Source of the DNA: Deltaproteobacteria bacterium | Lineage (GTDB): Bacteria; Myxococcota_A; Polyangia; Polyangiales; Houyiibacteriaceae | DNA length: 64,000 bases | Assembly: GCA_034670305.1 (NCBI GenBank) | Contig: JAXMNT010000002.1 | Coordinates: 213,985-277,984 of the forward strand | Reading direction: 5' to 3' | Shown: positions 1 to 64,000 of the stretch, piece by piece | Position numbering within the stretch: position 1 is the stretch's first letter | Layout of the letters: each line of letters opens with the position of its first letter | Made by a program: the position numbers and the translations under genes | Notes under the pieces: model-generated | What the model saw: the letters and a program-made list of their open reading frames with translations, nothing else | The model's database searches: none | What the model was told of the DNA's origin: nothing

Positions 1-90
1 CACCGGGTCGTCGTGGATCTTCGCGGCGGGATCGAGGTCCGCCAGCAGCGCGTCGAGTCGAGACTTGAGCGCCCGGTCGCTCCGGTTCAT
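1..90 (-). CDS. Partial CDS (5' end), possibly TIGR02757/DUF2400-like protein
   Basis: Minus-strand frame from ATG at 90 reads [30 protein letters not shown] off the window edge; LDAL...DPV recalls the DUF2400 N-terminus; not in the ORF track. Confidence 0.45.
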
Positions 91-111
91 CTCGCTGCTA
101 TAGCGCACGCC

Positions 112-1407
112 GTGAGTCCCGGGTCCCACTTCCCACGCGCCCCCTCTGAACTCGTGCGTCGCACCGTCGCGGAACTCGTGCTCTGCATCGCGGTGGTCTG
201 CGGTGCTTCCGCCGCGCGCGCACAACCGGCGACCGAAGACGCCATCCGCGAACCATCCGGCCCCTACTGGCTCGACGTCGGGGCCCGAAGCGCGCGTCTG
301 CTCTACGAACACGGCGGAGACGCGCTCGACATCCAGAGCACCGCGGGCATCGTCGACGCCATCGCGCGGCCCGGCCCGGACGGTGGACGGCTGCACGAGA
401 TCCTGCTCGACGAACTGGAGCCCGGGCAGCGCTACGAGGTCACCCTCACCGGACCGGCGGGCGCGACGACGACCTCGATCCAGACTCCGCCGATCGGTGG
501 GGATCTGTCGCTGCTCGTCTACGGCGACGTGCGCACGAACCACGCAGTCCACCGGCGCGTGGTCCGGCAGATGGCGACCCACGAAGACGCGCACGCGGTG
601 CTGCACACCGGCGATTTCGTCGAGGTCGGCGGCCGGCCCGCCGACTGGCATACCTACTTCGAGATCGCCGCCCCCCTGCTCGAGACGCGGGCGCTCTTTC
701 CGTGCCTCGGCAACCACGAGATCTACGGGCCCGGAGGCCGCCGGCGGTTTCACCGCTACTTCATGCCGACCGCACAGACCGAGTACGCGGCGTGGACCTA
801 CGGACCGGTCCGAATCATCAGCGTCGACTCGAACGACGAGTTCGGCGAAGACAGCCACCAACTCGAATGGCTGCAGAACGAACTCGAATCTGCCCGCGAC
901 CACGAGGGGGTCCGGTTCGTGGTCGTGCTCCTCCACCACGGACCCATCTCGAGCGGTCGCCACGGAGACCACCGGCGGCTGCGCCCCCTCGGGGTCGTGG
1001 ACTGGTTGCGCGCGGCCAAGGTCGACCTCGTGATCAGTGGCCACGACCACATGTACGAGCGCGGGACCGAGGACGGGCTCAAGTACATCGTCACCGGTGG
1101 CGGGGGCGCGCCCCTTTACGACGTGAACCGTCACCACCCTGCCCAGCAAGCGTTCGCGATCCAGCACCACTTCTTGCGGCTCGACTTCGAAGGCGACGCC
1201 ATGCGCCTGACCACGATCGACGACGAGGGCGAGGACCTGGAGCGCTGCGAAGCGAACGGCCAAGCCGGACCCTGGCGGTGTGCCCTGGAGGTCGGCCGCG
1301 CCCAAGGCCAGCCGCCCCCGACCGGAATGCACTGGATCGTCTGGCTTGCGATCGGCCTCGTGCTCTTCGCCGCCGCCCTCTTCTGGCGCAGCCGACTCCG
1401 CCGGTAG
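112..1407 (+). CDS. Secreted, membrane-anchored metallophosphoesterase (purple acid phosphatase-like)
   Basis: Motifs YGD, HTGD, GNHE, HH, SGHDH; signal peptide; C-terminal TM helix plus RSRLRR; start GTG112 chosen. Confidence 0.85.
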
Positions 1408-1414
1408 AAGGTCG

Positions 1415-1686
1415 GGCTTCGGCGTCGGCATCGGCGTCGGCTTCGGCTTCGGCTTCGGCTTCGGCTTCGGGGTCGGCGTCGGCATCGGCGTCGGCTTCGG
1501 CGTCGGCTTCGGCATCGGCGTCGGCTTCGGCATCGGCTTCGGCTTCGGCTTCGGCTTCGGCTTCGGCTTCGGCATCGGCATCGGCATCGGCATCGGCATC
1601 GGCGTCGGCGTCGGCTTCGGCTTCGGCTTCGGCGTCGGAGGAACCACAGGCACGGGCACGGGCACGGGCACGGGCACGGGCATGGG
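1415..1686 (+). repeat. Composite hexamer repeat (TCGGCN)n + (GGGCAC)n
   Basis: Run of TCGGCT/TCGGCG/TCGGCA 1415-1638, spacer with GAACCA, then GGCACG repeats 1649-1686; intergenic. Confidence 0.9.
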
Positions 1687-1744
1687 CGGGCGGGGACCAT
1701 CATCTCCCAGAGCAGGCGTCGACGCGGGGTGCTACGGTCCGCGC

Positions 1745-2371
1745 GTGAGCGATTCGGAGCGAGACCTGACTGGGCGCTGCGGAACCTGTGGCTGGTTCAA
1801 ACGCATGGGCGAAGACGAGCGTGGGGCACACGGCGAGTGCAAACTCGGCATGGGGTTCCCGCCGCTGCGCGACACCGGCACCTGCCCCCGCCACAAAGCG
1901 ATCGGTGCTTCGTTCGCAGGTTCCCTCAAAGTCAAAGCCGTCGCCGGCACGCCCAAGCGGCACCGGCCGGACACCGAGACCGTTCAAGAGCGTCCGACCA
2001 TTCCCAAGGAGATAGGCATCGACATGGACCAAGACCAATTCCGTCAAGTGCTTCGGGAGGTGCTCCTCGACGAACTCGGCGTGCGCGACGTGCAGATGGG
2101 CGACCGCTGGGTAGACGGGGAGCTCGTGCTCAAGCCGGGCAAAGAAGGCACCGCAGACAAGTCGATCCCGCTCGATGTCTTCTTCCGCAAGATCGTGGGC
2201 GTCCGAGAGAAGCTCCGAGTGCTCGAGCAGAAGGTCAACGGCAACAAGTCGCTCGGCAGCGCGGAGAAGCTGCAACTGCAGCAGTACATCACCGCCTGCT
2301 ACGGCTCGCTGACTTCCTTCAACGTGCTCTTCAAGGACAAGAAGGATCATTTCGTCGGCCAGAAGAGCTGA
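1745..2371 (+). CDS. Hypothetical protein with Cys-rich (CxxC) N-terminal domain
   Basis: 3' part of ORF 1280..2371 from GTG1745; CGTC..C..C then helical domain (FFRKIVGVREKLRVLEQ...CYGSLTSFNVLF). Confidence 0.7.
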   Translation: MSDSERDLTGRCGTCGWFKRMGEDERGAHGECKLGMGFPPLRDTGTCPRHKAIGASFAGSLKVKAVAGTPKRHRPDTETVQERPTIPKEIGIDMDQDQFRQVLREVLLDELGVRDVQMGDRWVDGELVLKPGKEGTADKSIPLDVFFRKIVGVREKLRVLEQKVNGNKSLGSAEKLQLQQYITACYGSLTSFNVLFKDKKDHFVGQKS

Positions 2372-2372
2372 C

Positions 2373-2936
2373 GTGCGTTGGCCTGCGCGACTCGGTGGGC
2401 TGCTCCTGGTGCTCTCCGCCTGCGGAACGACGAACCAGGCGGTGGTGGGCCAGTCGACGGGCGGCCCTCCCGAGACGCCCATCGAGCTCGCGCTTCGCCG
2501 GCCTGCAGGCGACTGGATCCATGTCGGAGACCTGCGCGGGCGACCGGTGCTCCTGTTCGTCTTCGCGACCTACGACCCGGCCTGCCAGGCCGCGCTTCGA
2601 CCCCTCTCGCGCTTCGCGCGCCACCATCCGGACGTGCATGTGATCGGTGTCGCTGCACAGCCGGACGCAGAGTTGCTGGTGGACGCCTACGAGTCCGCGC
2701 TCACCCCCGGCTTCCCGCTCACCTACGACCCCGAGCACGACCTCCGGTACGGCACGAGCCCGCTCGGGCGCATCGCCGGCATCCCGCTCTTCATCATGCT
2801 GGACGCCTCCGGCTTCGAAGTCGGCCGCTACCACGGCTTCCCGAGCTCCCGCTCGCTCGACATGCTGCTCGAGCGCGCCCGCGCCCGCGGCGGAGAACAC
2901 GAGCCGGCCACGGACGTCCCGCTGCTCGCGGACTGA
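2373..2936 (+). CDS. TlpA/redoxin-like thioredoxin-fold lipoprotein
   Basis: Lipobox [23 protein letters not shown] (DxxC in place of CxxC); GIP cis-Pro region. Confidence 0.7.
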
Positions 2937-2952
2937 GTCCGGGAGCCCCGTG

Positions 2953-3316
<364 letters not shown>

Positions 3317-3366
3317 ACGGGCCGCTTCCGCTTCGATGAATGCCGGGGCGGGGGTATGCTGCGCGC

Positions 3367-4251
3367 ATGTCGGTTCAAGTGTTCGTCGTCACCGGGCTGA
3401 GCGGCGCGGGCCGAAGCACCGCGCTGCATGTCCTCGAGGACGTGGGGTTCTACTGTTGCGACAACCTCCCGCCCGAACTCGCGCCCCGGCTCGTGGAGAT
3501 CGCCAAAGCCGGCGGACTCGAACAACTCGGCCTCGGCGTGGATGTGCGGACCGGTGAGTTTCTGAGCGGCGCAGACGGCGTCATCTCGACGCTGCGCTCC
3601 GAAGGCAACCAGGTCGAAGTGCTCTTCTTCGACTGCGCCGACCGGGTGCTGATCCGACGCTACAGCGAGAGCCGCCGGCCCCATCCGCTTGCGCCCGGAG
3701 GCGACCTGACCGCCGCGATCCGATCGGAACGCGCGCGCTTGTCGCCGCTGCGCGCCGACGCGGCGCACGTCTTCGACACCACCGAGATGAGCGTGCACGA
3801 TCTGAAGCGGGCGCTGCTCGATCACCTGGCCCGCGGGGGCGAAGCCCACACGATGGTCACACGCGTGCTCTCGTTCGGGTTCAAGTACGGTCTGCCCGCG
3901 GACGCGGACCTCGTCTTCGACCTCCGCTACCTGCCGAACCCGCACCATGTGCGTGCCCTGCGTCCGCAAACCGGCCTCGAAGAAGCGGTCTCCGAGTACG
4001 TGTTGCAGAACGAAGAAACCGAAGAGCTCCTTGGTGACCTCGAGCAGCTCTTCGCCCACACGCTCCCGAGGTACGAACGCGAAGGCAAGGCGTACCTCAC
4101 CATCGCGATCGGTTGCACCGGCGGGCGGCACCGCAGCGTGGCCGTCGCGGAAGAGCTCACCAAGCGGCTGCGGAAACACCGCGACGTCTCGATCTCCCAC
4201 CGAGACGTCGAACGGGCCGGACCACGACCCAAACCCGACCCGACTTCGTGA
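3367..4251 (+). CDS. rapZ: RNase adapter RapZ (YvcJ family P-loop protein)
   Basis: [41 protein letters not shown]. Confidence 0.95.
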
Positions 4252-4520
4252 CCACCGAGCGCAGCTTCGAGATCGTCAACAAGCTTGGGCTGCACGCACG
4301 CGCCGCCGCCAAACTGGTCCGCTGCGCCGGTGGTTTTCAGAGCCACGTCGAGGTCGAGAAGGACGGACAACGCGCCGACGCCAAGAGCATCATGGGCGTG
4401 CTCTTGCTCTGCGGTGAGTGCGGCTCCCGGCTCACAGTGCGTGCCGAGGGTGAAGACGCCGAAGAAGCGGTGACGGCCATCGGAGCCCTCATCGCGGGCC
4501 GGTTCGGCGAAGACTCGTGA
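4248..4520 (+). CDS. ptsH: HPr phosphocarrier protein
   Basis: NKLGLHARAAAK (His15) and DAKSIMGVL (Ser46); GTGA overlap with rapZ stop. Confidence 0.95.
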   Translation: MTTERSFEIVNKLGLHARAAAKLVRCAGGFQSHVEVEKDGQRADAKSIMGVLLLCGECGSRLTVRAEGEDAEEAVTAIGALIAGRFGEDS

Positions 4521-6271
4521 CCGACGGCGACCTACCTGGGCCCATGCGGCTCGAAGCGCGCGGCATCGGTGCTTCGCCGGGCATCGCGGTCTCGACGTTG
4601 CACCTCGTGCCGCGGCCCGGACGCGCACGGCATCGCCGGGTTCGAGATCGAGCCAAAGAAGCCGAGCGGCTCCGCGGTGCGATCGACGCGAGCCGCGCCG
4701 AGATCGAAGACGCACGCGATGGGCTGACCGAAGAGATGGCGCTGGTGCTCGACGCGCAACTCTTGATGCACAGCGATGCCCTCCTGGTCGAAGCGGCCGT
4801 GCAGCACATCGTGACGGATGGGCTCGGCGCGGAGTGGGCCCTCGAACGTACCGTCGCCGCGCTCAAGAAGCCGCTGCTCGCCGCGTCGTCTCGCTACTTT
4901 CGAGAACGGGCGCACGACATCGAACACGTCGGCCAACACATTCTTCGACACCTGCGCGGCGACGAGCGCCTCATGTTGCCCGACGGGGCGCGGGTCTTGG
5001 TGGCGAACGATCTCGCCGCGACCGATGCGGTGCGGGTGCTCGGCGACGCGCGGGTGCTCGGTCTCGTCACCGAACTCGGCAGCGCCACGAGCCACACAGC
5101 GCTCTTGGCGCGCGCCTTCGGCGTGCCTGCCGTGGTCGGCGTGCAGGGGCTGGCGATGCGGGCGCTCGCACCCGGGACGCCCATCGTGGTGGATGGCCTC
5201 AGCGGCCGGGTCGTGGTCTGTCCCACCGCGGCGGAGTCCACCGACGCCACCGAGCGGTCGACGCGCTACCGGTCCTTTGCGAGCGCGCTCCGAGCCAAAG
5301 CGGACGAGCCGGTGCAGACCGTGGACGGCGCCGCGGTCACGCTGCTGGCCAACATCGAACTCCCGGCCGAAGCGTCCTCGGCCTCGGTGCGCGGGGCCGC
5401 TGGCGTCGGCCTCTACCGAACGGAGTACCTTTACGTCGAACGCGACGAGCCACCGGACGAGGAGACGCAGGTGGCGGTCTACCGCGAGGTCATCGAGGCG
5501 TGTGCCCCCGTCACCCTCCGGACGTTCGATCTGGGCGGCGACAAACTTCCTCGGCAACTTCGTTTTCCTCCCGGCGCCAACCCCGCGCTGGGCGTCCGCG
5601 CCACCCGGCTGTGGGCGCGCGAACCCGAACTCATGGAGACTCAGATCCGTGCCGTGCTGCGCGCCGCGAGCGCTGGTGAAGTGGAGCTGATGTTCCCGCT
5701 CGTCGAAGGCCCCGAACACATGCGCACGTTGCGGGACCGGGTGCGCGCCTGCGCCGAGGCGTTGCGCGCCGATGGGACCGAGGTGCCAGAGATCCCGCTC
5801 GGCGCGATGGTCGAACTGCCGAGCGCCGCGGTGATGGCGACCGCCCTGTGTGAGGTCGCGGACTTTCTCTCGGTCGGGACCAACGACCTCGTGCAGTACA
5901 CGCTCGGGGTCGACCGGACGAACCCGGAGGTCGCCCACCTCGCGGACCCGCTGCACCCCGCGGTCCTGCATCTGCTCTCGCAGACCGTGGAGGCCGCGGA
6001 TGCGAGCGGCACGCCGCTGACGATGTGCGGCGACATGGCGACGGATCTTGTCGCGTTGCCGGTCGCGCTCGGGCTCGGGTTCCGGTGCTTCTCGGTACCG
6101 GTCTCCATGCTGCCGTTTGTCCAGGAGCTCATCCGGCGTGTCGACTTGGCTGCGCTCACGGCACTGGGTGGGCAGGCGCTGCGGGAGACCTCGACCGCGG
6201 CGGTGCGGGCGCTCGTTCGGGAGGCGCTCGAGGGGACGTTGGGTGGACTGTGGGTGGAGCTGCAGGCGTGA
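4517..6271 (+). CDS. ptsI: PTS enzyme I (PEP-protein phosphotransferase)
   Basis: TSHTALLAR, GVGLYRTEYL, RTFDLGGDK, SVGTNDLVQY, MCGDMA. Confidence 0.95.
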   Translation: MTDGDLPGPMRLEARGIGASPGIAVSTLHLVPRPGRARHRRVRDRAKEAERLRGAIDASRAEIEDARDGLTEEMALVLDAQLLMHSDALLVEAAVQHIVTDGLGAEWALERTVAALKKPLLAASSRYFRERAHDIEHVGQHILRHLRGDERLMLPDGARVLVANDLAATDAVRVLGDARVLGLVTELGSATSHTALLARAFGVPAVVGVQGLAMRALAPGTPIVVDGLSGRVVVCPTAAESTDATERSTRYRSFASALRAKADEPVQTVDGAAVTLLANIELPAEASSASVRGAAGVGLYRTEYLYVERDEPPDEETQVAVYREVIEACAPVTLRTFDLGGDKLPRQLRFPPGANPALGVRATRLWAREPELMETQIRAVLRAASAGEVELMFPLVEGPEHMRTLRDRVRACAEALRADGTEVPEIPLGAMVELPSAAVMATALCEVADFLSVGTNDLVQYTLGVDRTNPEVAHLADPLHPAVLHLLSQTVEAADASGTPLTMCGDMATDLVALPVALGLGFRCFSVPVSMLPFVQELIRRVDLAALTALGGQALRETSTAAVRALVREALEGTLGGLWVELQA

Positions 6272-7332
6272 GTGCCACGCAGCGGTGGCTGCTGGGCGTG
6301 TGGGTCGCGGGGGCGTTGGCGGGGTGTGGTGGGGCTGCTTCGGAAGCGGTGGCCGCGCAGGCGGAAGCCGAAGCCGAAGCGGAAGCCGAAGCCGCAGTTG
6401 AAGGCGACTCCGAAGGCGACTCCGAAGCCGACTCCGAAGGCGACTCCGAAGCCGAAGCCGAAGCCGACTCCGAAGCCGACTCCGAAGCCGAAGCCGAAGC
6501 CGAAGCCGAAGCCGAAGCCGATGCCGATGCCGACTCCGAAGCCGACTCCGATGCCGACTCCGCCGAATCCGAAGCCGGTTCCGAATCCGGCTCCGCCCTC
6601 TCCTTCTCGCTTCGGGAGGTGCAGGTGGAGCGGGGGTCGCATCGGGTGCCGGGGGATGCACCGCATGCGGTGGTGATCGAAGCGGGGGCGCCTCGGTGGA
6701 TCGTGGTCTTCTTGCACGGGTGGAGTGGGTGCGTGCGGGTGTTGGCGCATCCGGGGTTCGTGACCTGTCGACCGTCGGATCCGTCGCGGGCGCGGCGGGC
6801 GGGGTGGGATCTGCGGGGCACGTTCGAGTCCGCCGGCGTGCCAGCCGTGTTCGTACTGGCGCAGCTCTCGTTCAACCGCCGGGAGGGGGGCGCGGGGCGG
6901 TTTCTCGAAGAGGGGTTTGCGCGCGACTACTTGGCGGCGCTCGGGCTGCCGGACGATCTCCCCATCGCACTGGTCGCCCACAGCGCGGGGTTCGAGACCG
7001 CGCTGGCGTGGATTCGACGAGGCGGGCTCGACGGGCGCATTCGCTCGATTGCGCTGATGGACGCGCTCTACGCGGGGACGGAACCGTTCGCCGATTGGGT
7101 CGCCGACGACGAGGCCCGGACGCTCGTCAGCTGGCACACCGGCCGGGGCAGCACCGCCCGGCAGAACGCCCGGCTCGTGGGGCTGCTCGCGGGACGATCG
7201 GTGGCGGTGTCCGAGACCCTCGGACCAAGCCGCGCCATGGTCGCCCTCACCGAGGCCCCGCATGGGGAGGTGCCGACCGAACACCTCGTCGAGTACCTGC
7301 AATGGCTCGACGCACGCCGGGAGGCGCGCTAA
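6268..7332 (+). CDS. Lipoprotein with acidic hexamer-repeat linker and alpha/beta-hydrolase-like domain
   Basis: GTGA overlap with ptsI; lipobox LAGC; (EA/DS)n linker; VFLHGW and AHSAG nucleophile-elbow motif. Confidence 0.7.
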
Positions 7333-7341
7333 ACGCCGGCC

Positions 7342-7800
7342 ATGCCGCGCCCCAACCTCACGCAACTCATCGAAGAGTCGCGGGTCAGGCTGCGCCTCGA
7401 GACGGCCGAGAAAAGCGACCTGCTTCGGGAGCTCGCGATGATCTTCGCACTGGACGACCCGCAGCTCGACCTGGACGCGATCACCGAGCGCCTGCTGGCG
7501 CGCGAAGCGCTCGGCACAACGGGGCTCGGAAGCGGCGTCGCCATCCCGCACGGCCGCATCCCGGGGCTCGATTCGTTTCGGATCGCTTTGGCGATCGAGC
7601 CCTCCGGCATCCCGTTCGACGCGGTCGACGGGGAACCGGTGTCGATCTTCGTCGCGATCCTCGCGCCTGCCAGTCAAGACGGCGCCCACCTGCGGCTCCT
7701 CGCCGAGGTCTCGCGGGTGCTTCGACCGAACTCGATGCGGGAAGCCCTGCTCGCAGCGAAGTCTCCAGCCGAAGTGGTCGCGCTCTTCGACCAGCACTAG
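7342..7800 (+). CDS. ptsN: PTS EIIA(Ntr)-like protein
   Basis: RE.LGTTGLGSGVAIPHGR, FDAVDGEPV, HLRLLA. Confidence 0.9.
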   Translation: MPRPNLTQLIEESRVRLRLETAEKSDLLRELAMIFALDDPQLDLDAITERLLAREALGTTGLGSGVAIPHGRIPGLDSFRIALAIEPSGIPFDAVDGEPVSIFVAILAPASQDGAHLRLLAEVSRVLRPNSMREALLAAKSPAEVVALFDQH

Positions 7801-7838
7801 CCCCTGAGCGCACTCAGCCGCTGCGGTACACTGGCGCC

Positions 7839-8804
7839 ATGCGCGACATTCCCTCGGCCCCGCCCAACGGACGCACCACCGCGCGGGGCCTGCTCAACGA
7901 GCCGACCATCGCACCGCTCGTGCGGCTCGTGTCGGGTGCCGACGCGCTCGACCGGGCCATCGATCACCCACGCATCCAGAAGTCGGGGCTGAGTCTGGCC
8001 GGGCACCTCCACGGCATCGTGCCGACCCGGGTGCAGATCCTCGGCGAGACGGAGATCAGTTTTCTCGAGAGCCTCGACGCCGACACCCGCCGGTCGAGAT
8101 GCCGCGGGCTCTTTGCACTGGAACTCTCGCTCGTGCTGGTGACCCGCGGGGTGGACCCACCGCTGGAGATGATCGAAGAGGCCCGCGCTCGGAACACGCC
8201 GCTCGGGGTGGCGTCTCCCCGGTCGAGCCGAACGATCGCGATCCTCCATTCGGTGCTCGATCGATTGCTCGCACCCACGGAGACCCGGCACGGCGTCCTC
8301 ATCGACGTACACGGCATCGGGGCGTTGCTCCTCGGACCGAGCGGCATCGGCAAAAGCGAGTGCGCGCTCTTCCTGGTGGAGCGCGGCCACCGGCTGGTGG
8401 CGGACGATCAAGTCGTGCTCACCCGATCTCCGTCCGACGAGATCCTGGGGAGCGCGCCGCCCCTGCTGCGCCACCACTTGGAACTTCGCGGCATCGGCAT
8501 CATCCAGGTGCGTGAGCTCTTCGGCGCCACGGCGGTGCGGGATGAGAAGGCCGTGAACTTGGTGGTCGAGCTGTGTCCGTTCGACCCAGCGCAGGAGTTC
8601 GACCGGCTCGGGCTCGACGACCTCGCGCACGACGTGCTCGGCGTGCCGCTCCCGATGTACCGTATCCCGGTTCAACCCGGCCGCAACATGGCCGTCATTC
8701 TCGAGGTCGCCGCGCGACAGCACATGCTGCGAAGCGCCGGACGTCATCCGGCGAAAGAACTGGTCGACCGGCTGCACGCCTCGCTCGGCGTCACGAAGAT
8801 GTAG
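7839..8804 (+). CDS. hprK: HPr kinase/phosphorylase
   Basis: HGVLIDVHGIG.LL.GPSGIGKSECAL.L..RGHRLVADD, LELRGIGII, PGRN. Confidence 0.95.
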   Translation: MRDIPSAPPNGRTTARGLLNEPTIAPLVRLVSGADALDRAIDHPRIQKSGLSLAGHLHGIVPTRVQILGETEISFLESLDADTRRSRCRGLFALELSLVLVTRGVDPPLEMIEEARARNTPLGVASPRSSRTIAILHSVLDRLLAPTETRHGVLIDVHGIGALLLGPSGIGKSECALFLVERGHRLVADDQVVLTRSPSDEILGSAPPLLRHHLELRGIGIIQVRELFGATAVRDEKAVNLVVELCPFDPAQEFDRLGLDDLAHDVLGVPLPMYRIPVQPGRNMAVILEVAARQHMLRSAGRHPAKELVDRLHASLGVTKM

Positions 8805-8838
8805 CGAACACCTCTCTGGTGTGCATCAGCAGCAAACG

Positions 8839-8855
8839 TTGGCACCGTCTGTGCT
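8839..8855 (+). promoter_or_regulatory. Putative sigma-54 (-24/-12) promoter
   Basis: TTGGCACCGTCTGTGCT: GG-N10-GC with TGGCAC core, 12 nt before ATG 8868. Confidence 0.5.
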
Positions 8856-8867
8856 GGATGGGGTGAC

Positions 8868-9899
8868 ATGGGATCCACTCGTGCCAACGTGCGCCAGCTC
8901 GTGCTCGCCCTCGCGGTCTTCGCGTCGGGCTGTTTTCGCACTCAATCCGAGACGAGCTGCGAGTGCTGTGGCACCACCGTCTCCATCTCGCCGGGCGAAT
9001 CCTGCTCGAGCGGGGTGTGCGATGGCCACTGCGGTTTCGTGCCCGATGCGGGCCCCGACGGCAGCGAGATGGTCTGTGATTGCTGCGGCACGAGCGTCAC
9101 CACGACCGGCGACTCGTGCTGGACCGGCGTCTGCGATCCGTACTGCGGCTTCGTTCCGGACGCGGGCGTGGACGTGGGCCCCGACGCGGGCGCCTGCGAA
9201 CCGCTGGCGCCGGAGATCACGGCGTTCGATCACATCCCCGCCCACACCGCGACCAGTGTGCAGGTCCGTAAGCCGGGGTGTTACTGCGCTGAGACGCTCC
9301 ACTGCGACGTCGCGCTCTCGGGCGGCCGGACGATCGACCTGACCACGACGATGTGTACGCCCGACCTGCTCTGCGACGGCTGCAACGAACTTCAGACCCT
9401 GTGCGACTTGCCACCGCTCGAGGAGGGCACGTGGACGGTCCGGGTCAACGGCCTCGTGGCCCACGAACTCACCGTCGTGCCAGAAGACATCCGGCCCGAA
9501 AGGGCCGACGTCTTCGTGACCCACGCCGACCGGGACCGGTGCGGCCTGCGCTGGCCGCCCGAAGACTACGTCCCGTACGGGGCCTGTGTGGATCCGGAGG
9601 TGCACGCCCGCGTGCCGTTCGCGATTCGGGTCTTCGACGAGTGCGCCAGCGAGGTCTGTGGCAACCGCATGGGCAGCTGCGAGGTCACCGTGTTCGACCG
9701 GGTCGTCCGAGTCCGGGCTCGGCGCACCTTCACCGAATGCGACATCGCCGCGTGTCCGCCCGTCTGCGAGCCGCGGACCGACGTGTGCTGGGTGCCCCCG
9801 CTGGCGAACGGTCGGTGGACGCTGCAGTTCGGGGACGTCTCGATGCCGTTCGAGGCGGTGGACGACCCCGCCCCAGCCGAGGCCTGCGGCCCGCCCTAG
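8868..9899 (+). CDS. Cys-rich lipoprotein with internal duplications
   Basis: Lipobox ASGC; two C.CCGT.V...C..GVCD..CGFVPDAG repeats; two larger domains ending PPL..G.WT. Confidence 0.75.
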   Translation: MGSTRANVRQLVLALAVFASGCFRTQSETSCECCGTTVSISPGESCSSGVCDGHCGFVPDAGPDGSEMVCDCCGTSVTTTGDSCWTGVCDPYCGFVPDAGVDVGPDAGACEPLAPEITAFDHIPAHTATSVQVRKPGCYCAETLHCDVALSGGRTIDLTTTMCTPDLLCDGCNELQTLCDLPPLEEGTWTVRVNGLVAHELTVVPEDIRPERADVFVTHADRDRCGLRWPPEDYVPYGACVDPEVHARVPFAIRVFDECASEVCGNRMGSCEVTVFDRVVRVRARRTFTECDIAACPPVCEPRTDVCWVPPLANGRWTLQFGDVSMPFEAVDDPAPAEACGPP

Positions 9900-9955
9900 T
9901 CATCCATGTTCGGGACGGTAGGGCCCGCGAGCTCGCCAAACGAGCCGCCTGCCAG

Positions 9956-10276
9956 TCAGCTCTCGATGGCGGGAGGCGGCGCGCCGCGCTTCCGGGTCGT
10001 CTGCAGCCCCTTCGCCTTGCGGACCTGACGATCGATCTTGTCGATGCAGAGGTCGAGCGACGCGTAGGTGTCGTCGGACTCCTCGCTCCCCTCGTAGTGC
10101 ATCCCGTCTGCGGACAGAGAGATGTGCACGCAGTGGAGGTGTCGCTCCATGGTGATTCGGACGTCGGCCGTGAGCGGTGCGCGCAAGTACTTCTGTAGAC
10201 GCCGAATCTTATCGGAGGCGTAGTTCTTGACGGCATCGGAAGGATCGACGTGGCGGAAGCTGAAGTTGATCTGCAT
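9956..10276 (-). CDS. hpf: Ribosome hibernation promoting factor (HPF/RaiA)
   Basis: MQINFSFRHVDPSDAVKNYA..K..RL.KY...D.YASLD; immediately downstream of rpoN. Confidence 0.9.
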   Translation of the reverse strand: MQINFSFRHVDPSDAVKNYASDKIRRLQKYLRAPLTADVRITMERHLHCVHISLSADGMHYEGSEESDDTYASLDLCIDKIDRQVRKAKGLQTTRKRGAPPPAIES

Positions 10277-10334
10277 CGGATCTCCTGGCGTTCTCAGCGC
10301 CTGATGGCCCGGCCGTCTGTACGAGGGTCGGGAT

Positions 10335-11798
10335 TCAGAAGTACTTCTTTCGTTTCGAGGAGCTCAACAGTCCAAGCATTTCACGATATTTGGCGACTGT
10401 CCGCCGTGCAATCTTGATGTCGTGCGTCTCGTGGAGCAATTCCACGAGCTTCTGATCCGACAGCGGATTCATCGGGTCCTCTTCACCGATGAGTTTCCTG
10501 ATCGCCTGCTTCACGCTTTCTGACGCGATGTCTCCTCTTCCATCTCGTTTGATCGCGCTGTTGAAGAAGAACTTCAACTCGAAGATGCCTCGGGGCGTGT
10601 GCACGTACTTGTTGCTCGTGACACGCGAAATGGTGCTCTCGTGCATGCCGACCGTCTCGGCGACGTCGCGCAGGATCATCGGTTTGAGGTACTCGATGCC
10701 CTTCTCGAAGAAGTCTTTCTGCTTCTCCACGATGCACTCGGTGACCTTGATGATCGTCTTGCGGCGCTGGTCGATGCTGCGGATCAACCACTGGGCGCTC
10801 CGGAGCTTCCCCTGGATGTATTCCTTGGCCTTCGGGTTGTCCGCCATCGCCGCGCGGTAGAACCCGCTGATCTTGAGCTTCGGCATGCCGTCGTCGTTGG
10901 CCATGACGAAGTACTCGTCGCCCACCCGGTGCACGTAGACATCGGGCGTGATGTAGCGAGGCTCCTCGGAGACGAAGTTGCGCCCGGGACGCGGCTCCAG
11001 CTCGCCGATCACCTGCGCGATGTCGTAGACCTCTTCGACCGCCACCTCGAGCGCCTTGGCGATCGCGTTGTAGTTGCGCTTCTCCATATGGCGCAGGTGG
11101 TTGGAGATGACCCGCATGACGAGCTCGTCCATGCCGAAGTGCTCGGCCTGGATGAGCAGGCACTCCTTGAGCGAGCGCGAGCAGACCCCGATCGGGTCGA
11201 AGCGCTGCATCATCTTGAGAACTTCTTCGGCGTCTTCGGGGTGCAACCCCGCCTCTTCGGCGAGTTTGGGCACCACCTCGTCCGGGTCGAGCCCGTCGAT
11301 CTTGAGGTAGCCGGCGTCGTTCAGGTTGCCGATGACCAGCGCACCGAAACGCTGCTCGTCCTCGACGAAGTCGCCCATGCGCAGCTGCCACAGCAGGTGC
11401 TGGGAGAGATCCTCCGCCCGGCTGAGCGTCTGGTCGACACCCGGCATCTCGTCGTCCGGCCCCTTGCGGAAGCCACTTGGCACCGGCGCCTGGAGCGCAT
11501 GGTTCTCGAGGTAGCGCTCCCAGTCGATGTCGTCGGACTTGTCGGCGTTGGGATCCTTCGCGGCTTCTTGGTCGTCGCTCGCGATCTGCTTGTCGATCGT
11601 GGAGGTTTCTTCGGGATACTGCTCTTCGCGGGCATCCCGGCCGTCCATCGTGTCCTCGAGGACGGGGTTCTCGAGCAACTCTTCTTGCACGAGCTCCGCG
11701 AGTTCCATCCGCGACATCTGAAGCAGCTTGATGGCCTGCTGCAGCTGCGGCGTCATGACGAGCTGCTGCGATAGGCGTAGCTGTTGCTTGATCTCCAT
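10335..11798 (-). CDS. rpoN: RNA polymerase sigma-54 factor
   Basis: QQLVMTPQLQQAIKLLQ region I, HESTISRVT, RpoN box ARRTVAKYRE. Confidence 0.98.
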   Translation of the reverse strand: MEIKQQLRLSQQLVMTPQLQQAIKLLQMSRMELAELVQEELLENPVLEDTMDGRDAREEQYPEETSTIDKQIASDDQEAAKDPNADKSDDIDWERYLENHALQAPVPSGFRKGPDDEMPGVDQTLSRAEDLSQHLLWQLRMGDFVEDEQRFGALVIGNLNDAGYLKIDGLDPDEVVPKLAEEAGLHPEDAEEVLKMMQRFDPIGVCSRSLKECLLIQAEHFGMDELVMRVISNHLRHMEKRNYNAIAKALEVAVEEVYDIAQVIGELEPRPGRNFVSEEPRYITPDVYVHRVGDEYFVMANDDGMPKLKISGFYRAAMADNPKAKEYIQGKLRSAQWLIRSIDQRRKTIIKVTECIVEKQKDFFEKGIEYLKPMILRDVAETVGMHESTISRVTSNKYVHTPRGIFELKFFFNSAIKRDGRGDIASESVKQAIRKLIGEEDPMNPLSDQKLVELLHETHDIKIARRTVAKYREMLGLLSSSKRKKYF

Positions 11799-11896
11799 CA
11801 GGTCCTGATCTGTCCGCGATCACGCGGTACGGGCCCAGTCTACACCCCGCAGCGAACGAAACGAAAGAGGAACTGCCCGACAAGCCCCTGGCCCGA

Positions 11897-12814
11897 TCAG
11901 AGCACCACGCGCACAGGGGTCCGCCGGAGCAGACGGGTGACCAGCATGCACAGCACGATCGTCACCGCGGTGCCGGCAACCGGCGCCTGCTCGAGTGGCA
12001 GGAAACGATCCACGACCGTGTACGCCACCAGTGGATGCAGGAGGTACACGCCCAACAGGAGCGGTTCGAGCGCCTTGGTCACGGGGTCGGGCCGGTCGGG
12101 CAGGCTCGCGCCGAGAAACAGAAGTCCGAACGCGAGCGCGAACCGAAGCAGCACGTCGCCCGCCCAGTGGTCGACCGCGTAGAGGATGCCGGCCGCGATC
12201 CCGAGCGCGAGCGCGAACGGTCCGAGGGAACCCGGGCCGCGGTCGCGGAGCAGGCGCCCGAGTCCGAGTGAGAGCGGGATGCCGATGATGCCGAAGCGCC
12301 ACTGCGTCCACGGCTCCCGGTAGGGCATGTGGCCGGCGAGCTCTGCAAGCCCGATCGCGACGACCAGGCTGCCGACGACGACTGCACGCATCGGGAGGGG
12401 GCGCGTGCGTCGGCCGAGCTCCCACACCACCGCACCGGTCACCGCGACGAAGGGCAGGTACCAGAGATGGATCTCTGGGCCTGAGAGAATGAGGGTCGGC
12501 TCGAACCAGCCGAAGATCGGCTGGCCCGCGCGGTGGGCGCGGACGCAGTAGAGCCCCGCAAACACGAACCACCAGAACACCCAGGGAAGGAGGATGCGCT
12601 GAACGCGGCGCCGGTAGACGACCTTGCGTGGCGCGGGTTCGGGGTTCGACGCGATGAGGCCGAGCGAGAGCAGCAAGAAGAGTGGGAGTCCCACGCCAAA
12701 GAAGCCATGCGACCCGGTGAGATGAAACGTCGTGACGTCCACCAGCGCCAGCAGCCGCAGCCGGTTCCAGTGGTGGACGTGGGCGCGCTTCGGCGTCGGC
12801 TGCGCGGAGACCAA
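11897..12814 (-). CDS. Acyltransferase-3 family membrane protein
   Basis: LRLLA...H, RRVQRILLPW, HLWYLPF, GVYLLHP, multiple TM helices; start uncertain. Confidence 0.75.
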   Translation of the reverse strand: MVSAQPTPKRAHVHHWNRLRLLALVDVTTFHLTGSHGFFGVGLPLFLLLSLGLIASNPEPAPRKVVYRRRVQRILLPWVFWWFVFAGLYCVRAHRAGQPIFGWFEPTLILSGPEIHLWYLPFVAVTGAVVWELGRRTRPLPMRAVVVGSLVVAIGLAELAGHMPYREPWTQWRFGIIGIPLSLGLGRLLRDRGPGSLGPFALALGIAAGILYAVDHWAGDVLLRFALAFGLLFLGASLPDRPDPVTKALEPLLLGVYLLHPLVAYTVVDRFLPLEQAPVAGTAVTIVLCMLVTRLLRRTPVRVVL

Positions 12815-13005
12815 CCCGCCCGGGATGCGCGGGGGACGTTCCGCAGCGGACTCGGGGTCGCGCCGCTTGAGAAGCCACCAAGTCCGAACCGAGGTCCGCG
12901 GCGCCGAAGGGTTGTCGATGCCGGAGCTGTACTGTTTCCGGGTGCCGGAGCAATCCGAACTTCGCGGCCTACGAGACCACGGCTGCCCCATGGTAGACAT
13001 CGGTC

Positions 13006-13548
13006 GTGTCCGAATCCGATCCGACCGAGTCACGGGACCTCGCCGGCTCCCGAACGCCGGGCCCGAGCGACAAGAAGGTCATCGTCTTCGCCGTCGGATG
13101 CGGCGTGTTGCTGTTGCTGCTGCTGGTGTGCTCGGCCATCGCGATCCCCGCCTTCCTCAACTACACGAAGCGCGCGAAGGCTTCCGAGGCGCAGGCGCAG
13201 CTGCGTCGGCTGCGCATGGGGTTCCAGGACGCGTGCCGGGCGCGCATTCAAGTGGGGGGATCGATCGGCGACCTCCGGGCAGCACCGACGCCGCCGATTC
13301 CGGGCGAGCTGCGGCAGACGGGTGACTGGGCCGCCGACCCGGGCTTCGTGGAGCTGGGTTTCGCCCCCACGGACTCCGTCTACTACAGCTACTCGGTCGG
13401 CCCCTCTCCCGTCGAACCCGCGAACATGGTGCTCCAAGCGCGGGGAGACCTGGACGGCGATGGGGAACAATCGCTCTACGAGTACAGCTGCAGCCCGACG
13501 ACCTGCGACTGCAGCGCTCACCTGTTCGTTGAGAACGAGCTGGAGTGA
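13006..13548 (+). CDS. Type IV pilin-like membrane protein without a prepilin cleavage site
   Basis: TM helix then AIAIPAFLNYTKRAKASEA, YYSY, A.GDLDGDG as in deltaproteobacterial pilins. Confidence 0.65.
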   Translation: MSESDPTESRDLAGSRTPGPSDKKVIVFAVGCGVLLLLLLVCSAIAIPAFLNYTKRAKASEAQAQLRRLRMGFQDACRARIQVGGSIGDLRAAPTPPIPGELRQTGDWAADPGFVELGFAPTDSVYYSYSVGPSPVEPANMVLQARGDLDGDGEQSLYEYSCSPTTCDCSAHLFVENELE

Positions 13549-13557
13549 CTCGGGCCC

Positions 13558-16341
13558 TTAGCTGACCACCGCGTCTCGCAGCGCAGCGAGGGGCGCATAG
13601 AGGTTCTCGGCAGCGTCGCGGCGCGCCTCCGACAGCGCCGTGCTCTGCTGATCGTGGGCTTCGAGCCAGCGGTCGTGGAGCGCTTCGACCGCTTCGGTGA
13701 GCGGGGCCCGGAGTTCGGCGCCGGGATCGGCCCGGCCGCGCGAGAGGGCCGGCGCGAGCGCGTCGAGGCTGAGATCCGCGCGCGGCAGAACCTCGTCGAA
13801 GAAGCGCCGCAGCGTGCCGCCAGCGAGCAGCCCGCGCTGAAACCCGCGGAAGGCCGCGAGCGGGACCCGGACCGCGGTCCGCGTGGACGCGTCGAGGTCG
13901 CCGCGGTCGAACTCGGCGGCTTCCTTCATCGCGATCTCGAGCGTCCCGCGCAGCCGCGCGACCAGGCGCCGCTCGCATGCGTCGAGCGCAGACCGAACCT
14001 TCACTTCGAGCATCTCCGCGAGGAACGCGCGGTCCTCTTTGTGGACGCCGTGGCGCGAGAGCTGGTTCGCGCGCGGCCGGACGAACGCCAGCACCTCGCG
14101 ACCGGCTTGGTCGAACGCGGTGTCGAGTTCCGCATCCAAGGCCCGGAGGGCATCGTCGACCGCCACGAGCAGGTCCTTGCGCGCGGCTTCGATCTGTTCT
14201 CGGATGGTCGTGCGCCGCTCGAGCCGCTCGAGGTGTTCGGCCGCGGCATGGGCCTCGGCCTCGAGCGCCGTGTCGAGCAGCTCGACCAGTCGGCCGGCAC
14301 ACGCGCTGCGTTTGAGGACGCGGGACTGGCTGAACACCTCGTCCTCGAGCCGACGCAAGAGCGGCCCGAAGCTCTCTTGGTACCCCGCCTCGTCGCCCTC
14401 GAGCCGAGCTTTCAATGCCTTGCGCGCGCTGATCGCCACCGGCGGCGAACCGAAGCCCGCTTCGACCACCGCGGACACCTTCTCCAACTCGCCAGGCTTG
14501 AGGCGATCCACCTTGTTGAGCGCCGGAACCAAGTGCCGACCCCGCGCGCGAAGATCCTCGAGGATGCGGGTCTCGGTGAGCTTGCCGGCCTGGGCCGCGT
14601 CGAACACCCAGAGCACCGCATCGGCGCGGCGCGCCGCCTCCCGCGCCAGCCGTTCGTGGTTCTCGTCGAGCGCGTTCGTCCCCGGCGCGTCGAGGATCCA
14701 TACCCGCTCGAGGGTCTCGCTCGGGAGGATGATCTCGACGCGGTCGACCGACGCGGCGCCGCTCGAATCCACGCCGAGCGCTTCGGCTTCTTGAAGCATG
14801 GTCTTGAGCGACGCGTGGTCGCCTTCGACGGTGCTGCCGTCCCGGCGGATGAGCCGAACCCGTTGCTGGTCGCCGCCTCGGAGCACGTTGAGCGTCGCGG
14901 TGGTCGGCACGATGCCCATCGGTGCGACCGCGCCTCCGATGAACGCGTTGATGAGGGTCGACTTGCCGGCGTTGAACTCGCCGAGCACCGCCAAGAGCAG
15001 CGGCCGGTCGAGTTCGTCCCGCAACGAGGTCGCGCCACGTTCGACGTCGAGCAGCCCGTGGGTCTGTGCGAACACCCGCACCGCGTCGAGCGCGGCCGGC
15101 AAGTCCAGGGTGTCGTCTTCGCCGAGCCACAGCGACCGAAGCGCCGAAGCCCGCAGTTCGCCAGCCTCCGCCGCATCGGTGGGATGCAAGGGCGCTTCGG
15201 CACCGATCGACAACCACCGCAGCGCGCTGGCTGGATCCTGCTTCGCCAGGGCCGCGCGAGCGAACGCGAGCCGGCCGCGCACTTCGCCGGTGGCACTGTC
15301 TTCGAGAGCCACGTCGACCGCCGACGCATCGTCTTTCCACGCGAGGATCAAGTCCGGCAAGGGATCGTCCGCCACCCGCGCCCGCAACGCCGCCACGTAC
15401 CGCTCGAGTTCCGCGTGGTCGCGGGGTGCGGTTCGCAGCGCCTCTCGCAGGAGCCGCGCGGCGTCGACCTCGTTCGATCCATCGGCGGCGGCCGCGAATG
15501 CTTCGGCGGCCTCATTCACTCGGCCGCGGGCCCGCAGCACCTCGGCCAGCACTTCGAGCGCCATCGGTCCCGCACCCGAGACCAGCGCACTGCGCGCCCG
15601 ATCCTCGGCTTGTTCGAGTTGGCCCGCGCGCAACAACCGCCGCGCGATCGCGCAGCGGGCAGAGGCATCGCCCGCTTCCGCCGCGTGTTCGAGGAATGCG
15701 CCCGCCTCTGCCGCACCGAGCAGTTCCAATGCCACCCCGACGCGGGCGGCGACCGCGGTCTCCAGGTCGCCCGGGTCCACTTGGGCGGCGGCAGCTTTCG
15801 CGGCGCTGCCCTGCCCTGCGGCCGCGAGCGCTTCGACGAGCGCCGCGCGCAAGTCGGGCCGGTCCGGGTCCGCGCTGAGCGCCTTGCGCAGTTCGCGCGC
15901 GGCACGATCCGCGCGCCCGCGTCCCCATTCGGCCCACGCGGCGACCGCGCACGCCTCGGCCAGCGCGGGTCCGCCTTCGCCCGCGCGCGCCCGCGCCGCA
16001 TCGCCGGCGGCTTTCGCAGCCAGCTCGTACCGCTTCAGTGAGAGCGCGAGCCGGCCGGTCCAGAGCGCGAGTTCGGGATCTTCGGGCAGGATGTCGCGCG
16101 CATCGACCAGCGCTGCGAGCGTGCCTTCGTCGTCGCCGAGTCCCTGGCGCGCGTGGGCCAATCCCACCGCGGCACGCGCGAGCCGCGGCCGGTCGGCGAG
16201 GATCTCCACGAAGATGCGTTCGGCGTCTTCGTAGAGTTCGGCTTCCACGGCCGCTTCTCCGTGGGCCAACGACTCGCGCACTTCGTCCGGGAGGAGAAGC
16301 ACGTCGTCGATGAAACGTCCTACGCGGTCGAAGATGCCCAT
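13558..16341 (-). CDS. TPR-repeat / dynamin-family GTPase fusion
   Basis: N-terminal Ala-rich TPR-like helices; G1 GEFNAGKS, G2 PTT, G3 DAPG, G4 NKVD; helical C-terminus. Confidence 0.85.
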   Translation of the reverse strand: MGIFDRVGRFIDDVLLLPDEVRESLAHGEAAVEAELYEDAERIFVEILADRPRLARAAVGLAHARQGLGDDEGTLAALVDARDILPEDPELALWTGRLALSLKRYELAAKAAGDAARARAGEGGPALAEACAVAAWAEWGRGRADRAARELRKALSADPDRPDLRAALVEALAAAGQGSAAKAAAAQVDPGDLETAVAARVGVALELLGAAEAGAFLEHAAEAGDASARCAIARRLLRAGQLEQAEDRARSALVSGAGPMALEVLAEVLRARGRVNEAAEAFAAAADGSNEVDAARLLREALRTAPRDHAELERYVAALRARVADDPLPDLILAWKDDASAVDVALEDSATGEVRGRLAFARAALAKQDPASALRWLSIGAEAPLHPTDAAEAGELRASALRSLWLGEDDTLDLPAALDAVRVFAQTHGLLDVERGATSLRDELDRPLLLAVLGEFNAGKSTLINAFIGGAVAPMGIVPTTATLNVLRGGDQQRVRLIRRDGSTVEGDHASLKTMLQEAEALGVDSSGAASVDRVEIILPSETLERVWILDAPGTNALDENHERLAREAARRADAVLWVFDAAQAGKLTETRILEDLRARGRHLVPALNKVDRLKPGELEKVSAVVEAGFGSPPVAISARKALKARLEGDEAGYQESFGPLLRRLEDEVFSQSRVLKRSACAGRLVELLDTALEAEAHAAAEHLERLERRTTIREQIEAARKDLLVAVDDALRALDAELDTAFDQAGREVLAFVRPRANQLSRHGVHKEDRAFLAEMLEVKVRSALDACERRLVARLRGTLEIAMKEAAEFDRGDLDASTRTAVRVPLAAFRGFQRGLLAGGTLRRFFDEVLPRADLSLDALAPALSRGRADPGAELRAPLTEAVEALHDRWLEAHDQQSTALSEARRDAAENLYAPLAALRDAVVS

Positions 16342-16417
16342 GCGATTCGAGTTCCGAGACGGTGGAGTCGGTCGAGAAGCGAGAAGACCGTCCGGCCTGG
16401 GTGGTTTACCATGCGTC

Positions 16418-17407
16418 GTGCCCTCCGAGACGCCCGCTTCGACCGAACCCGCTGAAGAAGCGCTCGCGCCGCTGATCGTGGTCGCCGAAGACGATCACAT
16501 CACAAGGGAATACGTCGGCGGGTTGCTGCGCGGACACGGGTACCGGGTGGAGCTCCACGAGAGCGCCAGCGGCGCCGTGCAGCGGGCGGCGCAAGGGGAC
16601 GCGTCGTTGATGCTGCTCGACGTGCTCATGCCCGGGATGACCGGACTCGAGGCGTGCCGTCTCATCAAGGCGATGGACGCGGAGACGTTTCTCCCGGTCG
16701 TGCTCGTCACCGGACGGAGCGACGCCGACAGCCGGGTCGAGGGGCTGCGCATCGGCGCGGACGACTACGTCTGCAAACCCTTCGACGAGCGCGAGCTGCT
16801 CGCCCGGCTCTCGGGGCTGCTGCGCATCAAGAAGATGCACGACGAGATCCGAGCCGCCAAAGAGCGGCTCGAGGCGCTGGCGATCACCGACGAGCTCACT
16901 GGGCTCTACAACTTCCGGTACCTGCACACCCGGCTTCACGAAGAGTTCAAACGCGCCGAGCGGCACCGCGACCCACTCGGGTGCGCGATGATCGACGTGG
17001 ACCGGTTCAAAGAGGTGAACGACACCCACGGGCACGACGTCGGCGACATGGTGCTCAAGACCGTGGCGGCGCGCGTGACCGAAGCGGTGCGGGAGATCGA
17101 CGTGGTCACCCGCTATGGGGGCGACGAGCTGCTTCTGGTGTTGCCGAGCACGCACTTCTCGGGCGCCGTGACGGTGGCCGAGCGCATCTGGTCTTCCATC
17201 CGCGCCGAGCCGATGCCGATCGGGGAGGGTCGCACCCTCGACCTGACCGTCTCGATCGGGGTGGCGCTGTACCCCAGCCGTGATGTGTCTTCGAAGAAGG
17301 AGCTGCTGCGCGCTGCGGACCAAGCGCTCTACCAGGCCAAGGGAGACGGGCGCGATCGCATCTGCGTCTTCCAGCACCAGGGCTACATCTACCGCCCTGG
17401 CGCCTGA
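16418..17407 (+). CDS. Response regulator-diguanylate cyclase (REC-GGDEF)
   Basis: REC (AEDD, LLDVLMP, KPF); DELTGLYN; RxxD I-site and RYGGDEL; start uncertain. Confidence 0.92.
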   Translation: MPSETPASTEPAEEALAPLIVVAEDDHITREYVGGLLRGHGYRVELHESASGAVQRAAQGDASLMLLDVLMPGMTGLEACRLIKAMDAETFLPVVLVTGRSDADSRVEGLRIGADDYVCKPFDERELLARLSGLLRIKKMHDEIRAAKERLEALAITDELTGLYNFRYLHTRLHEEFKRAERHRDPLGCAMIDVDRFKEVNDTHGHDVGDMVLKTVAARVTEAVREIDVVTRYGGDELLLVLPSTHFSGAVTVAERIWSSIRAEPMPIGEGRTLDLTVSIGVALYPSRDVSSKKELLRAADQALYQAKGDGRDRICVFQHQGYIYRPGA

Positions 17408-17411
17408 CCAC

Positions 17412-17957
17412 GTGGGCCTCGCCGACCGGGTCGAGTCTCGCGCACCGCTCGCCAGCGTCGTGCGCCAAGTGCCAGGCCGCTCGCCGAACGCGCCCTCGCA
17501 CGGGCTGAGTGTACTCATCGTGCAGGCCGCCCACCCGACGGTCGCGTACGTCGAGATGTTGGTCCCCGACGACTTTCGGATGCCGGCGGTGGCCGAAGTC
17601 GCGCTGCTGCATCCGGCACGCAATGGATGGACGCCGGCGGACGCGCGTCAGTTCGGGCAGCAGGGGTACCGGACCTCGGGCGGACACGACGCCCCGGCGG
17701 AGGCACCCGGCTACCCGCTGGACGAGACGGTGCGAAACCACTTCTTCCGCGGTCTGGCCATCGCCCAGAAACAAGCGATGCGCGTCGTGGCGTGGAGCTG
17801 GCCACTGCTCGTGCTCGATGGGTTCGCGCGGCACGCGTCGCGCCGCATGCTCTACGTCGATCCTTCGGGCACGCACCGCTTGGTGCCCCTCACACCCCAC
17901 GAGCGGCCGGATGTGCCGCTCACCGATCCGTTCGCGCGCCGCGACCGCTGGTCCTGA
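17412..17957 (+). CDS. Hypothetical protein
   Basis: ORF directly after the cyclase stop with plausible composition; no motif recognised. Confidence 0.5.
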   Translation: MGLADRVESRAPLASVVRQVPGRSPNAPSHGLSVLIVQAAHPTVAYVEMLVPDDFRMPAVAEVALLHPARNGWTPADARQFGQQGYRTSGGHDAPAEAPGYPLDETVRNHFFRGLAIAQKQAMRVVAWSWPLLVLDGFARHASRRMLYVDPSGTHRLVPLTPHERPDVPLTDPFARRDRWS

Positions 17958-17982
17958 AGAAGCTGTCCTGAGAGACAGCCGC

Positions 17983-18636
17983 TCAATCGACCCGGTAGCG
18001 CGGAGGTTGCACGGGCGGTGGGGTGCCGAGGCGCAGCCCAGCCACCACCGCGGCCACGAGTCCTGCGGCCATCAGCCAGGCGCCCCAACGGACCTGCACT
18101 TCGACTTCGAGGCCGTAGAGTTGCTCACCGCGCGTGGCGCCCGCGTGGACGCGGTAGATGGTGTAACCGAGGCTCGTGAGGCCGAGCAGCGCCAAGGCCG
18201 CCACCGCGAGCCGGCTTCCCCGCATCGCGCGCGGGGTGCGCCGCCGCATGAGGATCGACAGGAACGTGAAGGCGACCGCCGGCACGACCCAGAGGTTGGC
18301 CGCGACCGACGACGCGGCTTGAAAGCCGGTCGCGAAGGAGTCGCCGTCCGGGTAGCGAATGGTCAACATCGGAAAGAAGAACGCGACCATGGTCAACATG
18401 GAGGTCAGCGCGAGCGGCCAGCGGCCGAACCGAGGCTCGTGAAAACTCACCGGCTCATCGTCTCCCACGACATCGCCGGGACGGCCCTTGTGGAGCTGCT
18501 GAAACTCGACCAGTGCCAGGTCGTGCTCGGGGCAGCGGGACTCGCCTTCGAACGACTCGTGGCAGAACGGGCAGAACAGGACGAGATCGTCGTCGGGTCG
18601 TGCGGTGGCCGCGCGCGCTTCGTCCGCGGGGTCCAC
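17983..18636 (-). CDS. Zinc-ribbon membrane protein
   Basis: FCPFC...CPEH followed by about 4 TM helices; GTG 1 nt after upstream stop. Confidence 0.65.
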   Translation of the reverse strand: MDPADEARAATARPDDDLVLFCPFCHESFEGESRCPEHDLALVEFQQLHKGRPGDVVGDDEPVSFHEPRFGRWPLALTSMLTMVAFFFPMLTIRYPDGDSFATGFQAASSVAANLWVVPAVAFTFLSILMRRRTPRAMRGSRLAVAALALLGLTSLGYTIYRVHAGATRGEQLYGLEVEVQVRWGAWLMAAGLVAAVVAGLRLGTPPPVQPPRYRVD

Positions 18637-18637
18637 G

Positions 18638-19762
18638 CTAGGCACTCGGCGGGGCGCTGGGCGCGGATTCGGCGTGGGGCGCACCGCAGTGCGGGCAGGC
18701 CTGAAGTTCGCGCGCAAACGGCCCGCCGCAATAGGCGCAGAACACTCGGCCGGGCAGTCCACCGGTGATCTGAGCGAGTTCCGGGTAGAGCACTTCGAGC
18801 TCCGCGGTGCTCATGCGGTCGGTCTCTTCGGCCGGGCTCCAGATGACTTCCATCGCCGCGAGGCTGTGCTGGTCGAGACCCACGAGTTGCTGCAAGAGGC
18901 GTCGCAGCGCCTCCGCGTCCTGCACTTGGCTCACATCCAGGAGCTCCCGCCAGGCGGCGACCACGATCGTCACCACGACCACGCCCTCGCCTTCTTCCGC
19001 TTTGGGTTTGGTGCCGGGCGCATCGCCGACCCGCGTCGATCCATCCGCGTTGCGAATGAGCTCGTGCCGGAAACGCGAGCGTGCGTCGCTGCCGGCCGCG
19101 CGAAACGTGTGTTCGGCTTGTTGAGGGCTGCCTGGTTTGTGGTTCTCGACGCCCGCGTAGAGCCAACCGGTTTCCACCCGGCGGAGGATCATCGCCACCT
19201 GTCGCAGCAAGGCCGCCAACCCCGCCGCGGAGCTTGTGTCGCCGGTGCGTGCGAGCCGGTGCAGTTCTTCCTGCACGTACTTCCGGGCGCGCCAATCGAT
19301 CCCGAGCTTGAGAACCGTGACGTCCATGGTGCGAAGCCGGGGGCCCCCGCTGTACTCGCTGTACCCCCGATGGGACGGCCCCCCCTTGGACTTCACCGCA
19401 GCGGAGATGCCGTAGAAGACGAAGAGAAAGATGAGCATCACGACCAGCTGGCCACCGCTCAGCGAACCACCCCTGCCACCCGAACTGGAGCTCCAACTGC
19501 TGCTCGACGAGGATCCCCAGCTGCTCGATCCGCCGGAGTAACCGCCGCCCCCGGAGTACCCCCCACCGCCGCCCCCGCCGGAGAAGCTGCCTCCACCGAA
19601 ACTGCCCCCGCTGATCTGTGCTTCGGCGGGCGCCGCAATCGAGAGGATGGGCGCGCACGCGATCAGGACCGCCAGCATCCGCGGCAGGATCGCCGGGACC
19701 CGCGGCAGCCAGGGTCGGCCCGCGCGCACACGGGTGAGGTCGAGAGCAGGCCGGCGCGGCAT
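18638..19762 (-). CDS. DUF1517 (FLAP-like) protein with C-terminal zinc ribbon
   Basis: GGSFGGGSFS Gly/Ser-rich N-terminus, TM, EVIWSP..E.D.MS..ELEVLYPEL, CAYCG..CPHCGA; start uncertain. Confidence 0.8.
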   Translation of the reverse strand: MPRRPALDLTRVRAGRPWLPRVPAILPRMLAVLIACAPILSIAAPAEAQISGGSFGGGSFSGGGGGGGYSGGGGYSGGSSSWGSSSSSSWSSSSGGRGGSLSGGQLVVMLIFLFVFYGISAAVKSKGGPSHRGYSEYSGGPRLRTMDVTVLKLGIDWRARKYVQEELHRLARTGDTSSAAGLAALLRQVAMILRRVETGWLYAGVENHKPGSPQQAEHTFRAAGSDARSRFRHELIRNADGSTRVGDAPGTKPKAEEGEGVVVVTIVVAAWRELLDVSQVQDAEALRRLLQQLVGLDQHSLAAMEVIWSPAEETDRMSTAELEVLYPELAQITGGLPGRVFCAYCGGPFARELQACPHCGAPHAESAPSAPPSA

Positions 19763-19859
19763 GCGGCCAAGACTCGCACAGTCACCGAACGATGGCGACG
19801 CAGAGTTCTGTTGGCTTCCGCTTCTCACCCGGCGCCGTCGCCTGCTAGGGTCCCGCGCG

Positions 19860-20780
19860 ATGGCGCTCATCGAGCTGCAGAACGTCGAGAAGCGGTACGG
19901 CGAACTCGCCGCGCTCAAAGACGTGACCTTGAACCTCGAGGCCGGACGCATTGGGCTGCTGGGACCCAACGGCGCGGGCAAGAGCACGCTGCTCAAGACC
20001 CTGCTCGGTCTCGTACGACACGACAGCGGCATGGTGAAAGTGTTCGGGGAAGACGTGGCCGACGACCCGTTCGGGGTGCGTGCCCGGATCGGCTACATGC
20101 CCGAAGGCGACTCGGTCCTCCCAGAGCTGAGCGCGCTCAAGTTCGCGACCTTCGCCGCCGAGCTGTGTGGGCTGCCCAAGAACGAAGCCCGCGGACGGGC
20201 CCACCAGGTGCTGCACTACGTCGGCCTGGGCGAAGCCCGGTACCGGAGGCTCGGGAGTTTCTCGACCGGCATGAAGCAGCGCGCGCGGCTGGCGCAGGCG
20301 CTCGTCGGCGACCCGCGACTGCTCTTGCTCGACGAGCCGACCAGCGGCCTCGACCCGCGTGGCCGCGACGAGATGCTGGCCCTGGTGCGGGACATCCCGG
20401 AGCGCACCGGCGCGAGCGTGATCCTCTCGACCCACATTCTTCCCGACGTGGAGAAGGTCTGTGACCAGGTCGTGCTCCTTGCGGGAGGCGAAATCCTCTA
20501 CGCGGGGGCCCTGGAGCCGCTCATCGCCCCCGAGAGCGGCGTCTACGAGGTGCGCGCCAAGGGCGATCCCGACGTCCTCCGCCGGGCCCTAGAAGCCGAG
20601 CGCTGCCTCGTGAAACGGGTGGGTGCCAACCTCGAAGTACGCGTCCCAGAAGGGGAAACGCCGAGGTTCATCCTCAAGACCGCCCTCGCCCAGGGCCTGC
20701 AGGTCCGCCACCTCGCGCCCCTCGTCAAGACGCTCGAGCGCGCGTTCATGCAGACTTTGCGTGATGCGGGCAAAGTCTGA
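19860..20780 (+). CDS. ABC transporter ATP-binding protein (ABC-2 type)
   Basis: GPNGAGKST, FSTGMKQR, LLLDEPTSGLDP, STH. Confidence 0.92.
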   Translation: MALIELQNVEKRYGELAALKDVTLNLEAGRIGLLGPNGAGKSTLLKTLLGLVRHDSGMVKVFGEDVADDPFGVRARIGYMPEGDSVLPELSALKFATFAAELCGLPKNEARGRAHQVLHYVGLGEARYRRLGSFSTGMKQRARLAQALVGDPRLLLLDEPTSGLDPRGRDEMLALVRDIPERTGASVILSTHILPDVEKVCDQVVLLAGGEILYAGALEPLIAPESGVYEVRAKGDPDVLRRALEAERCLVKRVGANLEVRVPEGETPRFILKTALAQGLQVRHLAPLVKTLERAFMQTLRDAGKV

Positions 20781-20885
20781 GCGCCCATCCCCGACAAACG
20801 TGGTGGATGACCACTCCTGGGCCGGCGGGGGCGCAGGAGGACGCGGGCGCTGGATAGTGGCCGGCGACTGTGGTAACCGCGCCCG

Positions 20886-21335
20886 GTGACGCAGGGGGAC
20901 ATCGGCATCCGGAGGCTCGAGAAGGCCGACTACGACTACGTCGTCTCGGTGCTCGATCGCTGGTGGGGCGGGCCTTCGGGTCAGCGCGCCGACCCAATGT
21001 ACCTCTACGAATTCGGGGAACACGCGCTCGTCGCCGAGTCCGATGGGCAGGTGATCGGGTTCTTGCTCGGATTCGTCGTGCACGCGCTCGGGTTCATCCA
21101 CCTCGTGGGCATCGACCCGACCCATCGGCGCCGCCACGTCGGCCAAGCGTTGTACGAGCGGTTCACCACCAAATGCGCCGCAGCCGGCGTGCAAGAACTC
21201 AAGGCCATCGCGGCGGTTGGCAACGAAGCCTCGGTGGCGTTTCACGTGGCCCTCGGGTTCTCGGCCGAAGAGGTCGACGACTACGCGGGACCCGGCCGCG
21301 CGCGTTTGGTCTTCAGCAAGCGACTGACGGAATGA
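20886..21335 (+). CDS. GNAT family N-acetyltransferase
   Basis: IHLVGIDPTHRRRHVGQALY, NEASVAFH..LGF. Confidence 0.88.
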   Translation: MTQGDIGIRRLEKADYDYVVSVLDRWWGGPSGQRADPMYLYEFGEHALVAESDGQVIGFLLGFVVHALGFIHLVGIDPTHRRRHVGQALYERFTTKCAAAGVQELKAIAAVGNEASVAFHVALGFSAEEVDDYAGPGRARLVFSKRLTE

Positions 21336-21546
21336 AGCCGACCGGGCGAAGCGGAGCGCAGCGAAGCGAGTCTCACCGGACGGGTTTTGGGGGCCGCCAA
21401 AGGAATCAGGATGAAGCTTTGATTCCCAAAGCCTGGCCGATCTATGCTCGCGCCGCTGAGGTGGGCATGTCAGGTCAAATGACCGAGTGTGAGTTCCTCC
21501 TGCAGACGTTGATTCAGACGTGCGCGGGCCTGGGACGGAGGAAGCT

Positions 21547-22314
21547 ATGAGCTATTCGGGGGCCGAGCAGGCCCGTGCGGCACGTGAGTCTCTCGGGCAG
21601 GCGCTTCAAGCCCTGCAGCAAGACCCCAACATCCCGGAGGATGTGATGGCGGTTGCGCAGAACATCGCCCAGTCGGTGGGTGCGCTCTTCGAGGCGGAGA
21701 AGGCGACTTCCGAACCGGACGGGAAGTCCTGCGTGAAGAACGCACTCGGCTCGCTCAGCCAAACGCTGGCCCTGCTCCAAGACGTGCGAAGCAAACACGC
21801 CGGCATCGGTGTGGCGACGGAGGTCATCGCGAAGACGATGAGCGTCCTGTACCCGCTGACCACGGTGCCTTCGAAGGCACCGCCGGCGATGGGCGATGGG
21901 GCGCAGACGGTGAAGGATCCGAAGCCGCCAGTGCAACCGCATGCGCCGCCTTCGATGATGCCGCCCTCCGCACCGGCCTCCACCGGTCCCCGCGTCGACC
22001 TGGAAGCGAACATCGGGGCGACGACCGAGTCGAACTTCTACGTCGGATTCTCGGGCGAGATCGCCGATGGTGGTGTGTTCGTGAGCACCTACGAGGTGCT
22101 GGCCAAGAACACGAGCGTGAAGGTCCTCGTCACCCTTCCCGGCAACTTCGAGTTCCACGCGATGGGCTGGGTGCGGTTCGTGCGCGATCCGTTCGACATG
22201 AACAGCGAAGCCGAGCCGGGCATGGGCGTGCAGTTCGAGTCGCTCGACGCCAAGGCGCGGGAACTGGTGCTGCGGTTCGTGCGCAAGCGCCCGCCGATGT
22301 TCTACGAAGACTGA
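21547..22314 (+). CDS. Myxobacterial PilZ-like domain protein
   Basis: GGAGG RBS; C-terminal SNFY.GF..I..GGVFV.T...GWVR...PGMGVQF. Confidence 0.8.
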   Translation: MSYSGAEQARAARESLGQALQALQQDPNIPEDVMAVAQNIAQSVGALFEAEKATSEPDGKSCVKNALGSLSQTLALLQDVRSKHAGIGVATEVIAKTMSVLYPLTTVPSKAPPAMGDGAQTVKDPKPPVQPHAPPSMMPPSAPASTGPRVDLEANIGATTESNFYVGFSGEIADGGVFVSTYEVLAKNTSVKVLVTLPGNFEFHAMGWVRFVRDPFDMNSEAEPGMGVQFESLDAKARELVLRFVRKRPPMFYED

Positions 22315-22337
22315 CGACCGGTTCGGCGCTGGCTGCG

Positions 22338-22438
22338 GGAACCGCAGTGCTGGCCTCCGGAACCGCAGTGCTGGCCTCCGGAACCGCAGTGCTGGCCTCC
22401 GGAACCGCAGTGCTGGCCTCCGGAACCGCAGTGCTGGC
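22338..22438 (+). repeat. 21-bp tandem repeat GGAACCGCAGTGCTGGCCTCC
   Basis: Four perfect units plus a 17-nt partial fifth; intergenic. Confidence 0.95.
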
Positions 22439-22469
22439 TCTGGAAGGCACAGCGCGCTACCGTCCCTCG

Positions 22470-23051
22470 GTGATCATTCGCAAGGCTGCGTTGCGGCCGG
22501 TGCCGAAATGGGCGGTGGTGGAAGCGCACACCATTCATGCGGTCGAGTCGGAACTCGACGAGGGCGACGACTCCCTGCAGGACACCCTCGACCGCGCCTT
22601 CTCGGAGCTGGATCGACGGCAGCCGATCGTCGCCGAATGGCTGGCGGATCAACTCGCGCAAACCCGCGACGAGCTCGTTCAGTCCCTGGGCTACTTCCTC
22701 TCGGTCACCGTCTACCTCGCGTTCCGCGACGCGTTCCCGACCCGCCTGCACGGGGTGGACGAATCGGGCCTGCGCATGGCGCGCGAGACGCTCTCGGCCG
22801 ACGAAGAGATCCGCGCCGCCGACCCGACCGAGATCCTCGACAGCGACGACATCCTCGCGATGAGTCAGCCCGCGCTCATCGCGTTCGTGCAGCATCACGT
22901 CGACGAAGCGCTCGAACAAGGCGAAGGCGAGATCGATCTCGACGAACTCGAGCGCGTGTACCGGTCGATCTTGGTTCAAGTGATCGCCATGAGCCATTCG
23001 GTGGCCTCGCCGAGCGGACAACTCGGTCCGTCCCGGGACATGCTCGCGTGA
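22470..23051 (+). CDS. Hypothetical acidic helical protein
   Basis: GTG22470 with TACCGT 6 nt upstream; two QP-containing helical segments; GTGA overlap with next gene. Confidence 0.65.
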   Translation: MIIRKAALRPVPKWAVVEAHTIHAVESELDEGDDSLQDTLDRAFSELDRRQPIVAEWLADQLAQTRDELVQSLGYFLSVTVYLAFRDAFPTRLHGVDESGLRMARETLSADEEIRAADPTEILDSDDILAMSQPALIAFVQHHVDEALEQGEGEIDLDELERVYRSILVQVIAMSHSVASPSGQLGPSRDMLA

Positions 23052-23992
23052 ACACGCGCGCCACCGGTTGGGCGCTGGCCCTTCTGTTGGCGACCGGGTG
23101 TGTGGTCGAAGAGACCGGCCGCATCCAGCAGCCCATCGCGGCGTACTGCGTCGCGGAGGTGCGGGGCGTGGGACCGGTCGACGTGGAGACGGACTACCTG
23201 CCCAACGTCGTGAACTGCGAGAACGGGGGCGCGGCGTTCGAGGCGCTCAAAGCCCAGGCGATCGCGGCGCGCACGTACCTCTACTACAAACTGGATTCCG
23301 CTGGTTCGATCGCCGACGGCACCAGCGACCAGGTCTACTCGTGCGGTCGCACGCCACGCGAAGAACACTACGAAGCGGTGCGACAGACGGCAGGCATCGT
23401 GCTGCAGTACACCGGCGAGACCATCGCCGGGTTCTTCGTCGCCGGGTCGCGTCAGATGGGCCCGAGCTGCCGCGGGGGCATGGACGACCCGACCAACACC
23501 GAGCGCTACGTGACCTACAACGAAGGCCGCAGCGGCGACGACGTCGAGCAGACCACGCTCGGCTGGGTGAACCCGCGCAACATCTACAACCGCGGTTGTT
23601 TCTCCCAGAATGGCTCCCACTGTTTGGCGGGATCCGGCTGGGAAGCGCTCGACATGGTGCGGTTCTACTACGGCGACGACATCGAGATTGAAATCGCCGA
23701 AGGCGCATGCGTCGATCCACCGGTCCTCGATGCGGGCGTCGACGCGGGCGTCGATGCGGGGCTTGTCCCAACCGATGCTGGAACGAACGAAGACACCGGG
23801 GCCGCCGAAGATGCGGGAACCGAAGTGGACGCGGCGGCCAGCGACGCGGCGACCGTCGGCGTCATCGAACCGCGGCCTGGCGCGCGACCGATCGCGTCCG
23901 GTGGCTGCGCGGTCGGATCCGATTCTGCCGGTTCCGAGAGCGGCGCCCTACTCTTCTTCGCGGTGCTGCTCTTCGGTCGTCGACGCCGGTAG
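23048..23992 (+). CDS. SpoIID/LytB-domain exported protein with MYXO-CTERM-like tail
   Basis: Lipobox ATGC; YLPNVV..E, EALKAQAIAARTY, SDQVY, FYYG; tail GGCAV...hydrophobic...RRRR. Confidence 0.85.
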   Translation: MNTRATGWALALLLATGCVVEETGRIQQPIAAYCVAEVRGVGPVDVETDYLPNVVNCENGGAAFEALKAQAIAARTYLYYKLDSAGSIADGTSDQVYSCGRTPREEHYEAVRQTAGIVLQYTGETIAGFFVAGSRQMGPSCRGGMDDPTNTERYVTYNEGRSGDDVEQTTLGWVNPRNIYNRGCFSQNGSHCLAGSGWEALDMVRFYYGDDIEIEIAEGACVDPPVLDAGVDAGVDAGLVPTDAGTNEDTGAAEDAGTEVDAAASDAATVGVIEPRPGARPIASGGCAVGSDSAGSESGALLFFAVLLFGRRRR

Positions 23993-25240
23993 ACGTTTGG
24001 TCGGAAGGTCGAGTGGCTTTCCGAAGAACAGTCCGCGTTTCATGCCGGCCATGGTCTGGACCATCAGCCGACGCGCGCCAGGGATGAACCGCGCCATCGG
24101 AAACGCGAAGTCCCGAACCCATCCGGTGACGGCCGAGCTGCTCTGGAAGAACGGCGTGATCGCGCGGTTGATCCAGCCGTAGTACCCGAGGTGTTCGGAG
24201 CGCGCTTTCTGATACGCCGCGAGCGCCGTGCCGACGTCGACGTCCCGCGCGAGTTCCTGGGCGAGCACTTCGGCGTCGATGAGCGCGAGGTTGCTGCCCT
24301 GCCCGAGCTGTGGACTCATCGCGTGCGCTGCGTCGCCGATGAACACCACGTGTGCGCCATCGTACTCGTGCCAGTAGGACGCCATGCGCACGTCGCGGTA
24401 CGCCGCGAAGAGCACTTGCTGGTGGTCGTGAATCTGGGCGAGCAAGGGCTCTGCGCGCGGCTCGAAACGGAGGATGGTGTCCTTCCATGGCTGCAAGCCG
24501 CGTCGCCGAACCTCGTTGCGCCACTCGGCTTCTCGATCGACGCGCGTGCTCCAGAACATGCTGGTGAGCGGCGGGTCGTCGGTGGGGTCGTCGTCGCGAA
24601 TCGGCCCGCGGCCGCTGGGGAGAAACCCGAGCATGTGGTCGGCCCCCTGAACGACCTGTTCGAGCGTGTCGGGAAACGCGCCGCCAGGATCTTCGGCGAC
24701 GAACCACAACGCGCCCCACGGGTACGGTTTGTCGAGACGGCCCGGGAACCGCGCGGTGCGGATCTGAGAGCGCGCGCCATCGGCGACCACGAGCAAATCG
24801 TGAGGACCGTGCGTGCGTCCCTTGGCATCGACCAGCCGGCCACCGGGCAGCGCATCGACCACCGCGACACCGAGTTTCACGTCGATCGCCGTGCGCAGTT
24901 GAACCTCATCGAAGAGCGCTTGAAAGAGCACGCCGCGGTGCAGTCCGAGCCCCGTGAGATCTTCCCGCTCGAGCGCGTAGGGAAGTTCGAACAGGAACTC
25001 GCCGGTGGAACGTCGACCGCGCAGCCCACGGACCGGCGCACCGCGGCTCTGCACGAAGTCGTACACGCCGAGCCGCTGAAGCACCGCGGCACCGGTCGGT
25101 TGCAGCAGGATGCCCGCACCCACCGGACCGGGTTTCTCCACCGCTTCGTAGAGCGTGACCTGCGCGCCATCGCGCGCGAGCCCGAGCGCCGCCGCACACC
25201 CCGCGAAGCCCGCACCCACGATCCCAACACTCAACCCCAT
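23948..25240 (-). CDS. FAD-dependent monooxygenase
   Basis: GAGFAG, VADGARS, IGDAAHAMSPQLGQG.N. Confidence 0.92.
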   Translation of the reverse strand: MGLSVGIVGAGFAGCAAALGLARDGAQVTLYEAVEKPGPVGAGILLQPTGAAVLQRLGVYDFVQSRGAPVRGLRGRRSTGEFLFELPYALEREDLTGLGLHRGVLFQALFDEVQLRTAIDVKLGVAVVDALPGGRLVDAKGRTHGPHDLLVVADGARSQIRTARFPGRLDKPYPWGALWFVAEDPGGAFPDTLEQVVQGADHMLGFLPSGRGPIRDDDPTDDPPLTSMFWSTRVDREAEWRNEVRRRGLQPWKDTILRFEPRAEPLLAQIHDHQQVLFAAYRDVRMASYWHEYDGAHVVFIGDAAHAMSPQLGQGSNLALIDAEVLAQELARDVDVGTALAAYQKARSEHLGYYGWINRAITPFFQSSSAVTGWVRDFAFPMARFIPGARRLMVQTMAGMKRGLFFGKPLDLPTKRLPASTTEEQHREEE

Positions 25241-25301
25241 GATGCCGTGCTCGTTTTCTCCGGCGCGCCGGTTCCGGTTGTGGGCAGCCGCGTGGTCGCG
25301 T

Positions 25302-26165
25302 TCATGCGTCGGGATCCGACTTCAGCATCGCCTCCACCTCGGCATGTGCTTCGGCCAGTTCTTCCGACATCTCGGCCGGCGCGCCGGTCGGCTCGGCCTC
25401 CGCTTCGACGCGTGCGCGGACCCGCGGTTCCGGCTGCCCCTTGGCGCGCAACTCCCGGAAGACGTACTTCACGAAGCCGTCCGTCGTGAGTTCGGCCGAG
25501 ATGCGGGAGCCGTCGGTCATTGCGCCGAGCGCTGCTTCCGCTTGCTGGGCGGAGATGCCGAGTCCCCGCGACACATCGGTCACCGTGAGCACCCCCTCGG
25601 ACTTCTCGGCGAGCGCGAGGATCGCCAGCTCCGTGGAGGCGGCGACCGAATGATCGGCGTTCTCCTGTGCGCGCGCCGCCGCCCGCAGCGAGAGCGCGCC
25701 CACGCCGGCACCGCTGCCGCCCAGCGCAGCGGCGACGAGGAACCCGCCCACGCCTGGAATGAGAATCGCCGCCGCGGCAGCCGCGAGCACACCACCCGCG
25801 ATCGCAAAGATGCCCAGCGCTCGGTAGCCGGTCCCGGCGGATCGGGACACGGCCCGCGGCGGGACGTGTTGCGGGGTCGCGGCCGCACCGCTGGCGGCAG
25901 CCGCTTGGCCCACGACCTGAGGCGCGGCCCGCGTGCGCGGGGTGATGAGCGGCGCCGGGTCGTCGACGATGGTGGTGCCATCCACCAGCTGGCGCGGTTT
26001 GTTGCACGCCATGCACACGTACCCCGTGTTGCTGGCGCGGACCGCCGCGATCGCATGGCAGTGCGGGCACCGGTTCGCTTCGCCGAACACCGAGCCGCAG
26101 CCGGGACATCGTGCGGCACCCGGCGGCACCTTGGTTCCGCACGTGGAGCAGGTCGACGCCGACAC
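25302..26165 (-). CDS. Multi zinc-ribbon membrane protein
   Basis: Four CxxC pairs, two TM helices, winged-helix-like C-terminus. Confidence 0.65.
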   Translation of the reverse strand: MSASTCSTCGTKVPPGAARCPGCGSVFGEANRCPHCHAIAAVRASNTGYVCMACNKPRQLVDGTTIVDDPAPLITPRTRAAPQVVGQAAAASGAAATPQHVPPRAVSRSAGTGYRALGIFAIAGGVLAAAAAAILIPGVGGFLVAAALGGSGAGVGALSLRAAARAQENADHSVAASTELAILALAEKSEGVLTVTDVSRGLGISAQQAEAALGAMTDGSRISAELTTDGFVKYVFRELRAKGQPEPRVRARVEAEAEPTGAPAEMSEELAEAHAEVEAMLKSDPDA

Positions 26166-26168
26166 GGG

Positions 26169-26579
26169 TCAGTCCTCGCCGAGGAGCTGATTCATGGACG
26201 CCTCATCGGCAGGCGTGAACGGGTACCGGTCGAACTCGTCGCTCGTGACCCATCGGTAGTCCTGAACGGCCTTGCACTCGATGGACGCTTCGGGATCGAC
26301 CAGCACGCACTGATAGAGGTACAGGTCGACCGTGTACTTCTCGTAGGGGTGGCTGACGAAGCTGATGAGCTCGCCCACCTCGACCGCGACACGCAGCCGC
26401 TCTTCGAGCTCGCGGGCCAGCGCCTCCGCGTCGGACTCGCGGTCCTCGACCCGGCCCCCCGGGAACTCCCAGAGGTTGGGGAGAACGGCATTCTCCCTCC
26501 GCTGAGTGATGAGGTATCGACCGTCTCGCTCCACCACTGCGGCGACCACACGAATCGTCTTCCGCGGCTGTTCCGACAC
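26169..26579 (-). CDS. MutT/NudG-like Nudix hydrolase
   Basis: WEFPGGRVE..ES..EALARELEE, F.PAD. Confidence 0.9.
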   Translation of the reverse strand: MSEQPRKTIRVVAAVVERDGRYLITQRRENAVLPNLWEFPGGRVEDRESDAEALARELEERLRVAVEVGELISFVSHPYEKYTVDLYLYQCVLVDPEASIECKAVQDYRWVTSDEFDRYPFTPADEASMNQLLGED

Positions 26580-26662
26580 GACGGCGACGTATACACCATC
26601 CAGACAACCTGCTTCTACCTGCTTCGAGAAATTCGGCCGACCTGCGACACTGCGGTCCGAGC

Positions 26663-27553
26663 ATGGACCTGCGCATCCTCTACTTTGGCGTGCCTTTGGG
26701 CGCGCGGGTTCTCACGGACGCCGGGTACCCACCCACCGCCGCGTGTTTTGGCCCTCTGGACCTGCCCGGTCGCAGATGGGCTCGGCGACGGCTCGCGGGG
26801 CGGTTGATCCTGGGTCTTCCCGATCTCCGGGACCCTGTGGTGCACCGGACGTTGCTGACCGCCGGCGGTTTCGACGCGATCCTGTCGTTCTTCTGGCCGA
26901 CCCGGATCCCGCCGCACATCCTGGGCATGGCCCCCGCGTACGGCACCCACCCAAGCCTCTTGCCTAGACACCGCGGACCCGATCCCTACTTCTGGACGAT
27001 CCGCGCCGGCGACGAAGAGACCGGCGTCACGCTGCATCGGCTCGACGCCACCTACGACACGGGCGCCATCGTCGCGGCGCGGCGTGTGCCGGTGGCGCCC
27101 GACGACACCGCCTGGTCCCTGGCGCGCAAACTCGATCGGCCCGCCCTGGCGCTGCTCGTCGAACTCGTCGCGCAACTTGCGACCGGCCGCCGGCCGTCCG
27201 AGACCCCTCAACCGACCGAAGGGGTGACGGAAGCCCCGCGCCCGAGCGAACAAGACCTGGCCATCGACTGGTCGCAGTCCGCCGAAGCGGTCGTCGCGCT
27301 GGTCCGGGCGGCCGCGCCACACCCAGGCGCGGGGGCCGACTTCGATGGCCACTTCGTCGAAGTCTTCGACGCGTCGGTGGCGGGCGTGAAACCGCCGCCG
27401 GGACTCGACGTCGCCGAGGCGTGGACCGCCGACGGATCCTGGTACGTCCGCTGTGGCCGCGGCGCGGTCCGGCTCGACGGAGTCCGAGGAGAAGACGGAG
27501 AACCGGCCGCCCTGCGCACATGGCTGGGGCGGCCTGGGTCCGGTCGTTCCTAG
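26663..27553 (+). CDS. Formyltransferase (Fmt/ArnA-like, N10-formyl-THF dependent)
   Basis: HPSLLPRHRGP.P, ETGVTLH, DTG, IDW...VRA..P.PGA. Confidence 0.85.
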   Translation: MDLRILYFGVPLGARVLTDAGYPPTAACFGPLDLPGRRWARRRLAGRLILGLPDLRDPVVHRTLLTAGGFDAILSFFWPTRIPPHILGMAPAYGTHPSLLPRHRGPDPYFWTIRAGDEETGVTLHRLDATYDTGAIVAARRVPVAPDDTAWSLARKLDRPALALLVELVAQLATGRRPSETPQPTEGVTEAPRPSEQDLAIDWSQSAEAVVALVRAAAPHPGAGADFDGHFVEVFDASVAGVKPPPGLDVAEAWTADGSWYVRCGRGAVRLDGVRGEDGEPAALRTWLGRPGSGRS

Positions 27554-27864
27554 TGGATGTAGGTCGTGACGATGGCGCGCTCAGGGCGCTCGATCGCGAC
27601 GACGGGGCTGGTCACGAGGTCGCGGCCGTCCGCGCAGAAGAACAGGGACTCGCCGATCACGGGCGTGCCTTCGTTCGGACGGACTCCGCCGTTCTCGTGG
27701 AACCTGAGCCCGCCGCTCACGCGGGAGCGCACGGCGAGGTGCCCTTTGACCCACCGCCCGGTGCGGCGGTCCCGTACCCCGACGCAGAGTGCTTTGCGTA
27801 CGTGGTATTCGGTGTTGCGGGTGACGTAGACCTTGTGGATGCGGCGTTCGCTGGAATGGGCCAT
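27550..27864 (-). CDS. Small conserved-looking hypothetical protein
   Basis: GGAGG RBS; ERR.HKVYVTRNTEYH...CVGVRDR...VTSPV. Confidence 0.7.
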   Translation of the reverse strand: MAHSSERRIHKVYVTRNTEYHVRKALCVGVRDRRTGRWVKGHLAVRSRVSGGLRFHENGGVRPNEGTPVIGESLFFCADGRDLVTSPVVAIERPERAIVTTYIH

Positions 27865-27891
27865 GATGCCTCCTGTCGTAGGTGAACCTAC

Positions 27892-28932
27892 ATGTCCTCC
27901 TCACTCCCACCAAAAAAACGACCACTCCGGCTCCGACCGGACAACTTCACGCCCCGCACTCGGACCCCGTGGGGCGGCGCCCGGATCACCGAGACCTACA
28001 AACGCGGCCTCGCGCCCGCCCAAGTCGTGGGCGAATCGTGGGAGTTCAGCGTGGAACCGGACTTTCCGAGCCAGACCGAATCGGACGGCCCACTCCCGGC
28101 GCTGATCGCCGCCGACCCCGACGGGTTGGTCGGCCGAGGCCACGACTCCACGGCGTTGCTGGTGAAGCTCCTCGACGCGGCGGCACCGCTCTCAGTGCAG
28201 ATCCACCCCTCGGACCGAGACCCGGCGCTTGCCGAAGACGAGAGCGGCAAACCCGAGACCTGGTACGTGCTCGACGCCGACGAGGACGCCGCGCTCTACC
28301 TGGGCTTTCTCCCGGGCGTCACCGAAGCGGAAGTGCGGGGCTGCATCGAAGCGGGCGGTGCGCTCGACGCGTTGCTGCAGCGGGTGGTGGTCGAGCCAGG
28401 GGACTTCTTCGTCATCGAAGCGGGAACGCCCCACGCGGTGGGCGCGGGCCTGACGCTGGTGGAACCCCAGCGGGTCTTGCCGGGCAAGCGCGGCCTCACC
28501 TACCGATACTGGGACTGGAACCGCCGCTACGACGATCAGGGCGTGCAGCACCCGAGCGGCGCCCCGCGAACCTTGCACCTCGAGCGGGCCCTCGCGGTCA
28601 CGGATTGGAGCGGCGCGTCGAGTGCGCTCGACACCGCACGCACCCATCGAGGGGTGCCCGACACAGCCGGCGCGCCCTCGCGAGTCGCGCTCTCGGGCGC
28701 CTTTCCTTGGGTGGCGGTCGAACGGCTGGCGGGCACCGGCGCGCTCTCGCTCGACCTCCCCGACCATCTTCACGCCCTCACCGTCGTCGGCGGGTCGTTG
28801 CGCCTCGAAGGCCCCGACTTCGACGTCCGAGCTCGAATGGGAGAAACGGTCGCGCTTCCAGCCGCCTTGCCGGGACTGCGGGTGCACCTGGAGGGGGCGC
28901 TCGCCCTGCTCTGTTCGACCGAGGGTGCCTGA
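27892..28932 (+). CDS. Class I mannose-6-phosphate isomerase-like cupin
   Basis: PWGG, GESWE, LLVKLLDA...LSVQIHP, KPETW, AGTPHA, TYR..DWNR. Confidence 0.85.
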   Translation: MSSSLPPKKRPLRLRPDNFTPRTRTPWGGARITETYKRGLAPAQVVGESWEFSVEPDFPSQTESDGPLPALIAADPDGLVGRGHDSTALLVKLLDAAAPLSVQIHPSDRDPALAEDESGKPETWYVLDADEDAALYLGFLPGVTEAEVRGCIEAGGALDALLQRVVVEPGDFFVIEAGTPHAVGAGLTLVEPQRVLPGKRGLTYRYWDWNRRYDDQGVQHPSGAPRTLHLERALAVTDWSGASSALDTARTHRGVPDTAGAPSRVALSGAFPWVAVERLAGTGALSLDLPDHLHALTVVGGSLRLEGPDFDVRARMGETVALPAALPGLRVHLEGALALLCSTEGA

Positions 28933-28978
28933 CGCCCGCTTGACGTCGCGGGGCCGTTGAACAATCACCAGCCCTACC

Positions 28979-29722
28979 TTGGCCTCTGACTCCTCCTCCG
29001 CTTCGGCGCGTCCCGTTCAGCCGCGCGTGTCGATCATCATCCCGATCTACAACGAAGAAGCGATTCTTCAGACGGCCGTCGTCGACCTGGTCGACCGGCT
29101 CTCCGAGTTCGACTGGCCCTACGAGCTGATCCTCGCCGAGAACGGTTCCACCGACCGCACTGTCGAGATCGCGAACCAGATGGCCGAACGGTTCCCGCAG
29201 GTCCACAGCGCGAGCGTCGGCGAGCCGAACTACGGCCGTGCGCTCAAAGAAGCGATCCTCCGCGCGAGTGGTGAGTTCGTCATCTGCGACGAGATCGATC
29301 TCTGCGACACCGACTTCTACCGCCGCGCGATGGCGGTGCTTGAGACCGGCGCCGCCGATCTGGTCGTCGGGTCCAAAGTCATGGGCGGCGCAAGCGACGA
29401 ACGTCCGGTGATGCGGCACGCCGCGACCATCGTGCTCAACGGCATGCTCCGGGTCGCGCTGGGTTTCACCGGCACCGACACCCACGGACTCAAAGCCTTC
29501 CGCCGCGCGCCGCTCGTCGAGGTCGCCCGCCAGTGTCTGGTGGACAAGGATCTGTTCGCGAGCGAGTTCGTGATTCGCGCCGAGCGGGCGAGCATCCGCA
29601 TCGAAGAGATCCCGATTCGGGTGCTCGAAAAGCGCCCGCCCTCGATCGGTCTGCTCCGGCGTGTGCCGAACGTGCTCAAGGGCATGGCGCGCCTCTTCGT
29701 CGCGATCCGCATCAAGGGATAG
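28979..29722 (+). CDS. GT2 glycosyltransferase (polyprenol-phosphate/DPM1-like)
   Basis: [31 protein letters not shown]. Confidence 0.88.
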
Positions 29723-29750
29723 CGCGCGCAGCGCGCGGCGAAGGAACACG

Positions 29751-30683
29751 ATGGGAGAGAGACTCGCCGCGGTGTCGATCGACCTCGACGAGATCCCCTG
29801 TTACGCCGCCATTCATGGCATCGAACTCGACGACGCCTCGTCGCACGCCATCTACCGTCACGCCCTTGCCCGCTTCGAACGTCTGTTCGACGACCTCGAT
29901 CTGCGCGCGACCTTTTTCGCGATCGGTCAGGACATCGACGACGAGAACGCGCCGAAACTCCGGCGCCTCTCGGACGCCGGGCACGAGGTGGCCAACCACA
30001 GCCTCTCGCATCTGTACGACTTGAGCCGCCGGACCGAAGACGAAGTCCGCTACGAGATCCGGGCCGGCGCAGACCTCATCGAAACCGCCACTGGGATCCG
30101 GCCCGTCGGCTTCCGCGCCCCCGGCTACACGATCACCCGGACGGTGTTCGACGCGCTGGAGATCGAAGGGGTCGCGTACGACTCGAGCGTCTTCCCCTGC
30201 CCGGCGTACTACGGCGCGAAGGCCGCTGCGATCGGCGCCTACGCGGTCCGCGCGAAACTCGGCCGCGGACGCCCGAGCCACAGCGTGATCGACGACCCCC
30301 GGGTCTTGCGTGCGCCGGCAAACCCCTACCGCATCGGTCGCCCCTACTGGACGCGCGGCGCGGGTCTCTTGGAGCTCCCCATCGGCGTCACCCGCGGCGT
30401 CCGCCTGCCCTTCATCGGCACGAGCGTCGCCCTCGCCGGCGCCCGCGGCGCCGACTGGCTCGCGCGCGCCATGGTCGGCCGCCCCCTCGTCAGTCTGGAA
30501 CTGCACGGCATCGATCTCGCCGACGCGGATCGAGACGGGCTGCAGCAACTCCGCCCTCACCAACCGGACCTGCGCCGCACCGCCGAGTTCAAAGAAGCGA
30601 GCCTCCGCGCCGCCATCCTCCGGCTGCGCCGCGCCGGCTACACCTTCGCAACCTGCGCCCAAGCCGCCGACCACTTCGCGTAG
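29751..30683 (+). CDS. Polysaccharide deacetylase family protein
   Basis: [30 protein letters not shown]. Confidence 0.88.
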
Positions 30684-30711
30684 ACAGCCGTCGCGACAAC
30701 GAACTCGCCCC

Positions 30712-31022
30712 CGGCTTCGGCTTCGGCTTCGGCGTCGCCTTCGGCCTCGGTTTCGGCGTCGGCTTCGGCGTCGGATTCGGATTCGGATTCGGATTCGGAT
30801 TCGGCTTCGGATTCGGCGTCGGCTTCGGCTTCGGCGTCGGCTTCGGCTTCGGCTTCGGCTTCGGCTTCGGCCTCGGCGTCGGCCTCGGTTTCGGCGTCGG
30901 CTTCGGCGTCGGCGTCTGCGTCTGCGTCGGCTTCGGCGTCTTCGGCTTCGGCGTCGGCTTCGGCTTCGGCTTCGGCGTCGGCTTCGGCTTCGGCTTCCGA
31001 GTCGGAGTCGGAGTCGGCTTCG
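30712..31022 (+). repeat. (TCGGCN)n hexamer repeat
   Basis: About 310 bp of TCGGCT/TCGGCG/TCGGAT units between convergent genes. Confidence 0.9.
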
Positions 31023-31046
31023 GGCTGTCGCCGCTGGAACGGCCCC

Positions 31047-32564
31047 CTAGCCGACTTGCTCTTCCGCCTCCGCCCGCAGCCGGTCCCGAAACGTCGACCG
31101 AGGGATCCCCAGCGATCGCGCGGCCGCGCTCAGGTTGCCTTGGTGCCGGTCGAGCACCTGGTAGAGCTGCGCCGGCGCCTCCGGTCGCCACTTCGGTCCA
31201 AGGATGCGGTCAAATGCCTTGCGCACTTCCGCGCAGGTCACGGTCGGCCCGCTGGAGAGCGCCGCGGCCTGCATCACCACGTTGCGAAGCGAGCGCACGT
31301 TGCCCGGCCAGTGATGGCCATGCAGCAGCCGCATCGCGTCCTCGGAGAGTTCGCGCCGCCCCAGTTGCACACCCGCGAGCTCGAGAAAGTGCGCGACAAG
31401 CGGCTCGATGTCTTCCGGACGCTCCCGCAACGGAGGCACGACGATCACCAGCCGCAACAATCGAAACAACAGGTCGGTTCGGAACGTACCGAGGGCGGTC
31501 ATCGCCCGAAGATCCCGATGGGTCGCGCAAACGAGACGCACCTCGACAGGGCGTTCGGTCTCCGAGCCCACCCGGCGGACGCGCCAGGTCTCGAGCACCC
31601 GAAGCAGACGGGCCTGAAGCGCCAGCGGCAGTTCGCCGACCTCGTCCAGAAACAACGTGCCGCCGTGGGCCTGCTCGAACACACCGCGGTGTTGTTCGAC
31701 CGCACCACTGAACGCGCCGCGGTCGTGTCCGAAGAGCTCCGACTCGACGAGCGACGCCGTCAGCGCGCCCGCGTTGAGTGCCACGAACGGCTGGTTCCGG
31801 CGCGGGCCGCGGTCGTGCAGCGCACGCGCGATGCCTTCTTTGCCCGCGCCGGTTTCGCCCAGCACGAGCACTGGCCACTCGAGCGCGGCGTACCGTTCGA
31901 CCTCCGCCAGGGTGCCGAGCATCCGGGGACTCGCCGCCACGAACTGCGCGCGCCCGTCCCCGCGATCCCCGCGCGCCACCAGTCGCAGCGCGGTGCGACC
32001 GACATGAACCACCGCGCCAGCCCCGAGCTTCGCCTTCGAGATCCGGCGCGCTTCGACCCAGGTCCCGTTCCGACTCTCGAGATCCCGAACCACCGCGCCA
32101 CCGAGGGGACACGGCTCGATCACGCAATGCTGGCGGCTCACGGTCTTGTCGAGCAGCCGCAGGTCGCACTCTGGGTGGGAACCGACGGTGAGGGGCAGGT
32201 CGAGTGGATGCACCGTGGCGCCCGGTCCGTCCCCGACCAGCACCGAGAGCCGAGTCTCCAAATCGGGGACGGTCATCGGGTGCGTCGACCGATCGGGCGC
32301 TTTCGACGTCGTGCGCACCCGAACGAGTTCGTAGGCTCCGAACGAAACGCCCATGCCGATGCCGATCGGTCGGGCACCGGTGGCCACCCCTTCGAAGTAC
32401 ACGCCTCCGTCGCGGCGGAAGAAGCGGCCCGCCATGAGAGGCACGTCCGCGTCGTGCACCACCACATCGCAGTAGGCGCCTCGTCCAACGGCGACCGAAC
32501 CACGGATCGGGAACTCACGGAGCGGTTCGCCACGAAACCGAAGGAGAAGCGTGTCTTGGAACAT
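31047..32564 (-). CDS. FHA-domain sigma-54 enhancer-binding protein
   Basis: FHA (VSRQHC, SRNGT) with a second FHA-like N-terminal domain; [35 protein letters not shown]; Fis-type HTH. Confidence 0.92.
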
Positions 32565-32683
32565 GGCGCTTCCTCGACCGCCCACCCCCCTGGTTGCCCC
32601 TCCTCGACCTCTGGGCCGCCAGTCTCGCGAAGCGAGCCAGGCCCGTAGCGGCAAGCAATAACGTGTACTAGGGTGCGCCGCCC

Positions 32684-34060
32684 ATGCATGTTTCTTTTGT
32701 TACCGCGGAGGTCGCTCCGTACAGCGGCTCCAGTCCCTCGGCCGAAGTTGCCGGCGCGCTCCCCAAGGGGCTGCGTGCCCACGACACCTCGGTCACCGTG
32801 ATCTCGCCGCTCTACCGCAGCATCGATCCAGCGCAGCACGCGCTCGCCCGGCGACTCAGCAAGGTCGAGGTCGAAGTCGGCGGGGAGACGCTGGCGTTCG
32901 AGATGTACACCGGCCGAAACGTCAGCGGAGTGCAGCTCATCTTTCTCGGCCACGAAGACGTGTTCGCCGAGGTCGACTCGTTCTTCGAAGGAGCGCCGGA
33001 AGCCGTCGCCCGACGACTCGCCGCATTCGCCCGCGCCGCCGCCAAGACCATCGCGGACCACGACGAGCCGTTCGACGTCGTGCACGCGCAGGGTTCGCTC
33101 GGCGCCGCGGTCGTCCCGCTCGTGTCCGTGCCCACGGTGCTCTCGGTGCACGGCACCGACGCACCGACGTTCGCGCCCGGCCTCGCTTCGATCCTTGGCG
33201 ACAGCGCCATCCAGGTCGGCGGGTTGTGCTCACCGCTGCACGCGGGCATCGCCGCGGCTTCTCGGGTGACGAGTGCGTCCCGTTCCCACGCGGACGAGCT
33301 GATGAAACGCCACGACATCTCCGAAGAGCGCATGACCGCCATTCCGCGCGGCATCGATGCGTCGGTCTGGAACCCGCTCACGGACGCCCACCTTCCCTCG
33401 CGCTTCGACCCCGTCGATCTCTCGGGCAAGGCGAAGTGCAAGTCCGACCTCCAACGCGACCTGGATCTGCCAGTTCGCGACGACCTCCCGCTCATCGGCG
33501 TGGATGCGGTCGACGACACCAGCGGTCCCGCACTCTTCACCAAGGTCGCGTCCCAGCTCCTGCGCAACGACGTGCAGGTGGTCGTGGTCTTCGGAGCCGA
33601 CGCCGACGGCGCGTTGGTCGCAACGTTCGAAGAACTCTGGGACCGATGGCCCGACCGGATCGCGGTCCGGACCGGTGCGAGCGATGAACTTCGCCACCAA
33701 CTCTACGGCGGCGCGGACTTGATGATCGTGGCACCGGAGCATGCCCCGGCCGGTGGCGGCGACAAACGCGCGCACCGCTACGGCGCACTGCCCATCGTGC
33801 ACCGCACCGGCGCGCTGGCCGACACCGTCGTGGACTGCGACGCCAAGCTCGAGACCGGCACTGGGTTCGCCTTCGACGGGCACGACGCCGACGCACTCCT
33901 CGGCACCGTGCAGCGGGCCATCGCGGGCTACGGCCTGGACGGCTTCGCCGACCTCCGCGCGCGGGTGATGCGCATCGATCACAGCTGGGAACGCAGCGCG
34001 CGCATGCTTGCGACGCTCTACGTCGATTTGATCACGCCGCCTCAGATCGACGCGGCCTAG
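32684..34060 (+). CDS. Glycogen synthase-like (GT5) protein with degenerate active site
   Basis: EVAPY..ALP, WNP.TD, GK..CK..LQ, RYGALPIV..TG.L.DTV, TGF.F, SW..SA..Y; KxGG and EPCGL motifs absent. Confidence 0.8.
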   Translation: MHVSFVTAEVAPYSGSSPSAEVAGALPKGLRAHDTSVTVISPLYRSIDPAQHALARRLSKVEVEVGGETLAFEMYTGRNVSGVQLIFLGHEDVFAEVDSFFEGAPEAVARRLAAFARAAAKTIADHDEPFDVVHAQGSLGAAVVPLVSVPTVLSVHGTDAPTFAPGLASILGDSAIQVGGLCSPLHAGIAAASRVTSASRSHADELMKRHDISEERMTAIPRGIDASVWNPLTDAHLPSRFDPVDLSGKAKCKSDLQRDLDLPVRDDLPLIGVDAVDDTSGPALFTKVASQLLRNDVQVVVVFGADADGALVATFEELWDRWPDRIAVRTGASDELRHQLYGGADLMIVAPEHAPAGGGDKRAHRYGALPIVHRTGALADTVVDCDAKLETGTGFAFDGHDADALLGTVQRAIAGYGLDGFADLRARVMRIDHSWERSARMLATLYVDLITPPQIDAA

Positions 34061-34063
34061 AGC

Positions 34064-34762
34064 CTAGGCGCTCGGAAGTTTGGCGTTGCTCGAGCGCACG
34101 TACATCGGTTCGAGCGCGGCCAGCTGTTCGGCGTCGTAGGCCCCTCCGCGGCGCCACCGGACCGCGGCCTCGCGGGCGACCTCGAGTCCACTCGGCAGGT
34201 CCGCGACGAGGTCGCCGTTGGGCGCCGGGCCACGCTCCGACCCAAGCCCGTCCCGTGCCACGATCACCACCCGGGCCGCGCGGCCATCCAGACAGACCGC
34301 TCGGGCGCCGAGCCGCACCGGGCCCACCAATGCGGCGCCAGCGTCGTCCGCTTGGACAAGGGCTCCGTAGAACTCGCCCCGGCCGGCGTCGAGCAGGACG
34401 TTTCGGTCGGTGCGGTCCGCGTCCGTCCAGGTCGCCCGGGCCACCGCGACGAGAGAACAGACCCCGACGATCGAAACGCCCGAGTTCAGATGAAGCGCCT
34501 TGGCGGTGGCGAGTCCCACGCGGGTGCCGGTGAACACCCCCGGTCCGAGGCCGACGCCGATGCCGTCGAGGTCTGCGAGTCCGAGCCCGGCTTCGGCGAG
34601 GGCGGCGTCCAGACAGTCGAACAGACACTCGTCGGGCTTGCCCGATCCGAGCTGCCGGCTGAGGCAGCGCTGACCTTCTGCGATCGCGAGCGAGACCCGC
34701 ATCGCGGAGGTGTCGAAGCCGAGGATCCGAGGTTCCAGGCGGGGGGCGGGGGACTTGACCAT
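34064..34762 (-). CDS. tsaB: tRNA t6A biosynthesis protein TsaB
   Basis: ILGFDTS, GVGLGPG.FTG.RVG...AK, DA.RGE.Y, LEP.YVR. Confidence 0.88.
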   Translation of the reverse strand: MVKSPAPRLEPRILGFDTSAMRVSLAIAEGQRCLSRQLGSGKPDECLFDCLDAALAEAGLGLADLDGIGVGLGPGVFTGTRVGLATAKALHLNSGVSIVGVCSLVAVARATWTDADRTDRNVLLDAGRGEFYGALVQADDAGAALVGPVRLGARAVCLDGRAARVVIVARDGLGSERGPAPNGDLVADLPSGLEVAREAAVRWRRGGAYDAEQLAALEPMYVRSSNAKLPSA

Positions 34763-34824
34763 ACTCGGAGCGGAAGCTATCGCCGCGTGGGGTGTTGCGC
34801 TACCGCTGTGGCCCCGCCGACCCG

Positions 34825-35538
34825 ATGCTTCACCTCCTCCAGCCGACGGATCCGACCTGGGTCGATGCCGCCGCTGCGGACCTCGGAGCGCTCCTCTCGG
34901 ACCACGCCCACTGCGAGCTCAAGGCGGCCCAGAGCGCGCTCGCCATCGTGGGGCGTTTCGCGGACGATGCGCCCGAGATGGTGGAGCCCCTGTGCGACCT
35001 GGCGCGCGAAGAGACCGAACACTTCCGACAGGTCTACGGACACCTTCGCGCCCGTGCCACGACCAGCACTGCGATTCCCGAACCCAGCACTGCGACTCCC
35101 GAAGCCAGCACTGCGGTTCTCACAGCCAGCACTGCGACCCCCGAAGCCAGCACCGCAGGCAACGGCGAGACCCCCGCGTCCGAAGTCGTCGCGGGGCTGG
35201 GCAAGCCCGAGCCGGACGCCTACGTCAACGCGTTGCGCAAAGCGGCCCGCGCCGACGGACCCGCCGCACCGATCCTCCTCGACCGTTTGATCGTGAGCGC
35301 ACTCATCGAAGCCCGATCCTGCGAGCGGTTCAAGTTGCTCGCGGACCACTTGCCGAACCCAGAGCTGCAGACCTTCTACCGGGGTTTGATGGAATCCGAG
35401 GCGCGGCACTTCTCGCTCTTCCGCGGCCTGGCAGAGCATCGGTTCGGCGCCGACGCTCGCCGCAGGCTGGAGAAGCTCGCGGAGCGTGAAGCGGCGATCG
35501 CAGAACAGCTGCCGCTCGGCCCGACGGTGCACGGATGA
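34825..35538 (+). CDS. miaE: MiaE-like tRNA hydroxylase (di-iron) with in-frame repeat insertion
   Basis: DHAHCELKAA, EETEHF, LIEARSCERF, SEARH. Confidence 0.88.
   Translation: MLHLLQPTDPTWVDAAAADLGALLSDHAHCELKAAQSALAIVGRFADDAPEMVEPLCDLAREETEHFRQVYGHLRARATTSTAIPEPSTATPEASTAVLTASTATPEASTAGNGETPASEVVAGLGKPEPDAYVNALRKAARADGPAAPILLDRLIVSALIEARSCERFKLLADHLPNPELQTFYRGLMESEARHFSLFRGLAEHRFGADARRRLEKLAEREAAIAEQLPLGPTVHG
35063..35157 (-). repeat. Degenerate 21-bp repeat inside miaE, same family as 22338-22438
   Basis: CCAGCAC(T/C)GC at 35063, 35084, 35105, 35126, 35147 (period 21); reverse complement of GCAGTGCTGG. Confidence 0.85.
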
Positions 35539-36275
35539 GCGATTCCGATCCCATCGCCAAGACGCGACCGCCGGTCGAAGAAGAGTCGAGCTGGGAACGC
35601 ATCAAGGCGAACGTTCGGACCATCGGTGGGGCTGTGCTGCTGGCGGTGTTCATCCGCATCGTGCTCTTCGAAGCGTTCGAGATCGATGGGCCCTCCATGG
35701 AGCCCACGCTCCAGCACGGCGACCGCGTCGTCGTGGCCAAGATGCTCTACGGCCTGTTCCTGCCGAAGATGCACGAAGCGGTGCTCTCGTGGGGCGAGCC
35801 GCACGTCGGAGACGTCGTCATCGTCAACAGCCCCGCGGACGATGTGGACATCGTGAAACGAGTCATCGGTGTACCGGGCGACACCATCGAACTGCGCGAT
35901 GGGTTGATCATCCGCAACGGCGAGCCCCTCGAGCGCACCGAGGTGGCCGAGTGCGAACTCGACATGCAGCTGAACGAGTCGGCCGGCTGCTGGGTCTACG
36001 AAGAGACCGTGGGCGACGTGACGTACCGCATCAGCCAGTTGCGTGGACACGAAGACATGGACACGCCCGTGCGCCGCGTCCCCGAAGGCCACATCTACAT
36101 CCGCGGCGACCACCGCGACCGGTCGAACGACAGCACCAACCCCCTCATCGGCTTCGTGCCGATCAGCCGGGTCAAAGGCAAAGCGCTCTTCATCTACCTC
36201 AGCTGCGACGAGGAAGAAGAGGGTTGGCTCTGCCCGTCCCCCCGCTGGGACCGTTTCTTCGAAGCCGTCGACTGA
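35535..36275 (+). CDS. lepB: Signal peptidase I
   Basis: SMEPTL..GD, VKRVIGVPGD, GD.RD.S.DS. Confidence 0.93.
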   Translation: MSDSDPIAKTRPPVEEESSWERIKANVRTIGGAVLLAVFIRIVLFEAFEIDGPSMEPTLQHGDRVVVAKMLYGLFLPKMHEAVLSWGEPHVGDVVIVNSPADDVDIVKRVIGVPGDTIELRDGLIIRNGEPLERTEVAECELDMQLNESAGCWVYEETVGDVTYRISQLRGHEDMDTPVRRVPEGHIYIRGDHRDRSNDSTNPLIGFVPISRVKGKALFIYLSCDEEEEGWLCPSPRWDRFFEAVD

Positions 36276-36300
36276 CTGGCCGCGGCTTCTGCTTTCCGTC

Positions 36301-36355
36301 GGGCACGGGCGCGGGCAGGGCAAGGGCACGGGCAAGGGCACGGGCAAGGGCACGG
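36301..36355 (+). repeat. (GGGCAC/GGGCAA)n hexamer repeat
   Basis: Stand-alone copy of the tail module of the composite repeat. Confidence 0.75.
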
Positions 36356-36407
36356 AGGCGAACGCCCTCGGGGGGCGTGCGCTCCGTGGGCAGGGTATAG
36401 ACAAGGC

Positions 36408-37934
36408 GTGTCGAAACTCGATCCGCGGGACGAAGTGCGTGAGCGCATGGCCGATGAGATCGGGACCATCGTCAAAGACGCGCCCGAGTCCATCTGCATG
36501 CTCTACCCGAGCCCGTACCGGGTGGGCATGAGTTCGCTCGGCATGCAGACCCTCTACCGCACCATCAACAACATGCCGTCGCGGGCCGCACACCGGGCGT
36601 TCTTGCCCGACGACGTGGACGCGTTCCGCGAGAGCCGCATCCCGCTCTTCACCTACGAAGGCCAGCGACCCGTCGCGGACTATCCGATCGTCGGGCTCAG
36701 CGTCGCGTACGAGCTCGAGATCGCGGGGCTGATCCAGGCGCTCGAACTCGCCGGGATCCCGCCGCTTCGAGAAGACCGAGACGCGGGTCACCCATTCATT
36801 CTCGCGGGCGGTCCGTTGACCTTCAGCAACCCCCTCCCCCTCGGCCCCTACGTGGACGCGGTGCTCATGGGAGAAGCCGACGAGACGATGCCGCAGGCGA
36901 TCGACATCCTCTTCGAGGTGCGTTCGGTCGATGCCGCTCGATCCGCGATCGCGCGCGAGATCCCGAGCGCCTACGTGCCGAGTCTGCATGGCGACACGAT
37001 GCCGCCGATCGCGGCGTGCGCGGACGAACTCTTGCCCGCCTACTCGCAGATCATGACCCCGCACACCGAGTTGCGGGACATGTTCCTCATCGAGCCAGAA
37101 CGTGGGTGTCACCGCGGCTGCACGTACTGCGTGATGCGACGTTCGACGAACGGTGGCATGCGGCTCGTCGAGCCCGAGCGCATCCTCTCGCTGATTCCGG
37201 ACGAGGCCAAACGCGTGGGCCTCGTCGGCGCTGCGACCACCGACCATCCGCGCATCGCGGAGATCGTGGAGTCCATCGTTGACACCGGCCGCGAGGTCGG
37301 CCTCTCGTCTTTGCGCGCCGGCCGGCTCGACGACCGGTTCATGGCGGCGCTCAAACGCGGCGGCCACCGGGTGCTCACCACGGCCGCAGATGGCGCCTCG
37401 CAGCGGCTGCGCGACAAGATCCAGCGCAAGGCCCGCACCGAGGTGCTGGTCCGCGCGGCGGAGCTGTCGCGCAAACACGGCATGAAGCGCATGAAGCTCT
37501 ACATGATGGTCGGGCTTCCCACCGAGACCGACGACGACATCGACGAGCTGATCGATCTCTCGACCAGCCTCTCCAAGATCATCCCGCTCTCGCTTGGCAT
37601 CTCCCCGTTCTGCGCGAAACGAAACACCCCGATGGACGGCACCGAGTTCGCAGGCATCCGCGTGGTGGAGAACCGCCTCGCGCGACTCCGGAAGGGCGTG
37701 CGGGGACGGGTCGACCTCCGCGCGACCAGCGCGCGCTGGACCTGGATCGAATACGTGCTGGCTCAGGGCGGACAGGCGGAAGGCCGAGCGGTGATGGACG
37801 CGGTCCACGCGGGCGGCCGGTTCCGCGATTGGAAGAACGCGTTCGACGCCCTGCCTGAGGATCGACCGAAGCGCACCCTGGTCATTCCTGGCAACCGCCT
37901 CTCCAAACGGCAGCTCCCGGTCACCTCGGCCTGA
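36408..37934 (+). CDS. Radical SAM protein with B12-binding-like N-terminus
   Basis: YPSPY.VGMSSLG, NP.PL..VD, RGCHRGCTYC, KLYMMVGLP.ET. Confidence 0.88.
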   Translation: MSKLDPRDEVRERMADEIGTIVKDAPESICMLYPSPYRVGMSSLGMQTLYRTINNMPSRAAHRAFLPDDVDAFRESRIPLFTYEGQRPVADYPIVGLSVAYELEIAGLIQALELAGIPPLREDRDAGHPFILAGGPLTFSNPLPLGPYVDAVLMGEADETMPQAIDILFEVRSVDAARSAIAREIPSAYVPSLHGDTMPPIAACADELLPAYSQIMTPHTELRDMFLIEPERGCHRGCTYCVMRRSTNGGMRLVEPERILSLIPDEAKRVGLVGAATTDHPRIAEIVESIVDTGREVGLSSLRAGRLDDRFMAALKRGGHRVLTTAADGASQRLRDKIQRKARTEVLVRAAELSRKHGMKRMKLYMMVGLPTETDDDIDELIDLSTSLSKIIPLSLGISPFCAKRNTPMDGTEFAGIRVVENRLARLRKGVRGRVDLRATSARWTWIEYVLAQGGQAEGRAVMDAVHAGGRFRDWKNAFDALPEDRPKRTLVIPGNRLSKRQLPVTSA

Positions 37935-37959
37935 CGCTCGGCCTGACGCTCCGCCCGGC

Positions 37960-38832
37960 TCAGCCGGTCGCTTCGGGGTGCACCACGACGTCGACGACGC
38001 CGGGGAACTCGCTGCGAATCGCTTCGCTCGCGCGGCGCACCACGACGCCCACGTCGAGCAGACTCAGGTGCGCCGGCAGCTTCAACCGCAGGTCCATGAA
38101 GATGGCGCCGGGCGTGCCGCGCGTGCGGACCCGCTCCACGCCGACGACCGGCGGGATGGAGAACACCACGCGCTCCACGTCCCGCTCTGCGACCAGCGCC
38201 ACGTCGGTGAGGTAGCCGGCATTCTCGCGGATCACGTCGACTCCGGCCTTGCCGATGAAGACCGCAACCACCACCGCGGCCGCCAGGTCGAGGCCGGGCT
38301 GCCCAAGATGCGTCAGCGCCGTGGCCGCGAGCACCCCGAGGGTGACGTAGCAGTCGGAGCGCGTGTGTTTCGCATCCGTGGCGAGCAGGTGGCTGCCGAG
38401 TTCTTGGGCGCGACGCGCCTGGTAGCTCGAGATCCCGAAGTTGATGGCGAGGGTGATGAGCAGGACCACGATCGCCGCCGGTCCGACATCAGGCAGCGAC
38501 GCCCTTCCCTCCTCGAGCCGCACGACCGCCTCGCCCACGACCTGCGCGGCGACGAGCAGGAGCGAGACACCGATGCAGAGCGCCGCGACGACTTCGTACT
38601 TGCGGTGCCCGTAGGGATGGGTCGTGCTCGGCGGACGGCGCGCGATCGCGAGCCCGACGATCGCCACGAACGAACCGAGTCCATCGGTCAGGCTGTGGTA
38701 GCCGTCCGCTTCGATGGCGAGCAATCCGCCGGAGCGGCCGTAGAGAATCTTCGCCGCGGCCACCACCAGGTTCAGACCGAGCGCGATCCACAGCACCCGG
38801 CGCACCCCATCGTCTCGTTGTTCCGATCCCAT
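37960..38832 (-). CDS. Cation diffusion facilitator (FieF-like)
   Basis: ADG.HSLTD, HPYGH.K.E, DAKHTRSD, VVVHPE. Confidence 0.92.
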   Translation of the reverse strand: MGSEQRDDGVRRVLWIALGLNLVVAAAKILYGRSGGLLAIEADGYHSLTDGLGSFVAIVGLAIARRPPSTTHPYGHRKYEVVAALCIGVSLLLVAAQVVGEAVVRLEEGRASLPDVGPAAIVVLLITLAINFGISSYQARRAQELGSHLLATDAKHTRSDCYVTLGVLAATALTHLGQPGLDLAAAVVVAVFIGKAGVDVIRENAGYLTDVALVAERDVERVVFSIPPVVGVERVRTRGTPGAIFMDLRLKLPAHLSLLDVGVVVRRASEAIRSEFPGVVDVVVHPEATG

Positions 38833-40043
38833 CACACCACCCCCATGCTTCGCGACTGCGTCGCCACCGGCGCGCTCGTCGAGAGCACCGAACCCTTGGA
38901 AGACAACTTCGAGGTCGCGGAAAACGCGCTTGCCAGCACCGGCAGGCGGCGACGCGAGACCGTCGGGACGGCGGTGCGAAGACGCTGGAGTCTCTGGCCG
39001 AGCACCACCAACGAGACCGCCGGCGCCAGCACCCACATCACCTCGGACGCTCCCGGCACAAGCCGCAACGTGGGCGCACCCGCGAAGAGGTAGAACACGT
39101 TGAACGCAACGAACGACGCCAGCGCGAGCATCGTGGCGCGCACTCGGGTGAACGGCGCAGTGCCCACGATTCTCCACCCAGACTCGACCGCCAAGAAACA
39201 CAGAAACGACACGCCGCCGCAGACGACGAGCGTTGCAGCGGCGGCGAACACGGCAGGCACCGAGGGTGCGAAGAAGAACCCGGCGCCAAACCAGGTCTCG
39301 TAGGTCGCCGGTTGCGCGGTCCACGCTCCGTCGAAGTACGCCGACCAGCTGCCCCCGCGAAGCAAGTAGTAGAGGTAGAACCCGAAGACGACGCCCGGGA
39401 ACGCATAGACCACCGCTCGGCGACTCGAGTCGGTCCGGGTCTTCTTCGATGCCCGGGGCTGATCGATGTCGGGGCAACTGGAGGCGCAACCGGTACACCG
39501 CCCGCACTGCGAGTTGTCGTCCGACGCGGCTGGACGAACCGGCGCGCCGCCGTCCGTGTAGATGCGTTCGACCACGCCGACCGGGCACACGTAGTGGCAG
39601 AACGCGCGCCCGCCGAACCGGCGGTTGACCACGTAGGCAGCGAGCGGCAACGCGCACAGGAAGGCGCCCAGCGCGAGCCCGTCCCCGTTGGTGGCGACAA
39701 GGCGACCCGTCAGCACGATCAGCAGAACGACCATCGGGACCCAGAACATCCGGAGGCGCCATGCTGGACTCACGCGGGCAGACCTCGGGGCCGCGGATGC
39801 CCCGAGGGCGCCGGCGGCACCGATTGGACAGACCCGTCGCCACGCATGGAACCCGAACCAGACGAAGCCGATCGGCACCAGCGGGACCACGAGGGTCCAG
39901 AACGCCCGCGGCGCGAGCTGCACGCCGGAAAGACACAGGACGACCAGCGCCGCGAACCCGGCGGCGAGCACACCCCTGGTGCGTCGAACCGCCACGGAAT
40001 CGGCGCTCGCGTTCCCGCGCGCGGCGGCATGTTGTTGTCTCAT
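38832..40043 (-). CDS. 4Fe-4S-binding polytopic membrane protein (NapH/NosR/RdxA-like)
   Basis: RVCP, FCHYVCPVG, CGRCTGCASSCP; many TM helices; stop overlaps CDF start; start uncertain. Confidence 0.75.
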   Translation of the reverse strand: MRQQHAAARGNASADSVAVRRTRGVLAAGFAALVVLCLSGVQLAPRAFWTLVVPLVPIGFVWFGFHAWRRVCPIGAAGALGASAAPRSARVSPAWRLRMFWVPMVVLLIVLTGRLVATNGDGLALGAFLCALPLAAYVVNRRFGGRAFCHYVCPVGVVERIYTDGGAPVRPAASDDNSQCGRCTGCASSCPDIDQPRASKKTRTDSSRRAVVYAFPGVVFGFYLYYLLRGGSWSAYFDGAWTAQPATYETWFGAGFFFAPSVPAVFAAAATLVVCGGVSFLCFLAVESGWRIVGTAPFTRVRATMLALASFVAFNVFYLFAGAPTLRLVPGASEVMWVLAPAVSLVVLGQRLQRLRTAVPTVSRRRLPVLASAFSATSKLSSKGSVLSTSAPVATQSRSMGVV

Positions 40044-40523
40044 CGTACGCACCCGTGCCTCCTTGCGGAGGTCGAATGGAACCTCCGCGCCAGCGCCGCC
40101 GATGGCCCGCACCACACCTGTCCGGCCTCTGGTCGGAGGCTCGGGCGGGCGCGGGGTCATGCCGCGTCGAAGGTTCGACGCACCGGTCGCGCTTTCGATC
40201 TGTTCTGAGCGAACACGTGCCCGCTCATGTTTCCGTCCCACCTCCGACACCGACGCGAGGGCGGTGTTCCGGAGGAGCGTTCGTTACGGAACCCCCAGCG
40301 CCCGACTTCTTGGACGCATCCACAAAGAGCACAGGACGTGCCGAGCACAAATCCCGAGGAACCCCCACCAGTGCAGTCGGGCTGTGGGTCGTGGAAGACG
40401 GCGAGCGTGGCAGTGGTGCCACGTCATTCGAACGTAGAAGCCGACCGACTTGAACTCAGACGCGGATGCCGACGCGCAGGGTGCAGAGATGCCGACTCGG
40501 GTCCCGATGCCGACGACGGCGCT

Positions 40524-40829
40524 CTAGCTGGGGAGGCTCGCGAGGTGTTCACCGACCGAGCGGGCGTAGGTCAGGCCGAGCGAGAGAGGAAAGTGCGCCA
40601 AGCCGTCCGCGCGCAGACGCGGGGCATGGTCGCGCTCGTAGGCGTCGAACACCTCTCGGCTGGGGAAGAGGTAGCGCGATTCGGCGTGAAGGGGCCCGAA
40701 GCGCACGAGCTCGGCGCGCACAGCACCCGCGTCGAGCAAGTCCGCGTAGTGCGCGTCGATCATCCAGGCGCACCATTGGTCGCACACCGCCTCGTCGGTG
40801 AACGTGCACGCAACCGTGTAGGCGATCAC
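40524..40829 (-). CDS. DUF4286-like small protein
   Basis: YTV......W..WM...H..D.L...Y....AP.LR; start uncertain. Confidence 0.6.
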   Translation of the reverse strand: MIAYTVACTFTDEAVCDQWCAWMIDAHYADLLDAGAVRAELVRFGPLHAESRYLFPSREVFDAYERDHAPRLRADGLAHFPLSLGLTYARSVGEHLASLPS

Positions 40830-40837
40830 GATCACGA

Positions 40838-41320
40838 TCAACAGCCCGAGACGGACACGGTGCCTTCGCCGTTTCCGAAACTCATGATCGGCGGGTCGAG
40901 CGGGTCGTCGGGTTGTTCCTCTGCTTGCCAGCCGAGGATCACCGTCGCGCTGTCCGAACCGCACAGACGCGTGCGCGATGCGGGTGGGAGATCGGTCGTG
41001 CCCCGGAAGGTGACCGTGACGGATTCGCCGGGTTCGAGTCGCCCACGAAACTCCGCTGGGCGCTCCAGGTTCACGTCCACGACCGGTTCGCCGCCCGAGA
41101 ACAGAGAGGCGCGCGGCACGATGAAGCTGTCGCCGCCAAGGGCGTGTTCACCCACCCGCAGCTCGGCGCGGACTTCGATCGTGACCGTCGTGGCGTCTGC
41201 CGTCGCGGCCCCACCCTCCACGGTCAGCACGAGACCAAGGGCGGTGTCGATGCATCCGCCCACCAACGCGCCCAGCAAGAGGCCCACGGCCACGGCCTGG
41301 TTGCGGATGCGGGTGCGCAT
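40838..41320 (-). CDS. Hypothetical lipoprotein
   Basis: Lipobox VGGC; start overlaps upstream stop. Confidence 0.6.
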   Translation of the reverse strand: MRTRIRNQAVAVGLLLGALVGGCIDTALGLVLTVEGGAATADATTVTIEVRAELRVGEHALGGDSFIVPRASLFSGGEPVVDVNLERPAEFRGRLEPGESVTVTFRGTTDLPPASRTRLCGSDSATVILGWQAEEQPDDPLDPPIMSFGNGEGTVSVSGC

Positions 41321-41877
41321 CAGGCCTTCTTTGCGCGCGCCAAGAGCGACTTCCGAATGTGGTCCGCGCCCTTGATCTCGCGCGCCACGTCGTCTTCGTC
41401 GATCTCGAGCTTCGTCACCAGCGTCACGTGCACCGTGTCGTAGAGCCACTTCGAATCGTCGACGTCCGTCACGCATTCCTTCGGCTCGTGCCCCTGATGG
41501 TTCATCGCCGGGAGCGACGTCACAACCGCCTCGAGCAGCGAGATGCCCTCGCCGAGGAACGCCCGGGCCACTTGGAGCTCCTCTTCCAGGTTGGGGAAGA
41601 ACTCAGCCGTATGCGCCCCCATGGGTTCCGGGGATCGCTTGACCGCATCCTCGAGCGTCAGCCGGAGCACGATGACCGACCCGACGTGCTGCAGCACACC
41701 GCGCACACCAGGGATCGCCGTCTCCATAGAAATGACGTGCAGGAGCGCGCCAGCTAGCGCGATGCGGCTCTCGTCGTCGACCTCAGGGTCTTCCACGATG
41801 CGCAACGCCGATTTCAGATCTCGGGGAAGACCGATCACGGCCTCACCCATCAACTCCACGAACCGCTCCCGAGACAT
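41320..41877 (-). CDS. Hypothetical helical protein (weak DUF1232-like)
   Basis: AG-rich RBS-like sequence; LP.DLK...AGALL.V...IP. Confidence 0.55.
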   Translation of the reverse strand: MSRERFVELMGEAVIGLPRDLKSALRIVEDPEVDDESRIALAGALLHVISMETAIPGVRGVLQHVGSVIVLRLTLEDAVKRSPEPMGAHTAEFFPNLEEELQVARAFLGEGISLLEAVVTSLPAMNHQGHEPKECVTDVDDSKWLYDTVHVTLVTKLEIDEDDVAREIKGADHIRKSLLARAKKA

Positions 41878-42010
41878 TCCTTCTCTCGCTGTTGAGTGGG
41901 CGAGGGCTTGTTCGCGTGAACCGCGTTGGCCCGACCCCACCGAGAGCATACGGGCTTGGCCCCCCCCTTCAAAGGGTTTCCAGCGATTCGTCCGCTGTCG
42001 GTGCCCCAAT

Positions 42011-42048
42011 GAGAAAACCCCACGCCGAAGTCGACGCGGGGTCCTCTC
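42011..42048 (-). terminator. Intrinsic terminator of the OmpA-family gene
   Basis: Minus strand ACCCCGCGTCG-ACTT-CGGCGTGGGGT hairpin followed by TTTCTC. Confidence 0.7.
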
Positions 42049-42064
42049 GAGGAAGCAGCAGTGC

Positions 42065-44083
<2,019 letters not shown>

Positions 44084-44281
44084 GCTGATCTCCCTGCGGG
44101 AGAAACCCCCGCGCCGGGCCGGGCTTAGCATGATACGCCGGAGATCAGCAACGATTCGGCCTCAGCCCTGTGGGATGGCTCCGGGCCCGTCGGGCCAGGG
44201 TGCTCGGGGGCGCTCGGCTGGGCCACTCTGGCCAGCGCGCTGTCGGCCCGTCCGCCTTCCGCAGAAGGACCGAACCGCGGC

Positions 44282-45937
44282 TTAGAGCTGGCGGCGGTAG
44301 GTGTTGGCCTGACGGCTGCCGGGCCAACGCTGGATGAGCTCGCGCATCGAACGTTCCGCGTTGCCGCGGTCGCCAATGGCCTTGTAGGCCTCGATGAGGA
44401 CACCCATCGCGCGCACCGTGTTGGCGCGGCCTCGCAAGCCTCGGACGATGCATCGCTGGTCGAAGTTGCAGCTCCGCATGACCTCGCTGGGATCGACCGA
44501 CCCACCGCCGCTCTCCATCATGGCGGGCGGTTCGACGGTCATGGTGGTCTCCATGACCGTTGCCATATGGGACATCCCCATCGAAACCCGCATGCCACCC
44601 CCGCCGCCGTTCTGGCGCAGGGCTTGGCGCAGCACATCGTTCGCCCGCCGCTGGTGTTCTCGGGAGAGATCCGGCGTCGTGAGCACGGCATTGGCGAAGC
44701 GCATGGCTTCGGCAGGGTTGTCCCCCACCACCGCCTCGGCTTGCGTGAGGTTGTGCTCGATGAAGGACTGGCGCGCCTGGACCGCCTGGGGACGCTCGCG
44801 AAGCGGACTGTCCTCCGGCAGCTCCTCGAACGCGAAGTAGGCCGTGTCGTACTCCTCGCGTTCCAGGGCGAGGACGCCGCGGGCGAACGTGGCTTCGGCC
44901 CGCTGGTTCGCTTCCGCTTCCGTCTTGCACGCGGCCGCTCCCGCGCTCGTCGGGTGGAGTTCCAGTGCCCGGTTGGCCGCACCGACCGCTGCCGCGAAGT
45001 CGCCGGTTCCGAGGGCGGTTTGGCAGTCCTCGATGGCCGCGTTCGCGGCTTCTTCAGGCGTGGGGCCTTGGTTGTCGGTGTCGGGCGGGTTCGAGACTTC
45101 GGTGTCGTTCGGGTTCTCGACCGTGACGACGTCGGGTTCGGGGTCGCTGCTGCCGCCGAGGGCGATCGCCGCGCCGATGATGACGGCCACCAGAATGATC
45201 AGCCCGGCCCACATGGTGGTGTTGCTCGAGCGCTGAGGCTCGGTCGGAAGATCGATCGCATCCATCTGGACGGTGCGATCGGCCTCGAACACGTAGGCCT
45301 CGCCCTCCCCGACGAATCGGAAGCGGACCTGCCCGAGTTCCAGCACGTCTCCACTGGTGAGCACGCACTGGGCGATGTCCTTGCCGTTGAGTCGCATGCC
45401 GTTGGCGGACTCGAGGTCTTCGACTCGGATCTGCTCCCCGTCGAGCCGGACCACCGCGTGCTCGCGGGAGATCGATCGGTGATTGATCCAGATCTCGAGA
45501 TCTTCGGCGCGGCCGATGCGCATGCCGTCGCGCGTCAGCGCGAACTCGGCACCCGGGGCCGGCGGGGTCAACATCACCAGGCGCGGGGGAACGGCCTGCT
45601 GCTCCATGCCGACGGGCGGCGCGGGCATGGCTTCGGTCGACGCCTCGCTCTGAAGCGCGATGACGTAGTCGCCGATGGTGACTTGATCGCCAGGGGAGAG
45701 CGGCGTCTGCGCTTCCGCTTCGATCCGCCGGCCGTTGATCTTGACCCCATTGTAGGAACCGAGATCTTCGATCGTGTAGTTCCCACTCGACTTCTGAAGA
45801 CGCGCGTGGCGACGAGAGACGTTCCGCTCCGTCAGACGGATCGTATTTCCCTCTTTGCGCCCGATCGTGATCTCGTCGCGAACGAGAGGAACGACCGTCG
45901 TCTTTCCTTCATCGTCGGAAATGACGAGCTTGAACAT
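44282..45937 (-). CDS. Tandem FHA-domain membrane protein with periplasmic TPR-like region
   Basis: GR..GN..L..RNVSRRHA...SYNG; GR...SISREHA...SANG; TM helix; helical C-terminus. Confidence 0.85.
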   Translation of the reverse strand: MFKLVISDDEGKTTVVPLVRDEITIGRKEGNTIRLTERNVSRRHARLQKSSGNYTIEDLGSYNGVKINGRRIEAEAQTPLSPGDQVTIGDYVIALQSEASTEAMPAPPVGMEQQAVPPRLVMLTPPAPGAEFALTRDGMRIGRAEDLEIWINHRSISREHAVVRLDGEQIRVEDLESANGMRLNGKDIAQCVLTSGDVLELGQVRFRFVGEGEAYVFEADRTVQMDAIDLPTEPQRSSNTTMWAGLIILVAVIIGAAIALGGSSDPEPDVVTVENPNDTEVSNPPDTDNQGPTPEEAANAAIEDCQTALGTGDFAAAVGAANRALELHPTSAGAAACKTEAEANQRAEATFARGVLALEREEYDTAYFAFEELPEDSPLRERPQAVQARQSFIEHNLTQAEAVVGDNPAEAMRFANAVLTTPDLSREHQRRANDVLRQALRQNGGGGGMRVSMGMSHMATVMETTMTVEPPAMMESGGGSVDPSEVMRSCNFDQRCIVRGLRGRANTVRAMGVLIEAYKAIGDRGNAERSMRELIQRWPGSRQANTYRRQL

Positions 45938-46126
45938 CAGGTCTGAAGTCCCTTGAAACCCATAGAAAAACGCAAATTACGCAATCTGCTGGGATGGTAC
46001 CTGGACGGGTGGGGGTGTCAACGAGCGGGTTGTGGGTCGAAGCCCGACGCGGTCGATTTCGAGGCCCGTTGCGGGGTGCGAGAGAGGGGGCGAGACACGC
46101 TCCTCTCCCAATGCCACAGTGTCGGG

Positions 46127-47650
46127 GTGAATCGCCGGCGTGGCAGCAAGACCCACTTCCGCGCCCTCATTCTTTTTGTGGTGGGCGCCCTCTCCGGAGT
46201 GGCTTGCGGCGGTGACAGCGCACCACCGGCGCCTCTGCTCGACGCCGCGCGCCCGGATTCGGCCTCCGTCGATGCCGCCCCGATCGACGCATCGCCGAGA
46301 AGAGATGCGGCCACCCTTCCCCCGGCAGACCTGGAGGTCGTGCTGCCGTACTTGGGCCCTGCCGTGGAGGAGGTACGGACGATCCGCGGCGCCCCAGGCC
46401 GGCTCGACGTGCACTTCTCGATTGATACGACCGGTTCCTTCGGTGGAGAGATCGACGCCCTTCAATCCGAGCTCTCCGCCCGCATCATCCCCGCCATCGA
46501 AGACCGCGTGGCCGATGTGGCGTTTGGGGTGTCGCGGTTCGAAGACTTCGATCTCCCGCCCTTTGGCAGCGAGGGCGACGATCCATTCGAACTGTTGAGC
46601 GCCATCACCACCGATCGGGGCCGCACCCGGGCCGCGGTGGCGCGCCTCGACAACCCATTCGGCGCAGGGGGCGATGGCCCCGAATCTGGGTACGAGGCCC
46701 TGTTCCAGATCGCGACCGGCTTCGGCTACACGTCGGATGGGATCGTCTGGATCCCACCGCAGCGGGAGAGCCGCATCGGCGGCGTGCACTTCCGTCCCGG
46801 CGCCATCCACGCGGTCGTGCATGCCACCGACGCCCCCTCCCACGTGCCCGGAGACTACGCCCCGGCGCTGCCTGGAACCCATGGGTTCGCGGACGTGGTG
46901 GAGGCGATGGCGGCGATCGACGCGGTGGTGCTCGGGATCTCGAGCCACGACCGCGCCCGGAGCCAACTCGAGTCGCTCGCGTTGACCACCGGCGCCCACA
47001 TTCCCGCAACCTCGACCCAGTGTGCGACCGGTCAGGGCGGCGAGACGCACCCGGCCCGGAGCGGCCGGTGTCCCCTTGTCTTCGATGTGCAGAGCGACGG
47101 CACCGGCCTGAGCGCCGCGATCGTCGACGGCCTGGTCGGTCTGCTCGACACCGTCACGTTCGACGAGGTCTATGGCCAGGCCGTGGACGATCGGCTGGGG
47201 TTCGTCCGAGCCATCGAAGCCATCTCTGCGGTTCCGCCCGCGGACGTCACGGCGCCGGACGTGGTGGACCGCCGCCCGGTCGATGGGGTGCTCGACACCT
47301 TTCTTGGCGTGCGCATCGACACCCAGCTCGACTTCGCGGTCCGGCTGCGGAACGAGACGCTTCCCCCCGCGGACTACGATCAGGTGTTCCGACTGTCCGT
47401 TCAGATCGTGGGGGACGCGCTGGTGCTCGACGAGGTCACGATCCGCATCGTCGTGCCCCGCGGGCGGCTCGACGCGGGTCCGCGGGATGCCGGGCCCGAC
47501 GCGATGGATGCAGGCCCCGTCGACGCGCCCGCCGACGCTGCGGGGGATGCCCCGGATGCGGAAGTGGATGCGGAAGTGGACGCTGATGTGGGCGACGCGG
47601 ATGCCGGCCTGGACGCAGCCCTGGATGCTGGGGTGGATTCTGGCGCATGA
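46127..47650 (+). CDS. VWA/integrin-beta-like lipoprotein (CglD-like)
   Basis: Lipobox VAC; DTTGS MIDAS-like, GGDGPES..EAL, FRPGA, TDAP; DAG-rich tail. Confidence 0.7.
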   Translation: MNRRRGSKTHFRALILFVVGALSGVACGGDSAPPAPLLDAARPDSASVDAAPIDASPRRDAATLPPADLEVVLPYLGPAVEEVRTIRGAPGRLDVHFSIDTTGSFGGEIDALQSELSARIIPAIEDRVADVAFGVSRFEDFDLPPFGSEGDDPFELLSAITTDRGRTRAAVARLDNPFGAGGDGPESGYEALFQIATGFGYTSDGIVWIPPQRESRIGGVHFRPGAIHAVVHATDAPSHVPGDYAPALPGTHGFADVVEAMAAIDAVVLGISSHDRARSQLESLALTTGAHIPATSTQCATGQGGETHPARSGRCPLVFDVQSDGTGLSAAIVDGLVGLLDTVTFDEVYGQAVDDRLGFVRAIEAISAVPPADVTAPDVVDRRPVDGVLDTFLGVRIDTQLDFAVRLRNETLPPADYDQVFRLSVQIVGDALVLDEVTIRIVVPRGRLDAGPRDAGPDAMDAGPVDAPADAAGDAPDAEVDAEVDADVGDADAGLDAALDAGVDSGA

Positions 47651-48012
47651 TGCCGCGCATGGATCGCGGGATGCTTTCTGGACTCCTGTGCGCTGCGCTC
47701 CTGCTGCCCTCCACGGCCGCCTTGGTCGCGTGCGGTGGGTCCGACGTGGGCGGTATCCACGCCCGCATGGGATTCAGTGAGGAGCGTGGGCTGCGGGTGG
47801 TGGAGGTGGAGCCGGACGGTCCGGCGGCCCGTGCCGGACTGCGCGAAGGCGATCGCATCGTGACCATCGAGGGCGAAGCGGTTCGGGAGATGAGCCTCGA
47901 CGAACTGCTGAGCCAACTTCGGGGTCCGGTCGGTTCGCACGTGACGCTGGAGATCTTTCGCGACGGCGAACTCCAAGAGCTCGAGGCGCAGCGAACCCCC
48001 TACCGCCGCTGA
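47647..48012 (+). CDS. Single PDZ-domain lipoprotein
   Basis: Lipobox LVAC; GGI, GPAARAGLREGDRIV.I.G, LRGPVGS.V.L. Confidence 0.85.
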   Translation: MMPRMDRGMLSGLLCAALLLPSTAALVACGGSDVGGIHARMGFSEERGLRVVEVEPDGPAARAGLREGDRIVTIEGEAVREMSLDELLSQLRGPVGSHVTLEIFRDGELQELEAQRTPYRR

Positions 48013-48026
48013 TCTCCAACGCCGTT

Positions 48027-48239
48027 TCAGCCGGGGGAGCGCTCGCTCCACCACGCTGCGAACTCGTCGAAGCCGATGAGGCCCGACTCGTCGGAATCGA
48101 TCACATCGAAAAGCTTCTCGACCTTGGCCGGCTCCATCTTCGATCCAAGCCGTTCCAACAGCTGTCGGAACTCGATCAGGTCGATCCGGCCGTTCCCGTC
48201 TTGGTCACACTCGTCAAACTGAGTTCGAACGTCGCTCAT
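48027..48239 (-). CDS. Two-EF-hand calcium-binding protein
   Basis: DQDGNGRIDLIE and DSDESGLIGFDE loops. Confidence 0.9.
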   Translation of the reverse strand: MSDVRTQFDECDQDGNGRIDLIEFRQLLERLGSKMEPAKVEKLFDVIDSDESGLIGFDEFAAWWSERSPG

Positions 48240-48316
48240 CCCGCGGACTCTACATCAACCCGGCGAGAGACAAAGCGCGTCGAACTTTGGTCACCCACCT
48301 GATAGGGTGGAGCCGC

Positions 48317-48808
48317 ATGACTGCCTTGCCATCGGACCTCCTCCAAGTGCACCTCGAAGAGGGAAGCGCACGACTTTCGGTCGCGTCGGAGACCTACCCT
48401 CTCGACGCGCTCTACGCAGCCGCGTTCACGTTCCTCGATCGGTGTTTCGTCCACCTCGACAAGGTGGACGAACGGTACGTTGTCACGCTGGCCCCCAAGC
48501 CAGGCAAGGATCCGGTGGACGAGTCCAACCTCCAGACCCTCGCCGGCACGTTCGCCAACGAGCTGCTGTCCGCCGCGTGGCGACAGAAGCTCACCGAGCG
48601 CAACGGGGCGACGATCGAGCTCGTGACCCGCACCGCGTTCAGTGGTGCCGCGGGGCCGCCCAGCCTCGACGACCTCGACGACTTCGACTTCTCGGAAGAG
48701 CCCTTTCACGATCCGCTCGGCATCGCCGAGAGCTGGGAAGAGAAGTACGGCAAGGACAAGACCGCCAAGCCGGAGTCCGACGACTCGGGAAGCACGGACC
48801 CCAGTTGA
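48317..48808 (+). CDS. hxsD: His-Xaa-Ser system protein HxsD-like
   Basis: YPLDALYAAAF.FLDRCFVHL...FANELL...R..L...N..I.ELV..AF recalls the HxsD pattern; next to an HxS-repeat peptide. Confidence 0.8.
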   Translation: MTALPSDLLQVHLEEGSARLSVASETYPLDALYAAAFTFLDRCFVHLDKVDERYVVTLAPKPGKDPVDESNLQTLAGTFANELLSAAWRQKLTERNGATIELVTRTAFSGAAGPPSLDDLDDFDFSEEPFHDPLGIAESWEEKYGKDKTAKPESDDSGSTDPS

Positions 48809-49014
48809 GGGAGGTCCGCTTTCACCGCGAGGTCTACGAGGGCACCTGCGTCGACTCGGCGATCGGCACCCTCGCCACCTTTGGCACCTTCGAACAGTCC
48901 GAAGATGAGACGCACTGGATCGTCCAGGTCACGGCCAAGACGCCCGCCCGAGAGCTGCGTCTGGCCCGGGAATTGGGCAATTTCGCACTCGGCTACCAGC
49001 TCAGCAAGGACTGA
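48805..49014 (+). CDS. Second, short HxsD-like protein (69 aa)
   Basis: TTG overlapping hxsD stop; F..EVY...VD.AI...ELGNFAL parallels the HxsD core. Confidence 0.65.
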   Translation: MREVRFHREVYEGTCVDSAIGTLATFGTFEQSEDETHWIVQVTAKTPARELRLARELGNFALGYQLSKD

Positions 49015-49107
49015 GCGGGACCGGCCCCAGCGGCCCACGTCCACAGGTTGGGGTCTTTCGGCCGCCGGGAGATTGTTTCCTGCCTGGTTCCGACGTAGCA
49101 TTGACCT

Positions 49108-49407
49108 GTGGCCGACGACGACGACATCCCCAGCTTCAAGCCTGAAACCCTGGTTCGCCTGACCGACCGTCAGCAACGCATCGTCGCTGAAGGCGATCCC
49201 GATGCTTTCGCGGACGGCCCGTCGTTCGATGGCAGCGGCGCGCATCTGCTCGGGCAGCACGGCAGCCACGGCTCGCATGGCAGCCACGGCTCGCACGGCA
49301 GCCACGGTTCGCACGGAAGCCACGGTTCGCACGGATCGCATGGCTCCCACGGATCGCATGGCTCCCACGGATCGCACGGCTCCCACGGTTCGCACGGCAG
49401 CTGGTAG
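49108..49407 (+). CDS. His-Xaa-Ser repeat precursor peptide, HxsA-like, (HGS)x16-W
   Basis: 50-aa acidic leader ending HLLGQ, then 16 exact HGS triplets with varied synonymous codons, then Trp-stop. Confidence 0.9.
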   Translation: MADDDDIPSFKPETLVRLTDRQQRIVAEGDPDAFADGPSFDGSGAHLLGQHGSHGSHGSHGSHGSHGSHGSHGSHGSHGSHGSHGSHGSHGSHGSHGSW

Positions 49408-49482
49408 CCGACCCTCGGCGGGCGGACGCTGAGCCGACGCCGCACCCTCGATGCCCAAGCTGACGTTTCACCCACCGGGTCG

Positions 49483-52400
49483 ATGAGCCAGGTTCTCTCC
49501 CCCACCGACATCGAGTCGTTCGTCGAGCGTGGGTACGTGGTGGTTCGCAACGCGTTCCATCGCGAAGAAGCGCTCCGCTTGGTCGAGCAGTCCTTGGTGG
49601 GGCTCGACCCACCACCGCGTGCTTCGATTCGTACCCCGACGGGCGATCGCACGATCGGCCTCGAAGACGGGTTCGTTCCCTCGGATCCCAGCACGTGGCC
49701 CGAGCCTACGCTCAACCTTCACACCCGGCGCCCGCTCCAACTTCAGCAGTTCGCCCCGCGGCTTTCCACCGCGGTCCGGCAACTCGTGGGCGACGGGTTG
49801 CTGCACCGATCGACGATTGGTCACCTCTGGAAGCTGAACGCCGACTTCGCACCGGGTCCCGCACCGCCGGTGAGCGAGAAGTGGATCCCGGACAGCTGGC
49901 ACATCGATCACCCCGGGGCGCCGACCACCTTCGAGGGGCGCACCGATGCGGTCGTGCTCTTCATGCTGTGGTCCGACATCGGCCCCTGCGGTGGGGGCAC
50001 CCGATTCCGGCCCGAGTCCATCGACCTGCTCACTGCGTCGATCGAGTCGAACGGCGCGGTCGATGTCCAGGGGGACGCATTCCGCGCAGCGCTCACGAAG
50101 GCCGGCCCGATTCAAGAAATCACCGGCCGCACGGGGGATGTCTTCGTGATGCACGGCTGGCTCTTCCACTCCGTCGCGCTCAACTACGCGCACAAGATCC
50201 GGGTGCTCGAGAACTCGATGGTCGAGACCGCGTACCCGCTGAACTACTCGCCCCACAATCCGTCTCCCTCGCCGGTCGAGCGCTGCATCATTCGTCGACG
50301 CAAGAACACGGACGACGACTACGGCGTCTTTGCCCGCACGGCCCGCGCGTTCATCGGGACGCACGCCGACCGGATGCTCGATCCTGATTCTGCGAAGGGC
50401 GCCCCACAAGAGCCGGCGCCATTGGACCGCGCGCTGCTCGCCGCCTGGGCCCATCGAACCGCGGGGGCCGTGCGACGGGTGCGCCCGCCGCGGTCCCAGC
50501 TCGTGCGCTGGGCCATCCGCACACTCCGCGACACGTTCGTCATCGGCACGTTGAGCACGCGCACGGACCCGACATTCTCAGGGCTGATGCGTGGCTCGGG
50601 CAACGTGGAGACGCGGCAGACGTTTCTGGTCGCGCTGCTCCGCGCCGCCGGACGCCAGGCCGAACTTCACCGGACCCACCACACCATTCGCATCCGCGAA
50701 GGCGACGAGTGGTTCTCCGTCGGTGGCAGCGGGGAGCTCCGACGCGAGAACACGGCGGACGAGGACTACCTGCAGCTGCCCTGGCCCGACGAGCACCCCC
50801 CGCTGGATTCGTTGACCGACGTCGATCGACCTTCGCAACCCGACCCCTGGGCCCACCTCGACCCGGACGTCGCCGAGTTCTTCGATCTGCGCTTGCAGCA
50901 CCTGGACCGGCCCGGCCGAGCGGGGCCCGCGATGTACCGAGCGCTCTGCAGCAGCAACACGGTCGGTCCGTGGGCCAGAGCGCTCTCCGGGCGCGCCCAG
51001 GCTCGGCAGCTCCACCCTCCGCCCCAATGGACGCGCGCGCTGTTTCGCGGCACACGCGTCTCAGCGGTGTGGGCGGAGGAAGTCGGCCGGGAGTTCCGCG
51101 TGTGGGTGGCGGTCAAGACGACGCGCGAACCGGTCGTGGTCTGGTTCCATAGAAAACAGGTCCACCGCGCCGGACGCGTGGTGCACGGGTTCTACGAACG
51201 CTGGGCCGCGGATCTCGAGCGCACCCGGACGCGGCTCCGATGGCTCAATGCGGTGGTCTCGGGCATGTCCGACGATCGTTACGCCGCGTCCGACGCCGAA
51301 CGCGCACTCGCGTGCATGGTGCAGTCGTTCAAGAAGCCGATCGGCGACGACGACCAAGAGCCGACGCCGACGTCGGGTTCCGATCGAGCCGTTCGCCTCT
51401 GCCGCGCGGTCCGCTCCGCGCAGTGGGCTCAGGTGTTCTCCGTGGATCCATCGGAGGAGCTTCCTGCGTGGATCCAAGTCGTGCTCTCCTTGTTGAAGGG
51501 CGACATGGACCGTGTGCGGACGATGGAAGAGCCCAGCGGGCCCGCCGCAGCGACCTCGGTGTTCGTGGGCCACATGCTCATGCAGGCAGGCTTCGACTCG
51601 GCCGCGTTCCGTTGGTTCGAGCATGGCGAACCGGCGCTTCCCAAGAACGCCCGCCGGTCGATGCTTCATCTTCGGACCCAACTGGCCCAGCGACTCGGAC
51701 GCACGGCGGAAGCCCGGACGCTCGCCCGCCACTTGGTCCTGTCGGCGGAGGGCGCCGAAGCGCTCGCCTCTGGTGCGGAGGAGTTGATCTCGCTGGGCGC
51801 GTTCGGTGACGCCACGGCCGTGCTCGAAGAGGCAGTGACACGGCACCCTGGGTCGATTCAGGTCCGCCGACTGTTCGCGCGCCTGTGCGCGTGGAGCGGC
51901 GACCTGCCCCGACTCGATGCGTTGATCAACGACCTGCCGCCGGAGCCGGCCACCCAGAAGCTCCGCGCGATCTGGCTGGCGTGCCACGAGCGGTACGAAG
52001 AAGCGCTGCACCTGTTCGAAGAGATCGTGGAGCACATCGACACCGAGGAATGCCGACTCTGGCTCGCCGAGCTCCATCTTCGCGTGGGCCACCCCCCCAA
52101 GCGCGCGCACTACGAACTCGAGCGTTCCCGGCTGCGCTCTCAGAATGCGGCCCACTTGATGCTCGCCGTGTGGATCGACGATGCCAACTGGGGACCGAAG
52201 TTGCTGTCCTGGTACGACTACCTCGATGGAACACCTCCCCGGCCAACCGAGGAGAAGGATCTCGAGCGCTCGCGGGTGTTCTGTCGAGAAGCGCTCCGGT
52301 GGTTCCGCGGCAACCGAACCGACCGGCTGACCCGCGTGCTGCCTGCGAGTTCGACGTCCCCACGAGACCTCTCGTACGTAGAGCCTCCGGAAGAAGACAG

Positions 52401-53178
52401 TGTGCTCTCGAGCCGCAACGCGTCCGCCAACGCGGTGCGGTCGGTCGCCACCCGCCCCATCGCCGAGGCACAACAGACGCTTGCAGCGCTGGCCGAGCGT
52501 TACCCCAAGTCTCCCCACCCCCTCTGCTACGGGGGAGAACTCAAACTCTGGCTCGGCGACCTCGACGGCGCGTTCGCAGATTTCGAGACCGCCATGGGCC
52601 GTGGCAACACCCGGTGGGCCTACGTCGGGAAGGCCGCGGTGCACTCGCTCCGCGGCGAACTCGAAGCCGCGATCTCGGAGTTCACCCAGTGCGCGCGAAA
52701 CCACGAAGCGGTGCTCGGCGCCACGACCCATGTGTACCGGGGCGAACTGTTCCGTCGGAACGGAGATCACGACCGGGCGATCGAAGACCTTCGCTCGGCC
52801 GTGGGCTCCAAGCCCGGGCGGGTCGCCGCATGGATGAACCTCGCGCTCTCGCTGGATGCGACGGGCGAGTCGGCCGAGGCGGGCGCGATCTTCGACAAGC
52901 TCAAGGCGTGGGTGCCGAGACTCTTGTGGGATGTCCGCGCGAGCTTGGACCCGGAGTTGCCCTGGCCACTGCCACCGGACTCGATGCGGCCCCTGTTCGA
53001 ACACGCCCTGGTCATGATGCGCGGCAACCGTTCGAGTCACCTGGTGACATATTTCACGGCGGACGGCGCCTTCCGCGTGACGCAAGACGCGCAGCAATGG
53101 GCCGACCGGGTGAAGAAGCACGACGCGTTGATCCTCCATGTGCTGACCGAGCAACTGAACCGCGCCGAACGCTGGTAG
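49483..53178 (+). CDS. PhyH-type Fe(II)/2OG dioxygenase - transglutaminase-like - TPR fusion (1231 aa)
   Basis: F.ERGYVVVRNAF; WHID (H140, D142); GDVFVMH.WLFH (H229); R240; LVALLRAAG segment; C-terminal TPRs. Confidence 0.8.
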   Translation: MSQVLSPTDIESFVERGYVVVRNAFHREEALRLVEQSLVGLDPPPRASIRTPTGDRTIGLEDGFVPSDPSTWPEPTLNLHTRRPLQLQQFAPRLSTAVRQLVGDGLLHRSTIGHLWKLNADFAPGPAPPVSEKWIPDSWHIDHPGAPTTFEGRTDAVVLFMLWSDIGPCGGGTRFRPESIDLLTASIESNGAVDVQGDAFRAALTKAGPIQEITGRTGDVFVMHGWLFHSVALNYAHKIRVLENSMVETAYPLNYSPHNPSPSPVERCIIRRRKNTDDDYGVFARTARAFIGTHADRMLDPDSAKGAPQEPAPLDRALLAAWAHRTAGAVRRVRPPRSQLVRWAIRTLRDTFVIGTLSTRTDPTFSGLMRGSGNVETRQTFLVALLRAAGRQAELHRTHHTIRIREGDEWFSVGGSGELRRENTADEDYLQLPWPDEHPPLDSLTDVDRPSQPDPWAHLDPDVAEFFDLRLQHLDRPGRAGPAMYRALCSSNTVGPWARALSGRAQARQLHPPPQWTRALFRGTRVSAVWAEEVGREFRVWVAVKTTREPVVVWFHRKQVHRAGRVVHGFYERWAADLERTRTRLRWLNAVVSGMSDDRYAASDAERALACMVQSFKKPIGDDDQEPTPTSGSDRAVRLCRAVRSAQWAQVFSVDPSEELPAWIQVVLSLLKGDMDRVRTMEEPSGPAAATSVFVGHMLMQAGFDSAAFRWFEHGEPALPKNARRSMLHLRTQLAQRLGRTAEARTLARHLVLSAEGAEALASGAEELISLGAFGDATAVLEEAVTRHPGSIQVRRLFARLCAWSGDLPRLDALINDLPPEPATQKLRAIWLACHERYEEALHLFEEIVEHIDTEECRLWLAELHLRVGHPPKRAHYELERSRLRSQNAAHLMLAVWIDDANWGPKLLSWYDYLDGTPPRPTEEKDLERSRVFCREALRWFRGNRTDRLTRVLPASSTSPRDLSYVEPPEEDSVLSSRNASANAVRSVATRPIAEAQQTLAALAERYPKSPHPLCYGGELKLWLGDLDGAFADFETAMGRGNTRWAYVGKAAVHSLRGELEAAISEFTQCARNHEAVLGATTHVYRGELFRRNGDHDRAIEDLRSAVGSKPGRVAAWMNLALSLDATGESAEAGAIFDKLKAWVPRLLWDVRASLDPELPWPLPPDSMRPLFEHALVMMRGNRSSHLVTYFTADGAFRVTQDAQQWADRVKKHDALILHVLTEQLNRAERW

Positions 53179-53301
53179 CCCCGGGCCTCGGCCCGATCCT
53201 CAGCCAAAACCGACCCAAGCGGGCCACGCCGACGCGGCGCACCGACACCGCGCGCGCCCCTCGATTGACGGCCCCGATTCGGCGCTGTTATCCTGTTCCC
53301 C

Positions 53302-53922
53302 GTGACCCACCCACGTTTGCTCAAGCGCCGCGAAATGATTGCAGGATTGGGCGCGGTTGCCGCTGGCACCGCGGTGGTCCTCGGGGGAGCCCGCACCGTC
53401 CGTGCGCTCGGCCCGACCGACCCGCGAGGCGCGGCCAGTCTCGACGCCGCTGGGGAGACATCGCTGGAACACGGCTACGACGCCCACGTGCAAGAGGCGC
53501 TGCGCGCGCATGGCCTCGAGGCGCCTGACGCCGAGGTCCGACAACTCTTCGCCGGGCTGCGGCCGGGCACCGTGCTCGAGCAGAAGGTGCGCATCGACGC
53601 CATCTACGGCGTACGCGCGGGCGGCATCCCGGTGGTGCTTCGCGCCAACGGCGGGTCGTTCCTCGTCGAGGTCTTCCGCAACCACACGTCGGATGCCCCG
53701 CTCGTCGTGGCTGGTGCATTCGGCCTCTTCCTCTCGTCCCGCGGAGCGGAGGTCGATCCGGTTGGCCACGCTGCGACGCTCGTGCTCGGGCGCGCGCTCC
53801 AAGGCGCCGATTCGATCCCGTCTGCGCTCCGCGCCCGGTGCGAGGTCCCCCGCGACTTCATCCAGACCTACGCGGTGCCGGTCGAGCCGGTGGCCGGCGC
53901 CGGCCCCGACAGCGTTCTCTAG
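53302..53922 (+). CDS. Tat-signal hypothetical protein
   Basis: LKRREMIAGLGAVAAG twin-arginine signal; no other motif recognised. Confidence 0.65.
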   Translation: MTHPRLLKRREMIAGLGAVAAGTAVVLGGARTVRALGPTDPRGAASLDAAGETSLEHGYDAHVQEALRAHGLEAPDAEVRQLFAGLRPGTVLEQKVRIDAIYGVRAGGIPVVLRANGGSFLVEVFRNHTSDAPLVVAGAFGLFLSSRGAEVDPVGHAATLVLGRALQGADSIPSALRARCEVPRDFIQTYAVPVEPVAGAGPDSVL

Positions 53923-53995
53923 GACCAGCCCACTGCGAGCATCAACGCGCGGCCCGTCGGCCGCGCGTTTGTGGTTGGCACCCAACGAAGTGGGC

Positions 53996-55252
53996 TCAAG
54001 GGCAGCGGCGGCGGCGGATGAGTTCGCCGAGCCGGGTGGTGATGCCGGTGAGCGCGTTGGCGAAGTTCTCGTCGCAGATGGACTGCACCACGCCCGAGGG
54101 CCCGAACGCGCGCACCGCTTCGACGGTTCGGATCGCCGGAACCGCGAACCCGACGCCGACCCGATCGCACGCCGGCAACAGAAACCCGGGGCGCCGCGGG
54201 TTCGGTCGAATCTGCATGCGCTCGTCGGCGAGCAACGCGTCGTAGTCGATGTCGGTCGGGTCGCGCACCAAGTCCGGTGGCACGCCGGTGATGGCGGCAA
54301 TGAGCAAGTCGTTCGGATCCGACTTGGCCATGCGCATGCCTTCCACGAACCGTTCGACCGGGGTGAGCGCTTCGGGGAACAAGATGCACCGCTGGTTGCC
54401 GCGCGGATCGGCATCCCATGGGTAGGTCTCGCTCAGGGGGTTGAAGAGTTCCGGATCCGCCACCGAGCAGTCGTCTTCGTCGCTCACGAGGATCACTGCA
54501 AGCACCGCGTCGTCCCTCACGAACCCGGCGTTCGCACCGTCGCGGTGGGCGTCGCCTTCGAGAAACGACAGCACACCGGCTGGCAACACCGCCTTGAGCG
54601 CCGCTTCGAGCGGCTGTTCCAAACCGCACCCGGAGGTGCCCACCCGCGCCACGCACCCGAACTCGGAGACGAACATGTCCGGCCGCATCAGCTCGGGTCG
54701 GAAGCGCAGAAACGAGGGGACCATGCCCGGACAGCCCGCGCCGCCGGCACGCGTGCGGTGTACTCCGTCCGAACCGTTGTTCGGACGGATCTGACAGCCG
54801 CCGAGTTCGAAGCCGGCCGACCCGAGGTTGGTCGTCACCACCGCGACTTGCAGATCGCTCACTGGTTGCACATCCGGTCGGCCGTCGCGGTCGAGGTCGC
54901 CGGTCACGAGCACTTCGACCATCACCGGGAACTGCTCGGCGAGCGCGGCCTGTTCTTCGGCCATCGAGCCCGAATCGTCGATGACGAAGAGCAGGTCGAC
55001 CAAGAGCGGCTCGGGGTCGACCGGCGGCGGGCCCGCGTCGCATGGCACATCCGGGAGCGGACCGTCGAACCCGGCATCGGTCAGCACGTCGGGTGGCGCG
55101 TCGATGGGTGCGTCCCGCGCCGCATCGACACCGCCATCCGTCGACGCATCCCCGCCGATGCGGTGCGAGCGGTAACAACCGAACAGGAGCACGCACGCCA
55201 GCAGGGACGAGGTCACCACGCCAACGCTCGCCGACCCCACCCTGGGCGACAC
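53996..55252 (-). CDS. VWA-like myxobacterial lipoprotein
   Basis: LFGC lipobox; DLLFVIDDSGSM.EEQ, GCGLEQPLEA, SDEDDCS, SIC; start uncertain. Confidence 0.75.
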   Translation of the reverse strand: MSPRVGSASVGVVTSSLLACVLLFGCYRSHRIGGDASTDGGVDAARDAPIDAPPDVLTDAGFDGPLPDVPCDAGPPPVDPEPLLVDLLFVIDDSGSMAEEQAALAEQFPVMVEVLVTGDLDRDGRPDVQPVSDLQVAVVTTNLGSAGFELGGCQIRPNNGSDGVHRTRAGGAGCPGMVPSFLRFRPELMRPDMFVSEFGCVARVGTSGCGLEQPLEAALKAVLPAGVLSFLEGDAHRDGANAGFVRDDAVLAVILVSDEDDCSVADPELFNPLSETYPWDADPRGNQRCILFPEALTPVERFVEGMRMAKSDPNDLLIAAITGVPPDLVRDPTDIDYDALLADERMQIRPNPRRPGFLLPACDRVGVGFAVPAIRTVEAVRAFGPSGVVQSICDENFANALTGITTRLGELIRRRRCP

Positions 55253-55353
55253 CGCGCTCAACAGGTTGGGCGACACGGCGTTGGGAGCCGCCGCGTGCGA
55301 CGCCACCGCCAACGACAGGTCTGCGCGTGCTGCCGCCGGAGCGGACCGGCCGG

Positions 55354-58300
55354 TCACATGTTCCGGCGGTACTGGCCGCCGACGTCGTAGAGCGCGTCGC
55401 TGATCTGGCCGAGCGAGCAGACCTTGGTGCACTCCATCAGCGCTTCGAAGAGGTTGCCGTTGTCGACCGCGACCTTCTGCAACGTCGCGAGCGCATCCGC
55501 CCGCACGGAGTCGTTGCGGGCGTGGAACGCGTTCAAGTTCGTGATGGCGAGGTTGCGTTCGTCTTCGGTGCTGCGGATCACCTCGCGGGGAATCACCGTC
55601 GGCGACCCCTCCGAGGAGAGGAAGGTGTTCACGCCGACCAAGGGGAGCTTGCCGCTGTGTTTGAGCGACTCGTAGTAGAGGCTCTCCTCCTGGATCTTAC
55701 TGCGCTGGTACATGCGCTCCATCGCGCCGAGCACCCCGCCGCGATCGCTGATGCGCACGAACTCGGCGTACACCGCTTCTTCGACGAGCTCGGTCATCTC
55801 GTCGATGACGAATGCGCCCTGGAGCGGGTTCTCGTTCTGCGAGAGCCCGAGCTCCTGATCGATGATCAGCTGAATGGCGAGCGCGCGGCGCACGCTCTCT
55901 TCGGTCGGCGTGGTGATGGCTTCGTCGTACGCGTTCGTGTGGAGCGAGTTGCAGTTGTCGTAGATCGCGTAGAGCGCCTGCAGCGTCGTGCGGATGTCGT
56001 TGAACGCGATCTCCTGCGCATGCAGCGAACGGCCGCTCGTCTGGATGTGGTACTTCAACTTTTGCGCGCGCTGCCCACCGCCGTAGCGCTGCTTGATCGC
56101 CTTCGCCCAGATGCGCCGCGCGACCCGGCCGATGACCGAGTATTCCGGGTCGAGCCCGTTGCTGAAGAAGAACGAGAAGTTCGGCGCGAAGTCGTCCACG
56201 CTCATGCCGCGCGCCAGGTAGTACTCGACGAACGTGAAGCCGTTCGCGAGCGTGAACGCGAGCTGGCTGATCGGGTTCGCGCCCGCTTCGGCGATGTGGT
56301 AGCCGCTGATGCTCACCGAGTAGAAACGCGTGACCCGGTGGTCGATGAAGTACTGCTGGATGTCGCCCATCATGCGCAGCGCGAACTCGGTGCTGAAGAT
56401 GCAGGTGTTCTGGGCTTGGTCCTCCTTGAGGATGTCCGCCTGCACCGTGCCGCGCGTGCTCGCGAGCGCGTGCGCTTTGATCTTCTCGTACACGTCCGCG
56501 GGGAGCACCTGGTCTCCCGTGACGCCGAGCAGCCGGAGCCCGAGCCCGTCGTTGCCTTCGGGCAGGTCGCCCGCATAGGTCGGCCGCGGCATGCCCTTGT
56601 CCGCGTAGATCGCAGCGATCTTGGCTTCGACCTCGGCCTCGAGCCCTTCGCGTTCGATGTACCGCTCGCACTGCTGGTCGATGGCCGCGTTGAAGAAGAA
56701 GCCGAGCAACATCGGCGCCGGCCCGTTGATGGTCATCGACACGCTGGTCGCCGGGTCGCAGAGATCGAACCCGCTGTAGAGCTTCTTCGCGTCGTCGAGC
56801 GTCGCGATCGACACGCCGCTGTTGCCGACCTTGCCGTAGATGTCGGGCCGGTGGTCCGGGTCTTCGCCGTAGAGCGTGACCGAGTCGAAGGCGGTGCTGA
56901 GCCGCTTCGCCGGCATGCCGCGCGACACGTAGTGGAACCGCTTGTTGGTGCGTTCGGGACCGCCCTCCCCCGCGAACATACGCGCCGGTGCTTCGCCGCT
57001 CCGCTTCAGTGGGAACACGCCCGCGGCAAAGGGGAAGTGTCCGGGCAGGTTCTCGGTCAGGCGCCAGCGGAGGATCTCGCGCCAGCTCTGAAAGCGCGGG
57101 AGGCACACCTTCGGGATGCGGTTCTTCGAGAGCGACTCGGTGGTGAGCGGCTGCTCGACGACCTTGCCGCGCACCTCGTAACGGAAGACATCGCCGCTGT
57201 ACTGCGCCTGCACCTCCGGCCACTCGCGGAGCAGCCGCCGGCAATCGGCGTCGAGCCGCTCGAGCAGTGCCGCGTAACGTTTGCGGAGCGTGACGACCTC
57301 GGGCGGATCATTCGCATGTTCGCCCGGATCGGAGAGCGGCACCGACGCGCCCTCGTCCTTCCGTCCCGCGTCCTCGCGAAGCGCCGCGATCGCACCGCGC
57401 AGTTGATCGAGCCGGTGCGCGAGCATGGACTGCGCGTCGACGAACGCGTCGTAGCGGTGCGCGTTCTCCACGATCTCGGCGAGGTACCGGACCCGGTCCG
57501 GCGGCACGATGTGCACCTTCTCGCTCGACCCTTCGCCGAGGTTGTCCGACGCGGGGAACTCGGCGTCGGTCTTCTCTTCGATCGCGACGAGCAGCGCGCG
57601 GAAGAGCGCGTTGGTGCCCGGGTCGTTGAACTGGGACGCGATGGTGCCGAACACCGGGAGCTCGTCGTCGCTGGCGTCGAAGCGCTGGTGGTTGCGTTTG
57701 TACTGCTTGCGCACGTCCCGCAGCGCGTCGAGCGAGCCGCGTTTGTCGAACTTGTTGATCGCGATGACGTCCGCGAAGTCGAGCATGTCGATCTTCTCGA
57801 GCTGCGTCGCCGCGCCGTACTCGCTGGTCATCACGTAGAGCGAGGCGTCGGAGAGATCGGTGATGGCGGTGTCGGACTGACCGATGCCGCTCGTCTCGAT
57901 GATGACCAGATCGAAGCCGGCGGCTTTGCAGAGATCCACCGCGTGCTGCACGTGGGCGCTCACCGCGAGGTTCGATTGCCGCGTCGCGAGCGAGCGCATG
58001 TAGACGCGCGGATCGTCGATCGCGTTCATGCGGATCCGGTCCCCGAGCAGCGCGCCACCGGTCTTGCGTTTGCTCGGATCGACCGAGAGCACGGCGAGCG
58101 ACTTGTCCGGCTGGTCGCGCAGGAACCGGCGCACCAGTTCGTCCACGAGCGAGCTCTTGCCGGCGCCGCCCGTGCCCGTGATGCCGAGTACCGGGACCAC
58201 CCGCTTGGCCGCGGAGGTCTTGCGCGCCGCTTCGCGAATCGCGTCGCCGGTCTCGCCGAAGTTCTCCGCGATCGTGATGAGCCGCCCGAGCACCTGGGGA

Positions 58301-58818
58301 TCGGTGGGTGACCCTTCTTCGGTTGGCGTCGCGAGCTTCGGCAGCAGCGCATCGGCCGCGTCCGCGGTCACCGTCTCGAAGTCGCAGCCTTCCAGGACCT
58401 CGTTGATCATGCCCTGCAGGCCGAGCGAACGTCCGTCGTCCGGGCTGAAGAGGCGCGTCACGCCGTAGGCATGGAGTTCGTCGAGCTCGCTCGGCAGGAT
58501 GGTGCCGCCCCCGCCGCCGAAGATCTTGGTCTTCGCCCCCGCTTCCCGGAGCAGGTCGACCATGTACTTCAGGTACTCGACGTGCCCGCCCTGATAGCTC
58601 GTCAGCGCGATGCCCTGCGCGTCTTCTTGGATCGCACAACGCACGATCTCCTGGACCGAGCGGTTGTGGCCGAGGTGGATGACCTCCGCGCCGGAAGCTT
58701 GGAGGATGCGCCGCATCACGTTGATCGCCGCGTCGTGTCCGTCGAAGAGGGACGCGGCGGTGACGATTCGGACGTGGTGCGTCGGCCGATACGGCTGGAC
58801 CGTATGCGGGGAGTTCAT
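55354..58818 (-). CDS. icmF: Fused isobutyryl-CoA mutase/MeaB GTPase
   Basis: B12 domain [52 protein letters not shown]. Confidence 0.97.
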
Positions 58819-58873
58819 GCCGTGGATCTAGCACAGACCCACCCGCGCGCGCCCGGCGAGGAAGGGGCCCTGC

Positions 58874-58902
58874 TTGACCCGGGCGCCGAGACTTCATAGG
58901 TC
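58874..58902 (+). promoter_or_regulatory. Putative sigma-70-type promoter
   Basis: TTGACC-17 nt-TAGGTC, 7 nt before ATG 58910. Confidence 0.5.
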
Positions 58903-58909
58903 CATCGGC

Positions 58910-60538
58910 ATGAACCCCGACGTGCTGGCCCAGTTCCGTGATCAACTGTGGCTCTTCGTGGCGGGCCCGGCGCTCGGCCTCTGCGCGCTCGTCCTGACGG
59001 TTCGGCTCAAAGCACCCCAGTTCCGGCTCCTGCGCGAGGGGTTCCGAAAGCTCCGGACGCGGCTCCCGAAGGACGCGGATCCCGAGCACGTGGCGCCCGG
59101 GTTGGCCCTCGTGCTGGAGACGGTCGGTTCCTTTGGCGCGGCCGCGGTGGTCGGCACCGCGACGGCAGTCACACTCGGCGGCGCCGGGGTGCTTCCGTAC
59201 GTGTTGCTCTTCGCCATCTTCCTGGCGCCGCTGCGGTACGCCGAGGTCTGGCTGGCCCGCACCGCCGCGCCCGGCAAAGCCGCGAAGAAGACCGGCGGCG
59301 GCAAAGGGTCCTTGGCCACGCGGGTGGGCGCGACGAGTGAGCGGTACCGCATGGTCGGCTACCTTCTTTTCGTGCCGGTGCTCGTCGCTGGCTTCGCCTG
59401 GGCGGGCGGTACCCAAGGCGAGGCGCTGCACTCGGTGGTCGAGCGGCTTCTTCCTGGATCGGGCCTCGCGCTCGTGGGCGGGGCAGCCGCGGTCGGTGCG
59501 GTGCTGCACCTGGCCGGCGCCAAGCTGCGCGGGCTCGGCGCCTGGGTGGGCGTGGTCGGGCTGGTCGTGATGTTGATCGCGGGCGTGTGGGGCTGCCTCG
59601 CCGATCCTGGCGCGGCGTTCGGCGCACTCACCCGCTCCTTCGGCGACATGATCGAAGGCTCGTCCCAACTGGACGACTTCACCGGCGCGTTCGCCGGCGA
59701 AGTCGCGGCCGCGGCGGTGCTCTACGCGCTGCCGCCCATGTCCGCGACCAGCGGCGTCGGCGGTGCCATGTCCAGCCTCGGCGGCGGCAAGACGCGCACC
59801 CAGGCCTCGCTCGCCGTCCTCGGCACGCTCTTCTACGGCGTCATCGCGGTTGTCCTCGTCATGGCCTTCGTCGGCAGCGGCGCGCTTGGCACCCGAACCG
59901 CCGATCACCGAAGCATTCACGACGTGCGCATCATGACGGTGCCGATCGAATCGGCGAGCCAGCGGGCCGAACTCGACCGACGCTACTCCGGCCTGATGCG
60001 GATCATCGACGGCAACCCGCGCAACCCCAACCTCTCCATCGCCACCGATCGCGGCATGATCCGCGACCCGAGCTTCTCTCTCGACGGAGCGCCGGCCGAC
60101 GTGGCCCTGCGGCTCGATGTCGGACAGGCGACCAACATCATGACGCCCGGCCGGTTCGGCGCGTTGACCGAAGGCGACGCCTCCATCCTCCGAAGCGTGC
60201 AGGTCGGCGGCGAGATGTTGCCGGATGGCTCGGGTCTCGTGGTCCAGAGCCTCGCCGCGGGCCACTCGCTCGCGCCTCGGGTCGGGCTCGCAGGCCTGCT
60301 CGCCTTGGTCGCGGTTGCATTCGCCGCGTGGGGCTTCGCCCTCTCCCGCTCCGTGCCGGTCCCCAAACAGGCGCAGCTCGTGATCGGGGTCGTGCCCGCG
60401 CTCGGCGCAGGTCTGGCCGCCACGGGCCTGGTGCCCTGGCTGGCCCCCCTCGGAGGCGTGGCGATCGGCATACTGGCCGTCGCGGTCTCCCTGATCCTCA
60501 TCCTGAGGGCCAAAGAAGTCGCCCAGCTCTCGGAATAG
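58910..60538 (+). CDS. Alanine/glycine:cation symporter family protein (divergent)
   Basis: T.RL..PQF, G.A.A...GG.G, YAE..LA; many TM helices; soluble insert before the last helices. Confidence 0.75.
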   Translation: MNPDVLAQFRDQLWLFVAGPALGLCALVLTVRLKAPQFRLLREGFRKLRTRLPKDADPEHVAPGLALVLETVGSFGAAAVVGTATAVTLGGAGVLPYVLLFAIFLAPLRYAEVWLARTAAPGKAAKKTGGGKGSLATRVGATSERYRMVGYLLFVPVLVAGFAWAGGTQGEALHSVVERLLPGSGLALVGGAAAVGAVLHLAGAKLRGLGAWVGVVGLVVMLIAGVWGCLADPGAAFGALTRSFGDMIEGSSQLDDFTGAFAGEVAAAAVLYALPPMSATSGVGGAMSSLGGGKTRTQASLAVLGTLFYGVIAVVLVMAFVGSGALGTRTADHRSIHDVRIMTVPIESASQRAELDRRYSGLMRIIDGNPRNPNLSIATDRGMIRDPSFSLDGAPADVALRLDVGQATNIMTPGRFGALTEGDASILRSVQVGGEMLPDGSGLVVQSLAAGHSLAPRVGLAGLLALVAVAFAAWGFALSRSVPVPKQAQLVIGVVPALGAGLAATGLVPWLAPLGGVAIGILAVAVSLILILRAKEVAQLSE

Positions 60539-60718
60539 GCCGCGATCCCCGGAGACAGGGCCGCCAGTTTCGCGAAGCGAGCCAGGCCCGTAGTGGGAAG
60601 GAAACGGTTCGACCGGTCCGGGAGGGCATGATAGAAGCCGCGGCGGCCCATCTTTTTCGGGCCGTACTTATGTTTGGGCTCCATTCGTGGGCCCACGCGA
60701 CGAGAGACTGGGAGTGGC

Positions 60719-61600
<882 letters not shown>

Positions 61601-61601
61601 G

Positions 61602-62501
61602 ATGAGCATGTTGGTCGTTGGTTCGGTGGCGTTCGATACGCTCCACAACTCGCACGGTTCGTTCGAGAAGGTCGTGGGCGGTTCCGCCACGTACGCTTCC
61701 ATCGCCGGTTCGTTCTTCACCGACGTGAAACTCGTCGGCGTGGTTGGCCGGGACTTCCCCGACGACGCGGTCGCGCAGCTCAAGAGCAAAGGCGTGGACG
61801 TCTCGGGGCTCGAAGTCGCCGACGGCCTCACCTTCCACTGGGAAGGCCGCTACACGGACGACCTGACGTCGCGGGAGTCGCTTCGCACCGATCTCAACGT
61901 CTTCGCGGACTTCGATCCGAAGATCCCTGCCGCCGTGCGCAGCACGCCGTACGTGATGCTCGGCAACATCGCGCCGGAGCTGCAGCTCTCGGTGCTCGAC
62001 CAGATCGAGTCGCCGAAGCTCGTCATCGCGGACACGATGAACTTCTGGATCGACAGCAAACTCGACACCCTCAAGCAGCTCTTGAAGCGGGTCGACGTGC
62101 TCGTCGTGAACGAAGAAGAAGCCCGTCAGCTCAGCGGCCGGCACCACCTGGTCCACGTGGCTGCGGACTTGCTCGACATGGGCCCGAAGTCGCTCGTCAT
62201 CAAACAAGGCGAATACGGGGCTTGGCTGTTCGCTGGTGATGAAGTGTTCTCAGCACCGGCCATGTTGCTGGAAGCGATGGACCCGACCGGCGCGGGCGAC
62301 AGCTTTGCGGGGGGCTTCCTCGGATGTGTCGCGAAGGCGGGCAACACCAGCCCCGACACGCTGCGCCGCGCGGTGATCCACGGTTCCGTGATGGCCTCGT
62401 TTTGCGTCGAGGGCATCGGTGCGAGTAGATTGCTCGAAGTGACGCCCGCGGAGATTCAAGCGCGGGTGGAGAAGTTCCGCTCGCTGGTCCAGTTCGACTG
62501 A
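61602..62501 (+). CDS. PfkB family carbohydrate/nucleoside kinase
   Basis: VGSVAFD, GGSATY, DTMNFWI, DPTGAGDSFAGG. Confidence 0.92.
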   Translation: MSMLVVGSVAFDTLHNSHGSFEKVVGGSATYASIAGSFFTDVKLVGVVGRDFPDDAVAQLKSKGVDVSGLEVADGLTFHWEGRYTDDLTSRESLRTDLNVFADFDPKIPAAVRSTPYVMLGNIAPELQLSVLDQIESPKLVIADTMNFWIDSKLDTLKQLLKRVDVLVVNEEEARQLSGRHHLVHVAADLLDMGPKSLVIKQGEYGAWLFAGDEVFSAPAMLLEAMDPTGAGDSFAGGFLGCVAKAGNTSPDTLRRAVIHGSVMASFCVEGIGASRLLEVTPAEIQARVEKFRSLVQFD

Positions 62502-62597
62502 GAAGCGTCGGTGAGTATGATGCGAACGCCGTTCGATGGTGGTTCGCGAGAGTTTTGGGACCGGGCAATGTTCCGGGGGAAAGATGGAGAATTGAAG

Positions 62598-63521
62598 ATG
62601 AAGCGTTTGCAATGGCTTTGTGTGTGCGCCCTGATTTCGGGGCTCGCGGTTGGATGTGGCGACGACGACGCGGGCGGCACGGACGCCGGTGGCGGCGGTG
62701 AAGACACCGGCATGCCGCCGGCGCCGGTCTGCCCCGCTGCGGCACCCGACACCGAGGGCCTGATGGGCGAGTGCTGCTACCGCTCCACGAACGACCCGGC
62801 CGCGCCGACCTTCCGCATCAGCGGACTCAGCATCTCGTCGCCCGGCTCGCTGGCGTCGCCCATCGTGCGCGCCGCGCTCCGCGACGCCCTCGACGAGGAG
62901 CGGTTCAACTGGCTCATCTCGGTGACCGGTGCAGCCGCCGACGGAGACATCATGGTCTCGACCGGCTACGGCAACCGCAACACGGACGCCACCTACAGCT
63001 TCACGATGGACTCCGCGCCGATGCCCGGAGACGCCGACCGCTGGAACCCCATCACGCTCAACGGCACGCTCGCCGGTGAGACCATGACCGCGCCGCCCAT
63101 CGTCGGCTCGTTCACGGTTCCGATCTTCGAAGAGGACGGCACCACGCTCGCCATCGAGCTCCCGCTTCAGGCGTTCGAAGTGCAGATGGCCACCATGTCG
63201 GCCGACCGCAACTGCGTCGGCCTCCGCACCGGACCGGCCTACGACAACACCCAGGGCAGCATCCGCACGTACATGACCGTCGAAGACGCCATGGCCCGCC
63301 GCCTCGTCGTCGGCCCGATCGACAACGACCTCTGCAGCTTCACCGCCAACATCACCGGCGACGGAAACGACTGCTCCAACGTCGACCAGTCGATGTGGAC
63401 CGTGAAGCCCGACGCCCTCTGCACCGACGGCACGTGCGCAGATGGCTGCGACCCGGACACGACCTGCAACGCCTGGACGATCGCCGGCGGCTTCGCCGCG
63501 CACTCGGTCACGATCAACTAG
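62598..63521 (+). CDS. Cys-containing hypothetical lipoprotein
   Basis: GGAG RBS; lipobox AVGC; GDDD/DAG linker. Confidence 0.75.
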   Translation: MKRLQWLCVCALISGLAVGCGDDDAGGTDAGGGGEDTGMPPAPVCPAAAPDTEGLMGECCYRSTNDPAAPTFRISGLSISSPGSLASPIVRAALRDALDEERFNWLISVTGAAADGDIMVSTGYGNRNTDATYSFTMDSAPMPGDADRWNPITLNGTLAGETMTAPPIVGSFTVPIFEEDGTTLAIELPLQAFEVQMATMSADRNCVGLRTGPAYDNTQGSIRTYMTVEDAMARRLVVGPIDNDLCSFTANITGDGNDCSNVDQSMWTVKPDALCTDGTCADGCDPDTTCNAWTIAGGFAAHSVTIN

Positions 63522-63554
63522 ATCTGACACAGGGTCTCGCGACCCAAACAGACA

Positions 63555-63588
63555 ACGAAGCCGCGCTGGGAAACCAGGGCGGCTTCGT
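63555..63588 (+). terminator. Stem-loop, putative terminator
   Basis: ACGAAGCCGC-GCTGG-GAAA-CCAGG-GCGGCTTCGT, 33 nt after the stop. Confidence 0.65.
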
Positions 63589-63607
63589 CGCGTTCGAAGA
63601 CGCCGCA

Positions 63608-63880
63608 GGCATCGGCGTCGGCGGCGGCTTCGGCGTCGGCGTCGGCTTCGGCGTCGGCTTCGGCTTCGGCGTCGGTTTCGGCTTCGGCTTCGGCTTCGGA
63701 TTCGGATTCGGCGTCGGCGTCGGCGTCGGCGTCGGCTTCGGCGTCGGCTTCGGATTCGGCTTCGGCTTCGGCTTCGGCTTCGGATTCGGATTCGGATTCG
63801 GTTTCGGCTCCCGAACCAAGGGCAAGGGCAACGGCACGGGCAAGGGCACGGGCAAGGGCACGGGCACGGGCAGGGGCAAG
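63608..63880 (+). repeat. Composite hexamer repeat (TCGGCN)n + (GGGCAM)n
   Basis: Same architecture as 1415-1686, including a GAACCA spacer. Confidence 0.9.
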
Positions 63881-64000
63881 GACCTCCTACCGTCCGTCAA
63901 GCCCTCTTGAGGGTCAGATCGGCTTTGGGAGGCGACGCTGGGTTTTGTCGTAGAGACGGCGATCTCGAAGGGCTGCGACGAGTACAGCGAGCATCCGATC
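63879..64000 (-). mobile_element. Probable right end of an IS110-family element (transposase C-terminus 63914-64000)
   Basis: Minus frame DRMLAVLVAALRDRRLYDKTQRRLPKPI-stop resembles IS110 C-termini; followed by TTGACG and a CT dinucleotide at the repeat junction. Confidence 0.5.

Follow-up and report, generated by a model that had tools for sequence, protein, structure and literature searches.

A type-4 Hxs precursor locus with an adjacent gene for an oxygenase–TPR fusion protein

Gene content of the locus

The window, which is the whole 64,000-nt stretch of DNA analysed (contig JAXMNT010000002.1 of a Deltaproteobacteria bacterium), contains five co-directional genes on the plus strand at 48317-53922, as judged from its open reading frame calls and translations. 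They encode, in order, an HxsD-like protein, an HxsD-related protein, a leader-(HGS)16-W peptide, a 1231-aa protein and a twin-arginine-signal protein (Table 1). The anatomy described by the first-pass annotation (an HxsD pair, an HxS-repeat precursor, a PhyH-type oxygenase with an intact site, TPRs and a Tat-type signal) was confirmed, as were the divergent and convergent genes that bound the cluster and the absence of a radical-SAM gene inside it. Specifically, a CxxxCxxC regular expression gave no match in any of the seven proteins (five cluster genes and two bounding genes), and contig C2, which holds the window, carries none of the radical-SAM matches of the genome. A single operon is not required, because two intergenic gaps of 75 nt and 123 nt and a promoter-like site upstream of the Tat gene are present. 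The interval 47000-56000 is covered with 0 differences by a 20.7-kb contig of a public run, which may be the source sample and is therefore not independent support.

Table 1 Positions of the genes, domains and bounding genes of the locus in the window.
Feature	Position	Strand	Remarks
EF-hand gene	48027-48239	-	Divergent; EF-hand_7 59 bits
HxsD paralogue, 163 aa	48317-48808	+	TIGR03976 48 bits, cut-off 50 (just below)
HxsD-related small protein, 69 aa	48805-49014	+	NF038315 52.2 bits, cut-off 41
HxsA4-family precursor, 99 aa	49108-49407	+	50-aa leader with D-I-P-S-F motif, then core
Precursor core, 16 His-Gly-Ser units and C-terminal Trp	49258-49404	+	Unit count and codon words
Three-part fusion (Big), 1231 aa	49483-53178	+	Single open frame
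PhyH-fold Fe(II)/2OG oxygenase domain, aa 1-275	49483-50307	+	H140-x-D142, H229, R240
Degenerate transglutaminase-like core (probable), aa ~297-441	50371-50805	+	AlphaFold2 pLDDT 69
TPR-partner part, aa ~566-1231	51178-53175	+	Conserved C-terminal block ...MMRGNRSSH..TYF...
Twin-arginine-signal protein, 206 aa	53302-53922	+	KRRE...hydrophobic N-terminus
Convergent gene	53996-55432	-	Weak MIDAS-adhesin match; DDSGS motif in translation

The precursor scored 75.9 bits against NF038313 (HxsA4; cut-off 55). At least eight different 9-nt words encode its 16 HGS units, with serine codons AGC as well as TCG/TCC, and Tandem Repeats Finder assigned the repeat a period of 9 with only 66% matches. These values indicate that the repeat is maintained as a protein feature and did not arise recently by DNA slippage. 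Public contigs carry repeat-number variants of the HGS core. In an alignment of 26 HxsA4 peptides, P8, L18, H51 onward and W99 are invariant; the first-repeat Cys, at least 90% conserved elsewhere in the alignment, is Gly in the window peptide. Peptides of this family without the Cys are also found in ordinary hxsB contexts (L085, L080).

The window HxsD is 56% identical to a second HxsD on contig C55. In a tree of 16 rows its terminal branch is long (0.77), and its grouping with the copy of genome G040 is weak (85/72). The HxsD-related gene begins with a TTG codon that overlaps the hxsD stop by 4 nt (TTGA), and its product is 49% identical to the C55 copy. The Tat protein matched nothing in Pfam, NCBIfam or PADLOC and was assigned to no known family; its RR and hydrophobic N-terminus are shared by all five distinct homologues printed.

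The oxygenase–TPR fusion protein

Pfam matched the 1231-aa open reading frame to PhyH at 19.6 bits (E = 1.2e-3), just below the threshold of 22, and to TPR above threshold. The AlphaFold2 model of the oxygenase domain has a pLDDT of 93.2 and a pTM of 0.90, and its Foldseek search against the PDB returned proline hydroxylase H11, GriE, EctD, SnoK and KanJ (probability 1.00, E from 1.6e-8, TM 0.42-0.58). The window domain shares the fold, the HxD...H triad and the Arg with these PhyH-type hydroxylases but is only 13-20% identical to them. All four residues of the site are present, and each is invariant or at least 90% conserved in alignments of 19 and 83 sequences; in the larger one, no sequence departs from H140 or H229, while conservation is at least 90% for D142 and R240.

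For the mid domain, a wide VIA-align search placed transglutaminase or papain-like folds in 9 of its top 10 rows at Z values of 6.3-8.1, which are within the stated noise range of the tool, and Foldseek gave no significant match. Val replaces the Cys of the C..H..D set and the Asp is absent; by our own count of the alignment, Cys occupies this position in 7 of the 17 homologues covering the mid region. This is probably a degenerate transglutaminase-like domain that is now inactive. The TPR part scored 55.4 bits against TPR_19 (cut-off 25) and is ~35% identical to stand-alone TPR proteins of 720-800 aa, with invariant columns in the alignment.

No full-length relative of the 1231-aa protein was present among 16 matches. 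At locus L109 its two halves are adjacent genes on the same strand (9875-11752 and 11753-14005), and L110 has the same split. Many relatives have the reverse gene order, TPR then PhyH, and in representative P0029 an oxygenase-mid protein is fused to a CxxxCxxC radical-SAM domain. The 1231-aa protein thus joins in one chain a module that elsewhere consists of two genes, the first for a PhyH-fold oxygenase with a transglutaminase-like domain and the second for a TPR protein.

H11, GriE, EctD, SnoK and KanJ are single-domain enzymes with free small-molecule substrates, whereas the oxygenase studied here always has a dedicated TPR protein, either as a fusion partner or encoded by an adjacent gene, and in most cases a transglutaminase-like domain too. 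Known TPR-bearing protein hydroxylases are aspartyl/asparaginyl beta-hydroxylase and collagen prolyl 4-hydroxylase, and RiPP-tailoring 2OG oxygenases also exist, e.g. CinX of cinnamycin. The logic shared with such enzymes is that a repeat domain holds the peptide or protein and a 2OG oxygenase domain hydroxylates it. We know of no demonstrated homology between these enzymes, which belong to other oxygenase subfamilies, and Big, and the comparison is one of analogy only.

Hxs maturases and neighbours of the module in other genomes

HxsB is encoded on contig C55 (519 bits, cut-off 370), where genes for HxsD (51.5 bits, cut-off 50) and HxsD_rel (64, cut-off 41) precede hxsB. Contig C3 encodes HxsC4 (568 bits, cut-off 500) directly after a second HxsA4, (HGS)13 (91.6 bits), and carries three further radical-SAM genes, labelled X, Y and Z. 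No canonical HxsC (TIGR03977) reached the cut-off in the genome (best 93.6 versus 267.9), and HxsC4 stands in for it. Weight is given only to orthologue-level matches, since these genomes are rich in radical-SAM genes (20 weak HxsC-like matches in G000). In all five relatives checked, hxsA4, hxsB and hxsC4 are scattered to different places; a compact hxsD-hxsDrel-hxsB-hxsA4-hxsC4 operon occurs in G012 and others. In G040 the hxsD-hxsDrel-hxsA4 trio recurs without the oxygenase, and all genes that follow it are housekeeping genes.

The peptide and the small HxsD-related protein pass the cut-offs of existing NCBIfam type-4 Hxs models (NF038313 HxsA4 and NF038315 HxsD_rel), as HxsC4 does on C3 (NF038332), so the proposal of a new system is not supported. 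No oxygenase, TPR protein or Tat protein falls within the scope of these models. A full-text search found no literature on HxsA4, HxsC4, HxsA2, HxsA3 or HxsD-like; the families are names only, and the type-4 system is catalogued but unstudied. A recent account describes canonical HXS as an anti-phage system, hxsD-hxsB-hxsC-hxsA, in which HxsD is bound by HxsC and maturation yields a periplasmic product; 99.6% of systems have the D-B-C-A order, and 99.7% belong to Pseudomonadota (Li et al., Nat Commun 2026, PMC13128918). Compared with the part consulted, the present case likewise has a substrate with HxS repeats, a small HxsD protein and, in the genome, a true radical-SAM enzyme of the HxsB family, and export is a common theme, given the Tat-signal neighbour here. 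It differs in its 99-aa substrate with 16 HGS units and a terminal Trp, in its dispersed genes, in its phylum, where sequence relatives carry the label Myxococcota, in HxsC4 in place of HxsC, and in the oxygenase, which that part does not describe.

Direct adjacency of the oxygenase–TPR gene to Hxs genes is unique to the window among the loci compared. The surroundings of 24 other HxsA4 loci, about ±9.5 kb each, gave no match to the 1231-aa protein, and the fetched flanks of 20 other oxygenase-domain loci gave no HxsD, HxsA4 or HxS repeat. Only 8 of 401 phylum genomes have the module (E<=1e-12), compared with 124 of 401 that have HxsA4 over cut-off, and Hxs4 therefore works without it nearly everywhere.

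Links to the X/Y/Z block and to Hxs core genes do recur. Orthologues of X, Y or Z (39-64% identity, about 300-780 aa) lie beside oxygenase–TPR genes at four of the 20 other oxygenase loci (L095, L100, L109 and L115), with none nearby at the remaining 16; at L115 the oxygenase–TPR and X/Y/Z-type genes are co-directional with gaps of <80 nt. Y is carried by 72 genomes, 71 of which have a single match, so that chance placement within 10 kb is ~0.3% per locus by our own estimate. It is present in 6 of the 8 oxygenase-family phylum genomes versus 72 of 401 overall. A single 23-kb stretch of G025 holds TPR-PhyH, X, Y, Z, a 530-aa gene, hxsC4, hxsA4 and hxsB, and one contig of G445 carries PhyH-mid and TPR genes, Y and Z 22 kb from hxsB-hxsA4-hxsD. 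A Big-like TPR-only gene is found immediately upstream of hxsD-hxsB in G017 (L092) and 12 kb from hxsA4 in G013. The distance from module to hxsA4 is 12-22 kb in two genomes other than that of the window. By our own reading, in which kin are not independent, 13 of the 17 oxygenase-bearing genomes tested exceed the HxsA4 cut-off, versus 124 of 401 in the phylum sample. A counter-example is G014 (96% complete), where a TPR-PhyH gene is present and HxsA4 gave no match at E<=1e-8. Homologues of the Tat protein adjoin rSAM_Z orthologues in two extended Hxs4 clusters (G057 and G420); others are found in G040, where hxsA4 is 8 kb away, and at L129, where a Big-like TPR gene is 2.7 kb away.

Possible role of the oxygenase–TPR protein

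With modest confidence, we favour the reading that the locus is a satellite piece of a dispersed Hxs4 system and the oxygenase–TPR protein an optional tailoring enzyme of an extended Hxs4 network. The window would contribute hxsD, hxsD-rel and a paralogous hxsA4, and the radical-SAM maturases would be supplied in trans from C55 (hxsB) and C3 (hxsC4). The TPR part may recruit the peptide or a peptide-HxsD complex, and the oxygenase may oxidise side chains, either in the precursor or in the form that radical-SAM enzymes have modified, hydroxylation being the simplest case. Both the action of Big on HxsA4 and its chemistry are inferred. The downstream twin-arginine protein would be a periplasmic partner in the same network.

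It is also possible, though rather unlikely, that the trio is matured wholly in trans beside a chance neighbour, with the oxygenase–TPR and Tat proteins forming an unrelated protein- or peptide-hydroxylase pair for another substrate. The lack of direct adjacency at the 24 HxsA4 and 20 oxygenase loci, the rarity of the module relative to HxsA4, the trio standing alone in G040 and the fusion without detected HxsA4 in G014 would all agree with this, as would the use of free amino acids and small molecules by the solved structures nearest in fold. However, the module and the Tat family are independently linked to the X/Y/Z block and Hxs core genes in G025/G032, G445, G117, G017, G013 and G057/G420, and by our own estimate (single-copy genes, 5-9 Mb genomes) the chance expectation for each of these placements is well below 2% per locus.

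The first-pass annotation had proposed that the oxygenase replaces or supplements HxsB/C. In its strong form, replacement of HxsB/HxsC for the window paralogue would give a radical-SAM-independent, poly-oxidised HGS peptide, which we regard as improbable. The cluster without a radical-SAM gene, the Gly at the conserved Cys position and the window HxsD, the most divergent copy in its clade, are in line with it. Replacement is nevertheless not supported, since HxsB and HxsC4 are encoded in trans and dispersal is common in relatives; that hxsB/hxsC elsewhere might account for maturation, named in advance as evidence against the proposal, is borne out to the extent that a true HxsB and HxsC4 exist. 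The Cys-less peptides in ordinary hxsB contexts also argue against it. Moreover, in every place where the module has links at all, these include radical-SAM genes, once as a fusion, which points to working with them, not instead of them. Supplementation is plausible, as relatives of the module and the Tat protein lie beside the radical-SAM block that accompanies extended Hxs4 loci in several lineages, although direct adjacency is confined to the window. The oxygenase–TPR protein looks like an extra enzyme beside the radical-SAM enzymes.

Very improbable, in our view, is a role in which the oxygenase–TPR protein targets another protein component, with HxsD, a radical-SAM enzyme and the Tat protein as candidates, or serves as an oxygen- or 2OG-dependent pathway switch. 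Eukaryotic TPR-bearing 2OG oxygenases hydroxylate folded proteins, in keeping with such a role, and the links of the module are mainly with X/Y/Z, which encode enzymes, rather than with precursor genes. In the window, however, the oxygenase–TPR gene directly follows the precursor gene.

The window gene cluster and its precursor peptide

The five co-directional genes noticed in the first-pass annotation were borne out in every point checked by ORF inspection, family scans and a motif search. Its remark that the cluster contains no radical-SAM enzyme also held: the CxxxCxxC motif was found in 0 of 7 window proteins (five from the cluster and two from the bounding genes), and no radical-SAM match of the host genome (G000) lies on the window's contig, C2. 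The description of the locus as a new RiPP-like system is not supported, since the peptide and the HxsD-related protein fit existing NCBIfam models of the type-4 His-Xaa-Ser (Hxs4) system. The coordinates and profile scores of the genes are listed in the table, together with three radical-SAM genes, designated X, Y and Z, from another contig of the same genome (C3).

Genes of the window cluster, its bounding genes and the radical-SAM genes X, Y and Z of genome G000. Scores are bits versus cut-off.
Feature	Size	Position	Strand or orientation	Remarks
HxsD-like	163 aa	48317-48808	+	TIGR03976, 48 vs 50 (just below)
HxsD-related	69 aa	48805-49014	+	NF038315, 52.2 vs 41; start codon TTG, sharing TTGA with the hxsD stop
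HxsA4 peptide	99 aa	49108-49407	+	NF038313, 75.9 vs 55
Fusion protein	1231 aa	49483-53178	+	TPR matches above threshold; PhyH (PF05721) 19.6 vs 22, just below
Tat protein	206 aa	53302-53922	+	Family-less; N-terminus KRRE plus hydrophobic stretch
EF-hand gene		48027-48239	divergent	Cluster boundary
MIDAS/VWA-like gene		53996-55432	convergent	Cluster boundary
X	634 aa			Radical-SAM; upstream of C3 hxsA4
Y	1075 aa			Radical-SAM with B12-binding part; upstream of C3 hxsA4
Z	320 aa			Radical-SAM; upstream of C3 hxsA4

The window HxsA4 consists of a 50-aa leader, 16 HGS repeats and a terminal Trp. The repeat is coded by at least eight distinct 9-nt words, and Tandem Repeats Finder reported a period of 9 with only 66% matches, indicating that it is maintained at the protein level. 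An alignment showed that the leader motif and the final Trp are common to 25 other HxsA4 peptides. In its first repeat the window peptide has Gly where 90% or more of the 26 HxsA4 peptides in the alignment have Cys. The missing Cys was considered as a marker of a separate pathway and rejected, because Cys-less peptides also occur in ordinary hxsB contexts (loci L085 and L080). Family scans of the 99-aa peptide gave no domain match beyond repeat-driven ones. At 49264-49325, public contigs contain joints at which the match goes back and the repeat tract gains additional HGS-coding letters; these are repeat-number variants in the population or cross-matches to the second hxsA4 copy.

The window HxsD shares 56% identity with a second copy on contig C55, and in an HxsD tree it belonged to no well-supported clade. 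PADLOC matched none of the five cluster proteins and gave only weak viperin-model matches for the HxsB and HxsC4 of the genome. In the complete genome G012, ~4.9 Mb separate the orthologues of the flanking 478-aa and 565-aa genes, and in G004 the two are on separate contigs. Parts of the cluster (hxsD end, hxsD-rel, hxsA4, 1231-aa gene and Tat gene) are covered by short public contigs, mostly 85-95% alike, that come from two other marine-metagenome studies; the junction from hxsA4 to the oxygenase gene is spanned by none of these contigs of a ~90%-identical relative. In contigs from these studies, the match ends exactly at the Tat-gene stop (53922), with unlike sequence beyond (53923-53995), and the junction downstream of the Tat gene may thus differ in the ~90%-identical relative.

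Hxs4 genes in the genome and in its relatives

His-Xaa-Ser systems were predicted long ago. A full-text literature search on the type-4 Hxs names found no paper naming the type-4 form. In the canonical system of Proteobacteria, HxsB and HxsC mature a 214-aa HxsA, with a +8 Da change among the modifications, and HxsC binds HxsD; this proteobacterial form, an anti-phage defence, is the only one that has been studied, and its modification chemistry is still unsolved (PMC13128918).

The whole G000 assembly (7.93 Mb in 105 contigs, 96% complete) was searched for the maturases. It encodes one true HxsB (519.3 bits versus a cut-off of 370), located on C55 and preceded by its own HxsD (TIGR03976, 51.5 versus 50) and HxsD_rel (64 versus 41) in the order and with the 4-nt overlap seen in the window. 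A six-frame scan for HxS runs found exactly two peptides, that of the window and one on C3 with 13 repeats. The latter is an HxsA4 (91.6 bits) directly followed by HxsC4 (NF038332, 567.9 versus 500). In the HxsA-D profile check of window and genome that the first-pass annotation had proposed, HxsA4, HxsD_rel, HxsB and HxsC4 were thus above their cut-offs, with the window HxsD narrowly short of its own. As judged from these profiles, G000 carries a complete type-4 set split over three places, of which only the window lacks a maturase.

The G000 system fits the NCBIfam type-4 models (HxsA4, HxsC4 and HxsD_rel). HxsB, HxsD and the repeat principle are common to it and the canonical system, whereas no G000 ORF reaches the cut-off for a TIGR03977-type HxsC (best 93.6 versus 267.9), its genes lie on three contigs instead of in a contiguous hxsD-hxsB-hxsC-hxsA operon, and the 99-aa window peptide lacks the peptidoglycan-binding domain of canonical HxsA.

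The C3 locus (2487-13553) contains X (minus strand), Y, Z, a Cys-rich 530-aa gene whose product has a signal-like N-terminus, HxsA4, HxsC4 and a Cys-rich membrane protein of 369 aa. Seven or more stretches paralogous to the 530-aa gene occur elsewhere in G000, and homologues of this gene lie at Hxs4 loci of relatives. On C55, a 244-aa gene (11340-12074, minus strand) directly upstream of hxsD-hxsDrel-hxsB gave a sub-threshold match (59 bits versus 80) to HvfX (DoxX-like), a family of Cu-binding RiPP maturation proteins. A 1232-aa ORF near hxsB on C55 was considered and rejected as a possible paralogue of the 1231-aa protein, to which it is not related (BLASTP E 4.9); it resembles a di-haem/MYXO-CTERM protein.

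HxsA4 exceeded the cut-off in 124 of 401 sampled genomes of the phylum. Among 24 other HxsA4 loci, each taken with ~9.5 kb of flank on either side, a compact form, hxsD-hxsDrel-hxsB-hxsA4-hxsC4, recurs (e.g. G012, G420, G259 and G313), and lone HxsA4 peptides with no query gene nearby were found at 8 loci. Each of the five relatives checked has at least one hxsA4 that is placed away from HxsB and an HxsC4-type gene. The hxsD-hxsDrel-hxsA4 trio of the window also occurs in G040, where genes for aldehyde dehydrogenase, a DUF1688 protein and uracil phosphoribosyltransferase follow downstream. A split layout, with predicted maturation in trans, is therefore ordinary in these relatives, and the main reason for supposing that the oxygenase replaces HxsB and HxsC falls away.

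Domain structure of the 1231-aa fusion protein

A word-indexed search with the 1231-aa protein found no full-length relative; all 16 hits were TPR proteins, the best of them being 720-800 aa long with ~35% identity over residues ~566-1220. A full HMMER scan with residues 1-330 gave 379 relatives. The nearest are mostly 530-650 aa long and align to residues 1 to ~440 with 34-39% identity, and many others carry the oxygenase domain C-terminally, after the TPRs. Since the two halves are adjacent same-strand genes in two genomes (locus L109, at 9875-11752 and 11753-14005, and locus L110), the window protein represents the fused form of a two-gene module that is conserved. A metagenome scan with the oxygenase alignment yielded zero relatives, and a scan of a genome-contig collection only three.

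The N-terminal domain is predicted to be a PhyH-type double-stranded beta-helix with an HxD...H triad and a 2OG-binding Arg. The AlphaFold2 model has a pLDDT of 93.2, and Foldseek matched it with a probability of 1.00 to proline hydroxylase H11, GriE, EctD, SnoK and KanJ, with modest TM values of 0.42-0.58. His140 and His229 are invariant and Asp142 and Arg240 are at least 90% conserved among 83 sequences, and all four are present in the window protein.

The model of the middle part is mediocre (pLDDT 69). In a wide VIA-align search, nine of the top ten rows were transglutaminase- or papain-like with Z values of 6.3-8.1, which the tool regards as near noise. Foldseek found nothing at E≤0.001 (best E 0.41), and an Atlas search gave leads below 0.9 only, with a transglutaminase-like lead at 0.81. 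The Cys of a Cys...His...Asp pattern is kept in 7 of the 17 homologues covering the region (our count); in alignment A1, the window protein carries Val in place of this Cys and lacks the Asp of the D-A-W column. The middle part is tentatively regarded as a degenerate, non-catalytic domain.

The C-terminal part scored above threshold for TPR_19 (55.4 versus 25), TPR_14 (36.4 versus 23.5) and TPR_2 (35.6 versus 27). The last 260 residues form a specific conserved block with an invariant ...MRGNRSSH..TYF... motif and are not generic TPR. In a library protein of 1184 aa (P0029), a relative of the oxygenase and middle parts is fused to a C-x3-C-x2-C domain, HemN-type radical-SAM-like by eye, and this fusion suggests that the two enzyme classes cooperate.

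Linkage to the Hxs4 genes and possible function

The first-pass annotation had proposed to check whether PhyH-TPR genes recur beside HxS peptides and hxsD. Direct adjacency was not seen: no match to the 1231-aa protein was present at the 24 other HxsA4 loci, and no HxsD, HxsA4 or HxS run in the fetched flanks of 20 other oxygenase-domain loci, L110 and L112 having the same arrangement and being counted once. The oxygenase domain occurs in only 8 of 401 phylum genomes (E≤1e-12), and G014 has a TPR-PhyH gene with no HxsA4 found. No credible other repeat precursor was observed beside oxygenase-TPR genes. Candidate runs in L096 (Gly-His) and L095 were rejected because they lie inside a 781-aa protein and a 589-aa ORF, respectively. 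The L096 protein (G013, contig C34, 6146-8491, plus strand) contains two internal Gly-His dipeptide runs, lies 0.8 kb from a TPR-PhyH gene and might, as a guess, be peroxidase-like.

A looser linkage was found instead. Orthologues of X, Y or Z (39-64% identity over ~300-780 residues) adjoin oxygenase-TPR genes in 4 of the 20 loci (L095, L100, L109 and L115); L115 has a head-to-tail run made up of a TPR-PhyH gene, then a radical-SAM/methyltransferase fusion, then an X orthologue. Y is present in 72 of 401 genomes, with a single match per genome in all but one. By our reading of the tables, ~64 of these 72 genomes also have HxsA4 over the cut-off, and Y lies 2-47 kb from hxsA4 in a dozen genomes. 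One contig of G025 carries TPR-PhyH (14994-17801), X/Y/Z (18507-23528), the 530-aa gene, hxsC4 (28594-29634), hxsA4 (29646-29903) and hxsB (from 37716). Similarly, one contig of G445 carries two TPR genes and a gene for the oxygenase and middle parts (110669-116940), Y and Z (to 120423), and hxsB, hxsA4 and hxsD (136134-139740). TPR-only genes resembling the 1231-aa protein lie directly upstream of hxsD-hxsB in G017 (L092) and ~12 kb from an hxsA4 in G013. For single-copy genes in genomes of 5-9 Mb, we estimate chance placement within 10-25 kb at ~0.3-2% per locus, and several independent lineages show such placement.

The L115 fusion gene (G117, contig C102, 2510-4288, plus strand) joins a radical-SAM domain to a class-I SAM methyltransferase domain. 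In many genomes (e.g. G214, G156, G362 and G179), Y matches reaching the N-terminal ~300 residues read through one to six TGA codons; matches starting near residue 300 are free of them. In those genomes this N-terminal region is probably encoded separately, as its own gene or frame, and in G000 it is fused.

The Tat protein behaves like the oxygenase-TPR module. It was found in few relatives (3 of 61 at E≤1e-4, with G000 counted), and inspection of the window protein and all five distinct homologues displayed showed an RR pair and a hydrophobic N-terminus, a putative Tat signal. In G057 and G420, the homologue is divergent beside the Z orthologue within X-Y-...-Z clusters, with hxsC4-hxsA4-hxsB-hxsD 9-16 kb off; in G040, the hxsA4 trio is 8 kb away from it and a radical-SAM gene is next to it; and on a metagenome contig (L129), it lies 2.7 kb from a TPR gene resembling that of the window. 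The homologue in L120, on a 7.3-kb contig, has no Z orthologue, Hxs gene or such TPR gene near it. An Atlas search with the Tat protein gave no usable hit. On gene-neighbourhood grounds, each of the five cluster genes thus has relatives found in the company of the extended Hxs4 set.

The window may be best explained as a satellite of an Hxs4 system whose genes are dispersed. The peptide encoded here would most likely be processed in trans by HxsB and HxsC4, perhaps with X/Y/Z as well, and the oxygenase-TPR fusion and the Tat protein would be facultative accessory members of the network, the TPR part recruiting the peptide and the oxygenase hydroxylating it. When the PhyH domain, the TPR part and HxsA4 were submitted together, complex prediction returned a score of 0.00 with the verdict "no answer". 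Because direct adjacency is unique to the window and the module is missing from most Hxs4 genomes, there is a substantial possibility that the fusion is a chance neighbour unrelated to the adjoining trio; the placement near hxs and X/Y/Z genes in several lineages speaks against this. The stronger form of the first-pass proposal, in which the oxygenase replaces HxsB and HxsC for the window peptide, started from a cluster without radical-SAM genes and is a weak alternative, as HxsB and HxsC4 are encoded on C55 and C3 of the same genome and split layouts are common in relatives.

Within the satellite reading, the fusion might modify the HGS units of the Cys-less HxsA4 one by one (e.g. by His/Ser beta-hydroxylation), perhaps with or after the radical-SAM enzymes, giving a hybrid radical-SAM/2OG-modified poly-histidine peptide that a Tat-exported partner would receive in the periplasm. 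We consider this specific scheme rather unlikely; if true, it would give His-Xaa-Ser systems of any kind their first oxygen-dependent tailoring branch. What is new here is the linkage of a PhyH-type oxygenase with a TPR partner, and of a predicted Tat-exported protein, to the extended set, as well as the three-part fusion itself. The type-4 form is common and embedded in a much larger enzyme set, to which the window adds these two facultative members. With precursor, HxsD pair, oxygenase and Tat protein within 5.6 kb, the window is the simplest construct for testing both. Should the oxygenase modify the peptide, the pathway, with its radical-SAM steps that are difficult to reconstitute, would gain an aerobic handle that is easy to assay; otherwise the locus would be an ordinary split version of an already catalogued system. 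Outside this finding, the window also encodes a 688-aa protein (42065-44131, minus strand) whose translation shows an OmpA-like C-terminus and numerous Asp-rich repeats of the D-x-D-x-D-G type.

Follow-up and report, generated by a model that had tools for sequence, protein, structure and literature searches.

An open reading frame (ORF) that ends in sixteen consecutive His-Gly-Ser (HGS) triplets raises two questions: does such a repeat encode a selected peptide, and if so, to which kind of system does this peptide belong? The ORF lies in a stretch of 64,000 nt (below, the window) from contig JAXMNT010000002.1 of a Myxococcota genome (Deltaproteobacteria bacterium, GCA_034670305.1). In our opinion it is probably a real, selected and divergent hxsA4 gene, which forms, with an hxsD and an hxsD-like gene of its own, a satellite module (D, d, A) without maturase genes. 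As part of the same probable reading, HxsA4 serves the Myxococcota "type 4" Hxs radical-SAM (rSAM) system as a substrate or effector, a short peptide composed of a leader, (His-Gly-Ser)n and Trp.

The peptide gene and its repeat array

The features of the locus are listed in Table 1. The peptide ORF starts with GTG at 49108, the earliest start possible after the in-frame stops (TAG 49096-49098 and TGA 49102-49104). Its GC content by codon position is 0.71, 0.55 and 0.78 (0.78, 0.44 and 0.76 for the leader alone), which, along with the synonymous-only differences from a close relative described below, supports the strand and the frame. No Rfam families or tRNAs were detected in the peptide-gene region by the Rfam and tRNA scans. 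The leader has no Cys, and the core, uncharged at neutral pH (pI 7.48), has neither Lys nor Arg and carries a His at every third residue, 16 in all. The peptide is devoid of hydrophobic segments (the largest 15-residue hydropathy is 0.15) and has neither a signal peptide nor an anchor. An exact look-up of this peptide, of the one encoded on contig C3 of the same genome and of the Plesiocystis one (both described below) gave no match to the sequences as translated, which may be explained by the choice of start codons.

Table 1. Features of the locus (positions in the window)
Feature	Position	Strand	Description
hxsD, long form (163 aa)	48317-48808	+	HxsD-type domain, then conserved acidic C-terminal tail
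HxsD-like gene (69 aa)	48805-49014	+	NF038315 HxsD_rel, 52.2 bits (cut-off 41)
Intergenic spacer upstream of the peptide gene	49015-49107	.	93 bases
hxsA4-like gene	49108-49407	+	99 codons and stop; NF038313 match
Leader	49108-49257	+	50 aa, acidic, pI 4.07
Core, (His-Gly-Ser)16	49258-49401	+	18-base higher-order periodicity
C-terminal Trp codon TGG (49402-49404) and TAG stop	49402-49407	+	
Downstream gene (1231 aa)	49483-53178	+	N-terminal PhyH-like part (Fe/2-oxoglutarate oxygenase-like), C-terminal TPR repeats

All 16 triplets of the core encode HGS and are followed by Trp and the stop codon. His is encoded by CAC (13) and CAT (3), Gly by GGC (9), GGA (4) and GGT (3), and Ser by TCG (8), AGC (5) and TCC (3). 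Thus, the array comprises eight distinct 9-mers with no amino-acid change, the variation between units being entirely synonymous. These counts bear out the first-pass annotation of this DNA, which had reported 16 HGS units with mixed codons, including both Ser codon blocks, and a single terminal Trp.

The same annotation held that the repeat is maintained at the protein level and not by DNA slippage. The first half of this statement agrees with the selection on the peptide shown below, but the second is not supported, since both the higher-order periodicity of the array and the range of unit numbers in relatives (see below) show expansion and contraction at the DNA level. According to Tandem Repeats Finder, the array has an 18-base period, with 7.3 copies and 90% matches. 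Units at distance two are 88.9% identical, compared with 65.2% for neighbours, and a difference of this size was matched by 3 of 20,000 shuffles of the unit order. In particular, AGC and TCG alternate in units 1-8, and CAC-GGA-TCG alternates with CAT-GGC-TCC in units 9-15. As this 18-base periodicity is significant, the array must have been built by duplication of two-unit blocks, with selection keeping the peptide. The array length would then be set by the gain (through duplication) and loss of 9- and 18-base units, every non-HGS variant would be removed by selection, and the mixture of synonymous codons may make further slippage less frequent.

A repeat of this kind could also be no gene at all, being a chance open frame on a 9/18-base microsatellite in GC-rich DNA. 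The window is indeed rich in tandem repeats (66 rows in the Tandem Repeats Finder output), and spurious ORFs are frequent in GC-rich DNA, with 107 ORFs of at least 40 aa in 12 kb. However, the remaining microsatellites of the window have 6-base units, and the differences from the close relative fall in third codon positions. Furthermore, dozens of genomes share this reading frame, the motifs of the leader, the Trp at the end and the adjoining genes. The absence of a gene is already contradicted by these observations, and its probability is practically negligible.

Family membership and selection

The NCBIfam model NF038313 ("His-Xaa-Ser repeat protein HxsA4") matches the peptide with 75.9 bits (cut-off 55). 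When the genome is searched in six frames with this model, only profile positions 44-93 align, and the match at the peptide gene consists of two 41-bit pieces (70.7 bits summed). As this match is confined to the repeat half of the profile, a part of the score comes from low-complexity sequence. The leader was compared in alignment A2, comprising 35 sequences (the window leader and 34 other HxsA4 leaders). The family-invariant Pro8 (in I-P-S-F) and Leu18 are retained in the window leader, as is the Q-R motif, so the conserved leader homologues anticipated at first pass do exist. Still, the window leader is the most divergent one in A2, with identities of 27-48%, shared repeat units counted in; it has Gly where at least 90% of the sequences carry Ala, and the stretch "S-x-R-A ... 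N-A-D-E" of most HxsA4 members is missing from it. A leader-only search (residues 1-52) against 5.8 billion proteins yielded a single candidate and none at E <= 0.01; the homologues of the leader were reached solely through the genomic context. Judging from its sequence, the peptide is a member of the catalogued HxsA4 family and not a new kind of element.

The core also matches the Pfam model Collagen (PF01391) with 36.8 bits (cut-off 27.2), some database relatives are labelled as having a Collagen domain, and there are weak matches to models of the Scl1/Scl2 adhesins. Hence, one could consider a short bacterial collagen-like protein with (Gly-Ser-His)16 forming a Gly-X-Y triple helix. We regard this as highly improbable: the triplets are without Pro or charge, the repeat has just 48 residues with no signal peptide or anchor, and the scores on the Scl models are 28-30 bits where the cut-offs are 325-400. 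Moreover, conservation of the leader, the Trp at the end and a context of HxsD, HxsB and HxsC4 are in keeping with a substrate of maturases and not with a structural fibre. We read the PF01391 score as probably driven by composition.

Arrays of relatives were surveyed in Myxococcota genomes, where 53 complete arrays were collected. All of them have the C-terminal Trp, and HGS is found in 705 of 705 non-first units. Synonymous 9-mers are mixed in 52 of the 53 arrays, and both Ser codon blocks are used in 45. The number of units varies from 5 to 53 (median 14), with at least 16 units in 15 arrays. Given this survey, the perfect HGS core is a trait of the family and a length of 16 units ordinary, so the earlier suggestion of an unusually long, invariant core is not supported. 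The variable Xaa attributed to HxsA at first pass is indeed seen in classical HxsA and in many non-myxobacterial relatives, but not in the HxsA4 branch considered here.

The first unit is the variable one, being HCS in 44 arrays, HGS in four, HAS in three, and HWS and HVS in one each. HCS is therefore common but not universal, and the HGS of the window (CAC GGC AGC) is one base change (TGC to GGC) away from Cys. Nine of the 53 arrays lack Cys, and in seven of them HxsB is still alongside, the exceptions being loci L103 and L116. Among the relatives, Plesiocystis pacifica SIR-1 (L136) encodes an (HGS)16-W peptide. The L103 peptide has no Cys, its first unit is HWS, its short leader resembles that of the window, and there is no HxsB alongside. 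What is particular to the window copy is the HGS first unit, the divergent leader and the absence of an adjacent radical-SAM gene.

The window was also compared with a marine-metagenome contig of about 95% identity from another study (record 8, below X5). Among the listed coding differences in the three genes, 21 of 22 are synonymous (9/9 in hxsD, 9/10 in the HxsD-like gene and 3/3 in the leader). In the spacer upstream of the peptide gene, 10 substitutions and 10 inserted letters are listed, far above the flanking coding DNA. Selection acting on the peptide is supported by this sequence comparison. Together with the uniformity of the non-first units in relatives and the synonymous variation between units of the array, the leader differences also uphold the earlier suggestion of purifying selection.

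The same data bear on the possibility of decay, in which an hxsD-hxsD-like-hxsA4 segment was duplicated and the ORF is what is left of it, open yet no longer used. In favour of this, the ORF is a second copy that exists alongside a canonical system, no other leader in A2 is as divergent, the Cys is lost by a single base change, and the branch of its HxsD is long (0.65). On the other hand, all three frames are intact and all 16 units are perfect, the coding differences from X5 are nearly all synonymous where the spacer is heavily changed, and an equally divergent sister module is found in another genome (L103). We consider decay improbable.

Neighbouring genes and possible routes of maturation

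The start of hxsD is probably ATG 48317, behind GGGTGGAG, as read from the sequence. The TIGR03976 HxsD model gives the long-form protein 48.0 bits, a marginal score 2 bits under the cut-off of 50; in alignment A4, its identity to 42 HxsD-long proteins from Myxococcota is 46-60%. In the tree it clusters, on the long branch mentioned above, with HxsD of L103 (SH-aLRT 92). Its AlphaFold model has a mean pLDDT of 82.1. A Foldseek search of this model against the PDB gave nothing at E <= 0.001 (the best match having 7.3e-3), and the best match in a wide VIA-align search was the C-terminal domain of aIF2 alpha (Z 7.3, rmsd 2.3 over 71 residues). The VIA-align matches comprise many unrelated alpha/beta sandwiches, and no function is drawn from them. 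The TTG start of the HxsD-like gene shares four bases (TTGA) with the hxsD stop, which suggests that these two genes are translationally coupled. Scanning of the region for promoters and terminators gave no sigma-70-like promoter and, on the plus strand, no terminator-like site. PADLOC gave no match for the four window proteins or a 206-aa neighbour.

No radical-SAM gene was detected on the contig of the window by the HxsB and HxsC models at E <= 0.01. In the same genome, contig C55 carries one HxsB (519 bits, cut-off 370), preceded by a second pair of hxsD and HxsD-like genes with the same overlap, and contig C3 carries one HxsC4 (568 bits, cut-off 500) behind a canonical HxsA4 with the core HCS, 12 HGS and W. 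HxsB, HxsC4, the C55 pair and the C3 HxsA4 are all open frames, and for HxsB and HxsC4 PADLOC reports generic viperin-like rSAM similarity only. The usual gene order in relatives is D, d, B, A4, C4. HxsB is present at 54 of the 57 loci with an array near hxsD and absent from three (L094, L102 and L103). As the genome of L094 (G028) also has its HxsB on a separate contig (543 bits), dispersal of the Hxs parts is a recurrent feature.

If the peptide is an HxsA4 substrate, as we favour, the HxsD/HxsD-like pair would hold the acidic leader and offer the HGS core to HxsB (C55) and HxsC4 (C3), that is, maturation would proceed in trans. These enzymes would covalently alter His and/or Ser of the repeats, and removal of the leader may then yield a modified His-rich peptide. 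The lack of an adjacent radical-SAM gene, the HGS first unit and the missing near-invariant Ala speak against maturation in trans. If the first-unit Cys or the altered leader positions are needed by the maturases, the window copy may escape them.

Alternatively, the product may not be made by radical-SAM enzymes, being either an unmodified His-rich peptide that binds metals or polyanions or one modified, for instance by His/Ser hydroxylation, by the PhyH-like/TPR oxygenase encoded downstream. The gene for the latter starts 75 bases past the peptide stop in the same orientation, no terminator-like site intervening, and the lack of an adjacent radical-SAM gene, the lost Cys, the divergent leader and a core with His in every third position and no charge at neutral pH would all be consistent with such a product. 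In one other genome (L151, the same as L069), hxsD is immediately preceded by a gene that has 36% identity to the C-terminal TPR part. However, when all the loci fetched were searched by tblastn with the whole protein, this TPR part in that genome was the only match adjoining hxsD. Several TPR models exceed their cut-offs in the downstream protein, but Pfam PhyH stays below its own (19.6 bits, cut-off 22). No close homologue of the protein adjoins Hxs genes in 40 relatives; genes 26-31% identical to its N-terminal 400 aa occur in five of the 40, never near Hxs, and L103 has no such neighbour. It is doubtful that the PhyH-like/TPR gene belongs to the Hxs system. Moreover, both HxsD-type genes are under purifying selection and HxsD of E. 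coli works with radical-SAM enzymes, and most Cys-less arrays still stand beside HxsB. A product made without radical-SAM enzymes is, in our estimate, unlikely, although it deserves consideration.

A more specific form of this idea unites the D-d-A module of the window and the L103 module into a distinct satellite class of Cys-less HxsA4 with their own HxsD chaperones, off the HxsB/HxsC4 route, the window peptide being hydroxylated at His/Ser by the PhyH-like/TPR enzyme into a poly-His metal-binding product. It would, if true, be a maturation route new for any His-Xaa-Ser peptide, but we think it improbable to the same degree as decay of the segment.

Comparison with known His-Xaa-Ser systems

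The type 4 Hxs system of Myxococcota is described by the models HxsA4 (NF038313), HxsD (TIGR03976), HxsD-like (NF038315), HxsB (TIGR03978) and HxsC4 (NF038332). The window peptide shares with type 4 HxsA4 an acidic leader with the motif (L/I)-P-x-F ... L ... Q-R, an uninterrupted HGS core with one C-terminal Trp, and the hxsD and hxsD-like genes upstream. The Plesiocystis peptide (L136) has, like that of the window, 16 units and no Cys but, unlike it, D, d and B alongside. The window differs from type 4 loci in having no adjoining HxsB or HxsC4, HGS instead of HCS as the first unit, and a PhyH-like/TPR neighbour that is unseen elsewhere save for one TPR-only case.

In E. coli, Klebsiella and Pseudomonas, the classical antiphage system HXS consists of HxsD-HxsB-HxsC-HxsA, according to Li et al. 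(Nat Commun 2026, PMC13128918), who place 99.7% of the surveyed HXS systems in Pseudomonadota. As reported there, processing of E. coli HxsA requires HxsB, HxsC and HxsD together, HxsD is pulled down by HxsC, and a +8 Da change has been located on an HxS repeat. The block of phage DNA entry by this system was shown only in 2026, and the chemistry of the +8 Da change is unsolved (PMC13128918). The genome studied here resembles classical systems in having a substrate or effector with His-Xaa-Ser repeats, radical-SAM proteins of the HxsB and HxsC types and a small HxsD-type protein. In E. coli, classical HxsA combines a signal peptide with a domain that binds peptidoglycan and with basic HxS repeats, about five in number (PMC13128918). 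The window peptide, by contrast, is 99 aa long, is devoid of a signal peptide or any other domain and carries 16 neutral HGS units. The classical HxsA model TIGR03979 does not match the window peptide at E <= 0.1.

Another comparison is offered by triceptides, RiPPs with three-residue cyclophanes formed on aromatic-X-X motifs. His motifs are processed by HaaB, HtkB and YhhB, and cross-links from His C2 to C-beta are known for them (PMC11499958, in whose text Hxs does not occur). The window peptide is similar to triceptide precursors in having a leader followed by a repeated His-X-X motif (H-G-S, 16 times) and in its association with radical-SAM/SPASM proteins. Unlike the triceptide case, the maturases here are HxsB and HxsC4, HxsB having 46.8 bits on the YhhB model (cut-off 445) and 38.1 bits on that of XyeB (cut-off 450).

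In the literature searched, the papers that concern Hxs genes by title are the 2026 HXS paper with its preprint, a JBC paper of 2022 and a Pseudomonas genome paper. The same literature contained nothing about HxsA4 or the HGS-repeat peptides of myxobacteria, although the supplementary HxsA survey tables of PMC13128918 could list such members. Existing knowledge is left unchanged by our finding, as HxsA4 is catalogued and the perfect repeat is its norm; the chemistry of the family is unsolved. Among the substrates of related enzymes, those of the HxsA4 family are the simplest, a short leader being followed by identical HGS units. Since they consist of nothing else, they are attractive for elucidating how enzymes of the HxsB and HxsC types act on His-Xaa-Ser. 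The genome studied here provides a natural experiment of this kind: two precursors, with and without the Cys in the first unit, have different leaders and are each associated with an HxsD pair, but the genome has a single HxsB and a single HxsC4.

The hxsA4-like peptide gene and the upstream hxsD pair

The window gene is a real, selected and divergent member of the catalogued HxsA4 family. Its product scores 75.9 bits with the NCBIfam model NF038313 (His-Xaa-Ser repeat protein HxsA4; cut-off 55), it carries the His-Gly-Ser array with the terminal Trp, and a homologous leader is combined with an HxsD pair, the TTG start of the HxsD-like gene overlapping the hxsD stop by four bases. Two features common in the family are absent. 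The Cys of the first unit is missing, as in 9 of 53 relatives, and the adjacency of the maturases, typical of type 4 Hxs systems, is not observed, both maturases being encoded elsewhere in the genome. Two in-frame stops immediately precede the GTG start, the GC content at the three codon positions (0.71, 0.55, 0.78) agrees with a coding frame in this genome, whose GC is 68%, and Rfam and tRNA scans found no Rfam family and no tRNA at the ORF.

Features of the Hxs module in the window and of the gene that follows it
Feature	Coordinates	Strand	Description
hxsD	48317-48808		HxsD gene directly upstream of the peptide gene; TIGR03976 48.0 bits, cut-off 50
HxsD-like gene	48805-49014		Directly upstream of the peptide gene; NF038315 52.2 bits, cut-off 41
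hxsA4-like ORF	49108-49407	+	GTG start at 49108, 99 residues, TAG stop
Leader	N-terminal 50 residues of ORF 49108-49407	+	
Core	49258-49401	+	16 uninterrupted His-Gly-Ser units, followed by one Trp and TAG
PhyH-like/TPR gene	49483-53178	+	1231 aa, next gene downstream, 75 bases past the peptide gene

The structural model of the long HxsD protein (HxsD-long) has a pLDDT of 82.1, with a confident beta-beta-alpha-beta-beta-alpha-alpha domain and a poorly modelled, strongly conserved acidic tail; neither Foldseek nor a wide VIA-align search yielded an informative structural match to it. The tail (residues 113-146, 48653-48754; approximately G-P-P-S-L-D-x-L-x-x-F-D-F ... D-P-L-G-I-A-x-S-W-E-x-K-Y) falls outside the 90-position TIGR03976 model and has many invariant positions across 43 sequences, with a pLDDT of about 50-75. 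It looks like a candidate docking motif for a partner.

The repeat array in the window and in relatives

The codons of the core vary, as the first-pass annotation had stated (His: CAC 13, CAT 3; Gly: GGC 9, GGA 4, GGT 3; Ser: TCG 8, AGC 5, TCC 3), so that the units comprise eight different 9-mers with zero amino acid changes. The view of the same annotation that the core is maintained at the protein level and not by DNA slippage is, as to slippage, not supported: the array has an 18-base period (7.3 copies, 90% matches, Tandem Repeats Finder), and units two apart are 88.9% identical versus 65.2% for neighbours, a contrast reached in only 3 of 20,000 shuffles of the unit order. In units 1-8 the Ser codons AGC and TCG alternate, and in units 9-15 CAC-GGA-TCG alternates with CAT-GGC-TCC; given the period and this alternation, the array was built by duplication of two-unit blocks. 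Every unit is held at His-Gly-Ser by selection.

Long hexanucleotide tandem arrays (e.g. GGCTTC x37, CGGCTT x51, GCCGAC x33, Tandem Repeats Finder) are also found in the window between genes or at their ends (1415-1638, 2979-3316, 6364-6595, 30712-31023, 36300-36355, 63608-63881).

The HxsA4 search in 40 relatives and the window's own genome gave matches with E <= 1e-4 in 21 of the 41 genomes and scores over the cut-off in 14 of 41. From a scan with the HxsD alignment, with one genome per species, the best 80 of 210 relatives were used; 77 of these are titled Myxococcota or unclassified "delta proteobacteria", and the other three (uncultured) proteobacteria. Polyangiales, Sandaracinaceae, Nannocystaceae, Archangium and Kofleriaceae are among the named groups, and Plesiocystis pacifica SIR-1 and Polyangium jinanense among the named organisms. 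According to gene calls made by blastp against the proteins of this genome with fixed score thresholds, the 80 loci contain HxsB in 73 cases, the HxsD-like gene in 72, an HxS array in 57 and HxsC4 in 31, usually in the order hxsD, hxsD-like, hxsB, hxsA4, hxsC4.

Array statistics rest on the 53 complete arrays of these 57, defined as uninterrupted to the C-terminus, an interrupted array being counted from the interruption onward. The terminal Trp is present in all 53; 44 arrays open with HCS, four with HGS, three with HAS, one with HWS and one with HVS. All 705 units after the first are HGS, while different 9-mers are mixed in 52 of 53 arrays and both serine codon blocks occur in 45. A perfect core, synonymous scatter and a terminal Trp thus characterise the family as a whole and do not set the window peptide apart, and the invariance, earlier considered unusual, is the family norm. 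Nor is the core unusually long, as had been proposed: relatives have 5 to 53 units (median 14), and 15 of the 53 arrays have 16 or more. The longer ones include a Myxococcaceae MAG with 53 units (L155, 7284-7979) and a Polyangiales MAG with 26 (L173, 4175-4651), both with all later units HGS and a terminal Trp. Plesiocystis pacifica SIR-1 has a Cys-less (HGS)16-W peptide, encoded beside hxsD, the hxsD-like gene and hxsB. Database relatives outside Myxococcota (Omnitrophota, Elusimicrobiota and others), two of which carry the NCBI name HxsA4, differ in that Xaa usually varies and the leader usually includes a hydrophobic segment; the window leader (pI 4.07) has no such segment.

Purifying selection, suggested by the first-pass annotation, is borne out by the 705 invariant units and by a second study's metagenome run labelled marine (X5). 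A 736-base contig of this run spans 48572-49286 and shows 36 differences and 10 gap letters; it ends inside the repeat, no contig bridges the array, and 32 of the 36 differences are listed. Among those listed, synonymous changes make up all 9 in hxsD, 9 of the 10 in the HxsD-like gene and all 3 in the leader, and the 93-base spacer between the HxsD-like and peptide genes has 10 substitutions and 10 inserted letters. This contrast between coding regions and spacer shows that all three genes are under purifying selection, which argues against the window copy being in decay. The X5 contigs (48572-49286 and 49497-50086) match hxsD, the HxsD-like gene, the leader and portions of the PhyH-like gene at about 92-95% identity; therefore a close relative of the organism exists elsewhere. 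Four sequencing runs of another study contain the complete window and may be where it comes from, and no RNA run was found among those containing the region 48250-50250.

The satellite module, the remaining Hxs genes and the neighbourhood

The genome (7.9 Mb, 105 contigs) carries the remaining type 4 Hxs parts on other contigs. Contig C3 encodes a canonical HxsA4 (HCS, 12 HGS and W; 91 bits over the whole NF038313 profile), directly followed by HxsC4 (NF038332 568 bits, cut-off 500), with further radical-SAM genes around. Contig C55 encodes a second pair of HxsD and HxsD-like proteins and then HxsB (TIGR03978 519 bits, cut-off 370). The profile search of the genome contigs found no HxsB- or HxsC-like match on the window's contig, so that the hxsD, hxsD-like and hxsA4 genes of the window form a satellite module without maturases.

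The C3 locus (234000-253000) has at least three more radical-SAM genes near HxsA4/HxsC4 (634 aa, a 1075-aa ORF, 320 aa). It also encodes Cys-rich proteins of 58 aa, with 60-67% identical counterparts near HxsA4 in loci L085 and L091, and of 530 aa, with 45-48% identical counterparts near HxsA4 in L088 and L091.

The absence of a nearby HxsB is shared by three of the 57 array-bearing loci (L094, L102, L103). In the genome of L094 HxsB is found on another contig (543 bits), so the splitting of the Hxs system over several loci recurs. The Gly codon of the first window unit, HGS, is one base from the usual Cys codon TGC. The leader is divergent: in the six-frame search only profile positions 44-93 aligned, and a leader-only protein search found no homologues. 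When it is compared with 34 other leaders in an alignment, the invariant Pro (in I-P-S-F) and Leu and the Q-R motif are all present, the S-x-R-A ... N-A-D-E stretch is missing, and a near-invariant Ala is replaced by Gly. Closest to it is the peptide encoded at L103, a locus in another genome (HWS, 13 HGS and W), with a similar short leader, its gene following an HxsD gene with no HxsB adjacent. The HxsD proteins of the window and L103 come out as sisters when 43 HxsD sequences are placed in a quick maximum-likelihood tree (SH-aLRT 92, below the 95 mark, both branches being long), and the other HxsD of this genome falls in a different subclade.

The protein encoded downstream has a PhyH-like N-terminus (sub-threshold, 19.6 bits versus 22) and TPR repeats. 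Genes 26-31% identical to its N-terminal 400 residues occur in only five of 40 relatives: in one (G012) about 70 kb from Hxs genes, in another (G013) about 505 kb from the contig's only HxS-like match, a sub-threshold HxsA4, and in the rest on contigs where no Hxs gene was matched. The PhyH-like gene of those relatives is immediately preceded by one that resembles the TPR part, independently of Hxs. The neighbour is absent at L103. A TPR gene does directly precede hxsD-hxsD-like-hxsB on a contig of genome G017 (L151, 1-1458, the same as L069, contig C210), sharing 36% identity with residues about 1000-1214 of the window protein; its N-terminus is cut off by the contig end. A functional link of the PhyH-like/TPR gene to the Hxs module is unlikely.

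Farther upstream, as read from the translation and the tandem-repeat rows, a 688-aa ORF (42065-44131, minus strand) has a 99-108-base repeat in about five copies, coding for putative Asp-rich D-x-D-x-D-G-type units, and a putative C-terminal OmpA-like end.

Likeness to the HXS and other systems

Literature found on Hxs genes consists of a 2026 HXS paper with a preprint, a 2022 JBC paper, which mentions them in passing (PMC9062424), and a Pseudomonas genome paper; none on HxsA4 was found among the papers searched. In E. coli, according to the 2026 paper (PMC13128918), HxsB, HxsC and HxsD are each needed for HxsA processing; HxsD is recovered in pull-downs with HxsC, and the last HxS repeat of HxsA carries a +8 Da change that maps to its SHRSS motif. 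By analogy, the window HxsD/HxsD-like pair may bind the acidic leader and offer the HGS core to the HxsB and HxsC4 encoded at the other loci. These enzymes would modify His and/or Ser of the core, with leader removal as the final step.

The metal binding that the first-pass annotation proposed for the 16 His residues, spaced at three, is a reasonable possibility. A His-to-C-beta cross-link as described for triceptides (PMC11499958) is putative for the window peptide; this genome's HxsB scores far below the cut-offs of cyclophane-synthase models. No PADLOC model matched. The satellite layout, the missing Cys and the unusual neighbour amount to modest variations that could be of use in experiments on Hxs chemistry.

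The classical HXS effector is a periplasmic, DNA-binding protein with a signal peptide, a peptidoglycan-binding domain and basic repeats, whereas the window peptide has none of these last three. The window gene is not a classical HxsA, but, to the extent that the analogy holds, its product would behave like the substrate in the HXS system.
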